In this document: positions 1-64,000 of the stretch, in pieces | Layout: every line of letters starts with the position of its first letter | How positions within the stretch are numbered: the stretch's first letter is position 1 | Assembly: GCA_052033715.1 (NCBI GenBank) | Contig: JBPOJJ010000002.1 | Location: forward strand, 1,676-65,675 | Reading direction: 5' to 3' | Length of the DNA stretch: 64,000 nucleotides | Source: Patescibacteria group bacterium | Lineage (GTDB): Bacteria > Patescibacteriota > Minisyncoccia > Phycocordibacterales > CSBR16-119 | Notes under the pieces: model-generated | The model's input: only the letters and a program-made list of their open reading frames with translations | The model's database searches: none | Told to the model about the DNA's origin: nothing | Program-made: the position numbers and the translations under genes

Positions 1-66
1 GCTTGCCGAACAACATCAGCATGCGTTAGTGGAACGAAGACAACAAGTTTTACATTTTCTGACATA

Positions 67-993
67 TTAATTAACTTTATTTTTATCTTCCCCTGTCTCC
101 AAAATATTCAAAATCGATTTGGTAGTCTCGTCACTCATCTTTTTAATTGCAGAAACAGTATTGAAGGCATTTGAGCCGTTGAGTGAATACCAGACCGATA
201 GTGGCAAGTTCTTAAAGGCTTCATCTTTTCCTGGATAATCAGAAACCGCGCGGATCCTTCCAGATTGTAATTCTTTCAACAAAGCTCCTTCGTTCAAAAT
301 CCCGTGGCCCATAAATGTGACAATCAAAGCTTTGTCTTTCACTAGAGTAAACTCTTTCGCACCAATGAAATCATGACCAGCTTCTTTTGGTAGACAGAAA
401 AACACAATGTCGCTTTGTGACAAGAGATCATTCAATTCTTTATAAACGAGACCGGAGTCTTCGTGTTTGTGTTTACTGAAATATGAAATGCTTCCAGGAC
501 GAAAAGGTTTTAACATTTCTGCAATATGATTCCCGATTCTTCCCAGGCCGACGATTCCGACGTTCTGCCCTTCGAGGCCCGTTGTTGTTTTAAAATCTTT
601 ATCGCCAACTTTTCCAATTTCAAAGATTGAACGATTCATAGCCAACGCCATCGTAATCGCCCACTCCGCTACAGCGTGAGTTGGTCCGTCTGGAGAGTTG
701 GTTATCGCGACACCTTTCTTGGTCGCGTACTCCCAAGCTGGAATAAATTCCTTGTATCCAATTCCTGGAAACGAAATAACTTTTAATTCATACCCAGCAT
801 CAATTATCTTTTCACTTACTTCTTCTATACCACCTAGAATGTATCCGACTTTGCCCTTTATGGCTTCAATTAGTTCTTCTTCGCTCGGCTTTAGTTTATC
901 GATGCGTTCAATTGCGTAACCTGCGTCACGAATAAGATCTTCGTGCTCTTTGGCAATAAACAACGAGTCTGTAACTAAAATTTTTCCTTTCAT
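67..993 (-). CDS. D-isomer-specific 2-hydroxyacid dehydrogenase family (NAD-binding; glyoxylate/hydroxypyruvate reductase or PGDH-like)
   Basis: 308 aa ORF; Rossmann motif GIVGLGRIGNHIAEML; overall 2-hydroxyacid dehydrogenase architecture. Confidence 0.8.
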   Translation of the reverse strand: MKGKILVTDSLFIAKEHEDLIRDAGYAIERIDKLKPSEEELIEAIKGKVGYILGGIEEVSEKIIDAGYELKVISFPGIGYKEFIPAWEYATKKGVAITNSPDGPTHAVAEWAITMALAMNRSIFEIGKVGDKDFKTTTGLEGQNVGIVGLGRIGNHIAEMLKPFRPGSISYFSKHKHEDSGLVYKELNDLLSQSDIVFFCLPKEAGHDFIGAKEFTLVKDKALIVTFMGHGILNEGALLKELQSGRIRAVSDYPGKDEAFKNLPLSVWYSLNGSNAFNTVSAIKKMSDETTKSILNILETGEDKNKVN

Positions 994-996
994 AGA

Positions 997-1668
997 CTAT
1001 ATTATTAAGCTTCTTACTTCTTTAATCAACCCATCTCTATATTCCCCATCAAAGTTATGTCCTCCTTCTAGATCTACGAGTTTTATACTTTCATTCAAGC
1101 CAACAACTTCTTCGCCAGGCAAAACCTCATCTTGTTTCGCTCGGATTATCGTAAGCTCGGTTTCTTTTGAAACTTCATTAAAAAGACCGACGATTTCTGA
1201 CATGCTTCTGTCCTTCCAAAAGTTCGCCGGAATCAAAGTCATACTTCCATCTTTTCTGGCAAACTTCGAGACACCCGACATGTTTATTTCCGTGCCCGGG
1301 CGATTTTTGAAAGCGTTAAATGTTCTTTGAACGTCGATATTAAAAGGTGGAGTTATAAAAATTGTTTTTCGAATTCCTTTTGGTTTTAGTAGAGAAGCCG
1401 TTATCGAACCCTGCGAGTGACAAACAAGATCAATAACCGCTTCAGGGTTGGCTTCCCTAGTCCGCAGTAAAACCTCTTCTAACATCTTGGCCTGCTCTTC
1501 GAGCGGACGAGCGGTCAAAGTATTTTCAGTATCGTTTATTTCATAGTAATCGAACAACACACATTCGATATTCTCTAAACTTTTTTCAATCGCCGTAAAG
1601 AGCCCCCTATCATCTTTACGGGTTCCAAATCCGTGAGAGAAAATTACGATGTGTTTCGGATTACTCAT
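997..1668 (-). CDS. alpha/beta-fold hydrolase (esterase/lipase-like)
   Basis: 223 aa; N-terminal HGFG oxyanion-hole motif and nucleophile elbow CHSQGS (GxSxG); 4-nt overlap (ATGA) with downstream gene. Confidence 0.7.
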   Translation of the reverse strand: MSNPKHIVIFSHGFGTRKDDRGLFTAIEKSLENIECVLFDYYEINDTENTLTARPLEEQAKMLEEVLLRTREANPEAVIDLVCHSQGSITASLLKPKGIRKTIFITPPFNIDVQRTFNAFKNRPGTEINMSGVSKFARKDGSMTLIPANFWKDRSMSEIVGLFNEVSKETELTIIRAKQDEVLPGEEVVGLNESIKLVDLEGGHNFDGEYRDGLIKEVRSLII

Positions 1669-2309
1669 ATCACCTTATTTCTAAGCTCTCCCATCAAATC
1701 TTTTATCTTTTCATCTGTTATTTCCTCCGGACGAATTTTGGTCTGGCCAAAAATCTGGTTCTCGATCATTCTTCCTGACTGAGCCAATTCTTCATATTTC
1801 TCCGAGGCAACCATGTGTTTGCTACCAGAATATCTCTTGTGTCCGTCGACGAGCCTTTCCTCAAAAGAAATTATTCCATGCGGACCAACACGCATGTCAG
1901 AGTAATTACAAATTTTGTTTTCAAATGAATCCCCTATTTCGTTTATGGAAAGATTGGAAAAGCCAATGTGATTTAGACATTCTGTCGCACCAGAATTTAA
2001 ACCAATTTCCTTGGCGATCATGTGCGTAGCCACATGTTCATCGGGTCCATATTTCTGGAAAAATTCGTCTTTCACTCCTTGCCAATATTCAATTCCTTTT
2101 TCCTCCACAAATTCTGGGAAGCGCGCCAGATCTGACTTGAGTATATTTCCCATGTCGTGGAACAAACACGCCGTGACAATACTTTCAACATCCAAATTCC
2201 CACTGAAATTGTCGGTAATAGTTTTCGCCACAGCCGCCACCCGCAACTGATGCTCCTGCAAATTCGGCATTATTTTGTATTCGGAATATATTTCTTGAAC
2301 GGTTTTCAT
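1665..2309 (-). CDS. HD-domain phosphohydrolase
   Basis: 214 aa; H...HD motif (CLFHDMGN) typical of HD superfamily. Confidence 0.6.
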   Translation of the reverse strand: MKTVQEIYSEYKIMPNLQEHQLRVAAVAKTITDNFSGNLDVESIVTACLFHDMGNILKSDLARFPEFVEEKGIEYWQGVKDEFFQKYGPDEHVATHMIAKEIGLNSGATECLNHIGFSNLSINEIGDSFENKICNYSDMRVGPHGIISFEERLVDGHKRYSGSKHMVASEKYEELAQSGRMIENQIFGQTKIRPEEITDEKIKDLMGELRNKVI

Positions 2310-2311
2310 AT

Positions 2312-2878
2312 TTATTCCATCATCCCCATTAATCCCTCTAAAACTTCCGGTAATTTATCAAAGCCATCCTCAGCCGTAATGTGTCCAGCATTTGGCATGA
2401 CAATTATTTCTGCGCCAAGTTCTGCGAACTTTGTTTTGTTTTCTTCAAAAGCTCCATACGGATCGTTATTTGAAATTATAAGTTTCGATTTCGGTAAAAC
2501 TTGTTTTACCTTCTCAGGGTCGATCGATGTTTCAATCCACGGCCGAGCAATCTCTTTTGATTCTTCATCTTCTAGATTTTCCAAATTAAACCATCCGGCA
2601 ACAAAAACCGCACCGCCAACTTTTACATTTTGTTTTTCTAAATATCTAAGAATTGTCTGACAACCAATACTGTGTCCAACAAAATAAGTTTCTTCGTCCA
2701 AAGTTCCAACAACTTCACCAAGTTTTGAAACCCACGCTTCTATTTCTGGTTCGCCAGAGTTTGGCATATCCGGAGTCATGACTTCCAAACCTTTCGCTCG
2801 TAATTCTTCTGCAAGCCAAGAAAGCCAATCGCTCTTGGAATTTTCTCCCCACCGGTGAACGATGACAACTTTTTTCAT
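2312..2878 (-). CDS. alpha/beta hydrolase, RBBP9/YdeN-like serine hydrolase
   Basis: 188 aa; GHSIGC nucleophile elbow; size and motif spacing like YdeN/RBBP9 family. Confidence 0.55.
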   Translation of the reverse strand: MKKVVIVHRWGENSKSDWLSWLAEELRAKGLEVMTPDMPNSGEPEIEAWVSKLGEVVGTLDEETYFVGHSIGCQTILRYLEKQNVKVGGAVFVAGWFNLENLEDEESKEIARPWIETSIDPEKVKQVLPKSKLIISNNDPYGAFEENKTKFAELGAEIIVMPNAGHITAEDGFDKLPEVLEGLMGMME

Positions 2879-2880
2879 TT

Positions 2881-2917
2881 CCTAATTCTGCTCTTTTTTC
2901 CAAACTTTTACAAGAAA
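2881..2917 (-). repeat. copy 1 of a duplicated ~36-bp 5' leader/promoter module (CCTAATTCTGCTCTTTTTTCCAAACTTTTACAAGAAA)
   Basis: Near-identical to 3353..3388. Both copies sit immediately 5' of a minus-strand start codon (hydrolase at 2878, DoxX at 3350). The minus-strand reading gives TTGTAA-N17-CAGAAT then AGGAA RBS. Confidence 0.5.
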
Positions 2918-2918
2918 A

Positions 2919-3350
2919 CTAGTTCTGTGAGATTTTGCGCTTATTTTCGATCGCGAGAATTGCGAAAACCAAGATATAAATCAAATGATCGTCGACGACG
3001 GGATTATTTTCCGGCGGAAATGATGCCAGATACATGAGGAGCATCATGACGATACCGGCGAGAGCACCCCATTTCAGATATTTCGGGATGAGAAGCGCGA
3101 GACCAATACCGAGAAGTCCAAGCATAAAAAGCCAGTCGACAATTCCTGAGTTCGCCAAGCTTTGGAAAAATGTCGCAAACGGTCCATGTGTTCCGTGAAG
3201 AAGAAACCCACTCGTTGGCGATCCACCAGCAATCCAAGCCGATGCTTTGGCTGTCGCAAATCCTAGTCCGAAAGTCTTGTCCAAAAATGCCCAGAGAAAA
3301 ACGAAACTCATCGCATAACGCAAACATTTTAAAATATTATTTTTATTCAT
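2919..3350 (-). CDS. DoxX-family membrane protein
   Basis: 143 aa, 4 predicted TM helices; DoxX-like N-terminus (LRYAMSFVFLWAFLDK). Confidence 0.55.
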   Translation of the reverse strand: MNKNNILKCLRYAMSFVFLWAFLDKTFGLGFATAKASAWIAGGSPTSGFLLHGTHGPFATFFQSLANSGIVDWLFMLGLLGIGLALLIPKYLKWGALAGIVMMLLMYLASFPPENNPVVDDHLIYILVFAILAIENKRKISQN

Positions 3351-3352
3351 CC

Positions 3353-3388
3353 CCCAATTCTGCTCCTTTTTCCAAACTTTTACAAGAA
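3353..3388 (-). repeat. copy 2 of the duplicated ~36-bp 5' leader/promoter module
   Basis: CCCAATTCTGCTCCTTTTTCCAAACTTTTACAAGAAA; only 2-3 mismatches to copy 1. Confidence 0.5.
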
Positions 3389-3415
3389 ATGAAAATCATT
3401 GACTAATTATTCGAA

Positions 3416-3685
3416 TTGTATTATTTTCTCTACAAAACCCCCGTCATGGACAAGCCCGAAGTAAAGATCACGATCAATATCACTGATACCGACACAACGC
3501 CCAGTATTCACCTCGCCGAAGTCCTCGTTGAAACGGAGACCGGCTCATGGCCAGAGACCGTTGGTTCGGCTGGAGAACTCAAGTGGTTCTTGCGCGGACT
3601 CAAATGCATGGCCGGAACCTTGGGGCGGCAAGATGTGGCGGTAAGCATACCCGGTGTTCCTCGCGAGATGCTTCAAGGATTCTGA
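3416..3685 (+). CDS. small hypothetical protein (89 aa; alternative start at 3446, MDKPEV)
   Basis: GC-rich ORF with a hairpin terminator ~95 nt downstream; no recognisable domain. Confidence 0.3.
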   Translation: MYYFLYKTPVMDKPEVKITINITDTDTTPSIHLAEVLVETETGSWPETVGSAGELKWFLRGLKCMAGTLGRQDVAVSIPGVPREMLQGF

Positions 3686-3780
3686 AGCACTTCAAAGCAC
3701 CCCGGTCAGTGTGACCTCAACTGGACCTGTTCTCTCGCAGGCCTGCGCATCCACGCAAGTTGAGACGTCATAGCTACCCG

Positions 3781-3814
3781 ACCCCCGTCAGCGATGACGG
3801 GGGTTAGCTTTTTC
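3781..3814 (+). terminator. rho-independent terminator (ACCCCCGTCAGCGATGACGGGGGT + TAGCTTTTTC)
   Basis: 10-bp GC-rich perfect stem followed by T-tract. Confidence 0.6.
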
Positions 3815-3864
3815 TAGGAAGAAAACCCTTGTAAAAACCCCGTTTTGGTATAACATCTAAAATA

Positions 3865-5145
3865 ATGACTTCAACGAAAAGGATCCTGCTTGTTTTGGGC
3901 GATATCATCGCCTTAGGGCTTGCCTTTGCCGGCATGCTTCTTATCCGTTTCGGCTGGAATCCAGACCCGGTAATTGTCTTGGCTCACACAACCTCTTTCA
4001 TAACACTATCCATCATCTGGCTCATCATTCTATATGTATACAACCTCTATGACGCTCAATTTATAAAAGCGACGCTCCGAAGTTTCAGAAATATTTTCCT
4101 GGCCCTCATCACTTGCCTCGGTGTCGGCTTCATCCTCTTTTACCTAGTACCCTTCCCTGTCGCACCAAAAACAAATTTGGTTATCTCTGTCGGGCTATTC
4201 GCTTTTTTCTTGGCTCTCTGGAGAATGGGTTACTCAGCCATAATCGCTCACAACTTCAAAAAAGTCGTTGTCATAGTTGGCGCCACCGATGAAACAAAGC
4301 GTTTGGTTGGAGAACTCGAGAGTCAGAAGCATCTAGGTTATGTGATATTTGGAACCTTCAATTCGATAACAGAAGCTTTCGCCGCGTGTCCACAAGCCGA
4401 GATGATCATTTACGACAAAGCTCTGCAAGGCAATGATTTACAGACCGTTGTCGAGGCTGATGTCGATGTCGTGAATGTTCGCGACGCTTACCAAGAAATT
4501 TTTCACTTGATTCCTGTGGAACTAGTCGATGATGGATTTGCTGTGCGAGTAATTGAGAAGAACGACAATCCGCTTTACAGACTCACGAGCCGATTAGTTT
4601 CCATAATTTTTGCTTCAATAATTCTCATCGCTACGCTTCCAATTACGCTCGTATTCGCAATGCTCATTTATCTATACGACCGCGGACCAATATTTTTTAA
4701 TCATGCTCGAGTCGGTTATCGCGGAAAAGTTTTTCAAATCTTCAAGCTCCGTTCAATGGTTATAAATGCTGAAGGTAACGGTGCTGTCTGGGCTGAAAAT
4801 AAAGATCCTCGCATCACGCCAATCGGTCGCATCATTCGAAAAACCCACATCGATGAAATCCCACAAATGCTAAACGTCTTGCTCGGCGACATCACCCTCG
4901 TCGGACCAAGACCTGAGCGCCCAGAATTCGTGAGCAAGCTCGCAAACGAAATTCCTTATTATTACTTGCGACACAGTATCAAACCAGGATTTACTGGTTG
5001 GGCTCAGATCAAATTCCGCTATGCCCGCTCTGTCATGGATTCGAAGGAGAAATTCGAGTATGATTTGTACTATATCAAGAACCGCAATTTCATCCTTGAT
5101 CTAGGCATCATCGCCAAGACGATCCAAATCATTTTTACCCACTAA
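3865..5145 (+). CDS. undecaprenyl-phosphate sugar phosphotransferase (WbaP/'bacterial sugar transferase' family, initiating enzyme)
   Basis: 426 aa; N-terminal TM segments; C-terminal sugar-transferase motifs (FKLRSMV, DEIPQMLNVLLGDITLVGPRP). Confidence 0.85.
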   Translation: MTSTKRILLVLGDIIALGLAFAGMLLIRFGWNPDPVIVLAHTTSFITLSIIWLIILYVYNLYDAQFIKATLRSFRNIFLALITCLGVGFILFYLVPFPVAPKTNLVISVGLFAFFLALWRMGYSAIIAHNFKKVVVIVGATDETKRLVGELESQKHLGYVIFGTFNSITEAFAACPQAEMIIYDKALQGNDLQTVVEADVDVVNVRDAYQEIFHLIPVELVDDGFAVRVIEKNDNPLYRLTSRLVSIIFASIILIATLPITLVFAMLIYLYDRGPIFFNHARVGYRGKVFQIFKLRSMVINAEGNGAVWAENKDPRITPIGRIIRKTHIDEIPQMLNVLLGDITLVGPRPERPEFVSKLANEIPYYYLRHSIKPGFTGWAQIKFRYARSVMDSKEKFEYDLYYIKNRNFILDLGIIAKTIQIIFTH

Positions 5146-5147
5146 AC

Positions 5148-6596
5148 ATGGAAAAACTCAAAGCCTTCTTATTCAAAAACACTTCGACCAAACAAACCGT
5201 CGCCAAAAATTCTATTTGGCTCCTTGTCGGCGACATCCTCGGAAGGCTTTTGAAACTCGCTATCGTCGTCGTGGCCACTCGCGAACTGGGAGTCGAAGGT
5301 TGGGGAATTTTTTCATACGGCCTGGCTTTCGTCGGGCTCTTCTTTTTATTGGGTGACTTTGGCATCAACACTTTCATTACCAAAGAAATGTCCAGAGACG
5401 AAGAAGGAAAACACAAATACCTGGCCACAGCCATTGTCATTCGTCTGTCTTTCCTACTTATATTTTTCCTGGCGGCAATTTTGGCCGGGCCACATCTGGG
5501 AAAAATCGAGCTCGGCTTCAGTATGATTTTGGTCCTAGCGACTTTTTCCATTTTCGAATCGATCCGCGAATTCGCCATGTCGATCAATCGTTCAAGACAG
5601 AGGATGGAGATTGAAGGCTTCTCAAAAATACTCATCAACCTCTCCATCACAGTAATTGGAATCCTACTGCTCTCACAAAGCGCCGAACCATTTTCTGTTG
5701 CTATGGCCTACATGCTTGGAAGCATTATCGCCACAATCTACATTCTCTGGAGCATCCGTAAAGAATTCAAAGGTCTCAAATGGAAATTCTCCAAAGAAAA
5801 TTTCAAAGTCATCTACAATTTCTCTTGGCCGATTGTCATTATGGGATTTTTTGGAGTTCTCTTTAGTCTCGACACCATAATGCTCGGACAAATGAAGTCC
5901 GCGACCGAGGTCGGCCTCTACACCACCGGTCAGCGAGTCATCACCCTGTCTTCGATGATCCCAGGATTGATCGCCGTATCAATACTCCCAATATTTTCAA
6001 AATACGAAAATGATCCGATCCGTGCTGGTGCAATTTTCGAAAAAATTATGAGGGTACTTTTAGCTTTTGGTATTCCGATCGCCGTCGGCGGGATATTTTT
6101 TAGCTACGATATTATCGCGCTCATGTTCGGTCCGGAATTTTTAGCTGGAACATTAACTTTACAAATATTAATGGTCTCGATTTTGGCTTCTTTCCCGAAC
6201 ATTATCCTGACCAATTTGATATTTTCCAAAAGCCTCCAAAAAACTTTTATCTTCGTAACTATCTTTGGCGTCTTGCTTGATATCGGACTAAATTTCTGGC
6301 TAATCCCGATTTATGGTGCGGCGGGTGCGGCGGCCTCTACAGTACTCGCCGAACTTATCATTATGGGCGCAAACTGGCGCAAGATGAAAAAATTCGTGCC
6401 GTTTAGTGTTGTGTCAAAACTTGGTAGAGTAATTCTTGCGACCATCATCATGACTCTTGGCATTGTGGCACTGAACGCAATCGGTATTCATTTTATCCTT
6501 GTTATAATACTAGCGATGGGAATTTACGCACTCGCACTTCATCTCTTAAAAGAGCCGATTTTCAAAGAAATACTTTCGCTGCGCAAAGCCAAGTAG
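5148..6596 (+). CDS. Wzx-type polysaccharide flippase (MOP/polysaccharide biosynthesis protein family)
   Basis: 482 aa, ~12-14 TM helices; N-terminus typical of PST/Wzx family; 2-nt gap after transferase gene. Confidence 0.75.
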   Translation: MEKLKAFLFKNTSTKQTVAKNSIWLLVGDILGRLLKLAIVVVATRELGVEGWGIFSYGLAFVGLFFLLGDFGINTFITKEMSRDEEGKHKYLATAIVIRLSFLLIFFLAAILAGPHLGKIELGFSMILVLATFSIFESIREFAMSINRSRQRMEIEGFSKILINLSITVIGILLLSQSAEPFSVAMAYMLGSIIATIYILWSIRKEFKGLKWKFSKENFKVIYNFSWPIVIMGFFGVLFSLDTIMLGQMKSATEVGLYTTGQRVITLSSMIPGLIAVSILPIFSKYENDPIRAGAIFEKIMRVLLAFGIPIAVGGIFFSYDIIALMFGPEFLAGTLTLQILMVSILASFPNIILTNLIFSKSLQKTFIFVTIFGVLLDIGLNFWLIPIYGAAGAAASTVLAELIIMGANWRKMKKFVPFSVVSKLGRVILATIIMTLGIVALNAIGIHFILVIILAMGIYALALHLLKEPIFKEILSLRKAK

Positions 6597-6627
6597 TGCA
6601 GTATGTGCAATAATATTTTTAATTTAT

Positions 6628-7494
6628 ATGAAAATAATAACTATATTTGATCGCAACGAGGATTTTATAAAGATGCAATACGAAAGTATCGTCAAACACG
6701 TCAAAGGTAACTACGAATACATCGTTTTTAATAATGCGAAGACCAAAAAGCAAGCTGAGAAAATAAAGGCCTGCTGTGACTCTTTGGGAATAAAATCAAT
6801 AAGAATTAAAGTACCATTTTCTTGGATGAAAACTCCGTCTCAAATAGCCGGAATCGCCCTGAACAAAGCGCATCGACACATTGCCGATATCGAAGGACCT
6901 TTCTTCAAACTCGACAGCGACATGTTTTTCATTGCCGACGTGAACTTGGAGAATCTTTTCGAGATAAACGACCTAGTCTATGTTCCAACTTACGTGCCGA
7001 TAAAAACTGTCTGGAGTGGGCTCTTCGGCATAAACTTGAAAAAAGTAAAATTTGATTTTGATTACAGACCCGGACTTGTGCCAAATACTGATACCTTTGG
7101 CAAAAGTTATTACCTGGTTAAGGACAATATGTATAGCGAAACACTCCTCGGCATGCACAATCTAATAGACATTCAGGATGGGGTCATCGAAACAAATCTA
7201 AATGGCTGCTGCTTGATGAAATTCGACCACAGCGGTTTGATCTTTAGAGAGAACAATAATTTCAAAGACGTCGATGTTGTTGAATTGAGAAAGAGATATG
7301 AAGAAATTATCGAGATTATGGAAAAATATGGTTTTCCAAAACCATATAATCTTGATTTTATGACCCTGAATGGCGAAAATTTCGTGCTTCATTTCAAATC
7401 AAGCAACTGGTGCCCTTGGTATACAGAAAATTACGTTTATTCGAAAAAAGAAGCCATTAAAAGACTCCTGGGAGACACTCCGTCGGCATCCTAA
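6628..7494 (+). CDS. putative GT-A fold glycosyltransferase (hypothetical)
   Basis: 288 aa; DxD-like LDSDMFF; position inside glycan locus. Confidence 0.4.
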   Translation: MKIITIFDRNEDFIKMQYESIVKHVKGNYEYIVFNNAKTKKQAEKIKACCDSLGIKSIRIKVPFSWMKTPSQIAGIALNKAHRHIADIEGPFFKLDSDMFFIADVNLENLFEINDLVYVPTYVPIKTVWSGLFGINLKKVKFDFDYRPGLVPNTDTFGKSYYLVKDNMYSETLLGMHNLIDIQDGVIETNLNGCCLMKFDHSGLIFRENNNFKDVDVVELRKRYEEIIEIMEKYGFPKPYNLDFMTLNGENFVLHFKSSNWCPWYTENYVYSKKEAIKRLLGDTPSAS

Positions 7495-7550
7495 ACAAAG
7501 GCTTATTTTTCTTGCAAAAATGCTCCTAAATGGGATAATGACGAGCATCA

Positions 7551-8492
7551 ATGGTTATGAGCAAGCTTGTCTGGATAAAAAACCATATCATTAGGGTCCT
7601 GCATCTTGTCTTACATGCCTGGATTCCTTTTTATTTCCGCAAGATTTTTGGACTAAAACCAAAGATTCAAACAGAGTTTCAAATGAAGCTCGGTGTTTCT
7701 TACAACCTCTTTGACGGCGAGGAACTCATGGAATACTCAATCAAAAGCATCCGTGAAAACGTTGATTTCATCTGTGTCGTATGGCAGAAAATTTCAAATC
7801 ACGGCGAAACGTGTAATCCTGAAGTTCCAGCACTTCTCGATCGACTTGTAGCCGAAGGCTCGGTTGACAAACTTTATTTGTACGAACCCGACATTGCAAA
7901 CACCGGCGGAGAAAATGCCTCTATGAACGAAACCAAAAAAAGAAATATCGGTCTGGAACTTTGCCGCGAAGCTGGATGTTCACATCACCTGACGATCGAC
8001 ACGGACGAGTTTTATACTGACGAACAAATGCGATTTATGAAAACTGTGATGGAGTATGGTGATTACGGTACAGGCTACTGTCAGCACCGTCAGTATTACA
8101 AAGATTCGATTTATCAAATCAAACACCCAGAGCGTCAGTATGTTGCTACAATTGAAAAAATTATGCCGGAGACAAAATATGTTTACGCTATCCCCTGCGT
8201 TGTAGGCATCGATCCAACCAGAAAAACGAACAATGTAAAAGGATTGGGAATGCGCTATAGAATTTTCGCTCGACAAGAATGCGAGATGCACCACTTGTCG
8301 TTCGTGAGAAAAGACATCAAGAAAAAGCTTTGGAATCATTCGTCAAAGAGATTTTTTACCGAAGAATCGGTCGACCGAATCGTTGAATATTATAAAAATT
8401 GGAAATACCCAGCCAAAGCCATGTGGGCCGGCGAAGCCATGCGTGAAGTGATCGAAGTTCCGCGCCAGTTTGAAATTTATAAAATAGACTAA
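7551..8492 (+). CDS. putative glycosyltransferase (hypothetical); more likely start at 7683 (MKLGVSYNLFDGEE)
   Basis: DxD-like IDTDEFY; GT-like N-terminal beta strand after internal Met; glycan-locus context. Confidence 0.4.
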   Translation: MVMSKLVWIKNHIIRVLHLVLHAWIPFYFRKIFGLKPKIQTEFQMKLGVSYNLFDGEELMEYSIKSIRENVDFICVVWQKISNHGETCNPEVPALLDRLVAEGSVDKLYLYEPDIANTGGENASMNETKKRNIGLELCREAGCSHHLTIDTDEFYTDEQMRFMKTVMEYGDYGTGYCQHRQYYKDSIYQIKHPERQYVATIEKIMPETKYVYAIPCVVGIDPTRKTNNVKGLGMRYRIFARQECEMHHLSFVRKDIKKKLWNHSSKRFFTEESVDRIVEYYKNWKYPAKAMWAGEAMREVIEVPRQFEIYKID

Positions 8493-8493
8493 T

Positions 8494-9879
8494 ATGAAAT
8501 TTTTAAGTATCTGTATTCCAACATACGAAATGGGCGGTCTGGGGACTAAATTTCTGGCCGAATCTTTTGATATTCTAAATAGACAAACATTTAAAGATTT
8601 TGAGGTTATTATTTCTGATCATTCCAAAGATTCTTTGATTAAAGATCTCTGTAACAAGTACGCCGACAAACTAGATATCAAATATTTTCAAAATCCAGAT
8701 AATCGCGGTAATTCTTCTGCTAATCTCAACAACGCGATTAAGCACGCCGATGGCAAACTCATAAAAATCCTTTTCCAGGACGATTTTCTTTTTGATGAAA
8801 AATCTCTAGAGAAAACTGTCGCTAATTTTGATTTAGAAAAAGATTTCTGGCTTGCAAGCGCCTGTGAACATTCTCGAGATGGAAAAACACTTGAAAGGTC
8901 CTTCTATCCAAAGTACAATCACAAAATTCATCTTGGCAAAAATACTTTAAGCTCTCCTTCGGTAATCACGATCAAAAATGATTCTCCACTCTTTTTTGAC
9001 GAGAACCTGATTTGGCTCATGGACTGCGATTACTATCGACGATGCTATGAAGCTTTTGGCGAGCCGAGGATTTTAAAAGACATAACCGTCGTTAACCGCA
9101 TCGGAAAACACCAGGTAACAAAAGTTTTGGCAACACAAAAAGTAAGGTCCAGGGAATACAAATATATGGTTGGGAAATTTGGCAGAAACCCTGGTCCGGT
9201 TATTTTATCAAACGTATCCCTTATAACAGCGGGTAGTGTCAAAATTTCGGAAGCCATCGAAGCTTTGAAAAAAAGCATGCGCGGAATGAAATTTGCCGAG
9301 GTTTTATTTTTTACGCACGAAGATTTGGATTTGAAGGAAGACGGTATAAGCGTAATAAAAATCCCGCGCCTCGATTACAAGGGCTATAATGAATTCATTG
9401 CCTACAAACTGTCTCGATACATAAAAACAGATTTTGTTCTTGTCGTACAAAATGATGGATATATTCTGCGTCCACAAAAGTGGCAATCAAAATTTTTGGA
9501 TTACGATTACATCGGAGCACCTTGGCCGCCAAATGTTCATTTCACCAACAGAGGCGTAAATGTTCGGGTTGGCAACGGAGGATTTAGCTTGCGCAGCAAA
9601 AAGCTCCTCGATATTTTAAACGAGCTTAATCTTACTTTTACTGACGGCGGCACCGGATACCCCCACGAGGATGGACTTATCTGCAATCATTATCGTCACG
9701 AGCTTGAAGACGCCGGTATAAAATTTGCTCCAGTTCACATCGCAGCTGAATTTAGTCATGAAGTTGATTGTAAAGAATCTGTGTATCAGCCTTTCGGCTT
9801 CCACGGAAGTAAGCTGGTCCTGCCAAGAATCTTCTGGCCAATAAAAAAGATTCTGCGTAAAATGGGCATACGGATATGA
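8494..9879 (+). CDS. family 2 glycosyltransferase fused to a C-terminal DUF5672-like domain
   Basis: 461 aa; N-terminal GT2 signature (CIPTYEMGG...FEVIISDHSKD); C-terminal half with GNGGFSLRS motif. Confidence 0.7.
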   Translation: MKFLSICIPTYEMGGLGTKFLAESFDILNRQTFKDFEVIISDHSKDSLIKDLCNKYADKLDIKYFQNPDNRGNSSANLNNAIKHADGKLIKILFQDDFLFDEKSLEKTVANFDLEKDFWLASACEHSRDGKTLERSFYPKYNHKIHLGKNTLSSPSVITIKNDSPLFFDENLIWLMDCDYYRRCYEAFGEPRILKDITVVNRIGKHQVTKVLATQKVRSREYKYMVGKFGRNPGPVILSNVSLITAGSVKISEAIEALKKSMRGMKFAEVLFFTHEDLDLKEDGISVIKIPRLDYKGYNEFIAYKLSRYIKTDFVLVVQNDGYILRPQKWQSKFLDYDYIGAPWPPNVHFTNRGVNVRVGNGGFSLRSKKLLDILNELNLTFTDGGTGYPHEDGLICNHYRHELEDAGIKFAPVHIAAEFSHEVDCKESVYQPFGFHGSKLVLPRIFWPIKKILRKMGIRI

Positions 9880-10850
9880 TAACTACCGAACTATACAAAG
9901 GACAGGGTCTAGGTAACCAATTGTGGTGCTACGTAGTCACTCGAGCTATTGCCAAAAAACGCGGCTTTGATTTTGGTATTGAGTCTCCTCAGAATTTCAA
10001 AGGAGGAGATTTTATGCAACTAGATTTCGGTCAAAAACCGATTCGTATTTTAAATACTTATCATGAACGTTCGATGTTCCACCCCATTAACAATGCTGAC
10101 ATCACCTTGCACGACCCGGGGCTATTGCGTGTTTCCGATAACACAAAAATCCTCGGAGTCATGCAAGACGAAAAATATATTTCTGAATACAAAGACGAAA
10201 TCCGAGAATGGCTTATAATAAAAGACATCGACGTAAGCGATTGCATTGATGAAAATACCTGCGTACTGAATTTTCGCGGGGGCGAATATGCCAGACACCC
10301 AGAAATATACCTTCAGAAAAAATATTGGATTGATGCGATAAACAACATGAAAGAATTATTTCCGGGATTAAAATTTATCGTTATAACCGATGACGTGAAA
10401 GCTGCTCGAGAAATGTTGCCCGAAATATCTGCATATCACTTTGATATCGCCAAAGACTACACTGTAATCTCAAAAGCTAATTATTTAATCCTTTCCAACT
10501 CCAGCTTCGCCTGGTTTCCAGCCTGGTTATCAAAAAATTTAAAATATTGCATCGCGCCAAAATACTGGGGTAGGCACAACATTTCCGACGGTTACTGGAG
10601 CGCAGGCTATAATATAACCAGTGGATGGATGTACCAAGACCGCGATGGAAAATTGCAAAATTACGATTCCTGTCTACAAGAGTTTGAAACATATATAAAA
10701 AATCACTCAAACTACTTTGCCGAAAACAACGCGACGAGTCGACAACGCCCCAGAAACAACATCGTGTTATTTTTAAAGAAAAAAATTGGAGAAATATTGC
10801 CGGAGAGGACAAAAAATTTAATTTTCAAAACCTTTCGAATAAAAAAATAA
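9876..10850 (+). CDS. GT11-family alpha-1,2-fucosyltransferase
   Basis: 324 aa; GT11 motif I variant GQGLGNQLWCY and motif LILSNSSFAWFPAWL (cf. canonical SNSSFSWWAAWL). Confidence 0.7.
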   Translation: MITTELYKGQGLGNQLWCYVVTRAIAKKRGFDFGIESPQNFKGGDFMQLDFGQKPIRILNTYHERSMFHPINNADITLHDPGLLRVSDNTKILGVMQDEKYISEYKDEIREWLIIKDIDVSDCIDENTCVLNFRGGEYARHPEIYLQKKYWIDAINNMKELFPGLKFIVITDDVKAAREMLPEISAYHFDIAKDYTVISKANYLILSNSSFAWFPAWLSKNLKYCIAPKYWGRHNISDGYWSAGYNITSGWMYQDRDGKLQNYDSCLQEFETYIKNHSNYFAENNATSRQRPRNNIVLFLKKKIGEILPERTKNLIFKTFRIKK

Positions 10851-10871
10851 ATTATTAATTAAAATAAAAAT

Positions 10872-11879
10872 ATGGAAACAAAAAAAATATTAATAACGGG
10901 TGTAGCGGGACTATTTGGTTCACATCTGTCTACCTATCTACTGGATAAAGGATACGAAGTGATCGGAATTGACAATTTATCTGGTGGCTACGATGATTTT
11001 GTAGACGAACGATTAAAAAATAGTGCTCGTTTTTACGCCACAGATTTGCTTGATACGGCAACTATAGAAAAAATATTCTCTGAACATAAGCCCGATTTCG
11101 TATATCATTTTGCGGCGTATGCGGCTGAAGGACTTTCTCCGTTTATTCGAAATTTTAATTACAAAAATAATCTGATTTGCTCCGTGAATATTATTAATGC
11201 CTGTATAAAACACAATGTAAAAAAAATCATATTTACTTCTTCTATGGCGGTTTATGGACACGGCGTACCGCCTTTCAAAGAAGATCAAACGCCCACCCCA
11301 GCTGACCCATACGGAATTGCAAAATACGCAGTAGAGATGGATATTATTCAAGCGTGTGAGCAATTCAAACTTAATTATACAATTGTGCGCCCGCACAATG
11401 TTATCGGCACCAGACAAAATATTTGGGATAAATATAGAAATGTAATTGGTATATGGATTCGCGAATCACTTCAAAATGGAACGCTTCTCGTCTTTGGAGA
11501 TGGTGAACAAACGAGAGCCTTTTCGGATATTAAATATTACATGGAGCCTTTTGAAAAATTATTATACAAAGCAGATGGCGAAATTCTAAATCTGGGGGCC
11601 GACAAAGAATTCAAATTAAATATGATTGCAGCGCTGGTAAAAAAGGTAGCAAACGAACTTGGATATAATCCTGATATCAAGCACGCCGAACAACGCAACG
11701 AAGTAAAAGATGCTTACTGTGATCATGCTAAAGCAAAGGACTTACTCGGATTCAGTGATGCAACCGACATAGAACAAACGGTTCGAGAAATGTTCGTTTG
11801 GGCAAAAGCTCAGCCGGCTAGAGAAGTGAAAAGAATGGATTACGAAATTGAAAAAAATATATATAGTTTTTGGAAATAG
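10872..11879 (+). CDS. NAD-dependent epimerase/dehydratase (SDR superfamily, UDP-sugar 4-epimerase/decarboxylase-like)
   Basis: 335 aa; GxxGxxG (TGVAGLFGS), catalytic YxxxK (YGIAKYA). Confidence 0.85.
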   Translation: METKKILITGVAGLFGSHLSTYLLDKGYEVIGIDNLSGGYDDFVDERLKNSARFYATDLLDTATIEKIFSEHKPDFVYHFAAYAAEGLSPFIRNFNYKNNLICSVNIINACIKHNVKKIIFTSSMAVYGHGVPPFKEDQTPTPADPYGIAKYAVEMDIIQACEQFKLNYTIVRPHNVIGTRQNIWDKYRNVIGIWIRESLQNGTLLVFGDGEQTRAFSDIKYYMEPFEKLLYKADGEILNLGADKEFKLNMIAALVKKVANELGYNPDIKHAEQRNEVKDAYCDHAKAKDLLGFSDATDIEQTVREMFVWAKAQPAREVKRMDYEIEKNIYSFWK

Positions 11880-11898
11880 TGAGAATAAGCGAATAGAC

Positions 11899-12834
11899 GA
11901 TATGAAATTAGGAAAAATACTACACAAAATAAGAACGCTACTCCGTAGTTTTAAATACGACCTACTTTCGACGACGCAGGAAAAACTAAGCGAAGAAGAC
12001 ATCTCGACTATCCGAGAGTATCGGAAAAATATAAAGATTTATGATATCTTTACTTACAATGGCGAAGCAGATATCCTGGAAATCCACTTGAACGTCCTTT
12101 ACGAACATGTCGATATGTTCGTAATAATCGAAGCCCCGACAACATTTTCCGGCCAGAAAAAACCTCTCTACTTCGAAGAACAAAAAGAGCGATTCAAACC
12201 ATTTTTAGATAAAATAAAATATTTTGTAATCGATGATTATCCAAATGATCCGGAAATCTGCGCGTTGGCCGATATAAGCATATCGGTACCCAAAGGCGGT
12301 CCAGAACACTGGCGTCGAGAGTTCTACCAGAAAGAAAGTATAAAAAAAGCCCTTACAGAACTGTGCGATGTCGACATTTGCTTCGTCGGCGACGTCGATG
12401 AAATATGGGACCCAAAAACTATTGTTGATTACCGAAAGGACGACATCTTTAAGCTTGAACAGACTGTTTACACTTATTTTCTAAACAATCGCTCAAACCA
12501 ATATTGGGCGGGCACAATTGTCACCAAGTACAAAAACGTAAAAAATTCCTGCTTAAATAACTTACGAAACAAAACAAATACAAAATATACTTATGTGAAG
12601 AACGGTGGCTGGCATTTTACCAATATGGGCGGCATAGAAGAAATACGAAGAAAACTAAATGATTCGTACACCGAAGAAAGTTACAATTCGAAAGAAATCC
12701 AAGACAATCTGACCAAACGATTCGGAAAAAAAGACTATGTGGGCAGGAGTCATAAATATAAGATCGATGAAAGCGCTCTCCCCGACTACGTGATCAGGCA
12801 AAGACAGGCTTACAAAAATCTATTCAAAGAATAG
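11899..12834 (+). CDS. GT17-like glycosyltransferase (beta-1,4-GlcNAc-transferase III-like fold)
   Basis: ~311 aa from the ATG at 11899; the track ORF begins at 11848 with a non-ATG codon inside the upstream gene. Matches the GT17 pattern FTYNGEADILEIHLNVLYEHVDMFVIIEAPTTFSGQKKP. Confidence 0.5.
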   Translation, partial: DMKLGKILHKIRTLLRSFKYDLLSTTQEKLSEEDISTIREYRKNIKIYDIFTYNGEADILEIHLNVLYEHVDMFVIIEAPTTFSGQKKPLYFEEQKERFKPFLDKIKYFVIDDYPNDPEICALADISISVPKGGPEHWRREFYQKESIKKALTELCDVDICFVGDVDEIWDPKTIVDYRKDDIFKLEQTVYTYFLNNRSNQYWAGTIVTKYKNVKNSCLNNLRNKTNTKYTYVKNGGWHFTNMGGIEEIRRKLNDSYTEESYNSKEIQDNLTKRFGKKDYVGRSHKYKIDESALPDYVIRQRQAYKNLFKE

Positions 12835-12860
12835 GTTATTTGTGATAATATAGGCCAATT

Positions 12861-13631
12861 ATGACAAAGTCTTTTATCGGTAGATGCGCGAAAGTGATCC
12901 GTGAAAAAGGGATCGTGGGCTTTATCAAAAAGATAAACGCCAGGCATTTTGATCCTCTCAAAGTAGTTTTTTATCCATATATTAATTTACGAATTTCGTC
13001 CGTAATAAAACAAAAATTCACGGCCGAAAAAGCAGTTAATTTTGTTTTTCATCGCTTCGGAGCATTTTTGAAACCCTACCAATTTAAGTCAGAAATTCTG
13101 GCGCTCGCAAAAACGGTTGAAGCTCTTCGTCCAAAGATCGTGCTCGAGGTGGGAACTTCGACTGGCGGAACTTTCTTCATCTGGTCGAGACTGTCGACCC
13201 CTGACGCGCATCTGGTTAGTGTCGACTTGCCCGGCGGAGAAAATGACTGGGCTTTTCCTCGTTGGAAAGAACCTTTCTATAAAAAATTCGCTTTGCCTCC
13301 GCAAAAAATTAATCTCTTGCGTGGGGATTCCCAGACACAAGAAATGCTTGAAAAAGTAAAAAATATCTTGGTCGGAGAAAAAGTGGATCTGCTTTTCATC
13401 GACGCCGATCATAGTTACGAGGGCGTCAAGAAAGATTACGAGCTTTATTCCCCGCTCATGAGAAGCGGAGGCGTCATTGCTTTCCACGACATCGTCAAAT
13501 TCCCCGACTACACCCAGGTTAAGGTAAAAGACTTTTGGGACGAAGTAAAAGCTGGCAAGAAATTCGAGGAATACATAGAAGATCCGGATCAAAAATGGGG
13601 AGGCATCGGCGTAATCTTCGTCGGAGAATAA
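12861..13631 (+). CDS. class I SAM-dependent methyltransferase (CmcI/Methyltransf_24-like O-methyltransferase)
   Basis: 256 aa; IVLEVGTSTGG SAM motif I; DLLFIDADH...GGVIAFHD. Confidence 0.65.
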   Translation: MTKSFIGRCAKVIREKGIVGFIKKINARHFDPLKVVFYPYINLRISSVIKQKFTAEKAVNFVFHRFGAFLKPYQFKSEILALAKTVEALRPKIVLEVGTSTGGTFFIWSRLSTPDAHLVSVDLPGGENDWAFPRWKEPFYKKFALPPQKINLLRGDSQTQEMLEKVKNILVGEKVDLLFIDADHSYEGVKKDYELYSPLMRSGGVIAFHDIVKFPDYTQVKVKDFWDEVKAGKKFEEYIEDPDQKWGGIGVIFVGE

Positions 13632-13639
13632 TCAAAAAG

Positions 13640-14332
13640 ATGAAAAAAATCGAGAAAAATTTCTTGGTGATCTCCAGTTACAATAACGATGTAAGCTGGG
13701 TGCCGACGTACACGGAAAACTATGTCATTTATGACCGGAGCGATATAGAAGTGCCTCACGAAGGGGTCGATCCTAAAAAACTAATAAAGTCTCCGAACGT
13801 TGGCTACAATTTATACGACTACTTCACTTTCATAATCGATAATTACGAAAACCTCCCCGACTGCATTATTTTCGCCAAAGGCAACATCTTCCCTCGCCAC
13901 CTGAGACAAGAATATTTTGATTCGGTCATGAATAATGATTTTTTCACACCCTTAATAGATCGAAAAATGCACGGGAGGTCTTCTTGGCCGATTTCTTTTT
14001 TTGATAAAAAAGATGGGCTTTTCCACGAGTTGAATACAAGTTGGTACACAAAATATTTCAAAACAAAATATTTCAAAAAATATCTTGACTTTTTGAGGTT
14101 CTGCTTTAAAAATCAAGTCTGGCAAATATATACTCGGTTCGCCCCAGGAGCAAATTATATAGTTACCAAGGAACATATTCTAAGATTACCGAAAGTTTTT
14201 TATGAGAATCTTCGAACTTTTGTTTCTCACACAACCCTACCGGGCGAAGCGCATATCGTCGAGCGCGCACTATATGATATATGGAATAAAGATTATAAAA
14301 TATCAGAAAAAATGTTAACAAAAATAAAATGA
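13640..14332 (+). CDS. hypothetical protein (glycan-locus associated)
   Basis: 230 aa from ATG at 13640 preceded by GGAGA RBS; the track ORF start at 13535 is an upstream extension overlapping the methyltransferase. Confidence 0.45.
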   Translation: MKKIEKNFLVISSYNNDVSWVPTYTENYVIYDRSDIEVPHEGVDPKKLIKSPNVGYNLYDYFTFIIDNYENLPDCIIFAKGNIFPRHLRQEYFDSVMNNDFFTPLIDRKMHGRSSWPISFFDKKDGLFHELNTSWYTKYFKTKYFKKYLDFLRFCFKNQVWQIYTRFAPGANYIVTKEHILRLPKVFYENLRTFVSHTTLPGEAHIVERALYDIWNKDYKISEKMLTKIK

Positions 14333-14952
14333 CAAGAATTGAAATCATAAACGCCCTTATAAAGAAAAACGGTTACCAAAGTTATTTGGAAATCGGCGTC
14401 AATACTCCTGCTCAGCCCGGCTACAGTCATACCAGTATTGAAATTGCCACCAAGCACGGAGTTGACCCGGCGGTCGATACGACTTTCCGAATGACTTCTG
14501 ATGAATTTTTCGTGCAAAATACGAATACTTACGACATAATTTTTGTCGATGGATTACACATCTTCGATCAAGCGCATCGAGACATCGTAAACAGTCTGAA
14601 ATTTTTAAATAACAACGGCACGATCGTCGTCCACGACTGTTACCCACGCCGAGAGGTTACTCAACGGCCCGTTCGCGCCTCGAGCGTTTGGCACGGAGAT
14701 GTCTGGAAAGCTATTCTTAAGCTTCGTACAGAAAATCCCGACATAGAGATCTATACAATCAATGCCGACGAAGGTTGCGCCATCATCCGGAAAGGTCACC
14801 AAGAACTCTTCAGGCCAAAATGGAATGGAGATTTTTATACGTACGACTTTTTCAAGAAAAACAAAAAAGAGGTTTTGAATCTCATAAGTGTCAAAGAATT
14901 CAAGAAAAAAATAGGCCTTCCTCTGGCTTGGTACGAAAAAATTTTCGGCTAA
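14329..14952 (+). CDS. class I SAM-dependent methyltransferase (Methyltransf_24-like)
   Basis: 207 aa; YLEIGVNTPAQ; YDIIFVDGLH...GTIVVHD; 4-nt overlap with upstream gene. Confidence 0.6.
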   Translation: MTRIEIINALIKKNGYQSYLEIGVNTPAQPGYSHTSIEIATKHGVDPAVDTTFRMTSDEFFVQNTNTYDIIFVDGLHIFDQAHRDIVNSLKFLNNNGTIVVHDCYPRREVTQRPVRASSVWHGDVWKAILKLRTENPDIEIYTINADEGCAIIRKGHQELFRPKWNGDFYTYDFFKKNKKEVLNLISVKEFKKKIGLPLAWYEKIFG

Positions 14953-15767
14953 ATTTTCTTGTGAATTCTCAATAGTAATCCCTTTAGACTGGGAGGCACA
15001 ATGCTAAAAATCGGTAGAAAAATTATTTTTGCCCAGCCCAACAGAAGAGCCGACATATAATTTGGATAAAAAGCCTTATTCTCCTTGGCAAGACGCATAT
15101 TCTGCCTGAGTCTTAGAATTTTATTCTGAGAATTTACTCCTTTTGTATGGAAAAGATATTTAACAGAATACTCTGGCAAGTTGGCGAATTTGCCTACCCG
15201 ACCGAGTCGCAACCAAAGATCGTGATCTTCCAGAATCTTTTCGTGTAAATAACCTCCGATTTCTTTGACTATTTTCGTTCTGAATAGGACGCTCGTGTGA
15301 ATAAAACAATTCATCCGAAGGATCTTTCTTCTTATTTCCGAATCAGTTTTTGGTAATAAATATCGAGTTATTTCTTCGCCATCCTCGTCAACAACAATCG
15401 CACCCGTACCAACCAATAAATAATCCGAATGTTTATCTAGTAAAGAAACTTGTTTTTTCAACTTATCCATATCTATCCATTCGTCGTCGGCATCCAGCCT
15501 AGCGATGTATTCTCCTTTCGCCAAACCAAGTCCAATATTTAAAGTTTCGGCCAGACCCAAATTTTTGCCGTTTTTTAAATAAATAATTCTTTGATCTTGT
15601 GGTACAAGTGATGAAACTATTTGTTCTGTGTTGTCAGTAGAGCAATCGTTTATGACAAGTAATTCGAAGTCGTTAAAGGACTGTCCCAGAGCACTTCGAA
15701 TTGATTTCTCAATCCATTTGTTACCATTATATACTGGTAACAATATTGTAATTTTCGGATAATTCAT
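14949..15767 (-). CDS. family 2 glycosyltransferase
   Basis: 272 aa; ITILLPVYNG...FELLVINDCSTDNT; DxD (RLDADDEW). Confidence 0.8.
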   Translation of the reverse strand: MNYPKITILLPVYNGNKWIEKSIRSALGQSFNDFELLVINDCSTDNTEQIVSSLVPQDQRIIYLKNGKNLGLAETLNIGLGLAKGEYIARLDADDEWIDMDKLKKQVSLLDKHSDYLLVGTGAIVVDEDGEEITRYLLPKTDSEIRRKILRMNCFIHTSVLFRTKIVKEIGGYLHEKILEDHDLWLRLGRVGKFANLPEYSVKYLFHTKGVNSQNKILRLRQNMRLAKENKAFYPNYMSALLLGWAKIIFLPIFSIVPPSLKGLLLRIHKKI

Positions 15768-15769
15768 GA

Positions 15770-16648
15770 CTATATTTTAATCCAATTTTGTGGAATTCTG
15801 TGACTCGTATCAATAGACTTATCACCGAACCAAGCCTTTGGCGCTATAACAATTTTATCAGAATTTTCGGCAAGCCAAGCTGCCCACCAAGAAAAGCTAC
15901 TGTTAGCGATGATGAAATGTTTACACGATTTCATGAGCTCGAATTGTCCCGACGCACGTTCTCCAGAACATTCTTCGCCAACGAAAGTTGTTGGCCGTCC
16001 AAAAGAAATATTTTCTTTGCACCAATTTATGTCATCAGAAAAGACGTAGATGTGTTCGATGTTCGTTTTCTCAGTCAAAAGATTTACGGCCTGAGTGTAG
16101 TAGTCTTTGGAAACAACATCATGGAACTTGTTACCAACATAATCACCTCGCCGCACATGCACACATACGGAATTCTGGCTTTCAATTTCCTTTTTCAAAG
16201 ATTTTATATTTTCTGGAAGTAGATTCTTTAAAAAGAAGTCTTTTCGAATAGTGTCAGCAATCAATTCAAAGTATTTATAACTCTGCCAATAACCATCAAT
16301 GTAGGCATTCGGACCAAGATCAAGGACTTCTGGATTAAATTTGAAACCCCTTTCTCTGCCCCGCCCACCAAACAAATTTCTACGTAACTTGTTTAAAATT
16401 GCGCCAAAAAATCCACCCCCGCAAGACCTATGCCAAAATGGCAATGACCGCTGATCAATGATTCTGGCTTCGACACCAAACAAATCAAGATCGTAGCTAC
16501 GAAAAGTAAATCCCTTTCTTGGGGTTCGATCTAGCAAATCGTAAATGTCGAGCCCGAGCGTAGTTTTGTTCTTAATAGCCAGAGCGCGACCCAGAGCATA
16601 CTGAAACATCTGATTACCCATTCCACCAGAAAGCCGTACGATAATCAT
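15770..16648 (-). CDS. GT11-family alpha-1,2-fucosyltransferase
   Basis: 292 aa; canonical GT11 motif I SGGMGNQMFQYA and motif IIANSSFSWWAAWL. Confidence 0.85.
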   Translation of the reverse strand: MIIVRLSGGMGNQMFQYALGRALAIKNKTTLGLDIYDLLDRTPRKGFTFRSYDLDLFGVEARIIDQRSLPFWHRSCGGGFFGAILNKLRRNLFGGRGRERGFKFNPEVLDLGPNAYIDGYWQSYKYFELIADTIRKDFFLKNLLPENIKSLKKEIESQNSVCVHVRRGDYVGNKFHDVVSKDYYTQAVNLLTEKTNIEHIYVFSDDINWCKENISFGRPTTFVGEECSGERASGQFELMKSCKHFIIANSSFSWWAAWLAENSDKIVIAPKAWFGDKSIDTSHRIPQNWIKI

Positions 16649-16651
16649 AAA

Positions 16652-18580
16652 TTAAATTTTATTACCGAAAAGCTCCTCGAACCTATTTAGATAATTTTGT
16701 GATTGCACAACTTTCGGATTTATATCGTGGGCCTTTTTATAATATTCATATGATTTTTTGAAATTATCATCATGAAGATAGACTTGGCCATAGGTCCAGT
16801 AAACTCGAGGATTATTTGGTGCCAGCTTTTCTGCCCGCTCAAGATATTTCAAAACACGATCAACTTTGTCTTTGGTTATTTCATCTGTGATTGTCATTTC
16901 GAAATTCAAAAGTTCTGCAGATACTAGCCACAGTCTGGCATGATTTCCCGCAACACCTTCCAAAGAATCCACAGTATTCAAGAAGTCATGTATTTCTTTT
17001 TGGGTAGTTTTGATCATTTCTGGGCTATTCATTATTTTCGAAGCATGTTCACGATAAGCCGACATCATAACAGAAGCTAAGTATCCAACATCTCCGCCAT
17101 TGCCCATTGGAGAGATTTGTATAAGCTCAGCGAATTTTACTTGTCTGTCAACGCCAACACTAAGCGAACTGATTATCGCCTTCGATTTTTTGAGCGGGTT
17201 ATGAACGAAGGAAATCCAACAAAAGACAAAGGCGGCGAGGCATAGGGCAACTATTGCAAAATTTTTATTATCCGACGCTCCTTTGCTGCTAGTTGAGCCA
17301 GAAGATCCAAAAGCAAGTCCGACAAACAGACCGAACATCACAAATAGCAACGTCCACGTATGGACCATATCAAACAATATTAACGCCTGAAGAATGTAGG
17401 CCACAAACATCCCTATAAACAGCCCGAGAGTAATTCGATCAAATATCTTCTTGTGATAAAGATAAATCGGTAGAAATAAAAGTGAAATCAAGAATACTAA
17501 ATATAATATTCCGCCGACAAATCCTCCAATAACGAATGCCTCTAGAACGGAATTGTGTGGTTTATCTGTCCAAATTTCTGGCACGCCCGGTATTTCTAGA
17601 AGTTTTGGATTAAAATGTTTGGTAAATGCTACGACGTAATTCTCAGACCCCCAACCAAAAACCGGTCGATCTTTTATACCATCAACGGCAGCCTCCCAAA
17701 AGATAAAACGACTATTTGTTGCGGCTTCAGCGAAGGCGTTATGAACTTTTGAATCCGGGCGTAACAGAGCTGCGCCGATTACTACTCCACCCGCAAGAAT
17801 TAGTCCAAGTAAAGAAAAGCCCAAAATTTTAATCGTCTGTCTGACGTGGGTTGCAAGATAAATTCCAAATGCCACAATGGCTCCTATCAAAATACCTCCT
17901 ATGGAACCACGGGCCATGACAGCCACCGGCGAAACAAGAATGGCAATAAGACCAATAGTTATCCAAATTTTGCTTTTACGGTCAGATTTTCCAAGTAGAA
18001 ATACTGCGCCCAGAAAAAGAGAGAAGATCAGGTAAGCTCCAGAAAAAGATGAGTTACCAAATAAATCTCCGCTATTTGGTCCATCAAAAAGGAACAATGA
18101 AGGAATGTTTATAAGGTGCTCGTTAATAAACGTTGAAAGCGCAATAATAATTCCTGAATAAAAGACCGTTCGACAAATCTTGTACAGAAAATCCTTCCCG
18201 TGAAATCGGACCAAAGAAGCAATCACGATACCAAAGACCAAACAGTGATAAAGGAATATTAGTCCGGTGGCTCGCTCAAATGTTCCCCAGAAAGCAATGT
18301 TCGGTACCGGCGCAAAAATGGCACTAACGGTAAGCGAGACCATTAAAAGCATTGGTAACAGAAGCACGAGAACTTGTTTTCTAGACAATCGATACCGATC
18401 GTCTGTAATAGCCAGATAGGCCCAGAGGAAAAATGTAAGCTCGGCAAAGCCCATGAAGAAGAAGCTTTTGGATGAAATAAAAGGATAGAGCCGACCAGAA
18501 AACAAAGCCAAGGGTGTAGCAAAAATAGTAAGAAGCGTCAAAAACGACAGGGCTTTCTCGGCAAACGTAGCATCTTTCAT
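16652..18580 (-). CDS. Wzy/O-antigen ligase-like polymerase with C-terminal TPR-repeat periplasmic domain
   Basis: 642 aa; ~12 TM helices then soluble TPR-like C-terminus (YYKKAHDINPK...); last gene of glycan locus. Confidence 0.6.
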   Translation of the reverse strand: MKDATFAEKALSFLTLLTIFATPLALFSGRLYPFISSKSFFFMGFAELTFFLWAYLAITDDRYRLSRKQVLVLLLPMLLMVSLTVSAIFAPVPNIAFWGTFERATGLIFLYHCLVFGIVIASLVRFHGKDFLYKICRTVFYSGIIIALSTFINEHLINIPSLFLFDGPNSGDLFGNSSFSGAYLIFSLFLGAVFLLGKSDRKSKIWITIGLIAILVSPVAVMARGSIGGILIGAIVAFGIYLATHVRQTIKILGFSLLGLILAGGVVIGAALLRPDSKVHNAFAEAATNSRFIFWEAAVDGIKDRPVFGWGSENYVVAFTKHFNPKLLEIPGVPEIWTDKPHNSVLEAFVIGGFVGGILYLVFLISLLFLPIYLYHKKIFDRITLGLFIGMFVAYILQALILFDMVHTWTLLFVMFGLFVGLAFGSSGSTSSKGASDNKNFAIVALCLAAFVFCWISFVHNPLKKSKAIISSLSVGVDRQVKFAELIQISPMGNGGDVGYLASVMMSAYREHASKIMNSPEMIKTTQKEIHDFLNTVDSLEGVAGNHARLWLVSAELLNFEMTITDEITKDKVDRVLKYLERAEKLAPNNPRVYWTYGQVYLHDDNFKKSYEYYKKAHDINPKVVQSQNYLNRFEELFGNKI

Positions 18581-18651
18581 ACCCCAATTCTACACAAAAA
18601 TACCTCACGAACAAGGCCCTCGAAGGAGGGCCATGCTCTAAAAAGAACTCG

Positions 18652-20433
18652 TCAATCTACCACAACCAGTTTGGTTCTCTGACAAGAACCGCTATCAGAA
18701 GTAGTGGAAATGACGTAACTGCCTACCGGCAAGTCGATTATGAGCTCACGGAAACCGTGAACTATCGGACGTCCAAAGACATCAAAAATATCCAGCATGG
18801 TGGGGGCTCGAGCCCTCAAAACCTCACCACGACGGATTGGATTTGGAAAAAGATTGAAGTCTCCCAAACCCAGAGACACTGAGACAACCTTGAACGTTAC
18901 CGATTCACCCGCGACATTGGTCTCACGGAGACGATAATAATTCACTTGTCCCATCTTCGGACCATTGTCAACGACACCATAGACTGCTCCAGTGCCAGGA
19001 GAGCCCAATGGTAAAATTTCAGCGACCGTTTCCCACTCTTCGCCATCAAAAGATCGCTCAACACCAAAACGATCGACGGCTTCTTCGGATCCGGTCGCCC
19101 ACGATAAACGAACGCGTCCCACTCCTGCTGCCTCACCAACAAAGTACAGAAGTTCTATCGGCAATATCCCTGGCTCACAGTCTTCCAACAAAAGTGGGTA
19201 ACCGTTAAAGCTCGGCGTCGGCGAAGGAGTAATCGTCAGATCGACCCAAACGGACGGTGGTTGATCTGTCTGTATCAATCCCGTGTACGGCCCGGAATTA
19301 ATTACAATCGGCGGCGGAGCCTCGCACGCAGTACCAGTAAAATTACCGGTTACAGGATCAACCGAAGCTAACACCACTCCGCGAACGGAACCATTTAGGC
19401 TCGGATACCTCATGTAAGGAACGCGTAGGGTTCCATCCACAAAAGGCTCACAGGCCGGGAACGAATTTGCGGAACTCAGAGCTCGACTCCAAGCCGGATC
19501 AAGAGATGCTGTGTCGAGCTTCATAACCAAGACTCTTTGGGAACCAGCCGACATCCTGTTGCAAGCTAAGTACAGATGGCCATCATCGTAGACCAGCTTG
19601 CCGTTTTCGAGAGCGCCTCCCGGTGTAGTGTACGACCGAGATTTTACGGTGTCGAAATTATGGTCGAGGACGATTAGTCCCATCGCTCCGGGCCTGGTGG
19701 CGGCAAGAACGTATCGCGATCCAGGAATCTCAACGACGCTTGTGAGCATCTCTCTGACGTCTCCTGGGATTCCGTAAGTTCTGTGGAAAAGCTGGTTGCC
19801 GTCTGGGTCCAATATCCGAAGCTCGAGGTCGCCGGCAAGTCCACCGTTCGTGATTGGATCATTAAAGGAAAAAAGACTATCGTTCCGAGGAAGGATTCTA
19901 GCGTGATCTACCGCACCAAGCGACACAAGTGGCTTCTTCGCCCAAATCAAAACACCAGCCGGAGAAAGTTTGGTGAGGAATTGATCATTCGCCAAAAACC
20001 TTTGGCCGGTTACAAATATGTACCCATTGATTGATTCTGTCACGTGTGTTGGGGAAGCGGCTATGTCGAGAAGGCCTGAATTCAGCCAAACAACATCGCC
20101 CGTCTGATTGATGCGCGAAATAAAAGCTTCCCCCGACATTTCGCCGACAACAAACAGGTCCCCGGCAGCTGCCAGCGCCATAGATGACATGATTGAAACA
20201 GTAAAATACCTGCTCCAGGACATCTGCTGTCCTGAAAAGCGGGCAACCATTCCAAAGTCGCTTCCTACGGGCAGAATTCCGCAGGCGAAGTATTCGTTTG
20301 GCGACCCGTTAATCACACTCGAGAGATTGAGCTGTTGGATAGTACTGTTCGGATCTATCAACAACTGCGTCTGACCCGCGAACTGTAAAGGAGCGATCCC
20401 TAGCAGGATCACGAGAATCAAGTTCTTCTTCAT
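18652..20433 (-). CDS. secreted protein (beta-propeller-like) with FN3-like domain and T9SS-type C-terminal sorting domain
   Basis: 593 aa; signal peptide MKKNLILVILLGIAPLQFAGQ; FxVERSxDG...YYRL segment then C-terminal FNLFPNPIRRGEV...GSYVISTTS...KLVVVD resembling Por/T9SS CTD; GC-rich relative to neighbours. Confidence 0.55.
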   Translation of the reverse strand: MKKNLILVILLGIAPLQFAGQTQLLIDPNSTIQQLNLSSVINGSPNEYFACGILPVGSDFGMVARFSGQQMSWSRYFTVSIMSSMALAAAGDLFVVGEMSGEAFISRINQTGDVVWLNSGLLDIAASPTHVTESINGYIFVTGQRFLANDQFLTKLSPAGVLIWAKKPLVSLGAVDHARILPRNDSLFSFNDPITNGGLAGDLELRILDPDGNQLFHRTYGIPGDVREMLTSVVEIPGSRYVLAATRPGAMGLIVLDHNFDTVKSRSYTTPGGALENGKLVYDDGHLYLACNRMSAGSQRVLVMKLDTASLDPAWSRALSSANSFPACEPFVDGTLRVPYMRYPSLNGSVRGVVLASVDPVTGNFTGTACEAPPPIVINSGPYTGLIQTDQPPSVWVDLTITPSPTPSFNGYPLLLEDCEPGILPIELLYFVGEAAGVGRVRLSWATGSEEAVDRFGVERSFDGEEWETVAEILPLGSPGTGAVYGVVDNGPKMGQVNYYRLRETNVAGESVTFKVVSVSLGLGDFNLFPNPIRRGEVLRARAPTMLDIFDVFGRPIVHGFRELIIDLPVGSYVISTTSDSGSCQRTKLVVVD

Positions 20434-20470
20434 GGGAGTAGGGTTTTTAGTTTATAAAAATAATACCACA

Positions 20471-20502
20471 AAAACACAAAAACCCCTTTCGGGGTTTTTG
20501 TG
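20471..20502 (-). terminator. rho-independent terminator (AAAACCCCTTTCGGGGTTTT, flanked by A/T tracts; bidirectional-looking)
   Basis: perfect GC stem, tetraloop, T-tract on minus strand downstream of 20531..22429. Confidence 0.6.
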
Positions 20503-20530
20503 TTAGTTACTTTCGCTAAATGCTGTGCAC

Positions 20531-22429
20531 TTAGTTCAATGTAACGTTGCGTCCTGTCTTCAACATATCTGTCAAAGCTGTGTAGCTTAGAGTGTTGGCA
20601 GATCGAGTGGTATCAGACGTTGTCGCTGTACCAAACAGGATTGCTGTTCCCTTCATTCCTGAAAGGATTGGGCTTCCGCCATTACCCTTGGCAACGATTG
20701 CCTGGATATCGACGTACATAGTATCTCCTTCATTTACTGTGTAGTACTCGTTGTCAGCAGCATCGTTAGTTACTGTGTAAGTACCAGATGGAGTAAATGT
20801 GTAAGAAGAGATAGTTACTGAAGCAGCACCTCCAGCATCAGCAGCGATAGTAAAGAATTCTTTCGCAGCTGTTGATTCATCATCACCGTTTAGGTAGAGA
20901 GTTCCACCTTCAGCAACAACCTTGACTTTCATAGTCGCAGTCGCTGATGTAGGAGCTGATGAACCGTTGTCGTTAGCAACGACAGAAGATGATACTACTG
21001 TGATTTTAGGGAATGTAACGAAGAAGATTTGATTCTTTCCGTTAGCAGCACCTGTAACGTTAGTAACATCGTCACCGTTTTCATCTTCGACATCACCAGC
21101 AGTCATTAGGTTAGCGACGTTTGTAGATGTGATAGATGCTGATAGATAGTCTCCTTCAGCAAATGTTCCACCTGTGTCGTTAAGGTCAACAACGATTTCG
21201 AAATCAGTGTCTCCTTCTGAGAGATCAAAGTCTGCATCAGAGAAAGTACATGTTCCAGAATCGCAGTCTGAAGAGTTGATAGAATCAACTTCATCTCCGT
21301 CAACAACCAAAGTGAATGTCTTAGCAACGCCAGAGACAGTACTTGATTTACCGACAGTAATTTCAACGTCCTGAACATTCATGTCACCACCTGTTACTTC
21401 GAACTCACCTTTTAGCAAGGTAACGTTGTTAGTATCGTTAGTGTCATCAACTGCGACAACCTGAGACTCAGGATTGTCAGAAGCTGTAGAGATGTTCAAT
21501 TCTAGGTCATTTGCAGTTTCAAATGATGCAAATGAGAATGTTCGAACAGCTAGAGTAGGATCTTCTGAGATCAAACCGCCCTGTCCGTCCATCCATCGAA
21601 CTGAAGTAACATCAAGTGTCCAAGTATCACCGATATCTGGAGTGTCGATGTTCTCCTGTCCTGAGATAGCAACGTAGAAGTTAGCTTTTTCGCCAGCTTC
21701 AACGACAGCTGATCCTGTTAGAGAAACAGTCTGAGCGTATCCGTTGTCATCATCAAAGTCTTCAGCGTCAATTGAAGCAACCTTCTCGCTTCCAAACCAT
21801 ACTGTTACTTCATCAGCATACTTGTGGAAATCGTGGTTAGCTGTTCCCTGAGCGAAATCAAGCTTGATAGCTTTGACTCCAAGATCAGAGTTGTCATCAG
21901 CTTCGATTGAGAAACCGAGAACCTTTACATTGTTCTGTCCTTCTCCAACCTCTTCATTGTTTGAAGGTGATGATAGAAGTTTGTACTCATCAACTGTTCC
22001 AGCTCCTCCAGAAACTGTTGTAGGTCCTGTTGGAGTTGTAGGTGTTGTTGTTGAACATCCAGCGTTGTGGATAGCAAGACCTGTCATAGCGCCGACGATA
22101 CCGTCAGCTGTTAGGCCTTTTGAAGCCTGGAAAGCTTTGACTTTAGCTTCAGTCATAGGACCAAAGTTTCCGTCAGTTCCAGCTCCAACAACTGCCTGCA
22201 TAGCAGACACCTGTGATCCTGTTGAACCTCTCTTTAGAGTAACAGTGTGGTTGTAGCAAGCTGTTGTGCTTGTTGAACCTGTCAACGCTGAAAGCTGTGC
22301 TTGCAATGAAGCAATCAAAGCCTGTAGCTCTTCCATAGTAGCAGCTTTTGCAACTGGAGCTTTTACTGCAAATGCAGCAACGGCAACCAATACAAACGCG
22401 GCCAAAGTTTTCTTAAAGTTTGTACTCAT
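20531..22429 (-). CDS. cell-surface protein with N-terminal signal peptide, peptidoglycan-binding (PG_binding_1-like) domain and long low-complexity T/S/D/N-rich region
   Basis: 632 aa; signal peptide; GSTGSQVSAMQAVVGAGTDGNFGPMTEAKVKAFQASKGLTADGIVG motif of PG-binding domain. Confidence 0.55.
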   Translation of the reverse strand: MSTNFKKTLAAFVLVAVAAFAVKAPVAKAATMEELQALIASLQAQLSALTGSTSTTACYNHTVTLKRGSTGSQVSAMQAVVGAGTDGNFGPMTEAKVKAFQASKGLTADGIVGAMTGLAIHNAGCSTTTPTTPTGPTTVSGGAGTVDEYKLLSSPSNNEEVGEGQNNVKVLGFSIEADDNSDLGVKAIKLDFAQGTANHDFHKYADEVTVWFGSEKVASIDAEDFDDDNGYAQTVSLTGSAVVEAGEKANFYVAISGQENIDTPDIGDTWTLDVTSVRWMDGQGGLISEDPTLAVRTFSFASFETANDLELNISTASDNPESQVVAVDDTNDTNNVTLLKGEFEVTGGDMNVQDVEITVGKSSTVSGVAKTFTLVVDGDEVDSINSSDCDSGTCTFSDADFDLSEGDTDFEIVVDLNDTGGTFAEGDYLSASITSTNVANLMTAGDVEDENGDDVTNVTGAANGKNQIFFVTFPKITVVSSSVVANDNGSSAPTSATATMKVKVVAEGGTLYLNGDDESTAAKEFFTIAADAGGAASVTISSYTFTPSGTYTVTNDAADNEYYTVNEGDTMYVDIQAIVAKGNGGSPILSGMKGTAILFGTATTSDTTRSANTLSYTALTDMLKTGRNVTLN

Positions 22430-23043
22430 AATTAAATTATCGTTATTAATTCTTCGCGCGCTCTCAACTTTTATTGAAGAGAGTCTGCGAGCGCGGTCGG
22501 TATTTAGTTCGACTAACTACGACCGTGACTTTTTTAATCTTTCCAAACTTGCGTCCGGAAAGTTTTGCACAGAAGATTTTAAACTCTTGCTATGCAGACA
22601 GACGAACGATTCACTGAATATTTTTGTGCCTTGTGGACAAAAAATAAACAGAGGATCTAAATTGTATCTGCCTTGTCGACATGGCGGATCCACGATCGAC
22701 GAACAACGTAAAATTTTCGCCAGCTTTTTAAAAAACTGGAAAACATTTTTATATTGTCAACGATCACGTCTCCTAATGTTTGAACGTACCCGCTTTCACG
22801 AATACGCCAAATAATTTTACAACCATTTAAGGATTTCGCCCTAAATGGTTTGTGGATAACCTACAAGTTTTGAATCTTATAAATTACCCGACAATCATCT
22901 CATATTTGGTCCGAAAACTCAAGCGAGTTCTTGATACAAAGTTCGATGACCTACCGATTATGACGAGGCTACGTAAGGCTTATTACGGAATAATGACTTG
23001 ACACTACGTATTTTTCTACGTACTACGCACTATTTTCTAATTC

Positions 23044-23889
23044 CTAAATACTATACCTGCTCCAGCGTCTTTCCCCTGTCCTTTTGATCTTGCCAGCCTG
23101 AATAAGAGAAATTAGGTCTCTTTGAACTGTTTTTGGGTTATAGTCGCTGAAATACGAAACGATGTCGTTTATAGAAATGTCCTTTTTCTCTTGAATAAGT
23201 TTAAGAATTCGTTCTTCTCTATCGAAACTCTTGGTTTTTACGCTCACACCTAAACTTTTCGGTTGTGATCCTGGGGCAGTATTTCTAAAGGACATTTTTC
23301 TATCGGACAATGTCCTTGATGAATGTCCTTTAGAATCTTCCTCTTGGGACGCCTCTTTTATTACTTTTAACTCTTCTTCGTCTAATCGGAAGAAGTCTGA
23401 CTTCAGTTTGAAATTACCCGCCTCTCCAGCGACAACCTTTAAATCTTGAATATTCGTAAATCCTTCAATGCGCTGTCGGTTACGCAGATCTCCAATGAAC
23501 TCAACCAAGGCATTTTTCAATATGTTGTAGTTCATGTCTGACATAAACCCGACGGCCACACAGACCTCGATCAAAGACACTAATTCCCACGATTTGGCAA
23601 TTACCCGCCCTAGATGAAAATAGAGGTCGCCAGTAACGGCATAAGACAATGCTCGTGTATCGGACAAAATAGCCACAGATATGGCTCGGATTTTTTGTCT
23701 CATAGGATCACCGTCCTTAATAAAGTCCGTTAGCATATAGAGCGCGGTTGTAATCTTTTCGGCCTTCTTAGAGACAGACATAAACACACCTTCTTTTGGG
23801 ACACGCCTTATCTTGGACAAATTACTGGAGTTGGAAATTTGTCCATTGGATTGTAATTCATTGTCTCTCATGTCTTTTAATGTGTCCAT
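23044..23889 (-). CDS. hypothetical protein with C-terminal winged-helix (DeoR-like) DNA-binding domain
   Basis: 281 aa; C-terminus REERILKLIQEKKDISINDIVSYFSDYNPKTVQRDLISLIQAGKIKR is a wHTH signature; divergent from ftsK. Confidence 0.45.
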   Translation of the reverse strand: MDTLKDMRDNELQSNGQISNSSNLSKIRRVPKEGVFMSVSKKAEKITTALYMLTDFIKDGDPMRQKIRAISVAILSDTRALSYAVTGDLYFHLGRVIAKSWELVSLIEVCVAVGFMSDMNYNILKNALVEFIGDLRNRQRIEGFTNIQDLKVVAGEAGNFKLKSDFFRLDEEELKVIKEASQEEDSKGHSSRTLSDRKMSFRNTAPGSQPKSLGVSVKTKSFDREERILKLIQEKKDISINDIVSYFSDYNPKTVQRDLISLIQAGKIKRTGERRWSRYSI

Positions 23890-24142
23890 TATACACTGTC
23901 CTTTAGGCCCCGCAATCTTGACGCCTTTGTCCTTTATCTTCCATCTTCCTACGGAGCAAAATGTCTTTTGGAAAAGGCTCGCCGGAGGATTTTTGTTTAC
24001 AAAAAAAATCCGAGGCGGAAGAAAATTTTTCTCCTCAAAGAAAAATTATTCTGAACTTTTCCAAGAGACATTTTGCGAAGCGCTTTTGCACACCATAAAA
24101 TAAGGCTCAATCGCAATTCCACATGTTACAATATCTCCATAT

Positions 24143-26539
24143 ATGGCGAAAAAAGGCGTAACAAAAAAAGCAAAGGCTCCGAAAGCGAGCGCGGTTGACG
24201 ATGACTTTGTTTCGATCTTTGGCGTACACATAAAAAGGGAGACAAAGAACGGAATCGTGGCCATTGGATTCTTCGTTCTGGCAATTCTATTTACCCTATC
24301 TGGTTTCAATATTGGTGGAGTTGCCGGACACTTTATATACAAAACCCTTTTCAAAGTTCTGGGTGTTGGTTACATCTTATTACCAATTGTTTTCGTACTT
24401 CTGGGTACCTCATCTTACAAGTCCGAGAGACCAACATTCGGAACGTCCAACACGATTAGTTCCCTACTCTTCCTGTTCGCCGGACTTGGACTCATTCATA
24501 TCATCAAGTACGACGCGGCCGGAATTGTCGGACGAGCCTCGGCTTGGCCTTTCGTAAAACTGTTCGATGTTTACTTGGCATTCATACTCTTGCTGGCTCT
24601 GTTCGCCATCTCGCTTGTCATTATGTTCGACAAGCGTCCAAGTTGGAGTGGCTTTGTAGCTAGGATCAAGCGATTTTTCGGCCGAGGTGAATCAAGTGAA
24701 GAAGAATATTATGAAGAAGTGGCCGAAGAAGAACCAGAGGAAGAAATCGAAGAGCCCGAAACACCTCCAGAGTCTCCACAGCCACAACTTCCACAAGAGA
24801 CACCCAAAGAAGCTTTTGCCTTGAACGCTGCCTGGAAATCCTCGGGTAAATACATTCCTCCCCCACTCTCACTGCTTCGAAAAAACGAACAAAAGGCTGT
24901 CACGGGAGACATTAAGGCCAACTCCAATATCATCAAACGAACACTCCAGAACTTCGGCATCGATGTTGAGATGGATGAAGTAACAGTCGGACCGACAGTT
25001 ACAAGATTTGCCCTAAAACCAGCTCAGGGTGTCAGACTTTCTCGTATCACCGCACTCCAAAATGAACTCCGTCTAGCGCTGGCCGCACCTTCTATCCGCA
25101 TACAAGCTCCAATTCCAGGACTCTCTCTGGTCGGTATCGAAGTTCCAAACCAAACAAAGGCTATGGTTGATTTACGCAGTCTTATAGGCGCCAAAGAATT
25201 CAAAGAAAGTTCCAAACCTCTTTTAGTGTCTCTTGGTCGCAGCGTGTCAGGTAAAGCCGAATACGCCAACATTGCCAAAATGCCTCACCTTCTCGTTGCT
25301 GGAGCAACCGGTGCCGGTAAATCCGTAACAGTCCACACACTTATCACATCCCTTATTTACAGAAACGGTCCAGAAGATTTACGTTTTATAATGATCGATC
25401 CAAAACGCGTCGAGCTCACACTTTATAACGGCATTCCGCATCTGCTTACACCGGTCATCACCAATCCAAAAAAAGCTATTCTTGCTTTGAAGTGGGCGAT
25501 ATCTGAAATGGAAAGGCGTTATGATATTTTGGAAGGTCATGCCGTTCGAGATATTGATTCATATCACGAAAAATACAATAAGAAAAAAGAAGAGATGGAA
25601 TCAATGCCCTACATTTTGATCTTCATCGATGAACTTGCCGACATTATGCAAAGTTATCCTCGTGAACTAGAGTCCGGCATCGTGCGCCTAGCTCAAATGT
25701 CTCGCGCTGTTGGTATTCACCTAACACTTTCAACTCAACGTCCATCGGTTAACGTCATTACTGGTCTTATCAAGGCCAACGTTCCAACCAGAATCGCTCT
25801 TCAAGTGGCTTCCCAAATTGATTCACGTACAATTCTCGACGCAGCCGGTGCAGAAAAATTGCTTGGTGCTGGCGATATGCTCTATTCTTCTGGTGACATG
25901 GCTCAACCGAATCGCATCCAAGGCGCATTTATTTCTGAAAATGAAGTTAAAAGCGTCACTGATTATTTGAAAAACCGCTACAAAGATGAACTGCCTGATG
26001 ATTTGAACTTGGCCGAAGGCTCAATCAGCGCCGACAAGAGCATCTTTTCTAGTTCCCTGGAAGATGATTCTGATAAAGACGAAATGTTTGAAGAGGCCAA
26101 GAGATTGGTGATCGAAGAAAAGAAAGCCTCGACTTCATACATCCAAAGACGTTTAAAGATCGGCTATTCGCGCGCCGCGCGAATATTAGATGAACTCGAA
26201 GAAGCTGGCGTAGTAGGCCCAGGAAACGGCGCTAAACCACGTGAAATCCTTATGGATGGTAGTGAGGCCTCAAAAGCAGCTCCTGCCCCCCTCCGACCAA
26301 ACGCCTCGGTAAGTACCCAAACCTTCCATTCCGTCACACGGGTCCGCGACGATATAGAGGAAGAGGAAATAGAGGAATTAACTGAAGATTCTGAGGAAGA
26401 AGAGTATGAACAGGTATTCACAGAAACGCCAATCGAAGAGCAGGAAGAGGTGCTAGAATTAGATCAGGATGTTGGAGCTCCAGAAGAAAGTGAAAAAGTT
26501 GAAGAAAACAAAGAATATGACGAGAACGATAAATATTAA
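24143..26539 (+). CDS. ftsK: DNA translocase FtsK/SpoIIIE
   Basis: 798 aa; N-terminal TM helices, acidic linker, Walker A GATGAGKS, Walker B, C-terminal gamma (wHTH) domain; acidic C-terminal tail. Confidence 0.9.
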   Translation: MAKKGVTKKAKAPKASAVDDDFVSIFGVHIKRETKNGIVAIGFFVLAILFTLSGFNIGGVAGHFIYKTLFKVLGVGYILLPIVFVLLGTSSYKSERPTFGTSNTISSLLFLFAGLGLIHIIKYDAAGIVGRASAWPFVKLFDVYLAFILLLALFAISLVIMFDKRPSWSGFVARIKRFFGRGESSEEEYYEEVAEEEPEEEIEEPETPPESPQPQLPQETPKEAFALNAAWKSSGKYIPPPLSLLRKNEQKAVTGDIKANSNIIKRTLQNFGIDVEMDEVTVGPTVTRFALKPAQGVRLSRITALQNELRLALAAPSIRIQAPIPGLSLVGIEVPNQTKAMVDLRSLIGAKEFKESSKPLLVSLGRSVSGKAEYANIAKMPHLLVAGATGAGKSVTVHTLITSLIYRNGPEDLRFIMIDPKRVELTLYNGIPHLLTPVITNPKKAILALKWAISEMERRYDILEGHAVRDIDSYHEKYNKKKEEMESMPYILIFIDELADIMQSYPRELESGIVRLAQMSRAVGIHLTLSTQRPSVNVITGLIKANVPTRIALQVASQIDSRTILDAAGAEKLLGAGDMLYSSGDMAQPNRIQGAFISENEVKSVTDYLKNRYKDELPDDLNLAEGSISADKSIFSSSLEDDSDKDEMFEEAKRLVIEEKKASTSYIQRRLKIGYSRAARILDELEEAGVVGPGNGAKPREILMDGSEASKAAPAPLRPNASVSTQTFHSVTRVRDDIEEEEIEELTEDSEEEEYEQVFTETPIEEQEEVLELDQDVGAPEESEKVEENKEYDENDKY

Positions 26540-26903
26540 AAAATTCCTTGGATTTGGGGTGCTAGCGGGCCTGTTTATTTTTATCGTAGGTTATAGTATT
26601 TTCCAGACAAGATCTCTTGCTAAAGGCGTCGATTTGATAGTCAACGGGATAAAAGATGGTGCCGTATTCAATGGCAGCATCCTGACACTTTCCGGCCAAG
26701 CCACGCACGCCAGGCACATTATGATCAACGATCGTGAGATTTTGGTCGACAGGGATGATAATTTTTCGGAAGAATTGATTCTATCCCCTGGGCTTAATAT
26801 AATTACCGTTGAGGCCGAGGATAAATTCGATAAAAAAACTGACGTCACTTATCGAGTTTTTTATAAAGAAAATTCGGCCAAGGCAACAGCCCTTAATAAT
26901 TAA
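26517..26903 (+). CDS. small membrane-anchored hypothetical protein
   Basis: 128 aa from internal ATG ([10 protein letters not shown]...); single N-terminal TM; overlaps ftsK 3' end by 23 nt. Confidence 0.4.
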
Positions 26904-26913
26904 CAAAAAATTT

Positions 26914-28011
26914 ATGGCATTGAAGAAAAAGAAAGACACAGCCGCAAAGACGGTAGGTGTTAAGGAAGTTATAGATGAAACAAATTCCGACAGTGGCCGT
27001 GGTGCAACACTTGCCGGCATCGAAAGCACTCTCAAAGCCATTCAGACGAAATTCGGCGAAGGTGCCATAATGAAAATGGGAGACACTCCAAAAGTCGGTG
27101 TTGGTGCAGTTTCGACGGGCTCACTTGGACTCGATGCTGCGCTTGGTATTGGCGGATTACCAAAAGGACGCATCATTGAAATTTTTGGCCCGGAATCTTC
27201 TGGTAAAACAACTCTTGCCCTACACGTCGTCGCCGAAGCTCAAAAACGTGGTGGTATTTGTGCTTTCATTGACGCCGAACATGCGATGGATCCTGACTAC
27301 TCGAAAAAGCTCGGTGTTAAAATTGACGAGCTTCTCATCTCTCAACCAGACAACGGCGAACAGGCCCTCGAGATATGCGAATCACTTGTGCGAAGTGGAA
27401 AAATCGACGTCGTCGTCATCGACTCAGTCGCTGCGCTCACTCCAAAAGACGAAATCGAGGGAGACATGGGCTCACATCAAGTCGGTAAACAAGCTCGTCT
27501 CATGTCTCAAGCTATGAGAAAGCTCACCGCTCTCGTCTCTCGTACCAAAACAATCATCATTTTCATAAACCAAATCCGTATGCAGATCGGCGTGATGTTC
27601 GGTAACCCGGAGACAACAACCGGCGGCAAAGCGCTTAAATTCTATTCATCAGTGCGCCTAGATATTCGTCGTATTGCCCAAATCAAAAAAGGCGAAGAAG
27701 TTGTCGGTTCTAGGACACGCGTAAAAGTCGTCAAAAACAAAGTCGCCGCGCCATTCAAACAAACCGAATTCGACATCATTTATGGTGAAGGAATCTCGAT
27801 TGAGGGCGAACTCTTGGCCCTCGGCGAACGCATGGGCATCATCAAGAAATCTGGCGCTTCATACAGTTATGTTCCTGGCGGTAATGAAAAAGATGAAATA
27901 AAACTCGGACGCGGTTATGACGCCACTCGCCAATTCCTCCGTGAAAAAGAAAACAAAGACGTTCGAAGTAAACTTTTGAAAGAAGTGATTGCTGGACTGA
28001 AAGCCATCTAA
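26914..28011 (+). CDS. recA: recombinase RecA
   Basis: 365 aa from ATG at 26914; Walker [10 protein letters not shown]; strongly RecA-like throughout; the track ORF start (26809) is an upstream extension. Confidence 0.95.
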
Positions 28012-28017
28012 ACAATA

Positions 28018-28050
28018 AATCCCCACGTTTGACGCGGGGATTTATTGTCT
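28018..28050 (+). terminator. rho-independent terminator after recA (AAATCCCCACGTTTGACGCGGGGATTT)
   Basis: stem-loop + T-rich tail; could act bidirectionally for 28042..28587. Confidence 0.55.
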
Positions 28051-28587
28051 TACGATCATTTCAACTAATTTATCTACGAGTTTATCTGGATCATCTTCAA
28101 ACACGACCGGCTGATGACTTCTCGGATATCCTCCCAAGACTTTCTTTATAACCTCATCCTCTTCCCAGTCTCCTCGCAAAACTCCAACTGGTTTGCCGGA
28201 TTTAAGGGCGAGGTTAAACTCGTGTAACGAATCAAGCTTGCCACAACCAATGATAACAGCATCGGCCGAGCGCGCCAAGAAAATCCCCGCTCCCCCCTGC
28301 CCAAATCCCGTATAAACCACCAGGTCGGCATTATCATGATCGAGTCGATAAACCTCCTGGTGCTCTTCTTTACTTGCTGCAGGAGAGAAATATATGACGT
28401 TTCCCCCGGCTTCTTTCGCTCCCATGGCCGAGAACATTGGAAATCCATGGTGTGATCCGGTAACCAAAAAGTGTCCCTTTGAAGCGATGGCTTTACCCAA
28501 CTTTTTTGCTTTTTCCAAAGTCTCCAAACTCGCGCCAGAAGCATCAATCGCGCCAGCAATAGCAATTTTATGTCGCGATTTTTTCAT
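28042..28587 (-). CDS. LOG/SLOG-type Rossmann-fold protein (TIGR00725-like, lysine-decarboxylase-like family)
   Basis: 181 aa; KIAIAGAID...VVYTGFGQGGAG pattern typical of TIGR00725/LOG family. Confidence 0.5.
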   Translation of the reverse strand: MKKSRHKIAIAGAIDASGASLETLEKAKKLGKAIASKGHFLVTGSHHGFPMFSAMGAKEAGGNVIYFSPAASKEEHQEVYRLDHDNADLVVYTGFGQGGAGIFLARSADAVIIGCGKLDSLHEFNLALKSGKPVGVLRGDWEEDEVIKKVLGGYPRSHQPVVFEDDPDKLVDKLVEMIVRQ

Positions 28588-28653
28588 TACGATAATTATA
28601 CCAGACCCTCAACCTCTCTACGAAGAAAAATCCCTTGTGTAGATTTTACGAAG

Positions 28654-30033
28654 CTAGAATTCCAATTCCACACTCTGATTTATCTCCGGAGCAATCGCCG
28701 TGATTCCTAAGTTGTCCCGAATCTTTTGCGCCAGAAACATCGCCGAACTCGTCTCGCCCATCACCGTGAAAACTTTTTGCAAAGTATCTTTTCCGGTCTC
28801 AACAAACTTAACTAAGTGAAACGAATCTTTGTGGCCCGAATAACCCTGAATCATCTCGATTTTGGCTTTTACTTTTACACGTTCGTTTAAAATCATAACT
28901 TCGTGCCGGCCTTCTTGGAGAATTCTGCCGAGCGTTCCCGGAACTTGATAACCGGTCAGAAGCAATGTTGCATTTGGATCAGAGAGATAGTTTTTCTCAT
29001 GATGGAGAATTCTTCCGCCCGTGGACATTCCAGACCCTGCCATGATTATTTTCGGTCCAGCAATTTTCAAAATGTTGATTGAGTCTTGAGTCACCTCAGT
29101 CTCGCGAAGGCCTGGAAATTGGAAAATATTATCACCTTGGCTAATCTGCATACGCACGGTTTCTTTGAGTAAATTCAAATGCTTGCGGAATACATCAGTA
29201 ATCCGAATCGCGAGTGGCGAATCTAGGAATATTTTCATCACCGGGATTTGCTTCGATTCAACAAAATTATTCAGTTCGTAGAGAAATTCCTGTGTACGCT
29301 CAAGTGAAAATATCGGCACCATCAGCACGCCCTTTTTCTTGTACGTTTCAAGGATGATTTTCTTGAGATTTTCTTCACGTTCCGCCCGATGCTCGTGGTT
29401 CCTATCGCCATATACGGACTCCATAACCAAATATTTCGCCCCCTCGATGCTTTCTGTATCGTTTAAGAGTGGCGATGGTGAATTACCCAAATCTCCCGTA
29501 AAAACGATCTTTGAGCCGTTATACGTGATTTCCGTCAGACACGAGCCGAGAATATGCCCAGCGTCTTTGAACATGACTTCCATGTCGCCTCCTAGCGTAA
29601 ATTTCTCGTGATATTCGCGCGTTTCCCACATCCCTTTTATCTGAGACAGTATTTGTGGCGAGTATATTTTGTTCAGATGAAATTCCGCCCCACTTCGTGA
29701 ATTAGCCAAAATGTGTGCCGTGTCTTCGAGCATGACCGCCGTCAAATCAGCCGTGGCTGCTGTTCCAATGATTTTACCTTTGAATCCTTCGTAGACAAGC
29801 TTCGGAATTCGGCCAATGTGATCCTCGTGGGCATGACTTATGATGAGTACATCAACTTCTGCCGGATCATAAGGAAACGGATCCCAGTTTTCATGCTCGG
29901 CCATTTTCTCGCCCTGAATCATTCCACAATCAACGAGTAATTTAAATCCGTCAGGACGTTCTAGTAAAAAGTTCGCGCCAGTAACCCAGCCCGTACCTCC
30001 GGCAAAAGTAAGCTTTAATTTTTTAGTTTCCAT
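28654..30033 (-). CDS. MBL-fold metallo-hydrolase of the beta-CASP RNA-metabolising family (RNase J/CPSF-like)
   Basis: 459 aa; HxHxDH (ISHAHEDHIG), beta-CASP and RMMBL-like C-terminus. Confidence 0.7.
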   Translation of the reverse strand: METKKLKLTFAGGTGWVTGANFLLERPDGFKLLVDCGMIQGEKMAEHENWDPFPYDPAEVDVLIISHAHEDHIGRIPKLVYEGFKGKIIGTAATADLTAVMLEDTAHILANSRSGAEFHLNKIYSPQILSQIKGMWETREYHEKFTLGGDMEVMFKDAGHILGSCLTEITYNGSKIVFTGDLGNSPSPLLNDTESIEGAKYLVMESVYGDRNHEHRAEREENLKKIILETYKKKGVLMVPIFSLERTQEFLYELNNFVESKQIPVMKIFLDSPLAIRITDVFRKHLNLLKETVRMQISQGDNIFQFPGLRETEVTQDSINILKIAGPKIIMAGSGMSTGGRILHHEKNYLSDPNATLLLTGYQVPGTLGRILQEGRHEVMILNERVKVKAKIEMIQGYSGHKDSFHLVKFVETGKDTLQKVFTVMGETSSAMFLAQKIRDNLGITAIAPEINQSVELEF

Positions 30034-30460
30034 CCCGCTTTTTTATTAGACTAAGATTTCGAACTTTGTTTAGGAAGTATGTGAGACCCACCAAGCTTCC
30101 AAGCGCGCCAAAGAGTAGATCGTCAACGGAGTCCATCGGGTTTGCTAGCAAGTGATCGAGACCGAAAATTCCTTGAACGGAAAACTCCATAACCTCCCAC
30201 AGACCCGCCGCGGCCAGAAACACCAAGGTATTAAAAACAAATAGGCTTCTTATGTTTCGGTGATTCAAAAATTTCAAATATTTTTCATAAAAAAGCCAAG
30301 CGAGGAAGAAACTTCCAACCACGCCACCGACAAAGTGCATCAGACGATCGAAACTAGTGAAGCTCTGATACCAAAAAAAATAGTTGGCAAAAGTATTTAC
30401 GACAAACAATCCGAAAAGCAAATATGCAAAGCGCCTAAAAATCTTTGATCGTAAATTCAT
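30023..30460 (-). CDS. small integral membrane protein (hypothetical)
   Basis: 145 aa, 4 TM helices. Confidence 0.4.
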   Translation of the reverse strand: MNLRSKIFRRFAYLLFGLFVVNTFANYFFWYQSFTSFDRLMHFVGGVVGSFFLAWLFYEKYLKFLNHRNIRSLFVFNTLVFLAAAGLWEVMEFSVQGIFGLDHLLANPMDSVDDLLFGALGSLVGLTYFLNKVRNLSLIKKRDGN

Positions 30461-30716
30461 GACTCAATTCTACTAGGCTTTCGACAAAAAGAAAAACCCT
30501 TTTTAAAGGGCCTGAAAGAAAAGTTTCTCTTTACGGCTATCCAAGTTATTATCCTAGCTTAATTAAAAACGTGGGTGCAATGTGACGCGAACCACGGCTC
30601 GAATCAACTTCTCGCTCCCCTAGGACTAATGTTCTAGATAATACTTTGAAATAACCGTGACTTAATTATAAGCCACGGTTATTCTATTCGCAATATGGAC
30701 AAAGTTTTATTTTGTT

Positions 30717-31193
30717 TTAGAAATTGTCAGCGTAGACGAGAGCCTGATCAATCTTGGTATATGAGAAGATTTCATCCTCGGAGAAGAATCTGGCAACTTC
30801 TTTTGCACCGTTTTCCACAGAATCAGATGCGTGAACGACGTTTGATTGGATAGACATGGCCAAATCACCCCTTATTGTTCCCGCTGGGGCTTCGTAGGCC
30901 TTGGTTGGACCAACAATAATGCGTACTGCGTCCACTGCGCCAATACCCGAAAGCGCCATCACGACGACTGGAGAAGATTTCATAAATGATTTGATACCAG
31001 CAAAGAAAGGTTTATCTTTGATGTGGGAGTAGTGATCCTCGAGCAAAACGTCTTCGAGAGTAAGCATCTTTAGGCCATTGATTTTTAAGCCCTTCTTCTC
31101 GAATCGGCCAATAATCTCGCCAACCAAATTTCTCTGGATGGCGTCAGGCTTCATAATGATAAGGACTTTTTCGTTTTTCGGATGAGTGTTCAT
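30717..31193 (-). CDS. ndk: nucleoside diphosphate kinase
   Basis: 158 aa from ATG at 31193 (MNTHPKNEKVLIIMKPDA...); active-site NVVHASDS; the track ORF extension to 31415 runs into a structured element and is rejected. Confidence 0.85.
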   Translation of the reverse strand: MNTHPKNEKVLIIMKPDAIQRNLVGEIIGRFEKKGLKINGLKMLTLEDVLLEDHYSHIKDKPFFAGIKSFMKSSPVVVMALSGIGAVDAVRIIVGPTKAYEAPAGTIRGDLAMSIQSNVVHASDSVENGAKEVARFFSEDEIFSYTKIDQALVYADNF

Positions 31194-31211
31194 ATTTCCT
31201 AGTGAGGAGCA

Positions 31212-31231
31212 TTTGCGAGCTTGCTCGCAAA
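31212..31231. promoter_or_regulatory. perfect palindrome TTTGCGAGC-TT-GCTCGCAAA in ndk 5' region (putative operator)
   Basis: 9-bp perfect inverted repeat 19-38 nt upstream of ndk start. Confidence 0.3.
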
Positions 31232-31332
31232 ATCTCCGAACGACGGAAATATACGAGACGAGCGGAGCGAGGGCTCTTATATTATTCTTAAATTTTAATA
31301 AGCGTAGTTTAGCAGACTTCCGTTCCCCCTTC

Positions 31333-31490
31333 AAGCGGAGCAAAACATGCCAGAAAAAGTTTTCAAACGCACCCGCAGTCCTGACGCCAAAGCGGAAGGA
31401 CGTGAGGGGGCGCACCTCTATTTCGACGGGTGTTACTTAGGAGGAATAGGCGCGCTTTTTGAAAACTTTTTCTGGCATGTTTTGCGGAGC
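31333..31490. repeat. structured intergenic element, copy A: conserved core flanked by ~26-bp closing inverted repeat
   Basis: AAGCGGAGC + stem AAAACATGCCAGAAAAAGTTTTCAAA ... core GAAGGACGTGAGGGGGCGCACCTCTATTTC..GTGTTACTTAGGAGGAATAGGCGCGC ... stem TTTGAAAACTTTTCTGGCATGTTTT + GCGGAGC; abuts stop codon of upstream ATPase gene. Confidence 0.6.
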
Positions 31491-34225
31491 TATATTTTCA
31501 TGAACTTATCCATCACTTCCTTCTCCACTTCATCTCTCGGCCTGCCGAATTTAAGGAATGACAATTCTTTGAGCGAGTCAACGATTTCCGGATTACCTGG
31601 TGGCAAGTCTTGAGTTCGAATGTTAAATGGTTTGACTGGTACACCATCAACAAGCATCGAAATGTAGGCGTTTCGATTATCGAGCTTCAATATGTCTTGG
31701 ACCGTAAACGTCGGTTCGAGACGTTTGACCAAAACCTCGGCATCTTCGGAGCTGATGCGAAAAATTCCCATTGAACCGACGTTTCCGAGAACCGCGTTTC
31801 TAATGTCATCAGAGAGCTGTGACAAGTATTGATGTGCAACATTAAGTGAGAGTTTGTATTTGCGAGCTTCGGAGAGGATTGATGAAATTGAGGGTGTGGT
31901 GAAGTTCTGGAACTCGTCAATATAGAGATAAAACGGTGGCAAACTTCCGGCTCCGTCAGCACGCGACAGTGCGGCCATCTGGATTTTGCCGACAAGTATG
32001 AGACCGAGTAGGTTCGCATTGATATCACCGAGCCTTCCCTTTGACAGGTTCACCAAGAGAATTTTCTTATTATCAATAATCTCGCGGAAATTGAAACTCG
32101 ATTTCTCCTGCGCAATAATCGGACGCATGATTTCGTTTGAGATAAACGTGTCGAATTTGGACGTGATGTATGGCACAAAGTTCTCAAGACCCTGCTCACC
32201 CGTCGTCGCCTCAGCCGTTTTCCAAAACTGGGTGATGATTGGGTTCGTACAATGAGACAATTTCATATCGCGGAATTTCTTGTCCGAAAGCACGCGACCA
32301 ATTTCAAGCACGGTGTTTCCTGATTCTGGATGGGCCATAACCAATCCAGCGGAATTTTTAAAATATTGTTCGAATAGCGGTCCGCCGGCCGTCTTCATGT
32401 CAAAGAGCTGATTAAAAATGCCTAGCAGTTCGTTAATAACGAGAGTTTTCTGTTCTGGACGCTCTGGGTCAAACTCAAGCATATTGAGCGCCATCGGCCG
32501 AGAGGTCGAAGCTGGATCAAAGTAGATAACGTCATCAATTCGATGTTTTGGAATATAAGAGAGAATTTTCTGAATATCAGTTCCGTGCGGATCGATATAA
32601 CAAACCCCATCACCTCGCTCAATATCCTGACGAATCATATTCATGAGAATTCCCGTCTTACCCGTTCCTGTTTGACCGATAACGTAAAAATGTCGCATAC
32701 GATCAATTTCTTTCAAGAACACGTCGGTATCTACACCACGATAAGAGTTGATACCAATCTGAATACCGTCAGTCCCCATATTGATAGGCACTGCCCCTAC
32801 ACCGGCTTTGGACTCACGAAGTTCTGGTGAGCCAGTCGTACCAACTGGGAAATGCACAAGCGTAGAAAGCTCTTTGAAATTTAGCGGCATAGCGTCGCGC
32901 TCGTTTGGCATACGGAAAGAAAATGCATGAAAAAATTGCGTCGTGTCTTTTTCTTGGACCTTGTGAAATCGAACACTGTTAGAGTTCGCCTTGGTAAATT
33001 GGGAAAAAGACGACTCAATGTTCGATATTATCTCGGCGGTACGGCCAGCGGATGGCGATGACGCAATGATGCGAATGTTTGCCAAGACGATGGTTGATTT
33101 GATTTTTTCAGAAATATTTTCGACGGCTCGATCATCGACGTCTTTGCCCTCATCGGACTTTTCCCTCTCCGCGACTTTCTGACTTTTGAAAAGTGATGTA
33201 CCGAAATTCTTGAACTCTTGTTTTATATCGTGAAAATCATCAAGCGCGTGTTTCAATTTTTCTCCATGTTTTACTTTGTCCAAGATTTTGGAGAATTTTT
33301 TGATATACGTGTCGCCAGCCGGCATAATGACGAACTGTAAAGCGGCTCCTTCGGTTGTCTTGTCGAGCTTGGAAAAGGCGTTCAAAATCGCCCCCATTGG
33401 ATCGTGGTCAAATTCGTCGTGAGTCTTGAGCGGAAAGACATCATGATCAGAAAGTGTGGCATAAGCACCCGAGGTTACGCCCTTGTCGATAAAAATATTG
33501 TAGTCGTTGGTGACTTCGGTCACACGAGCGTTTTTATAAAAAGAAAGAATTTGTTTTTCTAGCAAGCTCTTGCGATCCTTTGGAATTGAAACGTAGAGGA
33601 TTATTTCCGGTGAATCATGTGAGACAGAAATTTCAATAGTGAAATATTGCTTGAAACGATTTTGCTCACCTGACGCAATCGTCTGCATGCCGGCCAAAAA
33701 CTGCTCCATGGCCGTGAGGAAATCTTTAAAACTTTTACTCTCACCTTCGAGTGGCGGAAGCGTCACTTCGAAAAGAGCGAGGTTCAATGACTTCCATTCC
33801 GGCGTAGTTTCTTTGAGACCCGGAATATTGCCAGAGGTGTGCAAGAACTGAACAAGAAATCGGTGAAAATCATCCTCGACGTGAGGATTTTTCAAGCGCG
33901 ACACAATTTCCATGGTGTTTTTGATTCCGTGTTCGAGCAACATTCCATACAACTCCTCGATCTGGCTATCGTGCTCTTCGGGCTTGAGCGCGAGAGCTAC
34001 CGCTTCGGTTTGGGTATCTTCCATGCGGAAATTATCGTGCAAGACTTCGGCCGAGTCAGCTTTCTTGTACGCAGACAATGTCTCATGTGTCGCCTCTTCG
34101 CGAGACTTCTCGATATTTTGGCTAGCCAGAGATTGCTCATGCTTGGCGACTTGTTCTCTCAAATACGAAAGCTCCTCTTCGGGAGTTTTAAACTTCGGAG
34201 CTTCTCTCGAACCACCAAATTCCAT
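31490..34225 (-). CDS. VirB4/TraC-like (T4SS-type) P-loop ATPase, 911 aa, with ~500-aa uncharacterised N-terminal region
   Basis: Walker A HFYVIGQTGTGKTG followed by ...GVCYIDPHGT; Walker B YLYIDEFQNF; layout (long N-domain then ATPase) resembles VirB4/CagE/TrbE; no other T4SS genes nearby. Confidence 0.55.
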   Translation of the reverse strand: MEFGGSREAPKFKTPEEELSYLREQVAKHEQSLASQNIEKSREEATHETLSAYKKADSAEVLHDNFRMEDTQTEAVALALKPEEHDSQIEELYGMLLEHGIKNTMEIVSRLKNPHVEDDFHRFLVQFLHTSGNIPGLKETTPEWKSLNLALFEVTLPPLEGESKSFKDFLTAMEQFLAGMQTIASGEQNRFKQYFTIEISVSHDSPEIILYVSIPKDRKSLLEKQILSFYKNARVTEVTNDYNIFIDKGVTSGAYATLSDHDVFPLKTHDEFDHDPMGAILNAFSKLDKTTEGAALQFVIMPAGDTYIKKFSKILDKVKHGEKLKHALDDFHDIKQEFKNFGTSLFKSQKVAEREKSDEGKDVDDRAVENISEKIKSTIVLANIRIIASSPSAGRTAEIISNIESSFSQFTKANSNSVRFHKVQEKDTTQFFHAFSFRMPNERDAMPLNFKELSTLVHFPVGTTGSPELRESKAGVGAVPINMGTDGIQIGINSYRGVDTDVFLKEIDRMRHFYVIGQTGTGKTGILMNMIRQDIERGDGVCYIDPHGTDIQKILSYIPKHRIDDVIYFDPASTSRPMALNMLEFDPERPEQKTLVINELLGIFNQLFDMKTAGGPLFEQYFKNSAGLVMAHPESGNTVLEIGRVLSDKKFRDMKLSHCTNPIITQFWKTAEATTGEQGLENFVPYITSKFDTFISNEIMRPIIAQEKSSFNFREIIDNKKILLVNLSKGRLGDINANLLGLILVGKIQMAALSRADGAGSLPPFYLYIDEFQNFTTPSISSILSEARKYKLSLNVAHQYLSQLSDDIRNAVLGNVGSMGIFRISSEDAEVLVKRLEPTFTVQDILKLDNRNAYISMLVDGVPVKPFNIRTQDLPPGNPEIVDSLKELSFLKFGRPRDEVEKEVMDKFMKI

Positions 34226-34234
34226 AACAATATT

Positions 34235-34295
34235 GTATCATGCACCGAAAAAAGTATCTGTAGAAATGAAAGCGCCCCCGCTGTTGGCGGGGGCA
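34235..34295 (-). terminator. putative terminator after pyrC (GCCCCCGC-TGTT-GCGGGGGC) with downstream T-tract
   Basis: 8-bp GC stem; T-run ~20 nt downstream on minus strand; followed by TACAAT-like -10 for the ATPase gene. Confidence 0.4.
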
Positions 34296-34314
34296 CTCAT
34301 CTGCAAAGGGTTCT

Positions 34315-35487
34315 TCAGTCCATTCGATGGGCTGGATCTTCAACATCTTCTGGAATGAGGAGTTCGGGCCTCAAAGCCTCCGGGATGGTGGGCTTCCAAG
34401 ACAGCCTGCTACCTGCCATGAGCGGTGTGATGCCACCATAAGATGGTGGAATTTCCCAACCTTCTTCGCCCGCGTATTCAAGCTCGAACGTGTCATCGTT
34501 CGGCTCCATTCCGTAGATACGTGCACCGTTCGTGACAGTGAAAGCTTCGAATGCTGGATGGTCAAGCCTCATCATCTGGTCGAAAATATAGACCATCAAT
34601 GGCCCCATCACTGGCGAACTGAAAACGCCAGGGCATCCGCAACTGCAGAGCTTTGTCGGATCGAGGTGTGGCGCCGAATCGGGTCCAAGATGGAGCTTGT
34701 TGTATCCTAGTTCATCGGCACGAAGCACCGCTGTAAGCAATGCTTGTTGATCAACGAATGTCTGCACCGGTGGACGACAGTGATGAAATGGGTTGATGCC
34801 AGGATTTCCACCAGCGACCGGCCACTCCAAGACATCGTTACGTGTCATCCAAAGATGCTGCGGGGTAATGCCGCCTGTAATGCACTCCGGCATCTTCAAG
34901 ACCATTTCTAGTGTGCTCGCGGTAGAAATGTGCTCGATGTTGAAACGCACGCCCGGGAATTTCTCAACAAGTCCCAAGAATGCCTCTTCCATGAACACGC
35001 CTTCGCGTGCGTATGTATCGATCTTCTCGCCCGGCTGTTCGCCGTGCAAACAGATGATGAGCTCGCGAGATGCTGCTTTTTCGATCGCAGAGTACATTTC
35101 TTGGAATGAATTCCAAGCACTTCCCTTTTCGTTCGAATTGGTCACACCCTCGGGATAGATCTTGACCGAGCGACCACCGAGGCTTTGAAACGCGGCAAGC
35201 TCTAGTAGATGAGTGTCTTTCACCAGCTTCATCGCAACACTATGCCTCATCTGTGGTGCCCTTCTGTGAAGTTCGCGCCGGTAATTCTGGGAATCAGTCG
35301 CACTGAGAATTGGCGGAGCCGTATTCGGCATCCACACCTCGTGTTGCGCCCACCAAGCAGTGGTCGTTACGGCGGTATGGAAGCGTGGTACAGGCTTTTC
35401 GTTGCCAATCACGTTGCGAGCGTGCCCGTGGGTCTGGAAGAACTTACGGAATTTTCGGCGTTCGCCGATTTGCGGTCGTGTGTTCAT
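34315..35487 (-). CDS. pyrC: dihydroorotase (E. coli PyrC-type, class II)
   Basis: ~390 aa from internal ATG (MNTRPQ...). PyrC motifs WMPNTAPP, ITPQHLWMTRNDV, GPDSAPH, SCGCPGVF, FTVTNGARIYG. ATGA overlap with pyrD stop. GC-rich (~55%). Confidence 0.85.
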   Translation of the reverse strand: MNTRPQIGERRKFRKFFQTHGHARNVIGNEKPVPRFHTAVTTTAWWAQHEVWMPNTAPPILSATDSQNYRRELHRRAPQMRHSVAMKLVKDTHLLELAAFQSLGGRSVKIYPEGVTNSNEKGSAWNSFQEMYSAIEKAASRELIICLHGEQPGEKIDTYAREGVFMEEAFLGLVEKFPGVRFNIEHISTASTLEMVLKMPECITGGITPQHLWMTRNDVLEWPVAGGNPGINPFHHCRPPVQTFVDQQALLTAVLRADELGYNKLHLGPDSAPHLDPTKLCSCGCPGVFSSPVMGPLMVYIFDQMMRLDHPAFEAFTVTNGARIYGMEPNDDTFELEYAGEEGWEIPPSYGGITPLMAGSRLSWKPTIPEALRPELLIPEDVEDPAHRMD

Positions 35488-36446
35488 GCGAAGTTTGGGT
35501 GTTGGTTGATGGTTTTGATGAGTTCTTTCATGCGCCATGGACGCGTGATAGCAGCGGTACCGAGTGAAATGCCTTTGACGCATTTCAATTCAGCAAGCTG
35601 TTCAATATCCTGGACGGATGTAACTCCGCCCCCGGCAATGATCGGCTTTTTGAAGCCGCTATACTCAGCATGTTGAAGCCACTGCAGTGTCGTTCCGAAG
35701 ATTGGTTGTCCTGACAGCCCGCCGCCGCCATACTTTTTGAGAGGCGAGCCGTTTGGGAAATAGGTATGTACACCAGCTTCGGAAATGGCGCCGAATGGAA
35801 GAGTGTTGAAGCAAACAAGTCCAGCGCAAGCCGGATGTTCTTCGATCGCCTTGGCATCTTCAACGGACGTAAGCTGGTTGATCTTGACCAAGATCGGAAC
35901 ATCCAGGCTCGCAAGAACATCCAGAAGCGGCTTCGCAGCTTTTGCGGTCTTCGCTGTATCATGACCAGTATTAGGACAAGACACGTTCAGCTGTACCGCG
36001 AATTTCGTCATAAACCTGGTCTTGTTGACCAGATCTACGAATCCTCGCGCCTGAAATTCCTGCGCAATGGGATCGTCGCCGATCGCCATGAACGAGAGCA
36101 TGAACGGATCACGTCTACGCTGCCAGTGACCTTGTGCAATTAGGTGCGCAACTCCAGGTCCGCTAAGTCCAACCGAGTTCAGAACAAGGTTGTTAACGAA
36201 ATCGACGTGGACCGAATCCGGAAACATCTTCTTCAGGCCGATTTGATTCTCGGTCAATTCAGTATTCCCCTTGTTAGGATTGAATGTCGTCGTCTTGGCA
36301 CAGAACGTCATACCATCGAATGTAAATCCAGGCATGAGTTTGTAGAACGGATGATGGCGGTACTCGGTACCAGCATCACCCCCGAAGAAGCCTTGAACGC
36401 CAGAGGCGCCCACGGCAGGACTGAAGTGGATTCCTCCGATATTCAT
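35484..36446 (-). CDS. pyrD: dihydroorotate dehydrogenase family protein (class 1 DHOD/DHPD-like TIM barrel)
   Basis: 320 aa; NSVGLSGPG, LNVSCPNTGH, GGGGLSGQPI, IIAGGGVTSVQD motifs matching class-1 DHOD; GC-rich. Confidence 0.7.
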   Translation of the reverse strand: MNIGGIHFSPAVGASGVQGFFGGDAGTEYRHHPFYKLMPGFTFDGMTFCAKTTTFNPNKGNTELTENQIGLKKMFPDSVHVDFVNNLVLNSVGLSGPGVAHLIAQGHWQRRRDPFMLSFMAIGDDPIAQEFQARGFVDLVNKTRFMTKFAVQLNVSCPNTGHDTAKTAKAAKPLLDVLASLDVPILVKINQLTSVEDAKAIEEHPACAGLVCFNTLPFGAISEAGVHTYFPNGSPLKKYGGGGLSGQPIFGTTLQWLQHAEYSGFKKPIIAGGGVTSVQDIEQLAELKCVKGISLGTAAITRPWRMKELIKTINQHPNFA

Positions 36447-36518
36447 GGTAGGTGGTTGTGTTTAGTTGTTGTAGGATTGAATCCTTTGCAGATTGTAAAA
36501 GGACTCGTGTCGAGTGGA

Positions 36519-36547
36519 GTATATAGGTTTAGATCAGTTTTTGCAAA
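36519..36547 (-). promoter_or_regulatory. sigma70-like promoter for pyrD-pyrC (TTGCAA-17 nt-TATACT on minus strand)
   Basis: near-consensus hexamers with 17-nt spacer, ~70 nt upstream of pyrD ATG, immediately after map stop. Confidence 0.5.
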
Positions 36548-36550
36548 AGA

Positions 36551-37315
36551 CTATTTTGTGAGCACAATTGGCCCTTTTTCGGTGATGGCGACGGTGTGCT
36601 CGAAGTGTGCCGAGAGTTTGCCGTCTTTAGTTATGAACGTGTATTCGTCTTCGGTGACGTAGACATCGCCGGTACCGAGATTGATCATCGGCTCGATAGC
36701 GATAACCATGCCCGGAACAAGTCGCTCGCCCGTGTTGGCTCGGCCGAAGTTTGGAATATATGGATCTTCGTGGACACTGTAACCAACACCGTGACCCGAG
36801 AGGATTTTAACAATTCCGTAACCCATTGGCTTGATATAACTTTCAACCGCGTGACCAATGTCACCGACACGATTCCCGGGCTTCGCGGCCGCGACCGCGA
36901 GCTCAAGAGCTTTCTTTGTAACCTTGATCAATTCTTTGGCTTCTTTGGAAATCTTCCCGACCGGTACAGTAATAGCGCCGTCAGTGATGAGACCCTTGTG
37001 CACGAGACCGAGATCAAGCGACACGATGTCGCCGTCTTTTAGAAAAACCTTTTTGTTCGGGATGCCGTGAACGATTTCATCATTGATCGAGACGCATAGA
37101 GTCGCTGGATATGGATATGAAATTCCTTCGGGTGTGTAGTTTAGAAATGCTGGTTTATCTCCGCCCTCTTTTACAAGTTTGAATGCCAGATCATCCAGGG
37201 CTTTGGTCGAGACTCCCGACTTCGCTTCGGCTGCGACCAATTTCAAAATCTCGGCGTGGCGCTTGCCGCCTTCTCGCATGATTTTTATTTCTTCTTTTGA
37301 TTTGAGTTTGATCAT
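36551..37315 (-). CDS. map: type I methionine aminopeptidase
   Basis: 254 aa; full-length MetAP-I similarity incl. metal ligands (D..D..H..E..E pattern). Confidence 0.9.
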   Translation of the reverse strand: MIKLKSKEEIKIMREGGKRHAEILKLVAAEAKSGVSTKALDDLAFKLVKEGGDKPAFLNYTPEGISYPYPATLCVSINDEIVHGIPNKKVFLKDGDIVSLDLGLVHKGLITDGAITVPVGKISKEAKELIKVTKKALELAVAAAKPGNRVGDIGHAVESYIKPMGYGIVKILSGHGVGYSVHEDPYIPNFGRANTGERLVPGMVIAIEPMINLGTGDVYVTEDEYTFITKDGKLSAHFEHTVAITEKGPIVLTK

Positions 37316-37902
37316 GAGACAGATTCAACTTTTGAAATGAGATCCGCGTATACTTCTTCGATACTGCGCTCGCCATCTATTTCGAAGAAGTTGTAATCTT
37401 TGTTGTCATAGAAATACGAAATAGCTGGAACAACATTCCATTCAAACCACGACAAACGGCTTTTGATGTATTCGTCAGAATCATCTCCACGTCCACGAGC
37501 CTTGAGTCGAGCAAAACACCATTCGTCGCTCGTTTTGATATAGATGACCGTTGGCTTCTCTATTTTGTAGAACTTCATTGCGGAATCAAGCACGGGCGCT
37601 TCATCCGGACGTCGGCAGAGACCGTCGAGAATGAGGTCGCGCTTGCCATCAAACTTGTTCACCAAATCCATCGTCCAGAGCCAGATCGGCAGAAACACTG
37701 GCATAAGGCCACCTTTAGAAAGCACTTCTTTGGTCATCTGGGCAGAATAGTTGGATTGGTCGATAAAATTACGGAATTTCTGTCCGGTTTCAATGTAAAT
37801 TGGCTCAATACCCTTTTTGTCTTCTAGGTACTTTTTCAGCATGTCAGCCTGGGTTCCCTTGCCTGAGCCAGAACGACCGAAGAATATAAATGTTTGTTGC
37901 AT
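37312..37902 (-). CDS. adk: adenylate kinase-family nucleoside monophosphate kinase
   Basis: 196 aa; P-loop GRSGSGKGTQ; adk-map gene order as at end of spc operon; 4-nt overlap with map. Confidence 0.7.
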   Translation of the reverse strand: MQQTFIFFGRSGSGKGTQADMLKKYLEDKKGIEPIYIETGQKFRNFIDQSNYSAQMTKEVLSKGGLMPVFLPIWLWTMDLVNKFDGKRDLILDGLCRRPDEAPVLDSAMKFYKIEKPTVIYIKTSDEWCFARLKARGRGDDSDEYIKSRLSWFEWNVVPAISYFYDNKDYNFFEIDGERSIEEVYADLISKVESVS

Positions 37903-37958
37903 AGGGAAAGTATACCAGAATTAAGAAGTAAGTATTAGGAAGTAAGAAAGACGCCTGT

Positions 37959-38110
37959 AAGCGGAGTAAAAACAAAAAATTTCGTATCTGCGAACCAACC
38001 CGGAGCCCGAAGAGGCGTGAGGGGGCGGGCCTCTAATTTCTCCGCGTGCCACTTAGGAGAAATTGGCCCGCATCTCGCAAAGACACGAAATTTTTTGTTT
38101 TTATGGAGCG
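37959..38110. repeat. structured intergenic element, copy B (same conserved core as copy A, different but still complementary closing stems)
   Basis: AAGCGGAG + stem TAAAAACAAAAAATTTCGT ... core GAAGAGGCGTGAGGGGGCGGGCCTCTAATTTCTCCGCGTGCCACTTAGGAGAAATTGGCCCGC ... stem ACGAAATTTTTTGTTTTTAT + GGAGCG; ends 5 nt from rpsR stop codon. Confidence 0.6.
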
Positions 38111-38115
38111 CCTTG

Positions 38116-38313
38116 TTACTCGGCTACGAATGGTAGAAGTCCCATGATGCGAGCGCGTTTGACGGCGGTCGACAGGTGTTTCTGGTTCTTGGTTGAGAGC
38201 TTGGTCTTTTTCTTTGGCATCAAGCGGGCGCTTGAATCAAGAAATTGCTTCAAGATCGCAGTGTCTTTGTAGTCGATATACTTTATGTTGTTTGAAGAAA
38301 AATAATCTTGCAT
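38116..38313 (-). CDS. rpsR: 30S ribosomal protein S18
   Basis: 65 aa; S18 signature ...KKTKLSTKNQKHLSTAVKRARIMGLLPF. Confidence 0.85.
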   Translation of the reverse strand: MQDYFSSNNIKYIDYKDTAILKQFLDSSARLMPKKKTKLSTKNQKHLSTAVKRARIMGLLPFVAE

Positions 38314-38339
38314 GTTTTTGTTAATAATTTTAGTAAGTT

Positions 38340-38801
38340 TTAGAACGGGATGTCGTCTGGATTTATATCGTCTTCTGGATACTCTATCGTCTCAAGTTCA
38401 GGAGCCTTCATTTCTGGTGCGTCTCCTCCGTTGTTGCTTGCTGCTGCCTGACCGCCGCCATAGTTTCCTCCTCCGGATGATCTAGGGCCAAACTGAATCG
38501 TGTCAGCAATAATTTCTGTTCGATACTTCTTGCCACCATCGGCATCCCACGAACGAGTCTGCATTCGGCCTTCAACCATGATTGAAGATCCTTTTTTCAT
38601 GTACTGCTGAACGATCTCGGCTTGGCGTCCGAAGACGACAATGTTGTGGAATTCTGTTGATTCTTTCTTCGCGCCATCCTTGTCTTTCCATGTACGGTTC
38701 GTGGCAACGCTAAAGTTGCAAACCTTAATACCTGACGGTAGAGCTTTCATCTCCGGATCTCGAGTTAAATTCCCGATGATCATAGCTTTGTTTAGATACA
38801 T
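38340..38801 (-). CDS. ssb: single-stranded DNA-binding protein
   Basis: 153 aa; OB-fold N-terminus (MIIGNLTRDPE), Gly-rich linker, acidic C-terminal DDIPF tail. Confidence 0.9.
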   Translation of the reverse strand: MYLNKAMIIGNLTRDPEMKALPSGIKVCNFSVATNRTWKDKDGAKKESTEFHNIVVFGRQAEIVQQYMKKGSSIMVEGRMQTRSWDADGGKKYRTEIIADTIQFGPRSSGGGNYGGGQAAASNNGGDAPEMKAPELETIEYPEDDINPDDIPF

Positions 38802-38845
38802 GTGATTTAGAAGTTAGATGATAATACTCGTCTTATTGTAAGAGA

Positions 38846-39337
38846 CTATTTAACTTCTGGCAATGTCTCACCCGCGGTGTCAATTTCGATCATCTCGTCT
38901 ATTTTCTTATCGACTTCGGCTGTGTCCATAGGCGCTCCCTCGACGACATCAGACGGTGTTCGGCGAGCCATGCCCTTGTGAGCAAGCTTTGGCACAGCCA
39001 AAGTGCTTTCGCGAACAGTTTTGACAATAATGAATCGCAAGACGTTCGGGTTTTTATCCATGAGCTCTTTGAAGCCTTCGATGAGAGATGCTTCTATTTC
39101 AAATTTGATCCAACCAAAATATGCTGTGCCGAATTTTCGATTCTTGTTTTCAATGTCCTTACCAAGTTCATAGGCCAGAGTCGTCATGGCTGGATGAGCT
39201 TCGGCAATGATTTCGGCGTCTATCTTTGACAATTCTCCCTTAAGCGCAGTCACGACTTTGGAAACTTCGTCTTCAGACAAAGTTGGCAAAATGTGATATC
39301 CAAGCTCGTAGATTTGTTTTTTTGATGTTTCTTCCAT
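38846..39337 (-). CDS. rpsF: 30S ribosomal protein S6 (with C-terminal extension)
   Basis: 164 aa from ATG at 39337 (MEETSKKQIYELGYHIL...); S6-like core; rpsF-ssb-rpsR synteny. Confidence 0.7.
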   Translation of the reverse strand: MEETSKKQIYELGYHILPTLSEDEVSKVVTALKGELSKIDAEIIAEAHPAMTTLAYELGKDIENKNRKFGTAYFGWIKFEIEASLIEGFKELMDKNPNVLRFIIVKTVRESTLAVPKLAHKGMARRTPSDVVEGAPMDTAEVDKKIDEMIEIDTAGETLPEVK

Positions 39338-39523
39338 GTTTTTTCGATTATTTATAATTTGTAAATCATTTTTACCCCACTTCGCCAAGGCTTCGCGGGG
39401 CTTTTGCCCGGATTTGGGCAAAAGAAAAACGCATCGTTATCGGACCAAGCGACGCCCCATGTTTTCAGAGGAGTCGAACGAAACGCTTGGGCAATAATAG
39501 CACAGGGCCCTAAAAAGTAAAGC

Positions 39524-40309
39524 CTATATCTTAAAGAGATTTTTAACGTTTTGGAGAATTTGGAGACAGGTTTGTTCTAGGTCGAGACCCTTGATTTCGA
39601 CAATCTTCTTCACGACTTCTTCCACCATCCACGGTTCGCAGGTTTGTCCTCTATACGGCACAGGCGTCACAAATGGCGCGTCGGTCTCAGTGAGAATTCG
39701 ATCTATCGGCGCAAGCTTGATGACATCGTCGTAATCTCGAGCAAAAGTAATAACTCCGGTAAACGATAAATAAAATCCTAAATTGAGAAATCGTTGGGCG
39801 ATTTCTGGAGTCCCGACAAAGAAATGTACGTCTCCACGAATATTTTGATCTCGACGAGACTCGAGAATATCAATGACATCTTCGTACGCATCCATCGTCC
39901 CCTTTTGTGGACGGATATGGAGAATGAGCGGGAGATTTTTCTCTATACTCAAATCGATTTGCTTATTAAAAATTTCTTTTTGCTTTTCTTTCGTCGCAAC
40001 ATCACTCGAATCAATTCGGAAATAATCGAGTCCGCATTCACCGATAGCAACAACTTTCTCTCGTCCAGCAAGTTCGCGAAATTTCTCTATATCAAATTCT
40101 TTCTTGTCGGCATCAGATGGATGCAGTCCTACGGAAGCGAATAAATTATCGCTTTCTTTGGTAATTTCTACTGCCTGCGCTGAGGTTTCATAATCAACGC
40201 CGACGGTAATCGTCCCGACTTGTTTTTCAACGAGTATTTTAATTACTTCGTCTTTCTTCTCTAACAAAGGTGAAAGGTTTAGATGAGAATGGATATCAAA
40301 ATATTTCAT
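39524..40309 (-). CDS. tatD: TatD-family metal-dependent hydrolase (DNase)
   Basis: 261 aa; MKYFDIHSHLN N-terminus and TatD metal-binding pattern. Confidence 0.85.
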   Translation of the reverse strand: MKYFDIHSHLNLSPLLEKKDEVIKILVEKQVGTITVGVDYETSAQAVEITKESDNLFASVGLHPSDADKKEFDIEKFRELAGREKVVAIGECGLDYFRIDSSDVATKEKQKEIFNKQIDLSIEKNLPLILHIRPQKGTMDAYEDVIDILESRRDQNIRGDVHFFVGTPEIAQRFLNLGFYLSFTGVITFARDYDDVIKLAPIDRILTETDAPFVTPVPYRGQTCEPWMVEEVVKKIVEIKGLDLEQTCLQILQNVKNLFKI

Positions 40310-40310
40310 C

Positions 40311-41732
40311 TTAGTCTTTACGCAAAAATAGTGGAATTTCTGGCTTCTTGTTTTCTTTTATAAACTTTTCAATTTTGGCAGAAGTTTCTGGAATAAATGG
40401 TCGAAGAGTCACAGCGATGTTTGCCAAGCGCTTAACACATTCTCTGATAATTTCTTTACCGCTCTCTTCGTCGGTTTTTATGACCGAGAAAGGCTTTGTG
40501 TCGTTGATGTATTTATCAAGTTCCGATATTGTTCCACGAATTTTTTCTATTGTCTTCTGAATATCGAAATTTTCAATCACATTAGCATAAGCCGGTATGT
40601 CCGTAATTGGTTCAATATATTTTTCAGACAAAGTAAGGATTCGACTCGCTAGATTTCCTAGGCCATTGGCCAAATTTGCGTTGTAACCATCCTTGAAACG
40701 AGCAAGTGTAAAAGGACTATCTTCGAAACTCGATACTTCCGTGAGAAGAAACATTCGCAGGGCATCTGTACCATATTCTTTAGCTATTTCTAATGGATCA
40801 ACGACGTTGCCCAAAGTCTTGGACATTCTGATTCCTCCCTCACCCGTAATGAAACCATTCACCACAATGTTGTGTGAATTTGGCAATTCGGCGGCCAAAA
40901 GCATGGCCTGCCAAATAACACCCTGAAATCTAGTGTTGTCTTTGCCGCAGTATTGAACAGGGTTTCCATCTTTCCAATATTTATTAAAGGTCTCAATATC
41001 CTCTGGCCACCCTAAAGTTGAGATGTAATTCGAAAGCGCGTCAAACCAAACATACATGACTTGCGAATCATCGCCCGGAACCGGCACACCCCAAGACATT
41101 TTTTCTTTCAATCGCGAAATCGAGAAGTCTTCCAGGCCACGAGAAACGAAAGCTTTCATCTCGTTGTAGCGAAATTCCGGAACAATGAAATTTGGATTAG
41201 CGTCGTAAAACGCGAGCAGTTTTTCTTGGAGAGCCGAGAGCTTAAAGAAATAATTTTCTTCGTTAATAAGTTCAATTTTAACTCCCGGATGAAGTGGGCA
41301 TTCACCACCCACTAATTCTGAATCTGTTTTTTCACTTTCACAACCAACACAATATTTTGCTTGGTAAGATTTTTTGTAGATATAACCGTTGTCTGAAACA
41401 ATGCCCCAAAACTGTTGTGCGGCTTTTATATGATGCTCGTCTGTAGTACGAATGAAGTGCGCCGAACTAGTTATTCCGAAAGCGTCGACTTGGCTTTTGA
41501 AAACCTTAAACGCTTCATCGACAAAGATTTGAGGGTCTTTACCAGCGGCAACAGCTTTGGTGTAAATCTTCTGGCCGTGCTCATCTGTTCCGGTATTGAA
41601 AAACACGTCGTGTCCTAGAAGTTCCATGTGACGCGCAATCGCATCAGCACGAACAAACTCAAGCGCATGACCCATATGGAGAGGCGCATTAACATAAGGC
41701 AAAGTTGTCGTGACATAAACTGGTTTTTTCAT
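40311..41732 (-). CDS. metG: methionyl-tRNA synthetase (short form)
   Basis: 473 aa; HIGH-type motif (LHMGHALE) and KMSKS (RMSKTLGN). Confidence 0.9.
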   Translation of the reverse strand: MKKPVYVTTTLPYVNAPLHMGHALEFVRADAIARHMELLGHDVFFNTGTDEHGQKIYTKAVAAGKDPQIFVDEAFKVFKSQVDAFGITSSAHFIRTTDEHHIKAAQQFWGIVSDNGYIYKKSYQAKYCVGCESEKTDSELVGGECPLHPGVKIELINEENYFFKLSALQEKLLAFYDANPNFIVPEFRYNEMKAFVSRGLEDFSISRLKEKMSWGVPVPGDDSQVMYVWFDALSNYISTLGWPEDIETFNKYWKDGNPVQYCGKDNTRFQGVIWQAMLLAAELPNSHNIVVNGFITGEGGIRMSKTLGNVVDPLEIAKEYGTDALRMFLLTEVSSFEDSPFTLARFKDGYNANLANGLGNLASRILTLSEKYIEPITDIPAYANVIENFDIQKTIEKIRGTISELDKYINDTKPFSVIKTDEESGKEIIRECVKRLANIAVTLRPFIPETSAKIEKFIKENKKPEIPLFLRKD

Positions 41733-41739
41733 ATGAATA

Positions 41740-42795
41740 CTAGGCGTTCATGACTCGTTTCTTCTCGAAATCCTTTACGTATTCAAGAATCGTCACCGCC
41801 ACCGGCACCGCGAGAATAAGTCCCCAAAATCCAGCAAGTTGTACCCCTATCAAAACCGACAAAATAACAACGAGCGGAGAAATCCCCGTCATCTTGTTCA
41901 TCACGACGGGCGCAATAAAATAACCTTCTATTTGTTGAATGAGTATGTAGAGCGCCGCCACCATTATTGCAAGCGATACTCCTCCCGAAGCGAAGCCGAA
42001 AGAGACCGCCGGAATGGCTGCCAAAAATATTCCAAAGGGAATAAGTTCGAACAATCCCGCAAGCACCGCCAAAAGAAGTGCGTGATCAACTTTCAAAAGT
42101 GTCAAACCGATGAATGTTAGAACACCGATAACAAGTCCCAAGAAAAGCTGTCCCTGCATCCAGCGAGCAATTTTTGCCTGTGACCTATTCCATAAACCAA
42201 TGATATATTCTTCGCGCTCAATCGGAGAAAGTATTCGAAGAAATGACTCGATACCGTCGCTTGAAACCGACAAATAGAAAGAAATGACGACGACCAGAAC
42301 GACGTTGAGCAAGCTTCCAAAGAGCGCCGACAAAGTACTGCCGAATCCGGACGCTACCACTCCTAGGAAACTACTGAAATGATTGATGATTCCTGACAAT
42401 TGAACACCCTGAGCAATAACCCCCGAGCCTTCGGTCACAGCTAAATCAACTGTTTCGATAGGCACCGCTCCGGGTAAAAGTTTTGAAATGACCGGAATAA
42501 GATTTGAGATTTCGGTTAGAAGTATTGGTAGGAAGAAATAGATAAGTCCGGTAATTACCAAGAAAGTCAAAAGATACATAACAGCGATTGAGAGAATTCT
42601 GGTGATTCCAAGTCGTCTTTTTAAACTCGCCGCGGCGGTACGAATGAAGCTCGCAAGTACAACGGAAGTCATCACGACAAAAACCAAGCTTTTTAGAGTA
42701 AAAAGAAGCCAGGCAACCAGCCCGATTAAAACGACGTTTCTTATCGTCTTGGAACTTATATTGACGTTATAGACTTTTTCGCCCTTGTTTGACAT
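41740..42795 (-). CDS. AI-2E family transporter (PerM/UPF0118)
   Basis: 351 aa; 7-8 TM helices and AI-2E family organisation. Confidence 0.7.
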   Translation of the reverse strand: MSNKGEKVYNVNISSKTIRNVVLIGLVAWLLFTLKSLVFVVMTSVVLASFIRTAAASLKRRLGITRILSIAVMYLLTFLVITGLIYFFLPILLTEISNLIPVISKLLPGAVPIETVDLAVTEGSGVIAQGVQLSGIINHFSSFLGVVASGFGSTLSALFGSLLNVVLVVVISFYLSVSSDGIESFLRILSPIEREEYIIGLWNRSQAKIARWMQGQLFLGLVIGVLTFIGLTLLKVDHALLLAVLAGLFELIPFGIFLAAIPAVSFGFASGGVSLAIMVAALYILIQQIEGYFIAPVVMNKMTGISPLVVILSVLIGVQLAGFWGLILAVPVAVTILEYVKDFEKKRVMNA

Positions 42796-42828
42796 TGATT
42801 CTAATATAGCAATTTTCTAGAGCTTTTG

Positions 42829-44163
42829 CTATTTGAGGTTTTCAGTGAAATAAGTTGCGAGCTCAGAGATTTTTATTCTTTCCTGTAGGGCGGTGTCTCG
42901 GAAACGCACGGTGACAGATTCGTCATCGAGAGATTCGAAGTCAATGACGACACAAAAAGGTGTGCCGATCTCATCCTGCTTCTTGTAACGCTTGCCAATA
43001 TTTCCATTATCGTCCCAGACGACATTTCCAAAAACTTCTTTTAGCTCGGCAAAGACATTCTCGGCCTTGGAAACGAGTTCTGATTTATTCTTCAAAAGTG
43101 GAGAGACGCAAATTTTATAAGGCGCGATTTTTGGATGAAGAGCCAAGTATATTCTGATGTCGTCTCCCTCGCCCGATTCACGATAAGCCGATACTAGAAG
43201 CGCCAGAATTGTACGATCGAGTCCAAAGGATGGTTCAATGACATGTGGGGTCAAAACTTCTACACCCTCTTCACCCTGGAAACGATATTCAAGTTTTTCA
43301 CCAGAACTTTCGGAGTGTCGATCAAGATCGTAGCTGCCACGATAAGCAAGGCCGTAGAGTTCTTTCTGACCAAACGGATATTCGAATTCGAAATCAACAG
43401 TGCGTGATGAGTAATGGGCTCGATCGCCATCGGGAATTTCGATGTCGTGAACCTTGTTCATGTCGAGTCCGACTGATTCCATCCACTCAAGGATTTCATC
43501 TTTCCAATATTCAAAATGTTTGGACCATTCATCCGGACGGACGAAGTATTCTATTTCCATTTGTTCCATTTCACGCAAACGGAAGATAAAATCGCGTGGC
43601 GTGATCTCGTTTCGGAAAGCCTTGCCGACCTGAGCGATACCAAATGGAAGTTTCGGCTGCATCGAATCCATCACGTTCTTGAAGTTCACGAAAATTCCTT
43701 GAGCGGTTTCAGGACGCAGATACGATGTAGCCGCGGAATCTTCGGCCGCACCGACTTTTGTCTCGAGCATCATATTAAACTGACGAACTTCTCCAAATCC
43801 TCCACCACACGATGGGCACTTGTCGGAGTCTAGTTGATCGGCGCGAAATCTTTTGTTACATTTTTTGCATTCGACGAGAGGATCAGAGAAGTGATCGACG
43901 TGACCAGTCGCTTGCCAAACTTTTTGGTTCATGAGAATAGCCGCGTTTACCATATGCATATCACGGCGAGAGTGGACGAATTTACGTTTCCAGGATTCGA
44001 CGACGTTGTCGCGAAGAAGGGCACCCAATGGACCGTAGTCATAGGTTCCGGCCAATCCCCCGTAGATCTCGGACCCAGGAAAAACAAAACCGCGTCTTTT
44101 GCACAAAGACGTAATCTTTTGCATCAAGTCATCTTGCTTATTGGATGGTGTCATTCTCTGCAT
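42829..44163 (-). CDS. glyQS: glycyl-tRNA synthetase, alpha2 (eukaryote/archaeal/Gram-positive) type
   Basis: 444 aa; SLCKRRGFVFPGSEIYGG N-terminus, class II motifs; start may be an internal Met (44154 or 44124), which would reduce/remove the overlap with the next gene. Confidence 0.9.
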   Translation of the reverse strand: MQRMTPSNKQDDLMQKITSLCKRRGFVFPGSEIYGGLAGTYDYGPLGALLRDNVVESWKRKFVHSRRDMHMVNAAILMNQKVWQATGHVDHFSDPLVECKKCNKRFRADQLDSDKCPSCGGGFGEVRQFNMMLETKVGAAEDSAATSYLRPETAQGIFVNFKNVMDSMQPKLPFGIAQVGKAFRNEITPRDFIFRLREMEQMEIEYFVRPDEWSKHFEYWKDEILEWMESVGLDMNKVHDIEIPDGDRAHYSSRTVDFEFEYPFGQKELYGLAYRGSYDLDRHSESSGEKLEYRFQGEEGVEVLTPHVIEPSFGLDRTILALLVSAYRESGEGDDIRIYLALHPKIAPYKICVSPLLKNKSELVSKAENVFAELKEVFGNVVWDDNGNIGKRYKKQDEIGTPFCVVIDFESLDDESVTVRFRDTALQERIKISELATYFTENLK

Positions 44164-46036
44164 TATAATTACTATCGAGATTTAGTCTAGTCGTGATCGG
44201 TTGCATGTTTTTGGTGAGATCGGCATTGGCAAACGCATCCTTGGCCGTCAAGAAAATATTCGTCACAAGATTGACCACTGATCCTGTCTGCGAACTTGCT
44301 GGATTTAGTCTAACTTGGAAGTACAAAGTGGTCGGAGCCGCCGAGCCGCTCGAAGCTTCGATGTTTCCGGCATCCCAGATGACTTCGTGACTGGCCGGAT
44401 CATAAGTAACTTTGGCACTTTGCGGACTCCAATTATCCATCCATTCAACATAGAAAGGCAAAACTCCATGGACTTTGGTATTGGTTAAACGACTAGTACT
44501 ACCAGAAATGTTCCAAACAACCGTATAGGTCGTCGGAGATCCAGCTTTTGCGGGCAATCCCCCACTATTTGTAAATGGTCCCGAGTAATACAAAGCATTC
44601 CCAGTCACGCCACTTGAACTTGAGTACTTAACTTTTTTCCTTATGTAATCGTTAATAGTCTGGAAAGAATTACCAAGGGATGACTGACGTCCTCGGACAC
44701 TAACATTGATATTTATTTCTGGATTTTTTATATTTGTTCCATTCAAAGACACTGGTTTAAATTTAAAGTCTAGATCACCTCGTTTACCTGGATCGATATT
44801 GGCCAAGTCGGGTGTGGTCTGGCTATTCCAAACAATTGACTGATTGGTCGCGTCATAGAACCCTCCACTATTGAGCTGAACAGAGTTTGGATCAAAGGCG
44901 TTGCCCGAGAATTTCGCCGTGATTTCGACATCCGTCATTTTTGAATCCAAATTGTTTTCGTAATTTATTTCTGCTTGAGCATACTGACCGGAAAGCGCCG
45001 AAACTTCTGGAGCGGTGTTTCCATTGACCGCCAGCCTCAAGTCGAGAAACGGTTTGGCAATCGACAAGATGTAGTCTTGGGAATTAAACTGTGTGCCAAT
45101 TCTTTGTTCGTTTTCAAGATTGGCTGTTCCGGTCGTAATATTGAAAGCACGTTGTTCTCCAGGATCGGCGACCAAGACACCATGGATGGAAATCACTTTC
45201 TCAGCGCCTTTGGCCAAATCTCCCAATGCCCAAATGTTATCAGAAAAAGTTGGCTCTGGTGTAGCCTCTTTAAAATCAAAGCCTGGTGGATAATTCACAA
45301 CAATCATGACACCTTCCACAGACTTCTCGGTATTTAAACTCGCCGTTACATCAAACTTAAGATCTTGATTCGAATTGGCAACCGTCGGCCCGTCAACGAT
45401 AAGTGTAATTGGATTTGAAGAAATATTTACGACATAGGGTTTCTGCTTGATGAAAATGGCACTTGAGCCGTGCACACGATACTCGAGTGTAATGTTCACA
45501 TCTCTAGTTGTTCCCTGTGCGCCAAAAAGTGTTAGCGTTACAAGTTTTTCAACCATTCCACCGGCCGGGATTGTACCGACAGTCGTTCTATCGCTTTGGA
45601 TTGATTCCCCGCCACCCGAGCCTTTCTGATATTCCAAAATCAAGTCAGCGTATTCAAGCGCAACATTGTTTCTGTTTGAAAATTGGATCTTGAGCGGAAG
45701 TTCTTCGCCACCCGATACGAAAGCGTTACCTAAAATATTTATTTCGATATTGTCTGCCGAAACTGTATTTCGTCCACCAAAAAACATGACCGCACCGAAT
45801 CCCAAAGAAAGAATAAAAAATGCGATGGCTCCGAAAAAAAACTTTCGGAACATTGTGTTTTCGAGAACGTTTTTCCTTCTCTTTATCTGGGCAGGGGCTT
45901 CCTTTTTCCATTCCGAAGAAACAAGAGGTTCTTCTTGGTAAACTTCGCCACGCGGACGGAGATTTATGTCTTTGGTTTTTGGGCTATAGAGCTTCTCTTT
46001 GAGACGCTCTATATGGCTTTTTTTCTTCGGAGGCAT
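44138..46036 (-). CDS. large membrane-anchored extracytoplasmic protein (hypothetical; beta-sandwich repeat-like)
   Basis: 632 aa; basic N-terminus, single TM (FFFGAIAFFILSLGFGAVMFF), long N/S/T/G-rich ectodomain with repeat-like segments. Confidence 0.45.
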   Translation of the reverse strand: MPPKKKSHIERLKEKLYSPKTKDINLRPRGEVYQEEPLVSSEWKKEAPAQIKRRKNVLENTMFRKFFFGAIAFFILSLGFGAVMFFGGRNTVSADNIEINILGNAFVSGGEELPLKIQFSNRNNVALEYADLILEYQKGSGGGESIQSDRTTVGTIPAGGMVEKLVTLTLFGAQGTTRDVNITLEYRVHGSSAIFIKQKPYVVNISSNPITLIVDGPTVANSNQDLKFDVTASLNTEKSVEGVMIVVNYPPGFDFKEATPEPTFSDNIWALGDLAKGAEKVISIHGVLVADPGEQRAFNITTGTANLENEQRIGTQFNSQDYILSIAKPFLDLRLAVNGNTAPEVSALSGQYAQAEINYENNLDSKMTDVEITAKFSGNAFDPNSVQLNSGGFYDATNQSIVWNSQTTPDLANIDPGKRGDLDFKFKPVSLNGTNIKNPEININVSVRGRQSSLGNSFQTINDYIRKKVKYSSSSGVTGNALYYSGPFTNSGGLPAKAGSPTTYTVVWNISGSTSRLTNTKVHGVLPFYVEWMDNWSPQSAKVTYDPASHEVIWDAGNIEASSGSAAPTTLYFQVRLNPASSQTGSVVNLVTNIFLTAKDAFANADLTKNMQPITTRLNLDSNYNAENDTIQ

Positions 46037-46062
46037 GGATTAAATTGTAACACGAATTAAAT

Positions 46063-46647
46063 TTACAAAAGCTGGGTCGCACGAAGAGAATTGTTTAACT
46101 CCTTGATTATAGTTTTCTTCGTAGCTTTAATGCGTTCAACAACACTTTCATTGAACGGACTTTTGACCAAATCGTTTTCACTTTGTTTATCTCCCCAATA
46201 ACCAAGGATGTGTAGAATTTTTAGCGCGATCAGGGCTTCGATACTTTCCAGATCTTCAATTTTTGGATGCGTAGATGATGTATAGGTATAAGCAGCGACA
46301 AGTTCATGAAAAAGTTCTGCCAGTGGTTCACCTTCTGGAGAGAGCTTCCCCACCAACTGCAAACTTCGAATACGCGATGACGTTGTAAGAGACTTCCTAG
46401 AATTAAGTTCGTGGATTGGTCTAGCTGAAACAAGTCGCCAATAATTTTTACCCTTCACCAGACTCGCATCTATGTATTTGAAATCTTGGACGAAGAATCG
46501 CAGACGCGATTCGACTTTCCTGATACCTGTTGCCTTGGCAGTAATGACACCAAAGTCTTTGGTGAAAAGTCGATATGTTTTATCAGCTTCACCAGAGTTT
46601 CTACTGGAGATAACAAATGCTTCGGTATTGTAAATAGTGTGAGACAT
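46063..46647 (-). CDS. recO: RecO-like DNA repair protein (N-terminal OB-fold domain; no C-terminal Cys motif seen)
   Basis: 194 aa; RecO_N-like pattern EAFVISSRNSGEADKTYRLFTKDFGVITAKATGIRKVESRL. Confidence 0.45.
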   Translation of the reverse strand: MSHTIYNTEAFVISSRNSGEADKTYRLFTKDFGVITAKATGIRKVESRLRFFVQDFKYIDASLVKGKNYWRLVSARPIHELNSRKSLTTSSRIRSLQLVGKLSPEGEPLAELFHELVAAYTYTSSTHPKIEDLESIEALIALKILHILGYWGDKQSENDLVKSPFNESVVERIKATKKTIIKELNNSLRATQLL

Positions 46648-46732
46648 GTCCCTAATTATACTTTATTTCTACTTTCGTAATGAATTGACACAATTCGTCC
46701 ATTCATATAGAGTTTCGAACAAACGACCCCCC

Positions 46733-47158
46733 ATGAGATTCGCCACCTTCTTCATAGTACTGGTGACCGCCATCTGCTTCGCTGTCTACCCGGTGTTTGG
46801 GAGACACAGCGGCGCTTCTACCAATTGGATGAGGGCTGTAACAGCTGTTTCAACCATCATCATCGTCTTGGCCTTCCAAGCGAAGAACCCCTACGGTCCA
46901 ATGCCTGCAGGTAAAGAGCTCCTGTTTCTGGTCTTGGCCGGAATTACCGCCGGAATAGGGACCCTCTACTTTGGCAAACTTTACGCCATTGAAACAGTTC
47001 AAGGATTGTCTGTGTCGATACCGCTCGTTTCGATACTGACGATTTGCCTAAACGGACTACTATCTAGATTTTTCTTCCACGAACAAATAAGTTGGAGGAT
47101 GGGTCTTGGCTACCTCCTGGCTTGCGCAGCCATCTGGCTAATCGCTAGCAAGAAGTAG
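46733..47158 (+). CDS. small 4-TM membrane protein (SMR/DMT-like), paralog 1
   Basis: 141 aa from ATG at 46733; alignable with 47928..48335 product (e.g. GKELLFLVLAGITAGIGTLYFGKLY vs GKMLWVLVIAGLMNGVATWYYGRLV; C-termini AIWLIASKK vs AIWLMSR). Confidence 0.5.
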   Translation: MRFATFFIVLVTAICFAVYPVFGRHSGASTNWMRAVTAVSTIIIVLAFQAKNPYGPMPAGKELLFLVLAGITAGIGTLYFGKLYAIETVQGLSVSIPLVSILTICLNGLLSRFFFHEQISWRMGLGYLLACAAIWLIASKK

Positions 47159-47175
47159 CCCGCACAACATCATTG

Positions 47176-47213
47176 CAAAGGGGCCGTAAGGCCCCTTTGA
47201 TGTTTTTATTTTA
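47176..47213 (+). terminator. rho-independent terminator with GNRA (GTAA) tetraloop: CAAAGGGGCC-GTAA-GGCCCCTTTG + T-tract
   Basis: 10-bp stem, GUAA loop, TGTTTTTATTTT tail. Confidence 0.7.
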
Positions 47214-47849
47214 GAATTCTTCTTCTTTTCCTATTTCGGGTATTTTGTAAGCAATATTGTTTTTTTCGAGAAACGTTGGTGGAATCTTGGAAAGAAATGC
47301 CGCACTTTTAATATTCCAGTCATGAACTGGGAAACAGATTCTAGGAGCGAGAGCAATCGCATAATCAATTGAGTCTTTTATCCGCAGCCATGGCGCGAGA
47401 ACGGGTAGAGCTAAAATGTCTACAGGCTTGCCCGGATTCACAAAAGCATCTCCAGGATAAAACAATTTGTTGTCGAAAAAGTATCCAGTATTTTGAACCA
47501 TTCCGAAGTCTTCGTAAATTTCTGCGTGCTGATCACCGTGCCCCTCGAGATGAACTCCGGCAAAATCTCCATTTTCACCATCTTCGAGTTTTTGATATTT
47601 TATTCCAGCTTCGTCGAGAAGCTTCCCCACTCCCGTATTTGTCACAACGATTGCGGTTGGATTATTCGTGAGAATATTTTTCAATGAATCAACGTGGATA
47701 TGATCGGCGTGTTCATGAGTAATAACAACCACATCAATATTTCGTTCGAGTTCTTGTTCGGAAATTGTATAAGATCCAGGATCAGTCATAATCCTTTTGC
47801 CATTACTTTCTATCACCAAACAACAATGTCCTAACTTTTTTATTTTCAT
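47211..47849 (-). CDS. MBL-fold metallo-hydrolase
   Basis: 212 aa; HxHxDH motif (ITHEHADHIH). Confidence 0.75.
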   Translation of the reverse strand: MKIKKLGHCCLVIESNGKRIMTDPGSYTISEQELERNIDVVVITHEHADHIHVDSLKNILTNNPTAIVVTNTGVGKLLDEAGIKYQKLEDGENGDFAGVHLEGHGDQHAEIYEDFGMVQNTGYFFDNKLFYPGDAFVNPGKPVDILALPVLAPWLRIKDSIDYAIALAPRICFPVHDWNIKSAAFLSKIPPTFLEKNNIAYKIPEIGKEEEF

Positions 47850-47927
47850 AAAAACATTTTAACAGGCGCTTAAACTATTTGACAAATCCAAATATGTATG
47901 CTAGTTTACCACACAAACGAGTTCCCG

Positions 47928-48335
47928 ATGAAATACATCCTCTCCCTTGTAGTCGGCCTCCTTTACGGAGGATGGCCAATCCTCGCCAGCAAATCCGGGG
48001 CTAAGCCGTTCTGGATCTCCCTGTCGATATCTCTCATGACGGTCGTAACCATCCTTGTGATGGGAAACAAGAACGTCATGACGAATATCCCGAGCGGTAA
48101 GATGCTCTGGGTACTGGTTATCGCAGGGCTGATGAATGGTGTAGCTACGTGGTACTACGGCCGGCTTGTAGGAACGCCTGGCTGGAACGTGTCCACACTG
48201 GTATCGATATCAATGATGGCCCTCGTCTTGACATCGACAATTGGTGGAATCGTTTTCGACCACCAACCAGCGACCACGAGTAAGCTCATTGGCATAACCT
48301 TGGCGCTACCCGCCATATGGCTCATGTCACGCTGA
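47928..48335 (+). CDS. small 4-TM membrane protein (SMR/DMT-like), paralog 2
   Basis: 135 aa from ATG at 47928 (MKYILSLVVGLLYGG...); paralogous to 46733..47158. Confidence 0.5.
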   Translation: MKYILSLVVGLLYGGWPILASKSGAKPFWISLSISLMTVVTILVMGNKNVMTNIPSGKMLWVLVIAGLMNGVATWYYGRLVGTPGWNVSTLVSISMMALVLTSTIGGIVFDHQPATTSKLIGITLALPAIWLMSR

Positions 48336-48354
48336 CACAACCCACCCCAAAGCA

Positions 48355-48390
48355 AAGGGCCCCGTAAGGGGTCCTTCATGCTTTCTAGTT
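48355..48390 (+). terminator. rho-independent terminator with GNRA (GTAA) tetraloop: AAAGGGCCCC-GTAA-GGGGTCCTT + T-tract
   Basis: near-duplicate of the 47176 terminator. Confidence 0.65.
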
Positions 48391-48391
48391 T

Positions 48392-51300
48392 TTATTTTTC
48401 TATTCTTATTTCTTCTCCGCCAAATTTTATTTCCTTTATACCTGCGACTTTTTGGAGTTCGGATTCGAAGCCAGAAATGATTTCTTTGGAAGATTCTGGA
48501 ATTGTAAGAGTGACTAGATCACTTGGCGACAAATCATTATCTTTTCGAAGACCTTGGACACTGCGGAGAAATTCTCGGAAATCGCCCTCCTTCTTTAATT
48601 CGTCAGTGATGTTTGTGTCGAGTGTAATTTCTGATCCAGAAATTATTTCTTTGACGTTTACTTCATCTTTGAGAAGTTCCAAATATTCCCCATCTAACTT
48701 TTGATTTATCGTAAGTGTTGCAAGCGGCTGGCGGACTTTGATATTAGCCTTCTGACGTGCTTCAAGTCCAGCGGTTACAAGTTCACGAGTCACTTTCATC
48801 GATTCTAAAACTTTTTCATCTATCTTTTTCACTTCGGGCCACGACTCGAGATGAACCGATTCTTTCTCGCCACCCACTTTCTGGTATAAATCTTCGGCGA
48901 AAAATGGCGTCATTGGCGCCATAAATTTCGCGAGTTCTGTAAATACGTGTTTGGTTGTCGCGAGAGCGAATTGTTTATCATCTTCGTCATCGCCCTTGAA
49001 GCGATCACGCGAACGGCGGATGTACCACGTCGATAAATCATTTACAAAATCACGAAGCGCACGAGCCGGCTCAAATATTTTGAACTCATCAAACTTCTCG
49101 GTTCCCTCTCTAACCATCTCGGCAAGTTTGGCCAAGATCCAAGCATCGAGAACGTTCGGACTTTTGTTCGGCTCGAAACCAGATTTCATCTCGCCAACAT
49201 ATGTTTCATAGAATTTATGACAATTTAAAATAAGTGTGAATATTTTGCCATGAAGTTCAGCCACCGTTTTCTCATCGAAGTTTTTCGAATCTCCCGGCTG
49301 GTTCACCGAATACATCCACAGACGCAATGTGTCGACGCCGTATTTGTCCATCATCTCCCATGGGTTCACGATGTTGCCAATTGATTTCGACATTTTCTTG
49401 CCCTGCGCGTCGAGAATGTGTCCGAGACAAATACAATTTTTATATGACGCGCCCTTGCCCATCAGTACGCCAACCGCAAGAAGCGTATAGAACCATCCAC
49501 GAGTTTGATCGACGGCTTCGGAGATGAAATCCGCCGGATAGCCCGGACCATCGACATATTCTTTGTTTTCAAACGGATAATGATGTTGTGCAAATGGCAT
49601 CGAGCCTGAGTCAAACCAGACATCCATCACGTCTTTGACTCGACGATATTCCACACCGTCTTTTTCGAGGACAACATCGTCGATGAATGGACGATGGAGA
49701 TCAAGTTCTTTTTTAGTCTCGTTGTTTACATAAACCGTATCGACTTCTCCATTATCAATACCGTGAAAAACTCGGATCGCTTCTTCATTGGACAATCCTC
49801 GCAATAATTTCAAAGCGATTTCATTTGTTCCTTGGTGAGCAAAACAAAGAATGGTCTTGCCGGAGTATTTTTCCAAGACATCATCAAGAAAATCCTGTAC
49901 TCGAGCTTCTAGATCCGCCCAACTTTCTCCGTCACCTCCACGCTTCATAACAAAACGATCTTCGGTGGACATATTCTTATAAGCATTTCGCGAAGCTTTT
50001 ATTGCCGGATCATGCTGTGATTTTTCCTCCCAATCACCGCTTTTTATCTCACCCAGACGCTCGTCGAGCACCATCTCAAATCCTCTTGATTTAGTAAACG
50101 CCTCGGCAGTTTCGCGCGCCCTCAAAATAGGCGAAGAGAAAATCACATCCGGCGTAAGATTATTCATCTTTTCAGCGCTCTGTTTGGCTTGTTCTCTGCC
50201 AAGGTCAGTCAAGTGATGAAGCTCAAGCGCGCTCGAAGACATTTCGAGAACATTGTGTTCAGCTTGGCCATGACGGACAAAAAGTATTTTTGTAAGTTTT
50301 TTCTTGGAATATTTTCGAAGTGTCTCAATCGAATCAACAATGATTTTCTCTCTCTTGTCTTCGGTCTGCCAGATTGGAAGCGGTGTACCCCAATAACGCT
50401 CACGAGAAATCGCCCAGTCTTTGATCTCGCGAAGCCACTCACCAAATCGGCCTTCTTTGATGTGAGATGGCTCCCAGTTTATTTTCTCATTCTGTTTTAC
50501 GAGTTCATCGCGAAGTTCCGACATCCGGATATACCAAGAATCCCGCGCGTAATAAATAAGCGGAGTTTTACATCTCCAGCAATGCGGATATGTGTGTTCG
50601 TAATTTTTCTTCCCAAAGAATAATCCCCTTTTGGTCAGATCGTTGATGATGTCTACCGCGACAAGTGGCTTCCCTGCCTCGTCTTTCTCCATAACAAATC
50701 GGCCAGCGAGAAATTCCACTCCCGGCAAGAATTTACCATCAAGTCCGACAGTGTGAATCTTTGGAAGTCCCTCACGTGTCGCCAACTCAAAGTCGTCCGC
50801 TCCATACATCGGCGCGATGTGTACGATTCCCGTTCCATCTTCGGTTGTGACGAAATCTCCAGCATAGACTTTGAAACTAGCTTCTAGCTTTTCGCTTTTA
50901 GCTTCTAGTGGATAAAGAGGTTCGTACTCCATGCCTATCATCTCACTACCTTTGTGTTCTGCAATAATTTCATAAGGCTCCGTGATGATCGAAAGCATCG
51001 CTTTGGCGACAACCAATATTTCCTCGCCGACTTTCGCTTCGACATACTCGACATCTTTTCCAACAGCTAATGCGACGTTGCCTGGAAGCGTCCATGGTGT
51101 TGTCGTCCAGGCGACGAAATATGCCTTGTCGAATCCTTTGATTGGAAACTTCGCAAAAATCGATAGGTCTTTGACATCTTCATACCCCTGCGCGAGTTCG
51201 TGTGACGACAAAGTTGTCCCGCAACGCGCGCACCATGGCAAGACTTTGAAGTCGGCGTACAATAAATTTTTCTTGTTCACTTCTGAAACGATATTCCAAA

Positions 51301-51781
51301 GTGATTCGATGTAATTTGTATTGAAAGTAAAATACGCATTTTTTTTGTCCACCCAATAACCGATACGATCCGTAAAATCTTCCCAATCTTTGATGTAATC
51401 GAAAACGCTTTGCTTACACTCGGCGTTGAATTTCTCGATGCCGTATTCTTCGATATCCTTCTTCGACTTTAGTCCGAGCTTCTTCTCAATCTGAAGTTCA
51501 ACTGGAAGTCCGTGCGTATCCCAGCCACCCTGGCGGGCGACGTGAAAGCCCTGCATCGTTTTGTAGCGAGGTATGACGTCCTTGAAAGCCCGAGCTTCGA
51601 GATGGTGAAGCGCTGGCTTGGCGTTAGCCGTCGGTGGGCCTTCGAAGAAGACGAATTCGCCTTTTGGGGATTCTTTCGAGAGAGATTTATCAAATATTTT
51701 GTTTTCTGCCCAGAATTTAAGAACCGCTTCTTCTTTTAGAGCGGCGTCAGACTTCTTGGGCACTCCCTGGTCCTTTTCCAT
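48392..51781 (-). CDS. ileS: isoleucyl-tRNA synthetase (type 2/eukaryote-like) carrying an internal histidine-phosphatase (PGAM-like) domain insertion
   Basis: 1129 aa; HIGH-region (PALHHLEARAF), CP1/editing region, WGTPLPIW, DVWFDSGSMPF, KMSKSIGN, anticodon-binding C-terminus; ~195-aa insert with RHG...R...E...H phosphatase motifs. Confidence 0.9.
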   Translation of the reverse strand: MEKDQGVPKKSDAALKEEAVLKFWAENKIFDKSLSKESPKGEFVFFEGPPTANAKPALHHLEARAFKDVIPRYKTMQGFHVARQGGWDTHGLPVELQIEKKLGLKSKKDIEEYGIEKFNAECKQSVFDYIKDWEDFTDRIGYWVDKKNAYFTFNTNYIESLWNIVSEVNKKNLLYADFKVLPWCARCGTTLSSHELAQGYEDVKDLSIFAKFPIKGFDKAYFVAWTTTPWTLPGNVALAVGKDVEYVEAKVGEEILVVAKAMLSIITEPYEIIAEHKGSEMIGMEYEPLYPLEAKSEKLEASFKVYAGDFVTTEDGTGIVHIAPMYGADDFELATREGLPKIHTVGLDGKFLPGVEFLAGRFVMEKDEAGKPLVAVDIINDLTKRGLFFGKKNYEHTYPHCWRCKTPLIYYARDSWYIRMSELRDELVKQNEKINWEPSHIKEGRFGEWLREIKDWAISRERYWGTPLPIWQTEDKREKIIVDSIETLRKYSKKKLTKILFVRHGQAEHNVLEMSSSALELHHLTDLGREQAKQSAEKMNNLTPDVIFSSPILRARETAEAFTKSRGFEMVLDERLGEIKSGDWEEKSQHDPAIKASRNAYKNMSTEDRFVMKRGGDGESWADLEARVQDFLDDVLEKYSGKTILCFAHQGTNEIALKLLRGLSNEEAIRVFHGIDNGEVDTVYVNNETKKELDLHRPFIDDVVLEKDGVEYRRVKDVMDVWFDSGSMPFAQHHYPFENKEYVDGPGYPADFISEAVDQTRGWFYTLLAVGVLMGKGASYKNCICLGHILDAQGKKMSKSIGNIVNPWEMMDKYGVDTLRLWMYSVNQPGDSKNFDEKTVAELHGKIFTLILNCHKFYETYVGEMKSGFEPNKSPNVLDAWILAKLAEMVREGTEKFDEFKIFEPARALRDFVNDLSTWYIRRSRDRFKGDDEDDKQFALATTKHVFTELAKFMAPMTPFFAEDLYQKVGGEKESVHLESWPEVKKIDEKVLESMKVTRELVTAGLEARQKANIKVRQPLATLTINQKLDGEYLELLKDEVNVKEIISGSEITLDTNITDELKKEGDFREFLRSVQGLRKDNDLSPSDLVTLTIPESSKEIISGFESELQKVAGIKEIKFGGEEIRIEK
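49712..50293 (-). other. inserted histidine phosphatase superfamily (branch 1, phosphoglycerate-mutase-like) domain within ileS (approx. residues 497-690)
   Basis: KILFVRHGQAEHN (RHG catalytic His), SSPILRARETAE (Arg), LDERLGEIKSGDWE (Glu), ILCFAHQGTNEIALKLL (second His); located between WGTPLPIWQTEDKREKII and ELDLHRPFIDD...DVWFDSG of the synthetase. Confidence 0.65.
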
Positions 51782-51867
51782 ACCTTTGAATTTAACACGA
51801 AATCAGGCTTTTAAAAAGTTTGTAAAAATGAAATTTTTGGGTTATAAAGTGGGCAAAGCCCAGGAAC

Positions 51868-52128
51868 ATGAACCTCTCCAATATATGGTTTCGTCTGCTT
51901 GGCTCATGCGGCCTAGGCAGACGCGCAAAGATGCGCGAAGCAATGAATCATGTCGCGTCGAATTCTCCCACACCTCTTGCGGGGAAGGCCTTGGCCAACT
52001 ACCTAAGAACGGGGGTCAATCCCGACATGGTGAAGTACAATTTCAGTAGCCGCTGCAAGGGTGACAAGAAACTTGCGGGGATGTTCGAACCACTCTTCAA
52101 CGAGATGGTAGGAGAACTGGAGGCCTGA
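51868..52128 (+). CDS. small GC-rich hypothetical protein (86 aa) with own terminator
   Basis: ORF divergent from ileS, stop codon embedded in hairpin GGAGGCCTGAGAGGGCCTCC followed by T-tract; no recognisable domain. Confidence 0.3.
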   Translation: MNLSNIWFRLLGSCGLGRRAKMREAMNHVASNSPTPLAGKALANYLRTGVNPDMVKYNFSSRCKGDKKLAGMFEPLFNEMVGELEA

Positions 52129-52155
52129 GAGGGCCTCCTTTCCTGTTTTTATATT
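52119..52155 (+). terminator. rho-independent terminator (GGAGGCC-TGAGAG-GGCCTCC + TTTCCTGTTTTTAT)
   Basis: 7-bp GC stem and T-rich tail. Confidence 0.6.
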
Positions 52156-52197
52156 CCGCTAGGTCGGACCTAGCGTAGCGATTTTATGTTTTAAAAA

Positions 52198-53892
52198 TCA
52201 CATCCTGTCAGGAGATTTAATACCGAGAAGTTGCAAACCGTTTTGAATTACAATTCCGACAGATTTCGCGAGCGCTAGATTGTAACTGGTGTTTTTATTT
52301 TCCGGATCAACAAGTTTGGTATTTCCGTACCAAGAGTTAAAAGCTCGAGCAAGTTGTAGAAGATACGTCGCGACGTGATGCGGCGCCCATTCGCTAATTG
52401 CGAGCTCGACGACTTCCGGAAATCTGGCGACCAGCTTCTCGACATCGCTTGGTAAATCTTCAACAACCCTCTCGGCTTTTGGCGCAAGACCTACTTGCGA
52501 AGCCTTTTCCAACACAGAATTGATGCGCGCATTTGTGTATTGCAAATATGGTCCAGAATCGCCTTCGAACGATAACGATGTTTCAGGATCGAAATTTATA
52601 TCTTTACCAGCCATCGTGCGAAGGATCGTGAATTTCAAGGCACCAATAGCGACGGCGTCGGCATCCCGCCCCAGATCAACTTCTTCTCCTGATCTATCGG
52701 AGACTTCAGTAAGCACCGTTTCAAGAACGTCGGCCGCGGTTGGCACGCCTCCAAGACGACTAGACATTTTCTTGCCCTTGAAACTCATGCGACCATGAGT
52801 CTTGTGCAAAGTCTTTTGTTGCCAAGCTTTTTCAATTTTCCCAGCCGCGGCCAAAACGACTTCGTAATAACGCGCCTGCTCCCTGTCGGTTACAAGTATA
52901 GAAATGTCGGGACTGTATCTTTCAAATTTGAGCCACAAAAGTCCAATGTCTTTGGCTTCGTACGTCGGATAACCTTCAGCGTTTATAAAGACTCGAGTGT
53001 GAAGTCCATCAGCTTCGCCTTTGTAGATAACAGCATTTTCTGATTCTTCGAAAATTCCTCCAAGGTTTTGAAGTACTATTTTTTTACCAACGTCTCCGGC
53101 TTCAGATTCATAGACGAAATCGTCGAACGTTGATCCGAGTCTTGCGGTGATATCGAGGAAGTACTGAAGCGTGATGTCTTTGCCGGCGACGTAAGCATCG
53201 TATTCAACTCCCGGAGTCTTTTCATAAATCATTTCGGTGATTTCTTTCACCCGACGCACGATTGATGGATTTTCATCGTAGGCTTTGGTGCCTTCAACGT
53301 AGCAAGTTCCCAAGAAAGCGAGTCTGTCAGAAAGAGTTGGAAGTTGCTTAAGCTCGGAAACACCATGCTCGAGAAGCGCCCAGACAGCTTTACCAATTCC
53401 AAGCGAGACGTCTGATGGATATGACATTTTGGTCACGCGAGCGCCGGACGCGCTGGCGAGTCGTGCAACAGACTCGCCGATAGCGTTGTTCATGACGTGA
53501 CCGACATGAAATGGTTTGAAAAGATTCGGTGATGAATGTTCAACGAGGATATGTTTGCCTGCGTGAACTTCTGATTTACCAAACTGCGAAGTTTGCGCCA
53601 AAATTTTTCCAATTTCTGATTGGAAAAATTTTGGCACCAAGCGAAAGTTTATAAAACCCGCCGCCGTTGTGACAGATTCGACAAGCTCATGCTTATCCAT
53701 CTTCTCGACGATACTTTCAGCCAGAGCCACAGGATTGGTCTTGGTCACTTTGGCCAAAATCATAGCGACGTTCGTCGAATAATCGCCATGAGAAATCTCC
53801 ACCGGATGATCAAGGGTTATTTTCTCTAAGTTTATATCTAACTTTTCCAACGCCTCTCTAACGAGGCTTATGATTATTTCTTTTATTTCCAT
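52198..53892 (-). CDS. argS: arginyl-tRNA synthetase
   Basis: 564 aa; HIGH-type (PFHVGHVMN), ArgRS N-terminal domain and DALR-like anticodon domain. Confidence 0.9.
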   Translation of the reverse strand: MEIKEIIISLVREALEKLDINLEKITLDHPVEISHGDYSTNVAMILAKVTKTNPVALAESIVEKMDKHELVESVTTAAGFINFRLVPKFFQSEIGKILAQTSQFGKSEVHAGKHILVEHSSPNLFKPFHVGHVMNNAIGESVARLASASGARVTKMSYPSDVSLGIGKAVWALLEHGVSELKQLPTLSDRLAFLGTCYVEGTKAYDENPSIVRRVKEITEMIYEKTPGVEYDAYVAGKDITLQYFLDITARLGSTFDDFVYESEAGDVGKKIVLQNLGGIFEESENAVIYKGEADGLHTRVFINAEGYPTYEAKDIGLLWLKFERYSPDISILVTDREQARYYEVVLAAAGKIEKAWQQKTLHKTHGRMSFKGKKMSSRLGGVPTAADVLETVLTEVSDRSGEEVDLGRDADAVAIGALKFTILRTMAGKDINFDPETSLSFEGDSGPYLQYTNARINSVLEKASQVGLAPKAERVVEDLPSDVEKLVARFPEVVELAISEWAPHHVATYLLQLARAFNSWYGNTKLVDPENKNTSYNLALAKSVGIVIQNGLQLLGIKSPDRM

Positions 53893-54425
53893 TATTTCTT
53901 TTTCAATAGATCGGCGTGTTCGGACTTTAACTTTTCGAGCTTCGGCGCGATCACCAGCTGGCAGTACATTTTGTCCTTGTTCTGTTCGTAATAATCGTGA
54001 TGATAGTTCTCGGCTGGATAAAATTCAGGAACCAGTATTAGTTCAGTCACAATCTTTTTGTCGTCAGGCAAAAGTTTATTCCGCTCGGCGATAATCTTGG
54101 CAGCAATGTCTTTTTGTTCGTGTTCTGTGTAAAAAATTGCCGAACGATATTGATTACCAACATCAGCTCCCTGTCGATCAAGAGTCGTCGGGTCGTGACT
54201 ATTAAAGAAAACATTTAAAAGTTCTTCTGTTGAAATGGTGTTTGGATCATATTCGACTTTTGCTGCCTCAGCATGGCCCGTATCGCCCTTGCAGACCTGC
54301 TCGTACGTCGGATGTTCAACGTGTCCACCAATATACCCAGGGCTAACAGACATTACCCCTCGAAGGCTTTTGAAGACCGCCTCGGTGCACCAGAAACATC
54401 CTGCCGCTAGGTATATAGTTTCCAT
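53892..54425 (-). CDS. msrA: peptide methionine sulfoxide reductase MsrA
   Basis: 177 aa; active-site GCFWC motif. Confidence 0.9.
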   Translation of the reverse strand: METIYLAAGCFWCTEAVFKSLRGVMSVSPGYIGGHVEHPTYEQVCKGDTGHAEAAKVEYDPNTISTEELLNVFFNSHDPTTLDRQGADVGNQYRSAIFYTEHEQKDIAAKIIAERNKLLPDDKKIVTELILVPEFYPAENYHHDYYEQNKDKMYCQLVIAPKLEKLKSEHADLLKKK

Positions 54426-54451
54426 ACCCTAATTTTAGCACAAACCCAAGA

Positions 54452-54994
54452 CTAAATCTTGCGACTGTCATATGCCCAATGCAGAAGCGCCTGACGCTGG
54501 CGTGGACGACAAAACAAATCTCCGGAGCTACAATTTGCCGCAATCTGCCCCATATGCCGACGAATGGCATGGAAGCGTCGGATCTGTCGAGTATCTTCTT
54601 TGGGTAGGCGTCTCCCCATATAGTACCGGCAATACCACTGAAACCACCCTCTCGGGTCGTCTTTAGATATCCAACCATTTTTACGCCAGACAGAAAGGGG
54701 CTGACTTGCGTTTATTTTAAACAAATTTATTTTTGGATCACGAGAAGCCTTGGCGAACTTGGCCCGCGTGAACCAGTCTTTCGGAAATTCTTTAGTGCAA
54801 TCGCGCATATATACTCCGCCAAAAACTCCGAGAGCAAGCATTTGTTTGGGTGTTAGATCTGGTTTGAAATCTGGCGCAAAATTTTTACCCACCGGCTCAA
54901 CAAGCTCGTATTTATAGCCTTTTTGCATCTTGTCATTGACTGTTACGACTTTCTTTTTCATAAAAATCATTTTAACATTTTCCAGGTAAGTCAT
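54452..54994 (-). CDS. hypothetical protein (Trp-rich conserved C-terminal motif GWFQWYCRYYMGRR)
   Basis: 180 aa ORF, no domain I can name with confidence. Confidence 0.4.
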   Translation of the reverse strand: MTYLENVKMIFMKKKVVTVNDKMQKGYKYELVEPVGKNFAPDFKPDLTPKQMLALGVFGGVYMRDCTKEFPKDWFTRAKFAKASRDPKINLFKINASQPLSVWRKNGWISKDDPRGWFQWYCRYYMGRRLPKEDTRQIRRFHAIRRHMGQIAANCSSGDLFCRPRQRQALLHWAYDSRKI

Positions 54995-55038
54995 GTGTTA
55001 GAATACTCTTGTTATAAGTTTAACCAAATTTAATTTAC

Positions 55039-55716
55039 ATGAAAGGATTTACTATTTTTATCATCTTGGTCGCCCTTGTCGTTGTCGGATTCTTGGTCTT
55101 GCGAAAACCAGCCACCGCACCAACCACAGAAGATCAAATGGTTGATACAAATCTAAGCAACATAAACACAAAAGACGAAAGCGTTGACGGTTCGAAAGAA
55201 TTTGACGCCTCAGCAAGTTCTGCAACTTGGACTGGATCAAAGAAACTTATTGCCACCTGGATAGACAAAGGGACAATCAAAATCAAATCTGGAAATGCTT
55301 TGTTCGATAAAGGGGCACTTGTTGGTGGACTGGTTGTCTTTGATATGAATTCGATCCAAGCGACAACTACGGGTGCTGGTGGTGGACAAGATAAACTGAG
55401 TGAAAATTTAAAATCAGATGATTTCTTTTCGGCGGAAAAATTCCCTGAAGCCAAATTTGTTATAACTTCTGCGACACATGAAGCTGGAGATACATACATG
55501 TTAACTGGCGATCTAACCATCAAGGGAAAAACTCTACCGACGACATTCCCTGTTGAAGTTGTAACAACAAACGGCAAAGTTACAATCATGGGTAGCGCGA
55601 CAATTGACCGAACTTTGTATGATGTGCGCTTTGGATCGGACAAATTCTTTCCTGACCTTGGAGACAATGTTATAAACGATGAATTTACACTCGAATTTAA
55701 AGCGGTAACTAAATAA
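55039..55716 (+). CDS. YceI-like family protein (secreted/lipid-binding beta-barrel), N-terminal TM/signal anchor
   Basis: 225 aa; YceI-like segments (FDASASSATWTGSK..., LTIKGKTLPTTFPVEV...DRTLYDV). Confidence 0.7.
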   Translation: MKGFTIFIILVALVVVGFLVLRKPATAPTTEDQMVDTNLSNINTKDESVDGSKEFDASASSATWTGSKKLIATWIDKGTIKIKSGNALFDKGALVGGLVVFDMNSIQATTTGAGGGQDKLSENLKSDDFFSAEKFPEAKFVITSATHEAGDTYMLTGDLTIKGKTLPTTFPVEVVTTNGKVTIMGSATIDRTLYDVRFGSDKFFPDLGDNVINDEFTLEFKAVTK

Positions 55717-55729
55717 AGAAAGCCCAAGA

Positions 55730-55760
55730 AAAGCCTTAGAAATAGGGCTTTTCTTATACC
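55730..55760 (+). terminator. putative terminator after yceI-like gene (AAAAGCC-TTAGAAATA-GGCTTTT)
   Basis: stem-loop with T-rich tail. Confidence 0.4.
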
Positions 55761-55769
55761 TGGCTACCA

Positions 55770-55799
55770 TTGACAAGTACCCTATAAATATGGTAGTAT
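55770..55799 (+). promoter_or_regulatory. candidate sigma70 promoter for DUF4407 gene (TTGACA ... TAGTAT, 18-nt spacer)
   Basis: consensus -35, near-consensus -10, ~60 nt upstream of ATG. Confidence 0.35.
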
Positions 55800-55860
55800 G
55801 CGGACCGGCATTAGCACCCTGAAAACCGACAACATCACATAGAACCAAACCACACCCAAC

Positions 55861-57408
55861 ATGGAAACTCCCACTCCCGCCACTGCGCCTGAGGGTCCGA
55901 AACGGACTTTCGGGCAGCGCTTCTTTGATTTCTTCGAGAAGCTTCCGAGCTACATAGCCGCATTCTTCTCAGCCATCCCCGCGTTCCTCTATCCTGCTTT
56001 CGCTTGGGTCGCCGGTTGCGACCTTGGCACTGTCAAGACGATGCCCTCGGGTGAGCTGAACAAGAAGGCCTCCCTTGGCCTGGCGATGATCTTCACGATC
56101 ACCGTAGCAGCTCTGGCTGCCAGCAATGCAGCCGGCATATTCCTTTCTGAGGAGATGCGTTGGCCGTTTGCAATTCTGTGGGCACTATTGATCTTCAGCA
56201 TCGACCGAATGATCATCGTATCCCTGGACATGCAGAAGGCGGAGGGCAATGGCGGCAAGGGTTTACGTAAAGTCCTGACCGTCGTTTTCCGTTTCATCAT
56301 CATCTTCTTCATGAGCTATATCACTTCGACTTCGGTCGAGATGATCGTGTTCAAGAAAGAGATCGCCAGCGTGATCACGGAAAAGCGCTACGCGGAAAAC
56401 AAGAAGATCAACGCGGAAGCTGATTCAGCTGAAGCGGTGGTCGACACCGCCCGGATCGAAGCCACCATGCAAGTGCGCGCAGCACGCCTGGAAGTGGAGC
56501 GCTACAGCGCGAAACTGGACTCCGAGATCGACACTCTGCAGAAGGAAATCAAATCGCGACGCGACCTGCTCCAAGAGGAGGTTGCCGGCCGAGTTGGTTC
56601 CGGAAAGCAAGGAATGGGCCCAACAGCCAAGGCCATTATGCTCAACATCACTGCGGACTCGACCCGGCTTGCCGTGCTCGAAGCTCGACGTGATTCGGCT
56701 ATCGCAAATTCAACCGCGATAGGTGAGCTCAATGCAGCGGAGGAATTCGCTGCAAAGGCTGTGGTTCGGCTCGACAAGCGAAGCGCGCTGATCAAGGAAG
56801 AACGACTGGCGAAGCTTGCAAAAGTGAGTCACGTCGTCGGTGACGGCTTCATGGACCGCTACCTGGCACTTGGAGAACTCCGAGGAAAGGCATCGTTCAT
56901 CATGATCGTCGTATTCGTCATCCTGATGTTGATCGAATCCTTACCGGTGATCCTTAAGCTCTCATCTAGCGATGGCCTCTACGAGGAAGCGCTCGGGAAG
57001 CAGCTACAGACACACCGAGTACAAGTGTTCAACAAGCAGGAACTCGATCTGGCCACACAAGAAGGTGAGCACCTCGGGAAACTGATCGCAGCCAAAAAGA
57101 TCATAAACGAGCACCAAGGCGCGATCCTGGACAAGGAAGAGGAATACATGACCGACATTGCCACGAAGAAGCACGATCTGGAAGAGGCCCGTCGCACGAT
57201 CATCGCAGCCGAGAACGAAACGGCCATGGCGGTCGCCAGCGAGCGGATGAAAGGCTTGACGGCAAGACTTGATCAGACAGCTGCCTTCATCAATGACGCC
57301 AATGCGAAGCTTGTCAACACGCCGGAGGAGCCGCAGCCAGTGCGCGCGGCAAAGAAGAACGTCCTGCGTCAACTGCTGGACGAAGTGCAGAAGACGGTGT
57401 TGTCGTAA
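55861..57408 (+). CDS. DUF4407-like membrane protein with long coiled-coil region
   Basis: 515 aa. N-terminal TM helices with the ...IFSIDRMIIVSL motif resembling the DUF4407 'DRFIVSS' signature. Extended coiled coil and a second TM block. GC-rich (~58%) versus the flanks. Confidence 0.55.
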   Translation: METPTPATAPEGPKRTFGQRFFDFFEKLPSYIAAFFSAIPAFLYPAFAWVAGCDLGTVKTMPSGELNKKASLGLAMIFTITVAALAASNAAGIFLSEEMRWPFAILWALLIFSIDRMIIVSLDMQKAEGNGGKGLRKVLTVVFRFIIIFFMSYITSTSVEMIVFKKEIASVITEKRYAENKKINAEADSAEAVVDTARIEATMQVRAARLEVERYSAKLDSEIDTLQKEIKSRRDLLQEEVAGRVGSGKQGMGPTAKAIMLNITADSTRLAVLEARRDSAIANSTAIGELNAAEEFAAKAVVRLDKRSALIKEERLAKLAKVSHVVGDGFMDRYLALGELRGKASFIMIVVFVILMLIESLPVILKLSSSDGLYEEALGKQLQTHRVQVFNKQELDLATQEGEHLGKLIAAKKIINEHQGAILDKEEEYMTDIATKKHDLEEARRTIIAAENETAMAVASERMKGLTARLDQTAAFINDANAKLVNTPEEPQPVRAAKKNVLRQLLDEVQKTVLS

Positions 57409-57427
57409 GCAACCACCCTACCATTGG

Positions 57428-57458
57428 AGAGGGCCCGCACCGCGGGCCCTCTTTTCAT
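57428..57458 (+). terminator. rho-independent terminator (AGAGGGCCCGC-ACC-GCGGGCCCTCT + TTTCATTT)
   Basis: 11-bp GC stem; may also terminate convergent DoxX gene. Confidence 0.6.
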
Positions 57459-57475
57459 TTCAATTATTTTTATGA

Positions 57476-57841
57476 TTATGACGCTAGCGCAATAATCATC
57501 AGAAGTGCGCCAACGATGGCCATGTTCTTCTGGAAATTAATTCGCTCCCCCATCTTCATCATCGGATCAGTAATTTTCCAGTATTGGTGCATCATGAAAC
57601 TTGTTCCGACAAGAAAGGCCACGAGAATCCAGCAACCGAGCGCCAAGCTCATACCAGTAAGTACCGAAGCGCCTCCGATGAAAAGCATCGCGCCACTAAC
57701 AGCAACAGAAATTTTCGGATGTGGAACTTTCTTTGAGCCAGCATATCCGGCTAAAGATTCGATGTTGGCAAAGTGATTGTAGGCATTGTACAAGAAATAT
57801 GCTCCCAAAATTATCCGTCCCAAGAAATAAATGTTTTCCAT
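57476..57841 (-). CDS. DoxX-family membrane protein
   Basis: 121 aa; DoxX N-terminal pattern (FLGRIILGAYFLYNAYNHF). Confidence 0.6.
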   Translation of the reverse strand: MENIYFLGRIILGAYFLYNAYNHFANIESLAGYAGSKKVPHPKISVAVSGAMLFIGGASVLTGMSLALGCWILVAFLVGTSFMMHQYWKITDPMMKMGERINFQKNMAIVGALLMIIALAS

Positions 57842-57881
57842 GATTTTAAATTGTTAAGGCTAATGTTCTTATTTTACCACA

Positions 57882-57949
57882 CCCCCACACCTATATTTTG
57901 ATAGTTCTTCGAACGCGCCTTTGGCGCCATCAAAATATAGGTGTGGGGG
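57882..57949. repeat. 21-bp perfect inverted repeat (CCCCCACACCTATATTTTGAT ... ATCAAAATATAGGTGTGGGGG) flanking 26-nt spacer
   Basis: long-stem element between DoxX start and PNP terminator; contains TATATT/-10-like boxes, so could be operator/promoter or hairpin element. Confidence 0.5.
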
Positions 57950-57983
57950 CACAAAAAGAAAAAGGGGGCCGAAGCCCCCTTTC
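57950..57983 (-). terminator. rho-independent terminator after PNP gene with UUCG tetraloop (GGGGGC-TTCG-GCCCCC + TTTTCTTTTTGT on minus strand)
   Basis: GC stem, UUCG loop, T-tract. Confidence 0.6.
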
Positions 57984-58001
57984 GCAAAGCGAAACCAAAC
58001 G

Positions 58002-58916
58002 CTACCCGTCGAGATCTCCCACTCCCGCCAAGGCAATAGACTGCAAACCATAGACCCTAGCTCTTAGGATCTTGGCAATGTAGTCAGCAAATGCCTCGTC
58101 GTACTCTTGGACAACCTCGAGCACATTCTTGTGAGAGAATTGTGACCCCTCCTGCACTTCCCGAGAATGTCGGCTTTTGTTGGTAACGAGAGACAGAGCA
58201 AGGACCCGACAGCCCATATGATGGAGCGCCAAAGCCTCTGGAACAACAGACATCCCAACCACGTCACCATCTCTCGCGTACTTCCTCACTTCCGCGCGAG
58301 TTTCGATTTGTGGCCCAGGAACTCCAACCAGAATTGTATTCTGGTTGACCTGAACCGTCAGTCTACGACCAGCTACATCACGAGCAAGTTCCTGGTATTT
58401 GAGATCGTAGACCTCTCCGCAATCCAGAAACCTGTCTGGTCCGAAAAGACGAATAGTGTCGACATCTCCCACAAGAGGCGAGACCCCGAGATAACTGCTG
58501 ATGTGATCGTCGAGGATGCAAACCGAGCCCACTTGGTAATCGGTATTGAGTGCACCAACTGCGTTCGTGAGAATGAACTCAGATACGCCCCATTTGGCCA
58601 AGGCTCGCAAATTGGTGACAATGCGATAAGGATCGTAAGCCTCTTCATTGAAGTGTGCCCTTCCTGCCAGCCAGACTACCCTCTCGCCACCAATGACACC
58701 AAGGTAGTACTTACTTTGGTGCCCTTCCGTAACTGGTGTCAGAAAGGGTGTTGGTAGTTCGTCAGACTCCACTTCTCCTTCAAAATGACGAAGGAGATTA
58801 TTCGGTCCCGATGAGCCAGTAATAATGGCAGTTCTGGGAGCGGCTCCAAGGTTTTCTTTGAGCCATTTTACACACTGTTCAACGCTAACGGTATGGTCGT
58901 GCAATGCCGTTGTCAT
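58002..58916 (-). CDS. purine nucleoside phosphorylase (trimeric PNP/MTAP family)
   Basis: 304 aa; PNP-I-like segments (FILTNAVGALN, GMSVVPEALALHHMGCRVLALSLVTN); GC-rich (~53%). Confidence 0.75.
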   Translation of the reverse strand: MTTALHDHTVSVEQCVKWLKENLGAAPRTAIITGSSGPNNLLRHFEGEVESDELPTPFLTPVTEGHQSKYYLGVIGGERVVWLAGRAHFNEEAYDPYRIVTNLRALAKWGVSEFILTNAVGALNTDYQVGSVCILDDHISSYLGVSPLVGDVDTIRLFGPDRFLDCGEVYDLKYQELARDVAGRRLTVQVNQNTILVGVPGPQIETRAEVRKYARDGDVVGMSVVPEALALHHMGCRVLALSLVTNKSRHSREVQEGSQFSHKNVLEVVQEYDEAFADYIAKILRARVYGLQSIALAGVGDLDG

Positions 58917-58960
58917 GGTGGTGGGTTTAGGTGTTGGTTAGGAACGAACGTTACCGAGAA

Positions 58961-58988
58961 AGTCTACTCTTCCTCGAGATTTTGTCAA
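58961..58988 (-). promoter_or_regulatory. candidate promoter for PNP gene (TTGACA-16 nt-TAGACT on minus strand)
   Basis: consensus -35 and near-consensus -10, ~45 nt upstream of start. Confidence 0.35.
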
Positions 58989-58991
58989 AAG

Positions 58992-60257
58992 CTAAACGAA
59001 TTTTTTAGGTATTGGGAATTTCTTCGCCATCTTTTTGATTTCGGCTTTGGCATTACTTAATATCTTTTTATTGTCCTTGTTTCGTAGCACCTCAATCATG
59101 ATTTCAGCGACTCTGGCACAATCTTTTTCCTTGAATCCTCTCGTAGTAATCGCTGGCGTTCCGAAACGTATTCCTGATGGATCCATTGGTTTCCTAGTAT
59201 CGTCAGCGATCGCATTCATATTTAAAGTAATGCCGACTTCGTCGAGAACTGTTTGAGCCTCTTTACCCGTAACGCCAAGCGAACCGAAGACATCAGCGAG
59301 AATTAGGTGGTTATCAGTTCCCCCGGCAATCATACGAATCTTTTCTCTTTTCAAAACTTTCTCCATCGCTTTGGCGTTTTTCAAAATTTGCTTGGCGTAT
59401 TTTTTAAAAGACGGTTTGAGGGCTTCGCCAAAAGCCACGGCCTTGGCTGCCTGGATATGAATGTGTGGACCGCCCTGAAGTCCTGGGAAAACCGCCTTAT
59501 TAATTTTTGAAATAATTTCCTCACTATCGCGAACGAGAATCATGCCTCCGCGCGGACCGCGAAGAGTTTTGTGCGTAGTCGTGGTGATGACATCAAATCC
59601 AGCATCAAAAGGATTGCTAAGTGCGCCACCCGCAATAAGTCCGGCGATGTGCGCCATGTCAGCAACGGTAATCGCACCGACCTCACGCGCGATGGCGACA
59701 AATTTCTTGTAATCCAGATTTCTCGAATACGCGGAAAATCCAGCGAGAATTATTTTTGGTTTTTCGGCGAGCGCTACGCGGCGAAGTTCGGCATAATCAA
59801 TCTCGCCAGTACCTATGTTCTTCATCTTGTACCTGACGAAACGAAAAACTTTGGCCGGAAAAGTTACTGGATGACCATGTGTGAGATGTCCGCCATGAGA
59901 AAGATCCATACCGAGAACCGTGTCACCAGGTTCGAGGAGTGCTGCGTAGACTGCCATATTCGCCGGCGCACCGGAGAGCGGTTGGACATTAGCGTATTTG
60001 CACTTGAAAAGTTTGCAGGCTCGAGCGATAGCGAGATTTTCAACGACGTCAGTAAATTCCTGACCGCCGTAATATCGGCGACCAGGATATCCTTCGGCGT
60101 ATTTATTGGTCAGAACCGAACCCATCGCTTCAAGCACGGCTTGCGAAACATAGTTTTCAGACGGAATTAGCTCCAAGCCCTCGGCTTGGCGTTTCTCTTC
60201 GCCCTTGATGGCATTAAAAACTTCTTTGTCTTGGTTTTGGATGTAGCTTTTTGACAT
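58992..60257 (-). CDS. glyA: serine hydroxymethyltransferase
   Basis: 421 aa; full-length SHMT similarity incl. PLP-lysine region (TTTTHKTLRGPRGG). Confidence 0.95.
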   Translation of the reverse strand: MSKSYIQNQDKEVFNAIKGEEKRQAEGLELIPSENYVSQAVLEAMGSVLTNKYAEGYPGRRYYGGQEFTDVVENLAIARACKLFKCKYANVQPLSGAPANMAVYAALLEPGDTVLGMDLSHGGHLTHGHPVTFPAKVFRFVRYKMKNIGTGEIDYAELRRVALAEKPKIILAGFSAYSRNLDYKKFVAIAREVGAITVADMAHIAGLIAGGALSNPFDAGFDVITTTTHKTLRGPRGGMILVRDSEEIISKINKAVFPGLQGGPHIHIQAAKAVAFGEALKPSFKKYAKQILKNAKAMEKVLKREKIRMIAGGTDNHLILADVFGSLGVTGKEAQTVLDEVGITLNMNAIADDTRKPMDPSGIRFGTPAITTRGFKEKDCARVAEIMIEVLRNKDNKKILSNAKAEIKKMAKKFPIPKKFV

Positions 60258-60346
60258 GAAGGAATTTTAGCATAAATCCAGTACAAGCGAGAAAGCCCCT
60301 TTTTGAGGGGCTTTCCATGTGAGTGAATAAACAGGAATCAGGCGAA

Positions 60347-60643
60347 CTAGTTCGCCCCAACCCAAGTTCGCTGTTCTCGCATCCTGCTGAGCCACAGTGG
60401 ATCTGGAGGAATCCATCCGTAAGACAAAGTGATTCCTGTGACAAACAGAGCGAGTACGCACATCTGTCCAAAGCTCATCGGGAAATTGCCACTTGAGCTT
60501 GAACCATTATTACGATTACCTCCTCCTCCCCGATACGGAGGCTTCCTTTTGGGTGGCCCCAATATGGAGGTCAATTTAGTGGGCTTTCTGTGTACTGTTG
60601 TTCTCCATACACGAACGTTCGAACGTAACTCGGTCGTTGTCAT
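60347..60643 (-). CDS. small hypothetical protein with C-terminal TM helix (doubtful)
   Basis: 98 aa ORF, Gly/Arg-rich, followed by weak hairpin; no homology recognised. Confidence 0.2.
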   Translation of the reverse strand: MTTTELRSNVRVWRTTVHRKPTKLTSILGPPKRKPPYRGGGGNRNNGSSSSGNFPMSFGQMCVLALFVTGITLSYGWIPPDPLWLSRMREQRTWVGAN

Positions 60644-60693
60644 GGTCGCGGGGTTTGAATTGAGGTTACACTAGAATAGCGTTCGTTGTCAAT

Positions 60694-61647
60694 TTAGTTT
60701 TCTATATCTCTTTTCTTTGCTCCCCCGGCGATTGTGAGTTCGCCCTTGATCGTATCGTGTGGATCATAATTTTCAAGTTTAACTTTATCCGCGGTGAAAT
60801 CAATCAATTCTTTGACTGAATCATCTACCGTAAGTGTTGGAAAATTCTTTGGTTCGCGAGAAAGTTGCTCTCGAACTTGATCAAAATGATTTTCGTAAAT
60901 ATGCGCGTCGCCAAATGTGTGAATAAATTCTCCCGGTCTAACACCGAGTATTTTAGCCATAACGACCAAAAGAAGGGCGTAGCTTGCGATATTAAATGGC
61001 ACACCAAGAAACATATCCGCGCTTCGCTGGTAAAGCTGAAGATGCAATCTGCCGTCTTTGATACTCATCTGATACATATTGTGACAAATGGGAAATCGCG
61101 ATGCTTCGTCGGGCTTCGCCATAGCATAGAGATATTCCGGATTCCATGAATTTACGATGACATTTCGAGCGTACAGATCCTCACGAAGCTCTTTGAGCGC
61201 CCAAGCCAGCTGATCCACACCCCGACCGTCTTTGGCCGGCCAGGCGCGCCACATTTCTCCATAAATACGCTTGAGCTCGCCGTGCTGTTTGGCAAAATTT
61301 TCATCGGTTTTTATTTTCTCGACGAATTCTTCTTTGGTCATTTCCGGGAAGCCCTTTTCTTTGTAAATCTTGTACGGATAATCATCCCAAATGTGAACAT
61401 TGTTATCAACCAGATATTTGATATTCGTCTGACCAGAGAAAAACCAATACAACTCGTGCAAAACACCTTTCCAATAAACTTTTTTTGTCGTAATCATTGG
61501 GAAACCCTCTTCAATATCAAACCGGATCTGTCGACCAAAAACACTTTTGGTTACCGCCCCCGTCCCCTCATCGACATTCCTAATACCCGTATCAAGAATT
61601 TCTTTTAGTAAATCTAAATATTGATACTCCGGATGTCTTTTTTCCAT
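60694..61647 (-). CDS. thyA: thymidylate synthase (ThyA, long form with insertion)
   Basis: 317 aa; ThyA motifs incl. catalytic Cys region (PICHNMYQ), LQLYQRSADMFLGVPFNIASYALL. Confidence 0.9.
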   Translation of the reverse strand: MEKRHPEYQYLDLLKEILDTGIRNVDEGTGAVTKSVFGRQIRFDIEEGFPMITTKKVYWKGVLHELYWFFSGQTNIKYLVDNNVHIWDDYPYKIYKEKGFPEMTKEEFVEKIKTDENFAKQHGELKRIYGEMWRAWPAKDGRGVDQLAWALKELREDLYARNVIVNSWNPEYLYAMAKPDEASRFPICHNMYQMSIKDGRLHLQLYQRSADMFLGVPFNIASYALLLVVMAKILGVRPGEFIHTFGDAHIYENHFDQVREQLSREPKNFPTLTVDDSVKELIDFTADKVKLENYDPHDTIKGELTIAGGAKKRDIEN

Positions 61648-61648
61648 A

Positions 61649-62224
61649 TTATTTTTTCTTAGGTTTTTTAATCACCTTTTTAGTTCGAAAATGATCTGAG
61701 TTTTTGCCATCATAACGACCAACACCATCTTTACCGTGATAAGTCTTGCTAGATTCGGTCGCAAGTTCAGCAAAGATGATTTGAGCGATTTCCATACCAG
61801 GACGCAAAATTATCGGCACATTACTAGTGTTTAGAAGTTCAAATGTTGGGAAAAAATGATGCCCGGGATTGAAAAGCATAGCCGTGGTGTGAACAGCGAG
61901 ACCAATTCTGGCGAGTGAGCTCTTACCAGAGAGAAGTATCAGATGTTTGTGATCAACACCAATAAACTCACGCTGCTTACCAAGAACTGTCTCTCCTGTA
62001 TGTAGGATAAAAGCGTCACCGTCTTTTATATTCAAGGTCTTAGTCTGGGGATAAATCTTGTTGGCGGGATCAACGGCTGTGGTCGCATGACGATCAACGA
62101 CTTTAAATTCGTTATCAAGTGTGACGTCATAACTTGCTAGTTGTAATTTTTTATCGGTAAAAGGTTTGATGACGATTTCACCAGTCTTGAGTTTCTTTTT
62201 TATATCTACGTCAGATAAAAACAT
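61649..62224 (-). CDS. dcd: dCTP deaminase
   Basis: 191 aa; dUTPase-fold Dcd pattern (MFLSDVDIKK..., GETVLGKQREFIGV, hinge and C-terminal region). Confidence 0.8.
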   Translation of the reverse strand: MFLSDVDIKKKLKTGEIVIKPFTDKKLQLASYDVTLDNEFKVVDRHATTAVDPANKIYPQTKTLNIKDGDAFILHTGETVLGKQREFIGVDHKHLILLSGKSSLARIGLAVHTTAMLFNPGHHFFPTFELLNTSNVPIILRPGMEIAQIIFAELATESSKTYHGKDGVGRYDGKNSDHFRTKKVIKKPKKK

Positions 62225-62226
62225 AC

Positions 62227-62925
62227 TTATTCTATGTTAAAGACTTTTTCAGTCCCATAATAATCCGGCCAATGTTCATTGTAATACGCAAACATCCGCT
62301 CGATGCGTTCTTGTGGAAGTTCGGCAAGTCCGAAAGATTGCATTTCACCCAAAAGTTTTGCTTTTGTGTCTTCGACACTTTCTCCGTCGCCAATGACAGA
62401 TTCGAACTCCGTCAGATATCCGTAGCCGGCATTTTTGTCTAGAGTGACGTTCATGTTTGGCAAAACATACTCGATTCTTTGTCTGGACCATTTAGCCTGG
62501 TATTGAAATCCAGCTTCCTGTAAAAGTCCATCGAGTTCGCCGAGAGTCAGAGGAACCGCTTCTTCAAACTCCATTCTTGAAACGCCATTCGCGCTCGTGT
62601 CGTCACCGATCGATGCTTTGATAACCAAGAGAACTTTGCCGTCGACTTCGCGAGTGCGCACTGAGAAAGATTTACCCTCCTCGATAATTTCTGCCAAGGT
62701 TTTGTTTTGCTCTTCGTTTAAATGAGAAGAGATTTTTTCTTTTAGAACTTGAAAATCGCCGTTTATGAAATAGTGATTGAGTTGAGAGGTGGCCGGCAAG
62801 ACTTTCGCGTCAGGATATTTGGCAACCAACTTTTCCCGGAAAGCATCGGCGTTCATCTTGTCTCCTAAAAGACATTTGATTTCTATCTCTTTTGATACAG
62901 CCATAGTAGGCCAATTATACTCCAC
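62227..62925 (-). CDS. hypothetical protein, possible CYTH-like (triphosphate tunnel) domain
   Basis: 232 aa; N-terminal EIEIKCLL resembles CYTH ExExK signature; weak. Confidence 0.35.
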   Translation of the reverse strand: MEYNWPTMAVSKEIEIKCLLGDKMNADAFREKLVAKYPDAKVLPATSQLNHYFINGDFQVLKEKISSHLNEEQNKTLAEIIEEGKSFSVRTREVDGKVLLVIKASIGDDTSANGVSRMEFEEAVPLTLGELDGLLQEAGFQYQAKWSRQRIEYVLPNMNVTLDKNAGYGYLTEFESVIGDGESVEDTKAKLLGEMQSFGLAELPQERIERMFAYYNEHWPDYYGTEKVFNIE

Positions 62926-62966
62926 CCTTTGGCAAAATCTGCAATTGACATTATGATGGTATTTAT

Positions 62967-63455
62967 ATGATTTTCATCGTTTCCTCGATACAAAAGGACA
63001 ATCTGGGCCTGGGCTTCGAGCAGGACCTTCTTTTCAAGATTCCAGCCGACCTAAAACGCTTCAAGGACCTGACCCTGGGACATCCGGTCATCATGGGCCG
63101 CCGGACCTGGGAATCGCTACCAGAGAAATTCCGTCCCCTTCCCGGCCGGACGAATATCGTCGTGTCTTCACAGACTAATAACTTTGAAGGCGCAACAGTT
63201 TGTAAGACTTTGGAAGAAGCTATCACGGCGGCGAAACAGCTTGATTCGGATATTGGCATTATCGGCGGCGCTAGGATTTTCACTGAAGCGCTTCCCCACA
63301 CCGACATCCTATATCTCACCGAAATAGAAGGAGAAAAAGAAGCTGATACATTTTTTCCAGAATTTAAAAATAATTTTGAAGAAATAAATCGAGAAGGACC
63401 GTTTGAAACAGATGAAGGTATAAAGTATTGGTTCGTGGATTATAAAAAGAAATAG
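62967..63455 (+). CDS. folA: dihydrofolate reductase
   Basis: 162 aa; DHFR motifs (VIMGRRTWESLP, IIGGARIF). Confidence 0.85.
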   Translation: MIFIVSSIQKDNLGLGFEQDLLFKIPADLKRFKDLTLGHPVIMGRRTWESLPEKFRPLPGRTNIVVSSQTNNFEGATVCKTLEEAITAAKQLDSDIGIIGGARIFTEALPHTDILYLTEIEGEKEADTFFPEFKNNFEEINREGPFETDEGIKYWFVDYKKK

Positions 63456-63547
63456 AAACGAAGAAAGGGCCACCTGTAGGCAGCCCTTCCCAATCCTGGG
63501 TCGAAGGTGCGAGTTCTCTAAACCAACCGCCCAAAGATGTCACCCGC

Positions 63548-63805
63548 CTAGGCAGCGATCGAGATGGTGGGAAGTACCACCACACCGAGTCGCCGTAGCG
63601 CTGATGGCTTCAAGGAGTGGGCCAGGAGCCCATCCTCGTCACTCGCAGGATGAAGTCCGTGCAAGTGCAGTGCGAACTTGAGCTTCTTGCGAGATTCCTC
63701 GATCTCACGCTGGATCAGTTTCCTTAGCGGAGCTGGGTCTTGCTTCGGTCGGATGAAGACGGTCGTCCCGCTTCGCCCAAATGGCAGTTTCCTTTTTTGG
63801 TTCAT
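63548..63805 (-). CDS. small hypothetical ORF in GC-rich tail (doubtful)
   Basis: 85 aa ORF within a ~58% GC stretch (63456..63830) that contrasts with AT-rich flanks. Confidence 0.2.
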   Translation of the reverse strand: MNQKRKLPFGRSGTTVFIRPKQDPAPLRKLIQREIEESRKKLKFALHLHGLHPASDEDGLLAHSLKPSALRRLGVVVLPTISIAA

Positions 63806-63895
63806 GTATCATGGTGTCTGTCGTCATATTACATATTATTCCCAAAAAAGCAATACCTCTCCACTCCTCTTCCCCTTGTTAAAGTAAAAATAAAA

Positions 63896-64000
63896 GTGGC
63901 ATAAAAAAGACATTACGGAGGAAGCCGGCCCATCAAGGCCGGCTTCCGAGTATAGCGGCCAACTGTTTACAAGTTGGAACGCGCGTCTTTTTTATGCCAC
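63896..64000. repeat. 16-bp perfect inverted repeat (GTGGCATAAAAAAGAC ... GTCTTTTTTATGCCAC) enclosing ~73 nt with internal hairpin GGAAGCCGGCC..GGCCGGCTTCC
   Basis: long-stem element ending exactly at window edge. Confidence 0.45.

What the first reader, a model, noticed from the sequence alone, without database searches (positions are those of the whole stretch)
18652..20433. Secreted protein with Bacteroidota-style T9SS C-terminal sorting domain, GC-rich, next to a glycan locus
The protein has a signal peptide and a large N-terminal (propeller-like) region. It then has a segment LPIELLYFVGEAAGVGRVRLSWATGSEEAVDRFGVERSFDGEEWETV...YYRLRETNVAGES (the FxVERSxDG...YYRLxxxD pattern common upstream of T9SS CTDs). 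The C-terminus is FNLFPNPIRRGEVLRARAP...GSYVISTTSDSG...KLVVVD, resembling the Por-secretion C-terminal sorting domain (TIGR04183-like). The gene is ~52% GC versus ~36% for the adjacent glycosylation genes. No other T9SS component is seen in the window and the rpsF-ssb-rpsR arrangement is not Bacteroidota-like. This looks like a horizontally acquired cargo gene, a possible assembly chimera, or evidence that CTD-like domains are used by another export route.
Basis: partly seen in the sequence, partly recalled or inferred. Interest (0 to 1): 0.55.

Follow-up and report, generated by a model that had tools for sequence, protein, structure and literature searches.

The report
Bacteroidota-style secretion-tagged protein in Saccharibacteria
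This is a real, fast-evolving exported protein of a Saccharibacteria (CPR) bacterium that keeps three hallmarks of Bacteroidota type IX secretion cargo, including the C-terminal sorting domain, although this single-membrane lineage is not known to have that secretion system.

Summary
ORF 18652..20433 (-), 593 aa, is real. Its parts are a signal peptide, a beta-propeller (aa ~36-320), a Cys-containing linker, an FN3-fold domain (421-522) and a C-terminal beta-sandwich (523-593).

This copy of the tail scores below the curated cut-offs (TIGR04183 17.8 vs 23 bits). At family level the homology is clear. 12 of 18 homologous C-termini hit TIGR04183, and the family profile's only PDB matches at E<0.05 are T9SS CTDs such as RgpB.

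It is not an assembly chimera. Orthologues sit in the same DeoR / PG_binding_1 / gene / Wzy_C / GT11 / GT2 context in more than five independent assemblies, one labelled Candidatus Saccharibacteria (RecA 95% identical).

About 25 distant relatives (24-33% identity) share the architecture. The six contexts inspected are not Bacteroidota-like; four are next to rpsL-rpsG. All 25 have Gln right after the predicted signal-peptide cleavage site (the Bacteroidetes "Q-rule"), against 1 of 12 neighbouring exported proteins.

The GC argument is weak: GC3 is 0.505 against 0.445±0.075 for the window.

Best reading: an anciently captured Bacteroidota-type cargo gene, now a hypervariable Sec-exported surface protein. 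Its FN3+CTD tail has been swapped for another cassette in sister strains. The tail's role without a T9SS is unknown.

The parts
18652..20433 (-). Complete gene (593 codons plus stop) for the exported propeller-FN3-CTD protein
   Evidence: ORF list. An identical protein is on a 190-kb NCBI contig, and orthologues are 76% and 44% identical over the full length.
20374..20433 (-). Signal peptide, aa 1-20 (MKKNLILVILLGIAPLQFAG), with predicted SPase I cleavage before Gln21
   Evidence: Hydrophobicity scan and reading by eye. Q21 is an invariant column in the 25-sequence family alignment.
20371..20373 (-). Gln21, the predicted +1 residue of the mature protein (the 'Q-rule' position)
   Evidence: 25 of 25 family members have [A/G/S]|Q here, against 1 of 12 neighbouring exported proteins. 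The Q-rule is described as Bacteroidetes-specific in PMC5837995.
19474..20328 (-). Beta-propeller, aa ~36-320 (about 28 strands; SBBP / delta-60-like blades)
   Evidence: AF2 pLDDT 60-87. Foldseek best match CylK propeller 7ron, E=3.4e-9, with other propellers below it. Homologues hit TIGR02608 and NF047494 below their cut-offs.
19174..19473 (-). Linker region, aa 321-420, with conserved cysteines (C370 and C419 invariant in 25 sequences), ending in the conserved DCEPG junction
   Evidence: Alignments A1 and A2. The model has low confidence here. The C-terminal cassettes diverge directly after this junction.
18868..19173 (-). FN3-fold 'pre-CTD' domain, aa 421-522 (LPIELLYF...VERSFDG...YYRLRE)
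18655..18867 (-). C-terminal beta-sandwich homologous to the T9SS type A sorting domain, aa 523-593 (FPNP..., FDVFGRPIV, GSYVI, KLVVVD)
   Evidence: TIGR04183 17.8 bits and PF18962 12.7 bits, both end to end but below cut-off. 12 of 18 family C-termini hit TIGR04183, best E=1.1e-7. The family profile hits the RgpB CTD and other T9SS CTDs in the PDB.
20473..20504 (-). Terminator-like hairpin (14-bp stem plus T run) between the upstream PG_binding_1 gene and this gene
   Evidence: Pattern scan and sequence. It suggests that the gene has its own transcription start.
18615..18632 (-). Terminator-like hairpin (GGCCCTCC-TTCG-AGGGCC) 20 nt after the stop codon
   Evidence: Pattern scan and sequence.
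20531..22429 (-). Conserved upstream neighbour: 632-aa exported protein with a PG_binding_1 domain
   Evidence: Pfam PF01471, E=1.3e-10. It is syntenic in L001, L002, L004, L010 and L011.
16652..18580 (-). Conserved downstream neighbour: 642-aa Wzy_C (O-antigen ligase/polymerase-type) membrane protein with a C-terminal TPR, followed by GT11 and GT2 genes
   Evidence: Pfam PF04932, E=1.4e-15, plus TPR. It is syntenic in L001-L004 and L010.

Best explanation
The gene encodes a Sec-exported, rapidly diversifying cell-surface or secreted binding protein of a Saccharibacteria (Patescibacteria/CPR) bacterium.

Ancestry (inferred). The gene family descends from a Bacteroidota-type type IX secretion (T9SS) cargo gene captured long ago. 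It still carries the whole cargo 'chassis': a short signal peptide cleaved before Gln, an SBBP/delta-60-type beta-propeller as the working head, an FN3 spacer and a type A C-terminal domain (CTD).

How it works in its present host. The host phylum is described as monoderm, and the T9SS is described only for the Fibrobacteres-Bacteroidetes-Chlorobi group. Crossing the cytoplasmic membrane by Sec therefore already puts the protein outside the cell, so the CTD cannot be acting as an outer-membrane translocation signal. The FN3+CTD tandem most likely survives as a stalk, anchoring or binding module at the cell surface. It may bind the wall or glycan made by the adjacent PG-binding and Wzy_C/glycosyltransferase genes. 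Sister strains have exchanged it for an unrelated ~230-aa cassette at the conserved DCEPG junction.

Shown here: the gene is real and vertically maintained; its domain architecture; homology of the tail to T9SS CTDs; the Q+1 signature; purifying selection; hypervariability; and cassette exchange.

Inferred: the direction and age of the transfer; surface localisation; the absence of a T9SS in the whole genome; and the present role of the tail.
For: Real and native. The same locus order occurs in independent assemblies. Window proteins compared with L004, labelled 'uncultured Candidatus Saccharibacteria', give RecA 95%, FtsK 91% and the PG-binding protein 89% identity.

Family. phmmer of aa 1-426 against 1.8 billion representatives finds about 25 full-length relatives of 570-610 aa at 24-33% identity with the same architecture. 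Four of the six contexts inspected lie upstream of rpsL-rpsG (three with fusA called), with ComEC, L28 and an M50 peptidase upstream where the contig reaches that far (L005-L009, L012). Two lie next to PG_binding_1 proteins (L013, L014). L008 shares with the window the DHFR/DCD/ThyA/SHMT/DoxX gene cluster, with SHMT 88% and DHFR 70% identical.

CTD homology. P0031 and P0032 pass the TIGR04183 cut-off. 12 of 18 C-termini hit TIGR04183. All PDB sequence hits of the family profile at E<0.05 are C-terminal domains of T9SS cargo: 5hfs, 7pq4, 5ag8, 5ag9, 8glk_D and 8glj_D are so named, while 7pzj and 5jvk are matched at their C-termini.

Fold. The C-terminal model has pLDDT 88 and shows FN3 plus a beta-sandwich. 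The N-terminal part is a propeller.

Q-rule. 25 of 25 family members have Gln at +1, against 1 of 12 neighbouring exported proteins. PMC5837995 describes the rule as Bacteroidetes-specific.

Selection. dN/dS against L011 is 0.10 for the propeller, 0.18 for FN3 and 0.31 for the CTD.

Hypervariability. Among the rpsL-adjacent orthologues this gene is 29-33% identical, while S7 is 76-87% and EF-G 90%. In L010 it is 41-45% identical while RecA is 89%.

Cassette swap. P0003 and P0005-P0008 share the head but carry a different tail. Tail type does not follow head similarity: P0001, P0002 and P0003 are 75-81% identical in the head yet carry both tail types.

No T9SS seen. No T9SS, outer-membrane or glutaminyl-cyclase family appears among the 46 window proteins scanned. 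Patescibacteria are described as monoderm (PMC11665869) and the T9SS as found in the FCB superphylum (PMC11205867).
Against: The window's own CTD scores below both curated cut-offs.

Only 64 kb of the genome was searched for T9SS genes.

The organism label comes from one related MAG (L004). The contigs carrying the distant relatives have no taxon label at all; the cluster look-ups returned no organism names.

The direction of transfer rests on hallmarks, not on a phylogeny.

An invariant Gln at +1 and a retained CTD under purifying selection could mean that these features still do something specific here, which a 'mere stalk' reading does not explain.

Five family members lack the first third of the CTD, and sister strains lack the CTD altogether. 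Its importance therefore varies between lineages.
Confidence: 0.6

Rival explanations
1. The CTD is still a working sorting or attachment signal, read by a non-T9SS pathway of the monoderm cell. For example, it could be cleaved and the protein ligated to a cell-wall glycan, conceivably by the adjacent Wzy_C/TPR ligase-type protein.
For: The CTD motifs (PNP, GR.V, G.Y, K.VV) are retained across relatives of only 24-33% identity, and the CTD's dN/dS is 0.31. Gln at +1 is invariant. The window-type locus always sits beside a Wzy_C/TPR protein and a glycan gene cluster. In Bacteroidota, type A CTD cargo is cleaved and linked to anionic LPS (established knowledge).
Against: No PorU-like or other candidate processing enzyme was identified. 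The rpsL-adjacent relatives are not next to a Wzy_C gene. Sister strains replace the whole tail and five members truncate it. No other protein in the window or in the fetched loci carries the module, so there is no sign of a multi-cargo sorting system.
Confidence: 0.13
2. Recent horizontal import whose Bacteroidota features are vestigial and decaying. The tail would have no function in this host.
For: The gene's GC (50.8%) is above its neighbours'. The window's CTD has drifted below the model cut-offs. The C-terminal part evolves faster than the head: 64% against 81% identity to L011. The tail is lost or replaced in sister strains.
Against: GC3 is within 1 SD of the window's genes. Orthologues and deep relatives keep conserved positions in many assemblies. 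dN/dS is well below 1 in every domain. The CTD model folds confidently (pLDDT 88).
Confidence: 0.1
3. An ordinary T9SS cargo protein. The organism, or the bin, would in fact possess a T9SS and an outer membrane elsewhere in its genome.
For: The architecture is exactly that of type A cargo. Only 64 kb of the genome was examined.
Against: The close relative is labelled Saccharibacteria. The window has rpsF-ssb-rpsR and no T9SS or outer-membrane family in 46 proteins scanned. Patescibacteria are described as monoderm (PMC11665869). Neighbouring exported proteins do not follow the Q-rule.
Confidence: 0.03
4. Assembly chimera: a Bacteroidota fragment spliced into a CPR contig.
For: A step in GC at the gene borders.
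Against: The same gene sits in the same slot in at least five independent assemblies from different samples and pipelines. The borders are ordinary intergenic regions with terminator-like hairpins.
Confidence: 0.01
5. Chance resemblance: a generic Ig-like beta-sandwich that is not homologous to T9SS CTDs.
Against: The only NCBIfam and Pfam models matched by the isolated tail are the T9SS CTD models, and both match end to end. 12 of 18 relatives hit TIGR04183. The top PDB sequence hits are exclusively T9SS CTDs. The domain order FN3 then CTD matches Bacteroidota cargo in register.
Confidence: 0.03

Closest known systems
Bacteroidota T9SS type A cargo with an SBBP/delta-60 beta-propeller head. 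Examples are P0230 and P0233 (TIGR04183 34.9 and 27.2 bits) and the P0009 cluster, which includes Ginsengibacter MGN6539250.1, named 'T9SS type A sorting domain-containing protein'.
   Same: A short signal peptide ending ...A|Q, a propeller with SBBP/delta-60-like blades, and a C-terminal type A CTD. In the P0009/P0010 proteins the same FN3 pre-CTD domain also sits in register before the CTD.
   Different: The window's protein sits in a Saccharibacteria genome context with no T9SS genes in view. The full-length family (head plus Cys linker) was found only in contexts that do not look like Bacteroidota (six contexts inspected). Similarity of the head to the Bacteroidota proteins is only at blade level. 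The window's CTD is below the model cut-offs.
C-terminal domain of Porphyromonas gingivalis gingipain RgpB (PDB 5hfs, 5ag8, 5ag9, 7pq4), the reference T9SS type A CTD
   Same: It is the best PDB sequence match of the family profile (E=1.7e-4), aligned over the last ~57 residues including the GR.V and G.Y strands. An Ig-like domain followed by a CTD is also the arrangement in 5ag8.
   Different: RgpB's CTD is recognised by the T9SS, cleaved by PorU, and the protein is then linked to A-LPS (established knowledge). None of that machinery is evident here. Identity in the structural alignment is about 16%.
Bacteroidetes Q-rule substrates (PMC5837995, PMC10653852)
   Same: Gln lies immediately after the predicted signal peptidase I site in 25 of 25 family members.
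   Different: In Bacteroidota the rule applies to most exported proteins and depends on a glutaminyl cyclase. Here it is confined to this family (1 of 12 neighbouring exported proteins), and no cyclase was seen in the window.
SBBP beta-propeller proteins (Pfam PF06739; Leptospira LipL53 family NF047494; CylK propeller, PDB 7ron)
   Same: The propeller fold, and weak blade-level sequence matches in homologues.
   Different: No curated cut-off is reached. There is no lipobox and no catalytic residues were identified. The ligand is unknown.

Membership tests
T9SS type A C-terminal sorting domain (TIGR04183 / PF18962) | This protein's score against the curated model reaches the curated cut-off | tested here: not met
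   On the full protein no hit is reported. On the isolated 70 aa: TIGR04183 17.8 bits against a cut-off of 23 (E=0.0024, profile 1-71/72), and PF18962 12.7 bits against 27.
T9SS type A C-terminal sorting domain (TIGR04183 / PF18962) | Homology of the domain family to validated CTDs, tested at family level | tested here: met
   P0031 (23.9 bits) and P0032 (24.0 bits) pass the cut-off. 12 of 18 aligned C-termini hit TIGR04183 at E<=0.01, best 1.1e-7. The profile of alignment A3 hits the RgpB CTD and other T9SS CTDs as its only PDB matches at E<0.05.
T9SS type A C-terminal sorting domain (TIGR04183 / PF18962) | A beta-sandwich of about 70-80 aa at the extreme C-terminus, on a protein that has an N-terminal Sec signal peptide | tested here: met
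   The domain spans aa 523-593 and ends at the stop codon. The model has pLDDT 82-93 and is all-beta. The signal peptide was judged by hydrophobicity and cleavage motif.
T9SS cargo (functional membership) | T9SS machinery (PorV, PorU, SprA/Sov, PorK-N/GldK-N) encoded in the same genome | tested here: inconclusive
   None among the 46 window proteins scanned against Pfam, and none among the genes called in the related loci. The rest of the genome was not available.
T9SS cargo (functional membership) | A diderm host with an outer membrane to cross | not testable with these tools
   The literature describes Patescibacteria as monoderm (PMC11665869). The host assignment rests on 90-95% identical RecA and FtsK in a MAG labelled Candidatus Saccharibacteria.
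T9SS cargo (functional membership) | CTD removal and attachment of the protein to anionic LPS, or its release | not testable with these tools
   This needs proteomics or biochemistry.
Bacteroidetes Q-rule signal peptidase I substrates | Gln at position +1 after the signal peptide | tested here: met
   Q21 is an invariant column. 25 of 25 family N-termini end [A/G/S]|Q.
Bacteroidetes Q-rule signal peptidase I substrates | A glutaminyl cyclase in the genome, and the rule applying to most exported proteins | tested here: not met
   Only 1 of 12 neighbouring exported proteins has Gln at +1. No cyclase family was found in the window. The whole genome was not searched.
Fibronectin type III fold | A seven-stranded beta-sandwich that superposes on FNIII domains | tested here: met
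SBBP / delta-60 repeat beta-propeller | Propeller fold together with repeat-model matches | tested here: inconclusive
   The fold is a propeller. Repeat models are hit only by homologues and below their cut-offs: TIGR02608 up to 33 bits against 76.5, NF047494 up to 29.5 bits against 400. The window's protein itself has only a 12.6-bit match to another propeller model.

The most novel reading that the evidence does not exclude
The type A CTD, and perhaps the +1 Gln, are still functional signals in a bacterium with one membrane and no T9SS. On this reading, Saccharibacteria would use the CTD for a T9SS-independent sorting step, such as cleavage and covalent attachment of the propeller protein to a cell-surface glycan made by the adjacent Wzy_C/glycosyltransferase locus. 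That would be the first use of this sorting domain outside type IX secretion. It would also point to past gene flow from Bacteroidota into CPR epibionts.
Probability: 0.12. Interest if true: 0.85.

Novelty: new variant of a known kind. Interest (0 to 1): 0.55.

Why it matters
T9SS C-terminal domains are treated as a marker of type IX secretion, and proteins are named automatically on that basis. Here the full cargo architecture is maintained under purifying selection in a lineage described as monoderm and lacking a T9SS. So the domain alone does not prove T9SS-dependent secretion.

The finding also gives a concrete, testable case of old gene flow from Bacteroidota into Saccharibacteria.

Finally, it identifies a hypervariable, cassette-swapping surface protein family next to cell-wall and glycan genes. 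Such proteins are candidates for host attachment or for phage or immune evasion in epibiotic CPR bacteria, where few surface proteins have been characterised.

My literature searches found no paper that links T9SS CTDs with Saccharibacteria or CPR.

Tried and rejected
- A homologue search with the C-terminal 173 aa returned nothing, not even the protein itself. The cause may be technical (the query reference included the stop codon). I drew no inference from it.
- The profile search with alignment A2 recovered only 25 proteins and none of the distant family members, so it added no taxonomy.
- Three cluster look-ups gave no organism names for the family or for ribosomal proteins, RecA and EF-G of the related contigs. 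The taxonomy of the distant relatives therefore rests on synteny and on L008's similarity to the window.
- The afdb50 fold library was not available.
- GC as evidence of recent transfer: rejected, because GC3 is within 1 SD of the window's genes.
- Lack of a Shine-Dalgarno site as a Bacteroidota trait: rejected, because only 2 of 51 window genes have one.
- Other carriers of the FN3 or CTD module in the window or the loci: none were found with family HMMs.
- The alternative C-terminal cassette (P0003 type) has no Pfam, NCBIfam or PDB match.
- The fold search cannot discriminate a CTD from generic Ig/FN3 tandems, so I rely on the sequence profiles.
Full report
**Observation**

- It opens with a classic short signal peptide, MKKNLILVILLGIAPLQFAG|Q. 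This is the most hydrophobic N-terminus among the window's ORFs.
- An AlphaFold2 model built on eight orthologues gives about 28 beta-strands over aa 36-320 with pLDDT 60-87. Its best PDB match is the CylK beta-propeller (E=3.4e-9), with other propellers below it.

**Is the tail a T9SS CTD?**

On the whole protein, neither Pfam nor NCBIfam reports a CTD. The isolated 70-aa tail matches the two T9SS CTD models and no other model. Both matches run end to end but fall below the cut-offs: TIGR04183 17.8 bits against 23, and PF18962 12.7 bits against 27. So this copy fails the curated membership test.

The family does not fail it:
- Two distant homologues pass the cut-off (P0031 23.9 bits, P0032 24.0 bits).
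- 12 of 18 aligned C-termini hit TIGR04183 at E<=0.01, the best at 1.1e-7.
- A profile of that alignment, searched against all PDB sequences, finds at E<0.05 only C-terminal domains of T9SS cargo. These are the RgpB CTD (5hfs, 7pq4, 5ag8, 5ag9), 7pzj, 8glk_D, 5jvk and 8glj_D, the last named 'Por secretion system C-terminal sorting domain-containing protein'.
- The FN3 domain and the start of the tail align in register, at 32% identity, with the pre-CTD domain and 'FPNP' start of proteins P0009/P0010. Their cluster includes a Ginsengibacter protein named as T9SS type A cargo.

Structure comparison alone cannot settle the question, because the fold is a generic Ig/FN3 tandem. The RgpB IgSF-CTD structure appears only at rank 37.

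**Not a chimera, and who owns the gene**

The orthologue lies in the same slot, DeoR-HTH / PG_binding_1 protein / this gene / Wzy_C-TPR / GT11 / GT2. This holds in JGI, Logan and NCBI assemblies from different samples (L001-L004, L010, L011).

L004 is titled 'uncultured Candidatus Saccharibacteria bacterium'. Its RecA, FtsK and PG-binding proteins are 95%, 91% and 89% identical to the window's.

The window also has rpsF-ssb-rpsR, several aminoacyl-tRNA synthetases and a glycan locus. No T9SS, outer-membrane or glutaminyl-cyclase family appears in the 46 proteins scanned.

Patescibacteria are described as monoderm (PMC11665869). The T9SS is described as a system of the Fibrobacteres-Bacteroidetes-Chlorobi group (PMC11205867).

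The gene borders are ordinary intergenic regions with terminator-like hairpins.

**A family, not a one-off**

phmmer of the head (aa 1-426) against 1.8 billion representative proteins finds 338 hits. About 25 of them are full-length relatives of 570-610 aa at 24-33% identity with the same head, linker, FN3 and CTD order.

I inspected six of their genomic contexts:
- Four sit directly upstream of rpsL-rpsG, three of them with fusA called. ComEC, L28 and an M50 peptidase lie upstream where the contig reaches that far, and two large unannotated exported proteins lie just before the gene (L005-L009, L012).
- Two sit next to PG_binding_1 proteins (L013, L014).
- None looks like a Bacteroidota context.

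L008 shares with the window's right end the DHFR/DCD/ThyA/SHMT/DoxX gene cluster, with SHMT 88% and DHFR 70% identical. These contigs therefore probably come from relatives of the window's organism. No taxon label could be obtained for them.

**A third Bacteroidota hallmark**

In the 25-sequence alignment, Gln21 is one of only 13 invariant columns. Every family member's signal peptide ends [A/G/S]|Q.

Exposure of Gln at +1 by signal peptidase I is the 'Bacteroidetes Q-rule', reported as specific to that phylum (PMC5837995). Only 1 of 12 neighbouring exported proteins in the same genomes has Gln there; the typical pattern is A-x-A|A or A-x-A|T.

Together with the FN3 pre-CTD domain and the CTD, this points to a Bacteroidota-type cargo gene as the ancestor of the whole family, not just of its tail. 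That direction is an inference; I built no tree.

**Age and selection**

The gene's GC is 50.8%, against a window gene mean of 43.6±4.2%. Five other genes are as high or higher. Its GC3 of 0.505 lies within 1 SD of the window (0.445±0.075).

Nei-Gojobori dN/dS against the L011 orthologue is 0.10 for the propeller, 0.18 for FN3 and 0.31 for the CTD. dS is partly saturated. All domains are therefore under purifying selection, the tail least so.

The protein is nonetheless the fastest-evolving gene of its neighbourhood:
- Its head is 72-81% identical where most flanking proteins are 81-95% (Wzy_C, at 74%, is comparably divergent).
- It is 41-45% identical in L010, where RecA is 89%.
- It is 29-33% identical among the rpsL-adjacent orthologues, whose S7 is 76-87% and EF-G 90% identical.

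**Cassette exchange**

Five orthologues at the same locus (P0003, P0005-P0008; also L004) share the head up to the invariant DCEPG junction. Beyond it they carry an unrelated tail of about 230 aa with repeated DVNMDG...NDRD motifs. That tail has no Pfam, NCBIfam or PDB match.

Tail type does not follow head similarity. P0001, P0002 and P0003 are 75-81% identical in the head yet carry both tail types. P0004, which has the CTD tail, is closest to P0006, which has the alternative tail. The tail has therefore been exchanged more than once.

Five distant members also lack the first third of the CTD.

**Mechanism**

Shown here: an exported propeller protein with conserved extracytoplasmic cysteines, an FN3 spacer and a CTD-homologous end domain. 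It is native to a Saccharibacteria lineage, and it is hypervariable and modular.

Inferred: after Sec export in a one-membrane cell the protein is already outside. The CTD therefore cannot serve as an outer-membrane passage signal. It most likely acts, together with FN3, as a stalk or anchoring/binding module for a surface-exposed propeller that binds an unknown ligand.

The alternative is that the CTD is read by a different sorting or attachment pathway, perhaps linked to the adjacent Wzy_C ligase-type protein. This cannot be excluded. It is disfavoured because the tail is dispensable in sister strains, and because no other protein in the sequence available carries the module.

**Novelty**

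Searches of the paper library found nothing that links T9SS CTDs to Saccharibacteria, Patescibacteria or other monoderms.

I rate this a new variant of a known kind. The cargo architecture is familiar; what is new is that it is maintained in a lineage that should lack the cognate machinery.

Noticed in passing
window 48392..51781 (-): A 1129-aa class I tRNA synthetase (tRNA-synt_1 plus Anticodon_1, IleRS-like) carries a complete histidine phosphatase domain (His_Phos_1, E=2.6e-37) inserted at aa 499-689, inside the catalytic domain.
   Followed up: no
window, all genes; e.g. upstream of 28042..28587, 44138..46036, 46063..46647, 53892..54425: Only 2 of 51 genes have a GGAG/GAGG/AGGA motif at -20..-4. 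Many have a TAnAAT-like box 6-12 nt before the ATG, which suggests widespread leaderless or Shine-Dalgarno-independent initiation.
   Followed up: partly
L001 10001..11977 (C-terminal ~235 aa); also P0005-P0008 and L004: An alternative C-terminal cassette replaces FN3+CTD after the DCEPG junction. It is about 230 aa with two DVNMDG...Y.G..NDRD..L repeats (reminiscent by eye of Ca-binding/dockerin repeats). It has no Pfam, NCBIfam or PDB match. Among its carriers it is better conserved (57-67%) than the propeller head (48-58%).
   Followed up: partly
L006 5187..9864; L007 5395..9874; L008 344..1822; L012 179..4553: Two large exported proteins (about 1000 aa and about 500 aa, mostly without Pfam hits) always precede the rpsL-adjacent family gene. 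They are equally hypervariable (33-48% identity where S7 is 76-87%). Together the three genes form a variable surface-protein island beside the rpsL-rpsG-fusA operon.
   Followed up: partly
window 57476..63455, compared with L008 8706..13702: The window's right end carries the same DoxX/SHMT/ThyA/DCD/DHFR gene cluster that lies about 5 kb from the rpsL-adjacent family gene in L008. The window's genome may therefore hold a second paralogue just beyond position 64000.
   Followed up: no
window 55861..57408 (+) and 34315..36446 (-): These are the highest-GC genes of the window: a DUF4407 protein (GC 0.554, GC3 0.68), and a 422-aa protein with no Pfam hit next to a DHO_dh-like gene (GC 0.51-0.53). 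They are more anomalous in GC3 than the gene under study.
   Followed up: no
L004 9952..12129: The tblastn match to the family protein starts at 10001, which is out of frame with the long ORF 9952..12129. This may be a frameshift or an assembly error in that MAG's copy.
   Followed up: no

Follow-up and report, generated by a model that had tools for sequence, protein, structure and literature searches.

The elements described in this report lie beside housekeeping genes in a window, by which we mean the whole 64,000-nt stretch of DNA that was analysed. The source is probably an uncultured CPR-type bacterium, judging by the names (Pacebacteria and Minisyncoccia) under which ndk homologs are recorded. 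Element A, which is complete at 31335..31490 (+, the strand being that of the purine brackets described below), follows a 911-aa TraG/VirD4-like (DUF8128) gene on the minus strand (31490..34225), the TAG stop of which overlaps one of its brackets. The first-pass annotation had called the product of this gene a VirB4-like ATPase; its domains (TraG-D_C and TrwB_AAD_bind, with DUF8128 in relatives) make it look like a TraG/VirD4-type coupling protein instead, and a search of viral contigs for this protein returned one 30%-identical relative and nothing closer. Downstream of A lies ndk (30717..31193, minus strand), which encodes 158 aa from an ATG at 31193. A is thus located between the stop of the upstream gene and ndk, as had been annotated, but the ndk start had to be corrected to 31193, which leaves ~140 nt between A and ndk that include a second insertion, element E. 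Element B, complete at 37961..38109 (+), lies after the stop codon of rpsR (38116..38313, minus strand), the last gene of rpsF-ssb-rpsR, and upstream of adk (37312..37902, minus strand), which has its own extended -10 (TGGTATACT) 6 nt before its ATG. The positions originally given for the two copies proved correct, and the statement that both begin 0–5 nt from the upstream stop is accurate for A, which overlaps the stop by 1 nt, but not for B, which starts 6 nt past the rpsR stop. Two extra upstream genes considered as transposases were rejected, being pyrC- and pyrD-like, and a coding role for A was discarded as well, the ORF that runs through it not being kept in B.

The two elements share an architecture in which a core is enclosed by long pairing arms. 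In A, brackets of sequence GCGGAGC (31335-31341 and 31484-31490, the last base of the latter being the G of the minus-strand TAG stop) flank perfect 28-nt arms (31340-31367 and 31458-31485), which enclose a 90-nt core (31368-31457). In B, the brackets are GCGGAGT (37961-37967) and ATGGAGC (38103-38109), the perfect arms are 19 nt long (37967-37985 and 38085-38103) and the core spans 37986-38084; drawn in a longer form, the arms extend to 23 nt at 96% (37967-37989 and 38081-38103), 19 nt of which are perfect, so that 91-99 nt are enclosed. Over the ~85-nt cores, 64 of 82 aligned positions (78%) are identical between A and B, whereas the closing arms share 15 identities, against 11.3 +/- 2.9 in shuffles, and are therefore similar only at shuffle level. 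This bears out the original description of a conserved core within unrelated, yet internally complementary, closing stems. Two core motifs, CGTGAGGGGGCGNNCCTCTA and ACTTAGGAGRAATNGGCNCGC, occur exactly twice each in the 64 kb, in A and B only, for chance expectations of 0.01 and 0.03, respectively. The best-conserved part of the core (31401..31455, + strand, in A, where it reads CGTGAGGGGGCG..CCTCTA..ACTTAGGAGGAATAGGCGCGC; 38016-38071 in B) folds into a bulged hairpin with a 7-bp outer helix and a 5-9-bp inner helix, and the core module as a whole consists of a CCC...GGG helix bearing a variable hairpin, followed by this bulged hairpin. The 9-bp helix AATTTCTCC/GGAGAAATT previously noticed in B is present. 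When folded, each strand of each element is far more stable than shuffled sequences (z = -8.7 and -8.9 for the two strands of A, -5.8 and -6.1 for those of B), and in A the purine (+) strand reaches -80.2 kcal/mol, versus -72.1 kcal/mol for the other strand.

The preserved pairing of the divergent stems had been taken as covariation, that is, as the signature of a functional RNA, an interpretation that does not survive closer comparison: the stems are replaced wholesale as Watson-Crick palindromes, without stepwise compensatory change. The bulged hairpin of the core contains a single truly compensatory pair, together with one U.G/U-A change. Run with filters off, a covariance model of this core detected no further copy in the window, and 127 kb from relatives gave none either; the lack of additional copies with compensatory changes is one of the outcomes that the first-pass annotation had named as refuting its interpretation. 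Nor were near-identical copies seen, A and B being alike (78%) in their cores only.

The 5' tag AAGCGGAG and the 3' tag GGAGC reported in the first-pass annotation do exist, but they are not separate tags. GCGGAGC is a quasi-palindrome, two copies of which can pair as GC/GC, a 3x3 purine loop (G.A, G.G and A.G) and GC/GC, a structure that RNAfold draws; because the tags are quasi-palindromic, their apparent direct repetition is in fact an extension of the hairpin with a conserved purine bubble. On the + strand, the frame 5'-GC GRA GC(stem ... stem)GC GRA GC-3' is found in A, in element C described below and in three elements from relatives (L012:5579-5717, L022:171-243 and L026:2570-2656), while the brackets of B deviate from it by two mismatches. 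Bracket orientation is identical in every element seen. The number of bracketed elements observed was reached in 3 of 200 Markov simulations, even with a lax 6-bp stem criterion. Several members also have an outer stem GCAAAA(A)C(A/T) in common, the remaining stem being free; A, B, C and the L012 and L022 elements have in common only the brackets and an outer G[CT]AAAA(A)C of 7-10 bp, the other parts of the arms being shuffle-like. The closing stems are perfectly Watson-Crick paired except for a G.U that closes B next to its bracket and one U.G in C, which pair on the + strand only, as does the one G.U pair in the A core. The purine strand is the more stably folded one in each of the six bracketed elements, by 1.5-8 kcal/mol, and in A and B it is antisense to the flanking genes.

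The window holds further elements of related build. Element C (23951..24081, +), between divergent DeoR-HTH and ftsK genes, has brackets ACGGAGC and GCGAAGC, 21-nt arms interrupted by the single U.G pair already mentioned, and an interior made of two hairpins, one with a GTTTACA loop. Element D (63896..64000), the right flank of which is cut by the end of the window, has 16-nt perfect arms around two hairpins, the second with the loop GTTTACA, and no bracket on its left side; its linker CGAG..AGCG and its loop CTGTTTACAAG recur in the element found between rpsR and adk in L012. Element E (31204..31268, +) is bracketed by GAGGAGC (31204-31210) and GCGGAGC (31262-31268) and contains two small hairpins without a long stem. 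A T-shaped palindrome at 57882..57949, with 21-nt perfect arms around two mini-hairpins and no brackets, lies between convergent genes just upstream of a canonical terminator. The ordinary ArgRS coding sequence also contains, at 53597-53635, a perfect palindrome with arms of 17 nt. Three interior modules were seen in total: the A/B core, the GTTTACA-loop module and a module that we designate F3. A 9-nt loop, TGTTTACAA, recurs in C, D and L012, each time on an unrelated stem, and the F3 cores of L012:7106-7200 and L026:2575-2651 are 82% identical within unrelated closing stems. Since this second core family repeats the pattern, carrying the same core within different stems characterises the class as a whole. 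The motifs CCCGCAG and ACTTAG appear in reverse order in the A/B and F3 cores, but this seeming permutation was judged not significant, as it involves one 6-mer and one 7-mer.

Comparison with relatives, site by site, shows that these elements come and go between close strains. The comparison covered the 64-kb window and ~200 kb from relatives, the syntenic contigs of which were gathered via ndk homologs, and relatedness was gauged by ndk identity, a crude proxy. Site A is empty in relatives at 97%, 91%, 89% and 87% ndk identity. The spacer between the coupling-protein stop and the ndk ATG measures 31-32 nt in L007, L012, L019 and L021 (91-97% ndk identity), 62 nt in L032 and 96 nt in L013, versus 296 nt in the window, which points to two insertions in the latter: one of A plus ~23 nt and another of ~80 nt corresponding to E. 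E belongs to an insertion of ~77-85 nt (about 31201-31277) that separates the ndk promoter from the ATG of the gene and is missing in all the relatives compared, including contigs at 99% ndk identity, so that A and E together are polymorphic across relatives at 87-99% ndk identity. In L022 (95% ndk identity), a different element directly follows the same stop (TAG-CTCCGC-AAAACAT...ATGTTTT-GCTCCGC), with the tags and outer stem of A; its inner stem is different, its loop measures 17 nt and the A/B core is missing. Site B, the rpsR-adk spacer, is occupied by five unrelated hairpins in five relatives. Between the window and L012, the flanks and an outer AAAAAC/GTTTTT are common and the interiors unrelated, while L013, L023 and L032 have three further unrelated hairpins, starting a few nt from the rpsR stop. 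At site C, the ftsK/DeoR spacer, L007 carries an unrelated 25-bp perfect hairpin in the same place, with conserved flanks. The empty sites in L019, L021, L007 and L012 contain neither GCTCCGC nor any other duplicated flank, which implies that the brackets arrived with the element and that there is no target-site duplication; candidate duplications in the B flanks (TAACAAGGCG / TTACAGGCG) and in the AT-rich flanks of E were set aside as vague, unconvincing likenesses. A and B are therefore strain-specific and, being strain-level insertions, cannot be conserved regulators of ndk or adk: a leader, attenuator or riboswitch of either gene, of which the attenuator had been proposed for such a hairpin, is rejected by its absence at orthologous loci, while the role of a 3'-end hairpin proposed at the same time is plausible.

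The elements belong to no family recorded in the collections searched. Rfam 15 gave no match at gathering score over the 64 kb, which were also searched at E <= 10; the best hit by E-value was a plant miRNA model at 15.9 bits, versus a threshold of 50, so that A and B are assigned to no known RNA family. Scans with the core pattern of viral (IMG/VR), GTDB species-representative and JGI metagenome contigs yielded only chance matches, in GC-rich coding DNA, a scan of viral contigs with the bracket pattern a single chance match, and blastn of the core against phages and plasmids nothing. Among the ~60 ORFs of the window, there is no transposase, integrase, reverse transcriptase, Rep/HUH or Nop-domain protein. 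No promoter-like site was detected on the + strand of the elements.

Among mobile repeats, miniature inverted-repeat elements (MITEs) are the obvious comparison. A and B do carry terminal inverted repeats within each copy, in the form of their perfect 28-nt and 19-nt arms, and insertion is polymorphic, but there is no target-site duplication, the many near-identical copies of a MITE were not found in the window, 127 kb of relatives or the collections, and no transposase of a related autonomous IS lies in the window. Because the duplication is lacking and the inverted repeats are unlike between copies, A and B are not textbook MITEs, in agreement with what the first-pass annotation had concluded. 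The Correia/NEMIS elements of Neisseria duplicate a TA target, have inverted repeats common to all copies and exist as hundreds of near-identical copies. The likeness to them is considerable in other respects—they are ~100-160 bp long, intergenic and strain polymorphic, with long inverted repeats, and form co-transcribed hairpins that may terminate transcription or be processed by RNase III—whereas the present inverted repeats agree between copies in their outer 7-10 bp only, no duplication is seen and just two copies of the core are known. BIMEs from E. coli, BOX elements (boxA-boxB-boxC) and ERIC sequences likewise combine pairing end modules with interchangeable interiors, are intergenic and transcribed, and have a proposed role in mRNA stability or termination; they are high-copy with conserved modules, in contrast to the hypervariable stems, unique GCGRAGC bracket and apparently low copy number seen here. 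In architecture only, the long perfect stem enclosing two small hairpins recalls the T-shaped terminal repeats of parvoviruses/AAV, which, however, are the telomeres of a linear ssDNA genome and contain a Rep-binding site. Double-hairpin or repetitive hairpin elements of fungal and sponge mitochondria are similarly small, invade intergenic DNA and vary between close relatives, but they are organellar and repeated, and there is no sequence relation to either group. REP/REPIN sequences, which are 20-40-bp imperfect palindromes with a GTAG or CGTC head, present in high copy and associated with a RAYT gene (PMC3733652), were rejected because A and B have no such head, their stems are perfect and unique, and there is no Y1 or HUH gene in the window. 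An integron attC site was also rejected, there being no extrahelical bases, no integrase and housekeeping neighbours (AAC/GTT is found in A and B, not in C), as was a retron msr-msd, for which there is no reverse transcriptase.

Another close parallel is with the terminators of the lineage itself. Its plain terminators are perfect palindromes with a 5' A-tract and a 3' T-tract that start 0-30 nt after stops, and the position of the elements and their perfect palindromes with A-/T-tracts correspond to these bidirectional intrinsic terminators. A and B start 0 and 6 nt after stops and have a U-run (GUUUU) at the stem base. They differ from canonical terminators, which have 13-18-bp arms, a GC-rich top and 0-11-nt loops, in having AT-rich arms of 19-28 bp, a structured interior of 90 nt and brackets. 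A consensus terminator scan called neither A nor B because their loop is too large and their stem AT-rich, and designations as a promoter, or as a canonical terminator by such a scan, were dropped. Element gain is also not confined to 3' ends, since C is flanked by divergent genes and E is situated in a 5'UTR, and these two locations, like the missed calls, speak against a terminator role, as does the antisense orientation, relative to the neighbouring genes, of the strand that is more stable in A and B.

On balance, A and B probably belong, as diverged copies, to a family of modular palindromic insertion elements that is specific to this lineage, non-autonomous and used for 3'-end/terminator hairpins. 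Members of such a family would be small, about 60-160 bp, and built from paired GCGRAGC brackets, a perfect 16-28-bp stem ending in A/T-tracts and an interior of interchangeable hairpin modules. They would be gained, lost and swapped between close strains, mostly immediately 3' of stops, where the lineage otherwise has plain palindromic terminators; as most elements occupy terminator positions and plain terminators are themselves palindromic, we read A and B as elaborate members of the family that serve, or are tolerated, as 3'-end hairpins. Once transcribed, an element would form a giant hairpin, the probable role of which is to terminate transcription and/or to shield the upstream mRNA at its 3' end, and which would be a potential substrate for RNase III. 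The unrelated perfect stems would then originate at the DNA level, either by replacement of a palindrome as a unit or by homogenisation of its arms through hairpin-templated copying, and the apparent covariation would not stem from selection on single RNA base pairs. The lack of a target-site duplication, of near-identical copies and of a mobility enzyme in the window counts against the family interpretation.

One alternative dispenses with mobility altogether. The palindromes might be made, and remade, in place by replication template switching, which would correct and expand quasi-palindromes at terminator positions, the likeness of A and B resulting from local duplication or gene conversion. 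Template switching is documented as creating and maintaining perfect hairpins in one step, as outlined in PMC8794818, and the perfection of all stems, expected if one arm is copied from the other, the palindrome within ArgRS, which suggests that palindromisation operates in this genome, and the five unrelated hairpins at one orthologous site would all fit. However, template switching copies neighbouring sequence, and the A and B arms are unlike that of the empty sites; it also accounts poorly for the same brackets and outer stem at unlinked sites in different genomes, for identical core modules within unrelated stems and for E, which has brackets and modules without a long stem. We regard this origin as unlikely. 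Somewhat harder still to credit is the idea that A and B are structured noncoding RNAs from the plus strand, antisense to their neighbours, or cis-regulatory RNAs of ndk/adk. The consistently more stable purine strand (6/6), the restriction of non-Watson-Crick pairs to G.U on the + strand (closing B, in the C stem and in the A core), the compensatory pair in the core helices and the conservation of loop sequences on variable stems are what an RNA would be expected to show, but G-richer strands fold better generically. Moreover, the element is missing at orthologous loci of close relatives, there are two copies with no homolog in pattern scans of GTDB species representatives, JGI metagenomes and IMG/VR, no promoter-like site lies on the + strand, and Rfam gives no match.

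Other alternatives concern how such an element might move or be read. Judging from sequence resemblance, the purine strand might fold as single-stranded DNA into a mini-hairpin, a T-shaped hairpin and a second mini-hairpin, and be the substrate of a strand-specific enzyme, whether an HUH nuclease/relaxase, a primase or an attC-type recombinase, by which the element is moved or copied. The bracket sequences GCGGAGC and GCGAAGC agree exactly with the consensus of the GCGNAGC mini-hairpin, which is extraordinarily stable as ssDNA and nuclease resistant, while an engineered extension of the related GCGAAAGC motif binds SSB poorly; ssDNA origins of phages contain motifs of this type, and the ssDNA promoters of phage N4 contain GCGGAGC itself (PMC13037366). 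That mini-hairpin is a structural motif rather than an element family, and in the present elements it stands in two copies on either side of a long hairpin, where the copies might pair together instead. The constant orientation of the brackets, the T- or Y-shaped architecture with a long perfect stem and two small hairpins, and the conservation of the 9-nt loop on three unrelated stems are also consistent with action as single-stranded DNA, and hairpin-primed synthesis that regenerates one arm from the other would explain why stems are always perfect. Nevertheless, the window encodes no candidate enzyme, attC-like extrahelical bases are missing and GC skew places the lagging-strand template on the strand opposite the purine one; we consider this possibility improbable. 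More speculative, and correspondingly less probable, is its fullest version: a new single-strand-based mobile element of CPR bacteria, in which two GCGNAGC mini-hairpins would cap a T-shaped hairpin that is nicked or recognised at loops such as TGTTTACAA and copied by rolling-hairpin-like synthesis, with arm regeneration keeping the stems perfect while they drift freely and modules are permuted. Finally, we disfavour, as exceedingly improbable, the notion of a TIGR-type (box C/D-like) guide RNA system in which each element would be a stand-alone unit. TIGR stem-loop arrays do occur in CPR bacteria, have variable palindromic stems and show too little sequence conservation for annotation tools (PMC12045711), but the elements are dispersed singles instead of tandem arrays, their loops are fully structured and have no 8-12-nt spacers between C and D boxes, there is no RUGAUGA or CUGA at the stem base, and no Nop-domain/Tas protein is encoded in the window.

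If A and B are indeed members of a modular insertion family, they have implications beyond this locus. A functional RNA is usually considered proven when a conserved core lies within a covarying stem, and caution would be warranted since turnover of DNA palindromes gives the same pattern. The family would represent an unrecorded class of repeats in the poorly studied CPR/Patescibacteria, characterised by a quasi-palindromic GCGRAGC bracket, hypervariable perfect stems and swappable modules, and it would be set apart from known repeats by this bracket, by stems that are perfect yet hypervariable, by modules that are exchanged at fixed sites and by a low copy number. Its members could be used as strain-typing markers, and as a test bed for the birth and replacement of terminators in reduced genomes with limited repair. 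For the organisms themselves, the class would appear to be a source of new or substitute terminators and of strain-level rewiring of 5'UTRs, as illustrated by E, which, if our reading is right, turns an apparently near-leaderless ndk into a leadered gene.

A second core family, F3, distinct from the core of elements A and B, is represented at L012:7106-7200 and L026:2575-2651, on syntenic contigs of two relatives, with the consensus CTCRCCCTGCGGRAGCGTGT.TTC.CACTA.GTCCTCG.GA. These cores, which come from different organisms and different loci, are 82% identical and are enclosed by unrelated closing stems. The L026 copy is framed by GCGAAGC and GCGGAGC brackets, while that of L012 is unbracketed and begins at the stop codon of map. 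Brackets are likewise missing from two T-shaped palindromes in the window, in each of which a long perfect stem encloses two small hairpins. One (57882-57949) lies between convergent genes and adjoins a canonical terminator, and the other (63896-64000), which has a TGTTTACAA loop, is truncated by the window end.

The argS gene (52198-53892, minus strand) also contains a perfect palindrome, VPKFFQSEIGKIL, at 53597-53635, whose 17-nt arms enclose a 5-nt loop. It falls between the regions encoding the N-terminal domain and the catalytic domain, within ordinary ArgRS coding sequence. The palindrome is not an insertion and may be the footprint of palindromisation via template switching. The window also encodes a class I tRNA synthetase of 1129 aa (48392-51781, minus strand; tRNA-synt_1 and Anticodon_1), whose catalytic domain is interrupted midway by an inserted His_Phos_1 histidine-phosphatase domain (residues 499-689).

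On the minus strand, map is separated from the coupling-protein gene by genes for a pyrC-like dihydroorotase and a pyrD-like dihydroorotate dehydrogenase (34315-36446), a pair not found in the corresponding spacer of L012, L013, L023, and L032. With a GC content of 0.52 versus ~0.44 in its surroundings, this pair looks like a strain-specific metabolic islet. Elsewhere on L032, the TatD-rpsF spacer upstream of rpsF (L032:2663-3062) is GC-rich, visibly structured, and 400 nt long, compared with ~100 nt in the window (39422-39523); a further insertion or a leader RNA could account for it. In another relative, L010:1-1355 is occupied by a gene bearing the intein/homing endonuclease signatures Hint and LAGLIDADG, ~8.6 kb upstream of ndk, on a contig whose gene order left of ndk is unlike that of the others in the same ndk cluster.

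Because an extended -10 (TGnTAnAAT/TATACT) lies just ~6 nt upstream of the ATG in the start regions of adk (37903-37925), the DeoR-HTH gene (23890-23912), and the coupling-protein gene (34226-34250), their mRNAs are apparently leaderless. The ndk mRNA of the relatives has a very short leader at most, since only ~9-12 nt separate its promoter motif, ATTAAAAT(TT), from the ATG. For ndk in the window (promoter/start region 31194-31290), insertion of element E gives a leader of ~90 nt and a new AGGAAAT directly before the ATG. The spacer that accommodates E, separating the coupling-protein gene from ndk (31194-31489 in the window, L022:172-1295, L023:5485-6237, and L028:1-606), contains small accessory genes in several relatives, and these differ from one to another: 271 aa in L022, 176 aa in L023, and 73 aa in both L028 and L029. 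In other relatives the spacer measures just 31-96 nt. The coupling-protein/ndk spacer is a hotspot.

Follow-up and report, generated by a model that had tools for sequence, protein, structure and literature searches.

The 911-aa protein described here is assigned by sequence to a family that joins DUF8128 (PF26449) to a VirD4/TrwB-type coupling-protein (T4CP) ATPase (PF12696/PF10412), and its gene is a vertically inherited core gene located between map and ndk in this lineage of Paceibacteria-type Patescibacteria. We give an even chance to the interpretation that it works as a cytoplasmic P-loop ATPase of the VirD4/TrwB (T4CP) lineage, that is, as a hexameric motor that drives coupling or translocation for a T4SS-like apparatus without a relaxase, whose genes lie elsewhere in the genome. 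Patescibacteria comprise a large share of bacterial diversity and depend on host cells, and in their sole genetically tractable species a T4SS-like apparatus is essential, its cluster having neither a relaxase nor a recognised coupling protein. The protein belongs to the near-universal set of "T4CP homologues" that published surveys have counted but not dissected. Testable hypotheses can be drawn from its predicted VirB4-like docking domain and VirD4-like motor, the two class architectures, the core position and the coupling-protein slot of a plasmid relative. Furthermore, the DUF8128 plus T4CP architecture bears on the divergence of the VirB4 and VirD4 ATPases.

In the window, meaning the whole stretch of 64,000 nucleotides that was analysed, the original prediction had placed a 911-aa ORF with Walker A and Walker B motifs; both the ORF and the motifs are present, and the strand, which had not been given, is now known to be the minus strand. 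The 911 codons run uninterrupted from an ATG start, and the translation of the ATPase carries RHFYVIGQTGTGKTGILMNMI at aa 511, GDGVCYIDPHGT at aa 538 and LPPFYLYIDEFQNF at aa 762. This is not a chance frame: scoring covered more than 1,220 homologues, and query coverage was 98-100%, with 56-91% identity, in all 120 among the matches listed. The exact 911-aa sequence was not on record when looked up in public assemblies. The features of the gene and its immediate context are the following.

31490..34225, minus strand: CDS of 911 aa, with fused adaptor, DUF8128 (predicted VirB4-NTD-like fold) and T4CP-like ATPase (ORF, translation, full-length homologues)
33839..34186, minus strand: putative N-terminal helical adaptor domain, aa 14-129 (fam4 HMM match)
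32846..33790, minus strand: DUF8128 domain, aa 146-460, alpha/beta, predicted VirB4 N-terminal-domain fold
31601..32773, minus strand: ATPase domain of the RecA-like P-loop type, aa 485-875 (VirB4/VirD4/HerA branch)
32654..32677, minus strand: Walker A, GQTGTGKT, aa 517-524 (sequence)
31913..31930, minus strand: Walker B, YLYIDE, aa 766-771, followed by a conserved SEARKY motif at aa 785-790 (sequence)
32117..32455, minus strand: predicted all-helical insertion, aa 591-703, in the interval from Walker A to Walker B, which may match the T4CP all-alpha domain in position
31502..31594, minus strand: family-conserved C-terminal helix pair, aa 878-908 (secondary structure of the model; the consensus of alignment A1 reaches the C-terminus)
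34315..36446, minus strand: insertion of a pyrD-like and a pyrC-like gene, separating map from the ATPase gene (context; NCBIfam, Pfam)
34270..34298, minus strand: terminator-like hairpin, its 12-bp stem including 9 G-C pairs, in the gap that separates the stop of pyrC from the start of the ATPase gene (pattern scan, consensus match)

Residues G516, K522, D769, E770, E785, K788 and Q798 of the ATPase are invariant in an alignment of 72 diverse homologues (29-80% identity), and R787, nearly invariant in the same alignment, may act as an arginine finger. Judged by these residues, the motor domain is probably catalytically intact. The DUF8128 domain is closed by a conserved LN.EEL..L.HFP motif (aa 448-460), and the AlphaFold2 model of the protein reached a pLDDT of 88.1 and a pTM of 0.75. 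The maximum 19-residue Kyte-Doolittle hydropathy is 1.52 and falls within the ATPase core; the protein is thus predicted to have no transmembrane helix, and the N-terminal anchor by which T4CPs are recognised is missing from it.

Within its Patescibacteria relatives, the family falls into two classes, one membrane-anchored (~800 aa) and one soluble (~910 aa), a division that is new here. An N-terminal TM segment is present in the membrane-class paralogues (hydropathy 1.8-3.7) and absent in all soluble-class relatives. Immediately upstream of the membrane-anchored forms lies a conserved gene for a protein of ~140 aa, and in the soluble form, which has no membrane helix, this small protein is fused at the N-terminus. 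An HMM of the small proteins encoded upstream (fam4) matched the corresponding region of the 911-aa protein with an E value of 3.7e-12; it also matched the soluble-class proteins almost without exception, and the membrane class not at all. The adaptor has the conserved motif KGI...P...D.FH..L.; G100, D118 and H121 are invariant in alignment A3, and neither the fused adaptor nor the fam4 protein had a match in Pfam, NCBIfam or the PDB. When both classes were sought in one genome by comparing the lengths of the longest contigs, no contig was common to the two homologue lists; a published survey lists 1 or 2 t4cp1-type matches per Paceibacteria genome, which fits either picture of co-occurrence (PMC12102498, Table S3).

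The family is large: an exhaustive search collected 20,721 cluster representatives with E<=1e-3, of which 5,062 reached E<=1e-30 (clusters defined at 50% identity), and the full-length relatives of the 911-aa gene are Patescibacteria throughout. PF26449 covers the N-terminal half of the homologues in precomputed annotation and is carried by all 120 among the matches listed, and it is assigned to the query through this annotation of homologues. The N-terminal half of the query itself had no match in a scan with a Pfam copy that holds no PF26449 model, which agrees with the earlier statement that the first ~500 aa contain no assignable motif; DUF8128 is uncharacterised, and a literature search for the name found no paper. 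For the C-terminal half, Pfam matches to TraG-D_C (24.7 bits, GA 22) and TrwB_AAD_bind (21.9 bits, GA 20.5) were above the gathering score over short stretches, and NCBIfam gave partial matches to TraD, VirD4-like and CedD models. In a membrane-anchored paralogue, T4SS-DNA_transf and TrwB_AAD_bind exceeded the gathering score over ~300 residues. Compared with PDB sequences, the family profile found TrwB (2.7e-7) and DotL (1.9e-6) and no VirB4 chain at E<=1.

These results bear directly on the original prediction, in which the protein was a VirB4/TraC-like ATPase. Its placement in the VirB4/VirD4 ATPase superfamily was borne out, as a T4SS-type ATPase of the FtsK/HerA branch. The narrower claim did not hold: CagE_TrbE_VirB, AAA_10 and P-loop_TraG had no Pfam match at E<=0.01, the two coupling-protein families named above passed their thresholds, and DUF87 stayed below its own. 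A domain order resembling VirB4/CagE had also been proposed, and this stands for the fold, since a VirB4-type N-terminal domain is predicted ahead of the ATPase, but not for membership of VirB4/CagE at the sequence level. Foldseek with the full-length model likewise gave TrwK/VirB4 as top matches; however, structure by itself does not tell VirB4, VirD4, HerA and DptH apart. The DUF8128 profile retrieved only designed repeat proteins from the PDB sequences and no VirB4 NTD, and hhalign gave a probability of 0.2% with the N-domain against a VirB4 and of 2.7% with the whole protein against a bona fide AAA_10 VirB4, indicating no sequence link between DUF8128 and the VirB4 NTD, whereas the T4CP-slot protein of the same plasmid scored 100%. 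No sequence-level kinship was detected with VirB4/TrwK of R388 or VirB4 of Thermoanaerobacter pseudethanolicus, and no VirB3/TrsD gene is adjacent. Patescibacteria also have a separate monophyletic VirB4, usually adjoining TrsD/VirB3 and near dnaA (PMC12102498, Table S3). An assembly ATPase of the VirB4 (TraC/CagE) type, belonging to a dispersed T4SS, is consequently very unlikely in our view.

A motor of the HerA/VirD4 kind could also serve a defence system of the HerA, MADS mad8 or Dnd DptH type. PADLOC reported mad8 (E 2.4e-15, aa 506-836), and HerA and DUF87 gave weak matches; but DUF87 reached 17.9 bits against a GA of 23.2 and NCBIfam HerA 13.8 bits against a cutoff of 970. The mad8 and DptH proteins are themselves T4CP-like ATPases, and the mad8 match reflects the shared motor only. 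The best match was not to a non-T4SS defence ATPase, the outcome that the original prediction had named as speaking against it. Furthermore, the family is near-universal in the phylum, and the gene holds a core housekeeping synteny in its own clade, unlike patchy, island-borne defence genes, and no methyltransferase, nuclease, Sir2 or other partner is adjacent in the window or in 4 annotated relatives. A defensive role was rejected on distribution and context and seems hardly credible.

The neighbours had been named correctly: ndk lies downstream of the ATPase gene (30717-31415) and a pyrC-like dihydroorotase upstream (34315-35583; TIGR00856, E 5.5e-55, under the cutoff of that model). An extended -10-like box, TGATACAAT, stands 6 nt ahead of the ATPase ATG (consensus match). 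The gene had been regarded as an orphan, solitary beside horizontally acquired genes; it is not, because it has a conserved core position in relatives and the acquired-looking pair is an insertion placed alongside it. The order rp genes-secY-adk-map-[ATPase gene]-ndk-(DUF2238)-RNase J-LOG recurs in 4 annotated relatives, and synteny is kept in relatives down to ~45% identity. Some synteny markers occur in the same order at ~25/44 soluble-class loci, and most of them, on both sides, at ~15/44. The conserved neighbours include adk, ndk, pyrH, cytidylate kinase, a NUDIX or HD hydrolase, RNase J, a LOG-type nucleosidase, TatD and SSB. At ~17 more divergent soluble-class loci (43-49% identity), neither spc/ndk synteny nor any other shared context was seen. 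Large proteins are encoded directly downstream in some of these divergent loci and are mostly unrelated to one another. The pyrD/pyrC pair has a GC of 0.51-0.53, compared with 0.439 for the window and 0.448 for the ATPase gene, and is missing between map and the homologue in two relatives (L001 and L002), including one that is 78% identical; it is a high-GC insertion specific to this genome.

That adjoining pair, together with the abundance of homologues on Bacillus, Streptomyces and archaeal plasmids and in Bacillus phages, could suggest that the gene is what is left of a conjugative element or prophage that integrated and is now decaying. However, the reading frame is unbroken over its full length, its catalytic residues are invariant, the GC of the gene equals that of the window, the synteny is held over the range given above, and neither an integrase, a relaxase nor repeats were noted in the vicinity. 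Such an origin is effectively refuted by GC, intactness and synteny, and we regard it as extremely improbable.

The mobile-element relatives are informative about function. With a B. subtilis plasmid protein (WP_345805471.1, "DUF87 domain-containing protein"), hhalign gave 100% probability (E 6.7e-55) over 654 columns spanning both domains. This plasmid gene lies directly upstream of genes for a Replic_Relax relaxase, TcpC, TcpE, an AAA_10 VirB4-like ATPase and a lytic transglycosylase, and the plasmid annotation holds no other T4CP; the distant homologue thus fills the coupling-protein slot beside a relaxase. Bacillus phages likewise encode full-length homologues (SPO1 gp27.4, phage G gp156, phrog_5156; E 8.4e-86 for the last). 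Since these phages have no T4SS, the family is not tied to T4SSs. The mobile-element proteins, including one from a Thermococcus nautili plasmid, share the DUF8128 plus ATPase arrangement over query aa ~190-905 at 21-28% identity, but they have no fam4-type adaptor and are plasmid- or phage-borne, whereas the gene described here is core and chromosomal. The two that were checked for TM helices, the B. subtilis plasmid protein and SPO1 gp27.4, have none.

The form found in this lineage has lost the N-terminal membrane helix and gained the fused adaptor. It is made up of three modules: the helical adaptor (aa 14-129), which the membrane-anchored paralogues encode as a separate small protein upstream; DUF8128 (aa 146-460), with its predicted VirB4 N-terminal-domain fold; and a RecA-like motor (aa 485-875), apparently catalytically intact, that carries a helical insertion. 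The N-terminal domain of VirB4 docks the ATPase onto the inner-membrane platform. The ATPase described here may oligomerise into a ring, presumably hexameric, which the VirB4-like N-domain and fused adaptor would dock onto partner proteins in the membrane that belong to the conjugation-derived T4SS-like apparatus without a relaxase, and ATP would then drive the recruiting or threading of a macromolecular substrate, DNA or protein. Oligomeric state, docking partners, substrate and transport direction are what we infer in this scheme; the data show the ORF, its family, the conserved motifs, the folds as predicted, the two classes with the fusion, and the synteny.

Several observations run against coupling to a T4SS. 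Docking is purely hypothetical because the protein has no membrane anchor. It had been stated earlier that no T4SS partners are adjacent, and this was confirmed: a Pfam scan of ~50 window ORFs, covering the small ones in part, revealed none of the VirB4, VirB6, pilin and relaxase families. Next to the gene lie map, ndk and the inserted pyrD/pyrC rather than virB3, trsD or channel genes, and relatives are alike in this. Clustering of homologues with T4SS genes in related genomes, which had been proposed as a check, was not seen; a tblastn search with marker proteins found no linkage to T4SS, type IV pilus, comFC or VirB4 genes in 80 related loci, save one PilM match 9 kb off. In Southlakia epibionticum the T4CP homologue is dispensable for epibiotic growth while T4SS genes are essential, the authors leaving exaptation possible, and the essential T4SS cluster of Wang et al. 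has no recognisable coupling protein. The short Pfam matches, barely over threshold, and the phage homologues also seem to weigh against this role. Compared with the VirD4/TrwB/TraG T4CPs (T4SS-DNA_transf, TrwB_AAD_bind, TraG-D_C), which have N-terminal TM helices, the protein has none and carries, ahead of the motor, an extra DUF8128 of ~315 aa and a fused adaptor of ~120 aa, and its chromosomal, core, syntenic gene has no relaxase or T4SS genes nearby.

The main rival to T4SS coupling is DNA import of the Ced kind, in which an exapted, chromosomal, relaxase-less motor for nucleic-acid import or processing would pull DNA into the cell and feed nucleotide salvage in organisms unable to make nucleotides; we hold this to be possible but on balance doubtful. 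CedB and CedD of Sulfolobales are themselves kin to conjugation ATPases and have a VirB4-NTD-like domain. The crenarchaeal Ced proteins resemble the family described here in being chromosomal and relaxase-less, and CedD, which is essential for import of DNA only, has the layout of the membrane-anchored paralogues, with a TM region followed by a VirB4-NTD-like domain and a HerA/VirB4-like ATPase (PMC11868833). CedB and CedD, however, each have only part of the VirB4 NTD, and the 911-aa protein is bacterial and soluble, not membrane-embedded; its NCBIfam match to the CedD model (NF053655) is partial and weak, at 24.7 bits against a cutoff of 600 and over aa 488-557 only. Relaxases are nearly absent from Patescibacteria (109 homologues in 103/3,035 genomes; PMC12102498), which favours this rival. 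The conserved neighbours are enzymes of nucleotides and nucleic acids, and RmuC and DnaX recur close to membrane-class genes, but adk-map-ndk is a generic housekeeping context. One membrane-class gene, on a Wolfebacteria contig, adjoins comFC and a type IV pilus cluster; this association was not recurrent in 33 membrane-class genome loci, where the same PilM match was the only related hit. Moreover, S. epibionticum does not depend on DNA uptake for its nucleotides, because deletion of comEC left viability unaffected. A broader proposal, which we consider more speculative still and rather unlikely, is that DUF8128 ATPases form a third lineage, hitherto unrecognised, next to those of VirB4 and VirD4, with a VirB4-type docking domain on a VirD4-type motor, as core housekeeping machines in Patescibacteria, and that the soluble adaptor-fused form is a Ced-like motor importing or processing host-derived nucleic acid for nucleotide salvage and not an export coupling protein.

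In favour of the coupling role, T4CP homologues are present in 2,918/3,035 Patescibacteria genomes, with only 148 close to virB4 (PMC12102498). A precedent for a motor without its own membrane helices is TraJ of pIP501, a T4CP for which anchoring by a small membrane protein has been proposed (PMC12857230). The 911-aa protein resembles TraJ in being described as a T4CP ATPase without TM helices. The partner in pIP501, TraI, is a membrane protein with two TM segments, whereas fam4 here is hydrophilic and fused to the ATPase.

By sequence, the ATPase of this Patescibacteria contig is a relative of VirD4-type coupling proteins rather than the VirB4/TraC-like protein originally predicted, since a profile built from 72 diverse homologues recovered TrwB (2.7e-7), DotL (1.9e-6) and HerA (9e-4) among PDB sequences and no VirB4 chain. 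In the Pfam scan, TraG-D_C (aa 764 to 823) and TrwB_AAD_bind (aa 510 to 549) scored over the gathering score, DUF87/HerA fell under threshold, and CagE_TrbE_VirB and AAA_10 gave no match. VirB4 proper is thus disfavored by the sequence tests and unlikely. The NCBIfam models for TraD, VirD4-like, TrbC and CedD matched in part, far under cutoff, and PADLOC matched the protein to the motor of mad8. Homologues are annotated as [quoted passage not shown] or "TraM recognition domain-containing protein" in Paceibacteria, Nomurabacteria, Minisyncoccia and other Patescibacteria. Their N-terminal half corresponds to PF26449 (DUF8128; precomputed Pfam assignment). In a confident AlphaFold2 model from the alignment of the 72 homologues (pLDDT 88.1, pTM 0.75), DUF8128 is predicted to have the VirB4 N-terminal-domain fold, so the VirB4-resembling domain order claimed earlier holds at the fold level but not in sequence, where no similarity of DUF8128 to VirB4 is detectable.

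The homologues fall cleanly into two classes, and this split, together with the gene fusion that it exposes, is new in this analysis. Soluble-class proteins (44 of the 80 genome loci that the family alignment was used to retrieve) have about 900 to 970 aa, align from query residue 3 to 15 or so and lack a hydrophobic N-terminal stretch. Membrane-class proteins (about 790 to 870 aa) align only from about residue 144 and are strongly hydrophobic at their start (19-residue hydropathy 1.8 to 3.7). Immediately upstream of the latter, on the same strand, lies a conserved gene for a hydrophilic product of about 140 aa, which belongs to one cluster, fam4, at 14 of 33 membrane-class loci and to an unlinked second cluster, fam25, at 6 more. 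Examples from membrane-class loci L052 to L090 and others are as follows:

L056, 9328-9753: upstream small gene
L009, 9602-9997: upstream small gene

The fam4 HMM matches the N-terminal extension of essentially all soluble-class proteins (query aa 14 to 129, E 3.7e-12) and none of the membrane-class proteins; the query is therefore a fusion of a fam4-type partner with a DUF8128 ATPase, in which the membrane helix has been lost. The joint alignment of fam4 and the extensions holds an invariant G...D..H..L motif, and this partner domain matches no known family. No 19-residue stretch of the query has transmembrane-like hydropathy, the top value (1.52) lying within the ATPase core.

In some divergent soluble-class loci, the gene directly downstream encodes a protein of about 900 aa that has a coiled coil at its N-terminus and a membrane segment rich in glycine, and it could be a membrane partner; those of L035 and L062 are 27% identical across 370 aa:

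L035, 5863-8721
L062, 9869-12721
L069, 12751-15399

Additionally, on a Wolfebacteria contig (L009, 13268-22379), a membrane-class paralogue has a comFC-like gene and a complete set of type IV pilus genes (pilM, pilO, pilB, pilT, pilC, pilin and prepilin peptidase, in a cluster) some 1 kb away. No comparable cluster occurs at the 33 other membrane-class loci, one of which has a single PilM match 9 kb off.

The ATPase ORF and its immediate surroundings in the window are:

30717-31415, minus strand: ndk ORF, 232 aa as listed
31490-34225, minus strand: ATPase gene, 911 aa, ATG start, no interruption
34226-34245, minus strand: extended -10-like box (TGATACAAT), ending 6 nt before the ATPase ATG, directly after the hairpin
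34270-34298: strong hairpin (12-bp stem) after the pyrD/pyrC-like pair
34315-36446, minus strand: pyrD-like and pyrC-like genes

The ORF is a real gene: a word-indexed search gave more than 1,220 homologues, the 120 listed all spanning 98 to 100% of the query at 56 to 91% identity, and an exhaustive HMMER search of 1.84 billion cluster representatives matched 20,721 at E<=1e-3 (5,062 at E<=1e-30). All motifs quoted in the original prediction were found: Walker A (GQTGTGKT, aa 517 to 524), GDGVCYIDPHGT (aa 538) and Walker B (YLYIDE, aa 766 to 771). The original observation is thereby confirmed, whereas its interpretation is supported in part. K522, D769, E770, E785, K788 and Q798 are unchanged in the 72 homologues (29 to 80% identity), and the motor is intact. 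With the -10-like box in this position, the transcript would have a very short leader or none. In the ndk ORF, the NDK domain begins only at aa 82, and relatives are 158 to 194 aa long; translation probably starts at a codon inside the listed ORF.

The ATPase gene is a core gene in a syntenic position, not an orphan adjoining acquired DNA as had been suggested. A 78%-identical relative has the order rpsF-ssb-rpsR-adk-map-[gene]-(110 aa)-ndk-DUF2238-RNase J-LOG-recA-ftsK, which the window shares, save that a pyrD-like and a pyrC-like gene separate map from the ATPase gene. This pair (GC 0.51 to 0.53 versus 0.44 in the window) is absent from the relative and is a local insertion; ndk and pyrC are neighbors as noted earlier, the latter as part of this insertion. 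Each of the two genes scores under its curated family cutoff, and de novo pyrimidine genes are not expected in a Patescibacterium. Relatives at 57 to 59% identity carry the gene behind the ribosomal proteins of the spc cluster (S8-L6-L18-S5-L15-secY-adk-(pyrH)-map-[gene]-ndk-...-RNase J). Some synteny markers keep their order at about 25 of the 44 soluble-class loci, and at about 15 most markers are present on both sides; contexts vary in some 17 more divergent ones (43 to 49% identity). The GC of the gene resembles that of the window (0.448 versus 0.439), and a mobile-element remnant is unlikely, as the intact ORF, GC and synteny speak against it. The absence of adjacent T4SS partners was borne out: T4SS, relaxase and pilin genes are missing from the roughly 50 window ORFs scanned and are adjacent in none of the 80 loci. 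Distribution and context also speak against a defense ATPase, which is unlikely.

The gene is unexceptional within its very large family, which has been counted in the literature and is so far uncharacterized. Quiñonero-Coronel et al. (PMC12102498) found 5,713 homologues of type IV coupling proteins (T4CPs); 2,918 of the 3,035 Patescibacteria genomes have them, just 148 of the homologues lie near virB4, and relaxases are almost absent. Their Table S3 lists one or two VirD4-type (t4cp1) matches per Paceibacteria genome, plus FtsK-like t4cp2 matches. In S. epibionticum the T4CP homologue is non-essential whereas T4SS genes are essential, from which they inferred that "exaptation cannot be ruled out" (PMC12102498). 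Wang et al. described an essential T4SS cluster without a recognizable coupling protein or relaxase.

Distant homologues (tblastn, 21 to 28% identity over query aa 190 to 905 or so) were found on plasmids (626 records; Bacillus, Streptomyces, haloarchaea, Sulfolobus, Thermococcus) and in phages (58 records), including SPO1 gp27.4 (L008, 5767-8487) and phage G gp156, and the protein also matches phrog_5156 (E 8.4e-86). Large Bacillus phages encode full-length DUF8128 ATPase homologues without any T4SS. The homologue on a 27.5-kb B. subtilis plasmid aligns with the family profile over both domains (hhalign probability 100%, E 6.7e-55) and opens an operon. The genes after it code for a Replic_Relax relaxase, TcpC, TcpE, an AAA_10 VirB4-like ATPase, a large transfer protein and a lytic transglycosylase/peptidase, and this plasmid has no second annotated coupling protein. 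In ICEBs1/Tcp-type elements, the coupling protein (ConQ/TcpA) is the first gene. Since the plasmid order mirrors theirs, the family includes proteins in the coupling-protein slot, with a putative coupling role.

The intact motor, the predicted VirB4-type N-domain fold, the fused partner domain, the missing membrane anchor and the syntenic core position are what the analysis shows. Beyond that, the ATPase may form a ring, as TrwB, VirB4 and HerA do; the N-domain and adaptor would dock it on a membrane platform, where it would use ATP to recruit or thread DNA or protein. Its most likely role, which we consider evenly poised, is coupling to a T4SS-like apparatus encoded elsewhere in the genome. 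A precedent for such an anchor-less T4CP is pIP501 TraJ, which has no membrane helices of its own (PMC12857230). The main rival, Ced-like import or processing independent of export, is rather doubtful; CedD of Sulfolobales, without which a chromosomal system that has no relaxase cannot import DNA, consists of a TM segment, a domain resembling the VirB4 NTD and a HerA/VirB4-like ATPase (PMC11868833), the layout of the membrane-class paralogues. The query represents a variation of its own on the coupling-protein plan: a VirD4-like motor joined to a docking domain of VirB4 type and to a fused partner, with the membrane anchor missing. These results make the function of a near-universal Patescibacteria ATPase more tractable.

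The rest of the window holds tRNA synthetases, recA, ftsK, thyA, glyA and a polysaccharide cluster:

3865-16648: large polysaccharide-biosynthesis cluster (sugar transferase, flippase, several glycosyltransferases, GT11 and GT17 types among them, epimerase, methyltransferases and an O-antigen-ligase-like protein with TPR repeats)
48392-51781, minus strand: isoleucyl-tRNA synthetase-like ORF, 1,129 aa

The latter carries a histidine-phosphatase domain (His_Phos_1, aa 499 to 689, E 2.6e-37) that splits its class I core into two halves.
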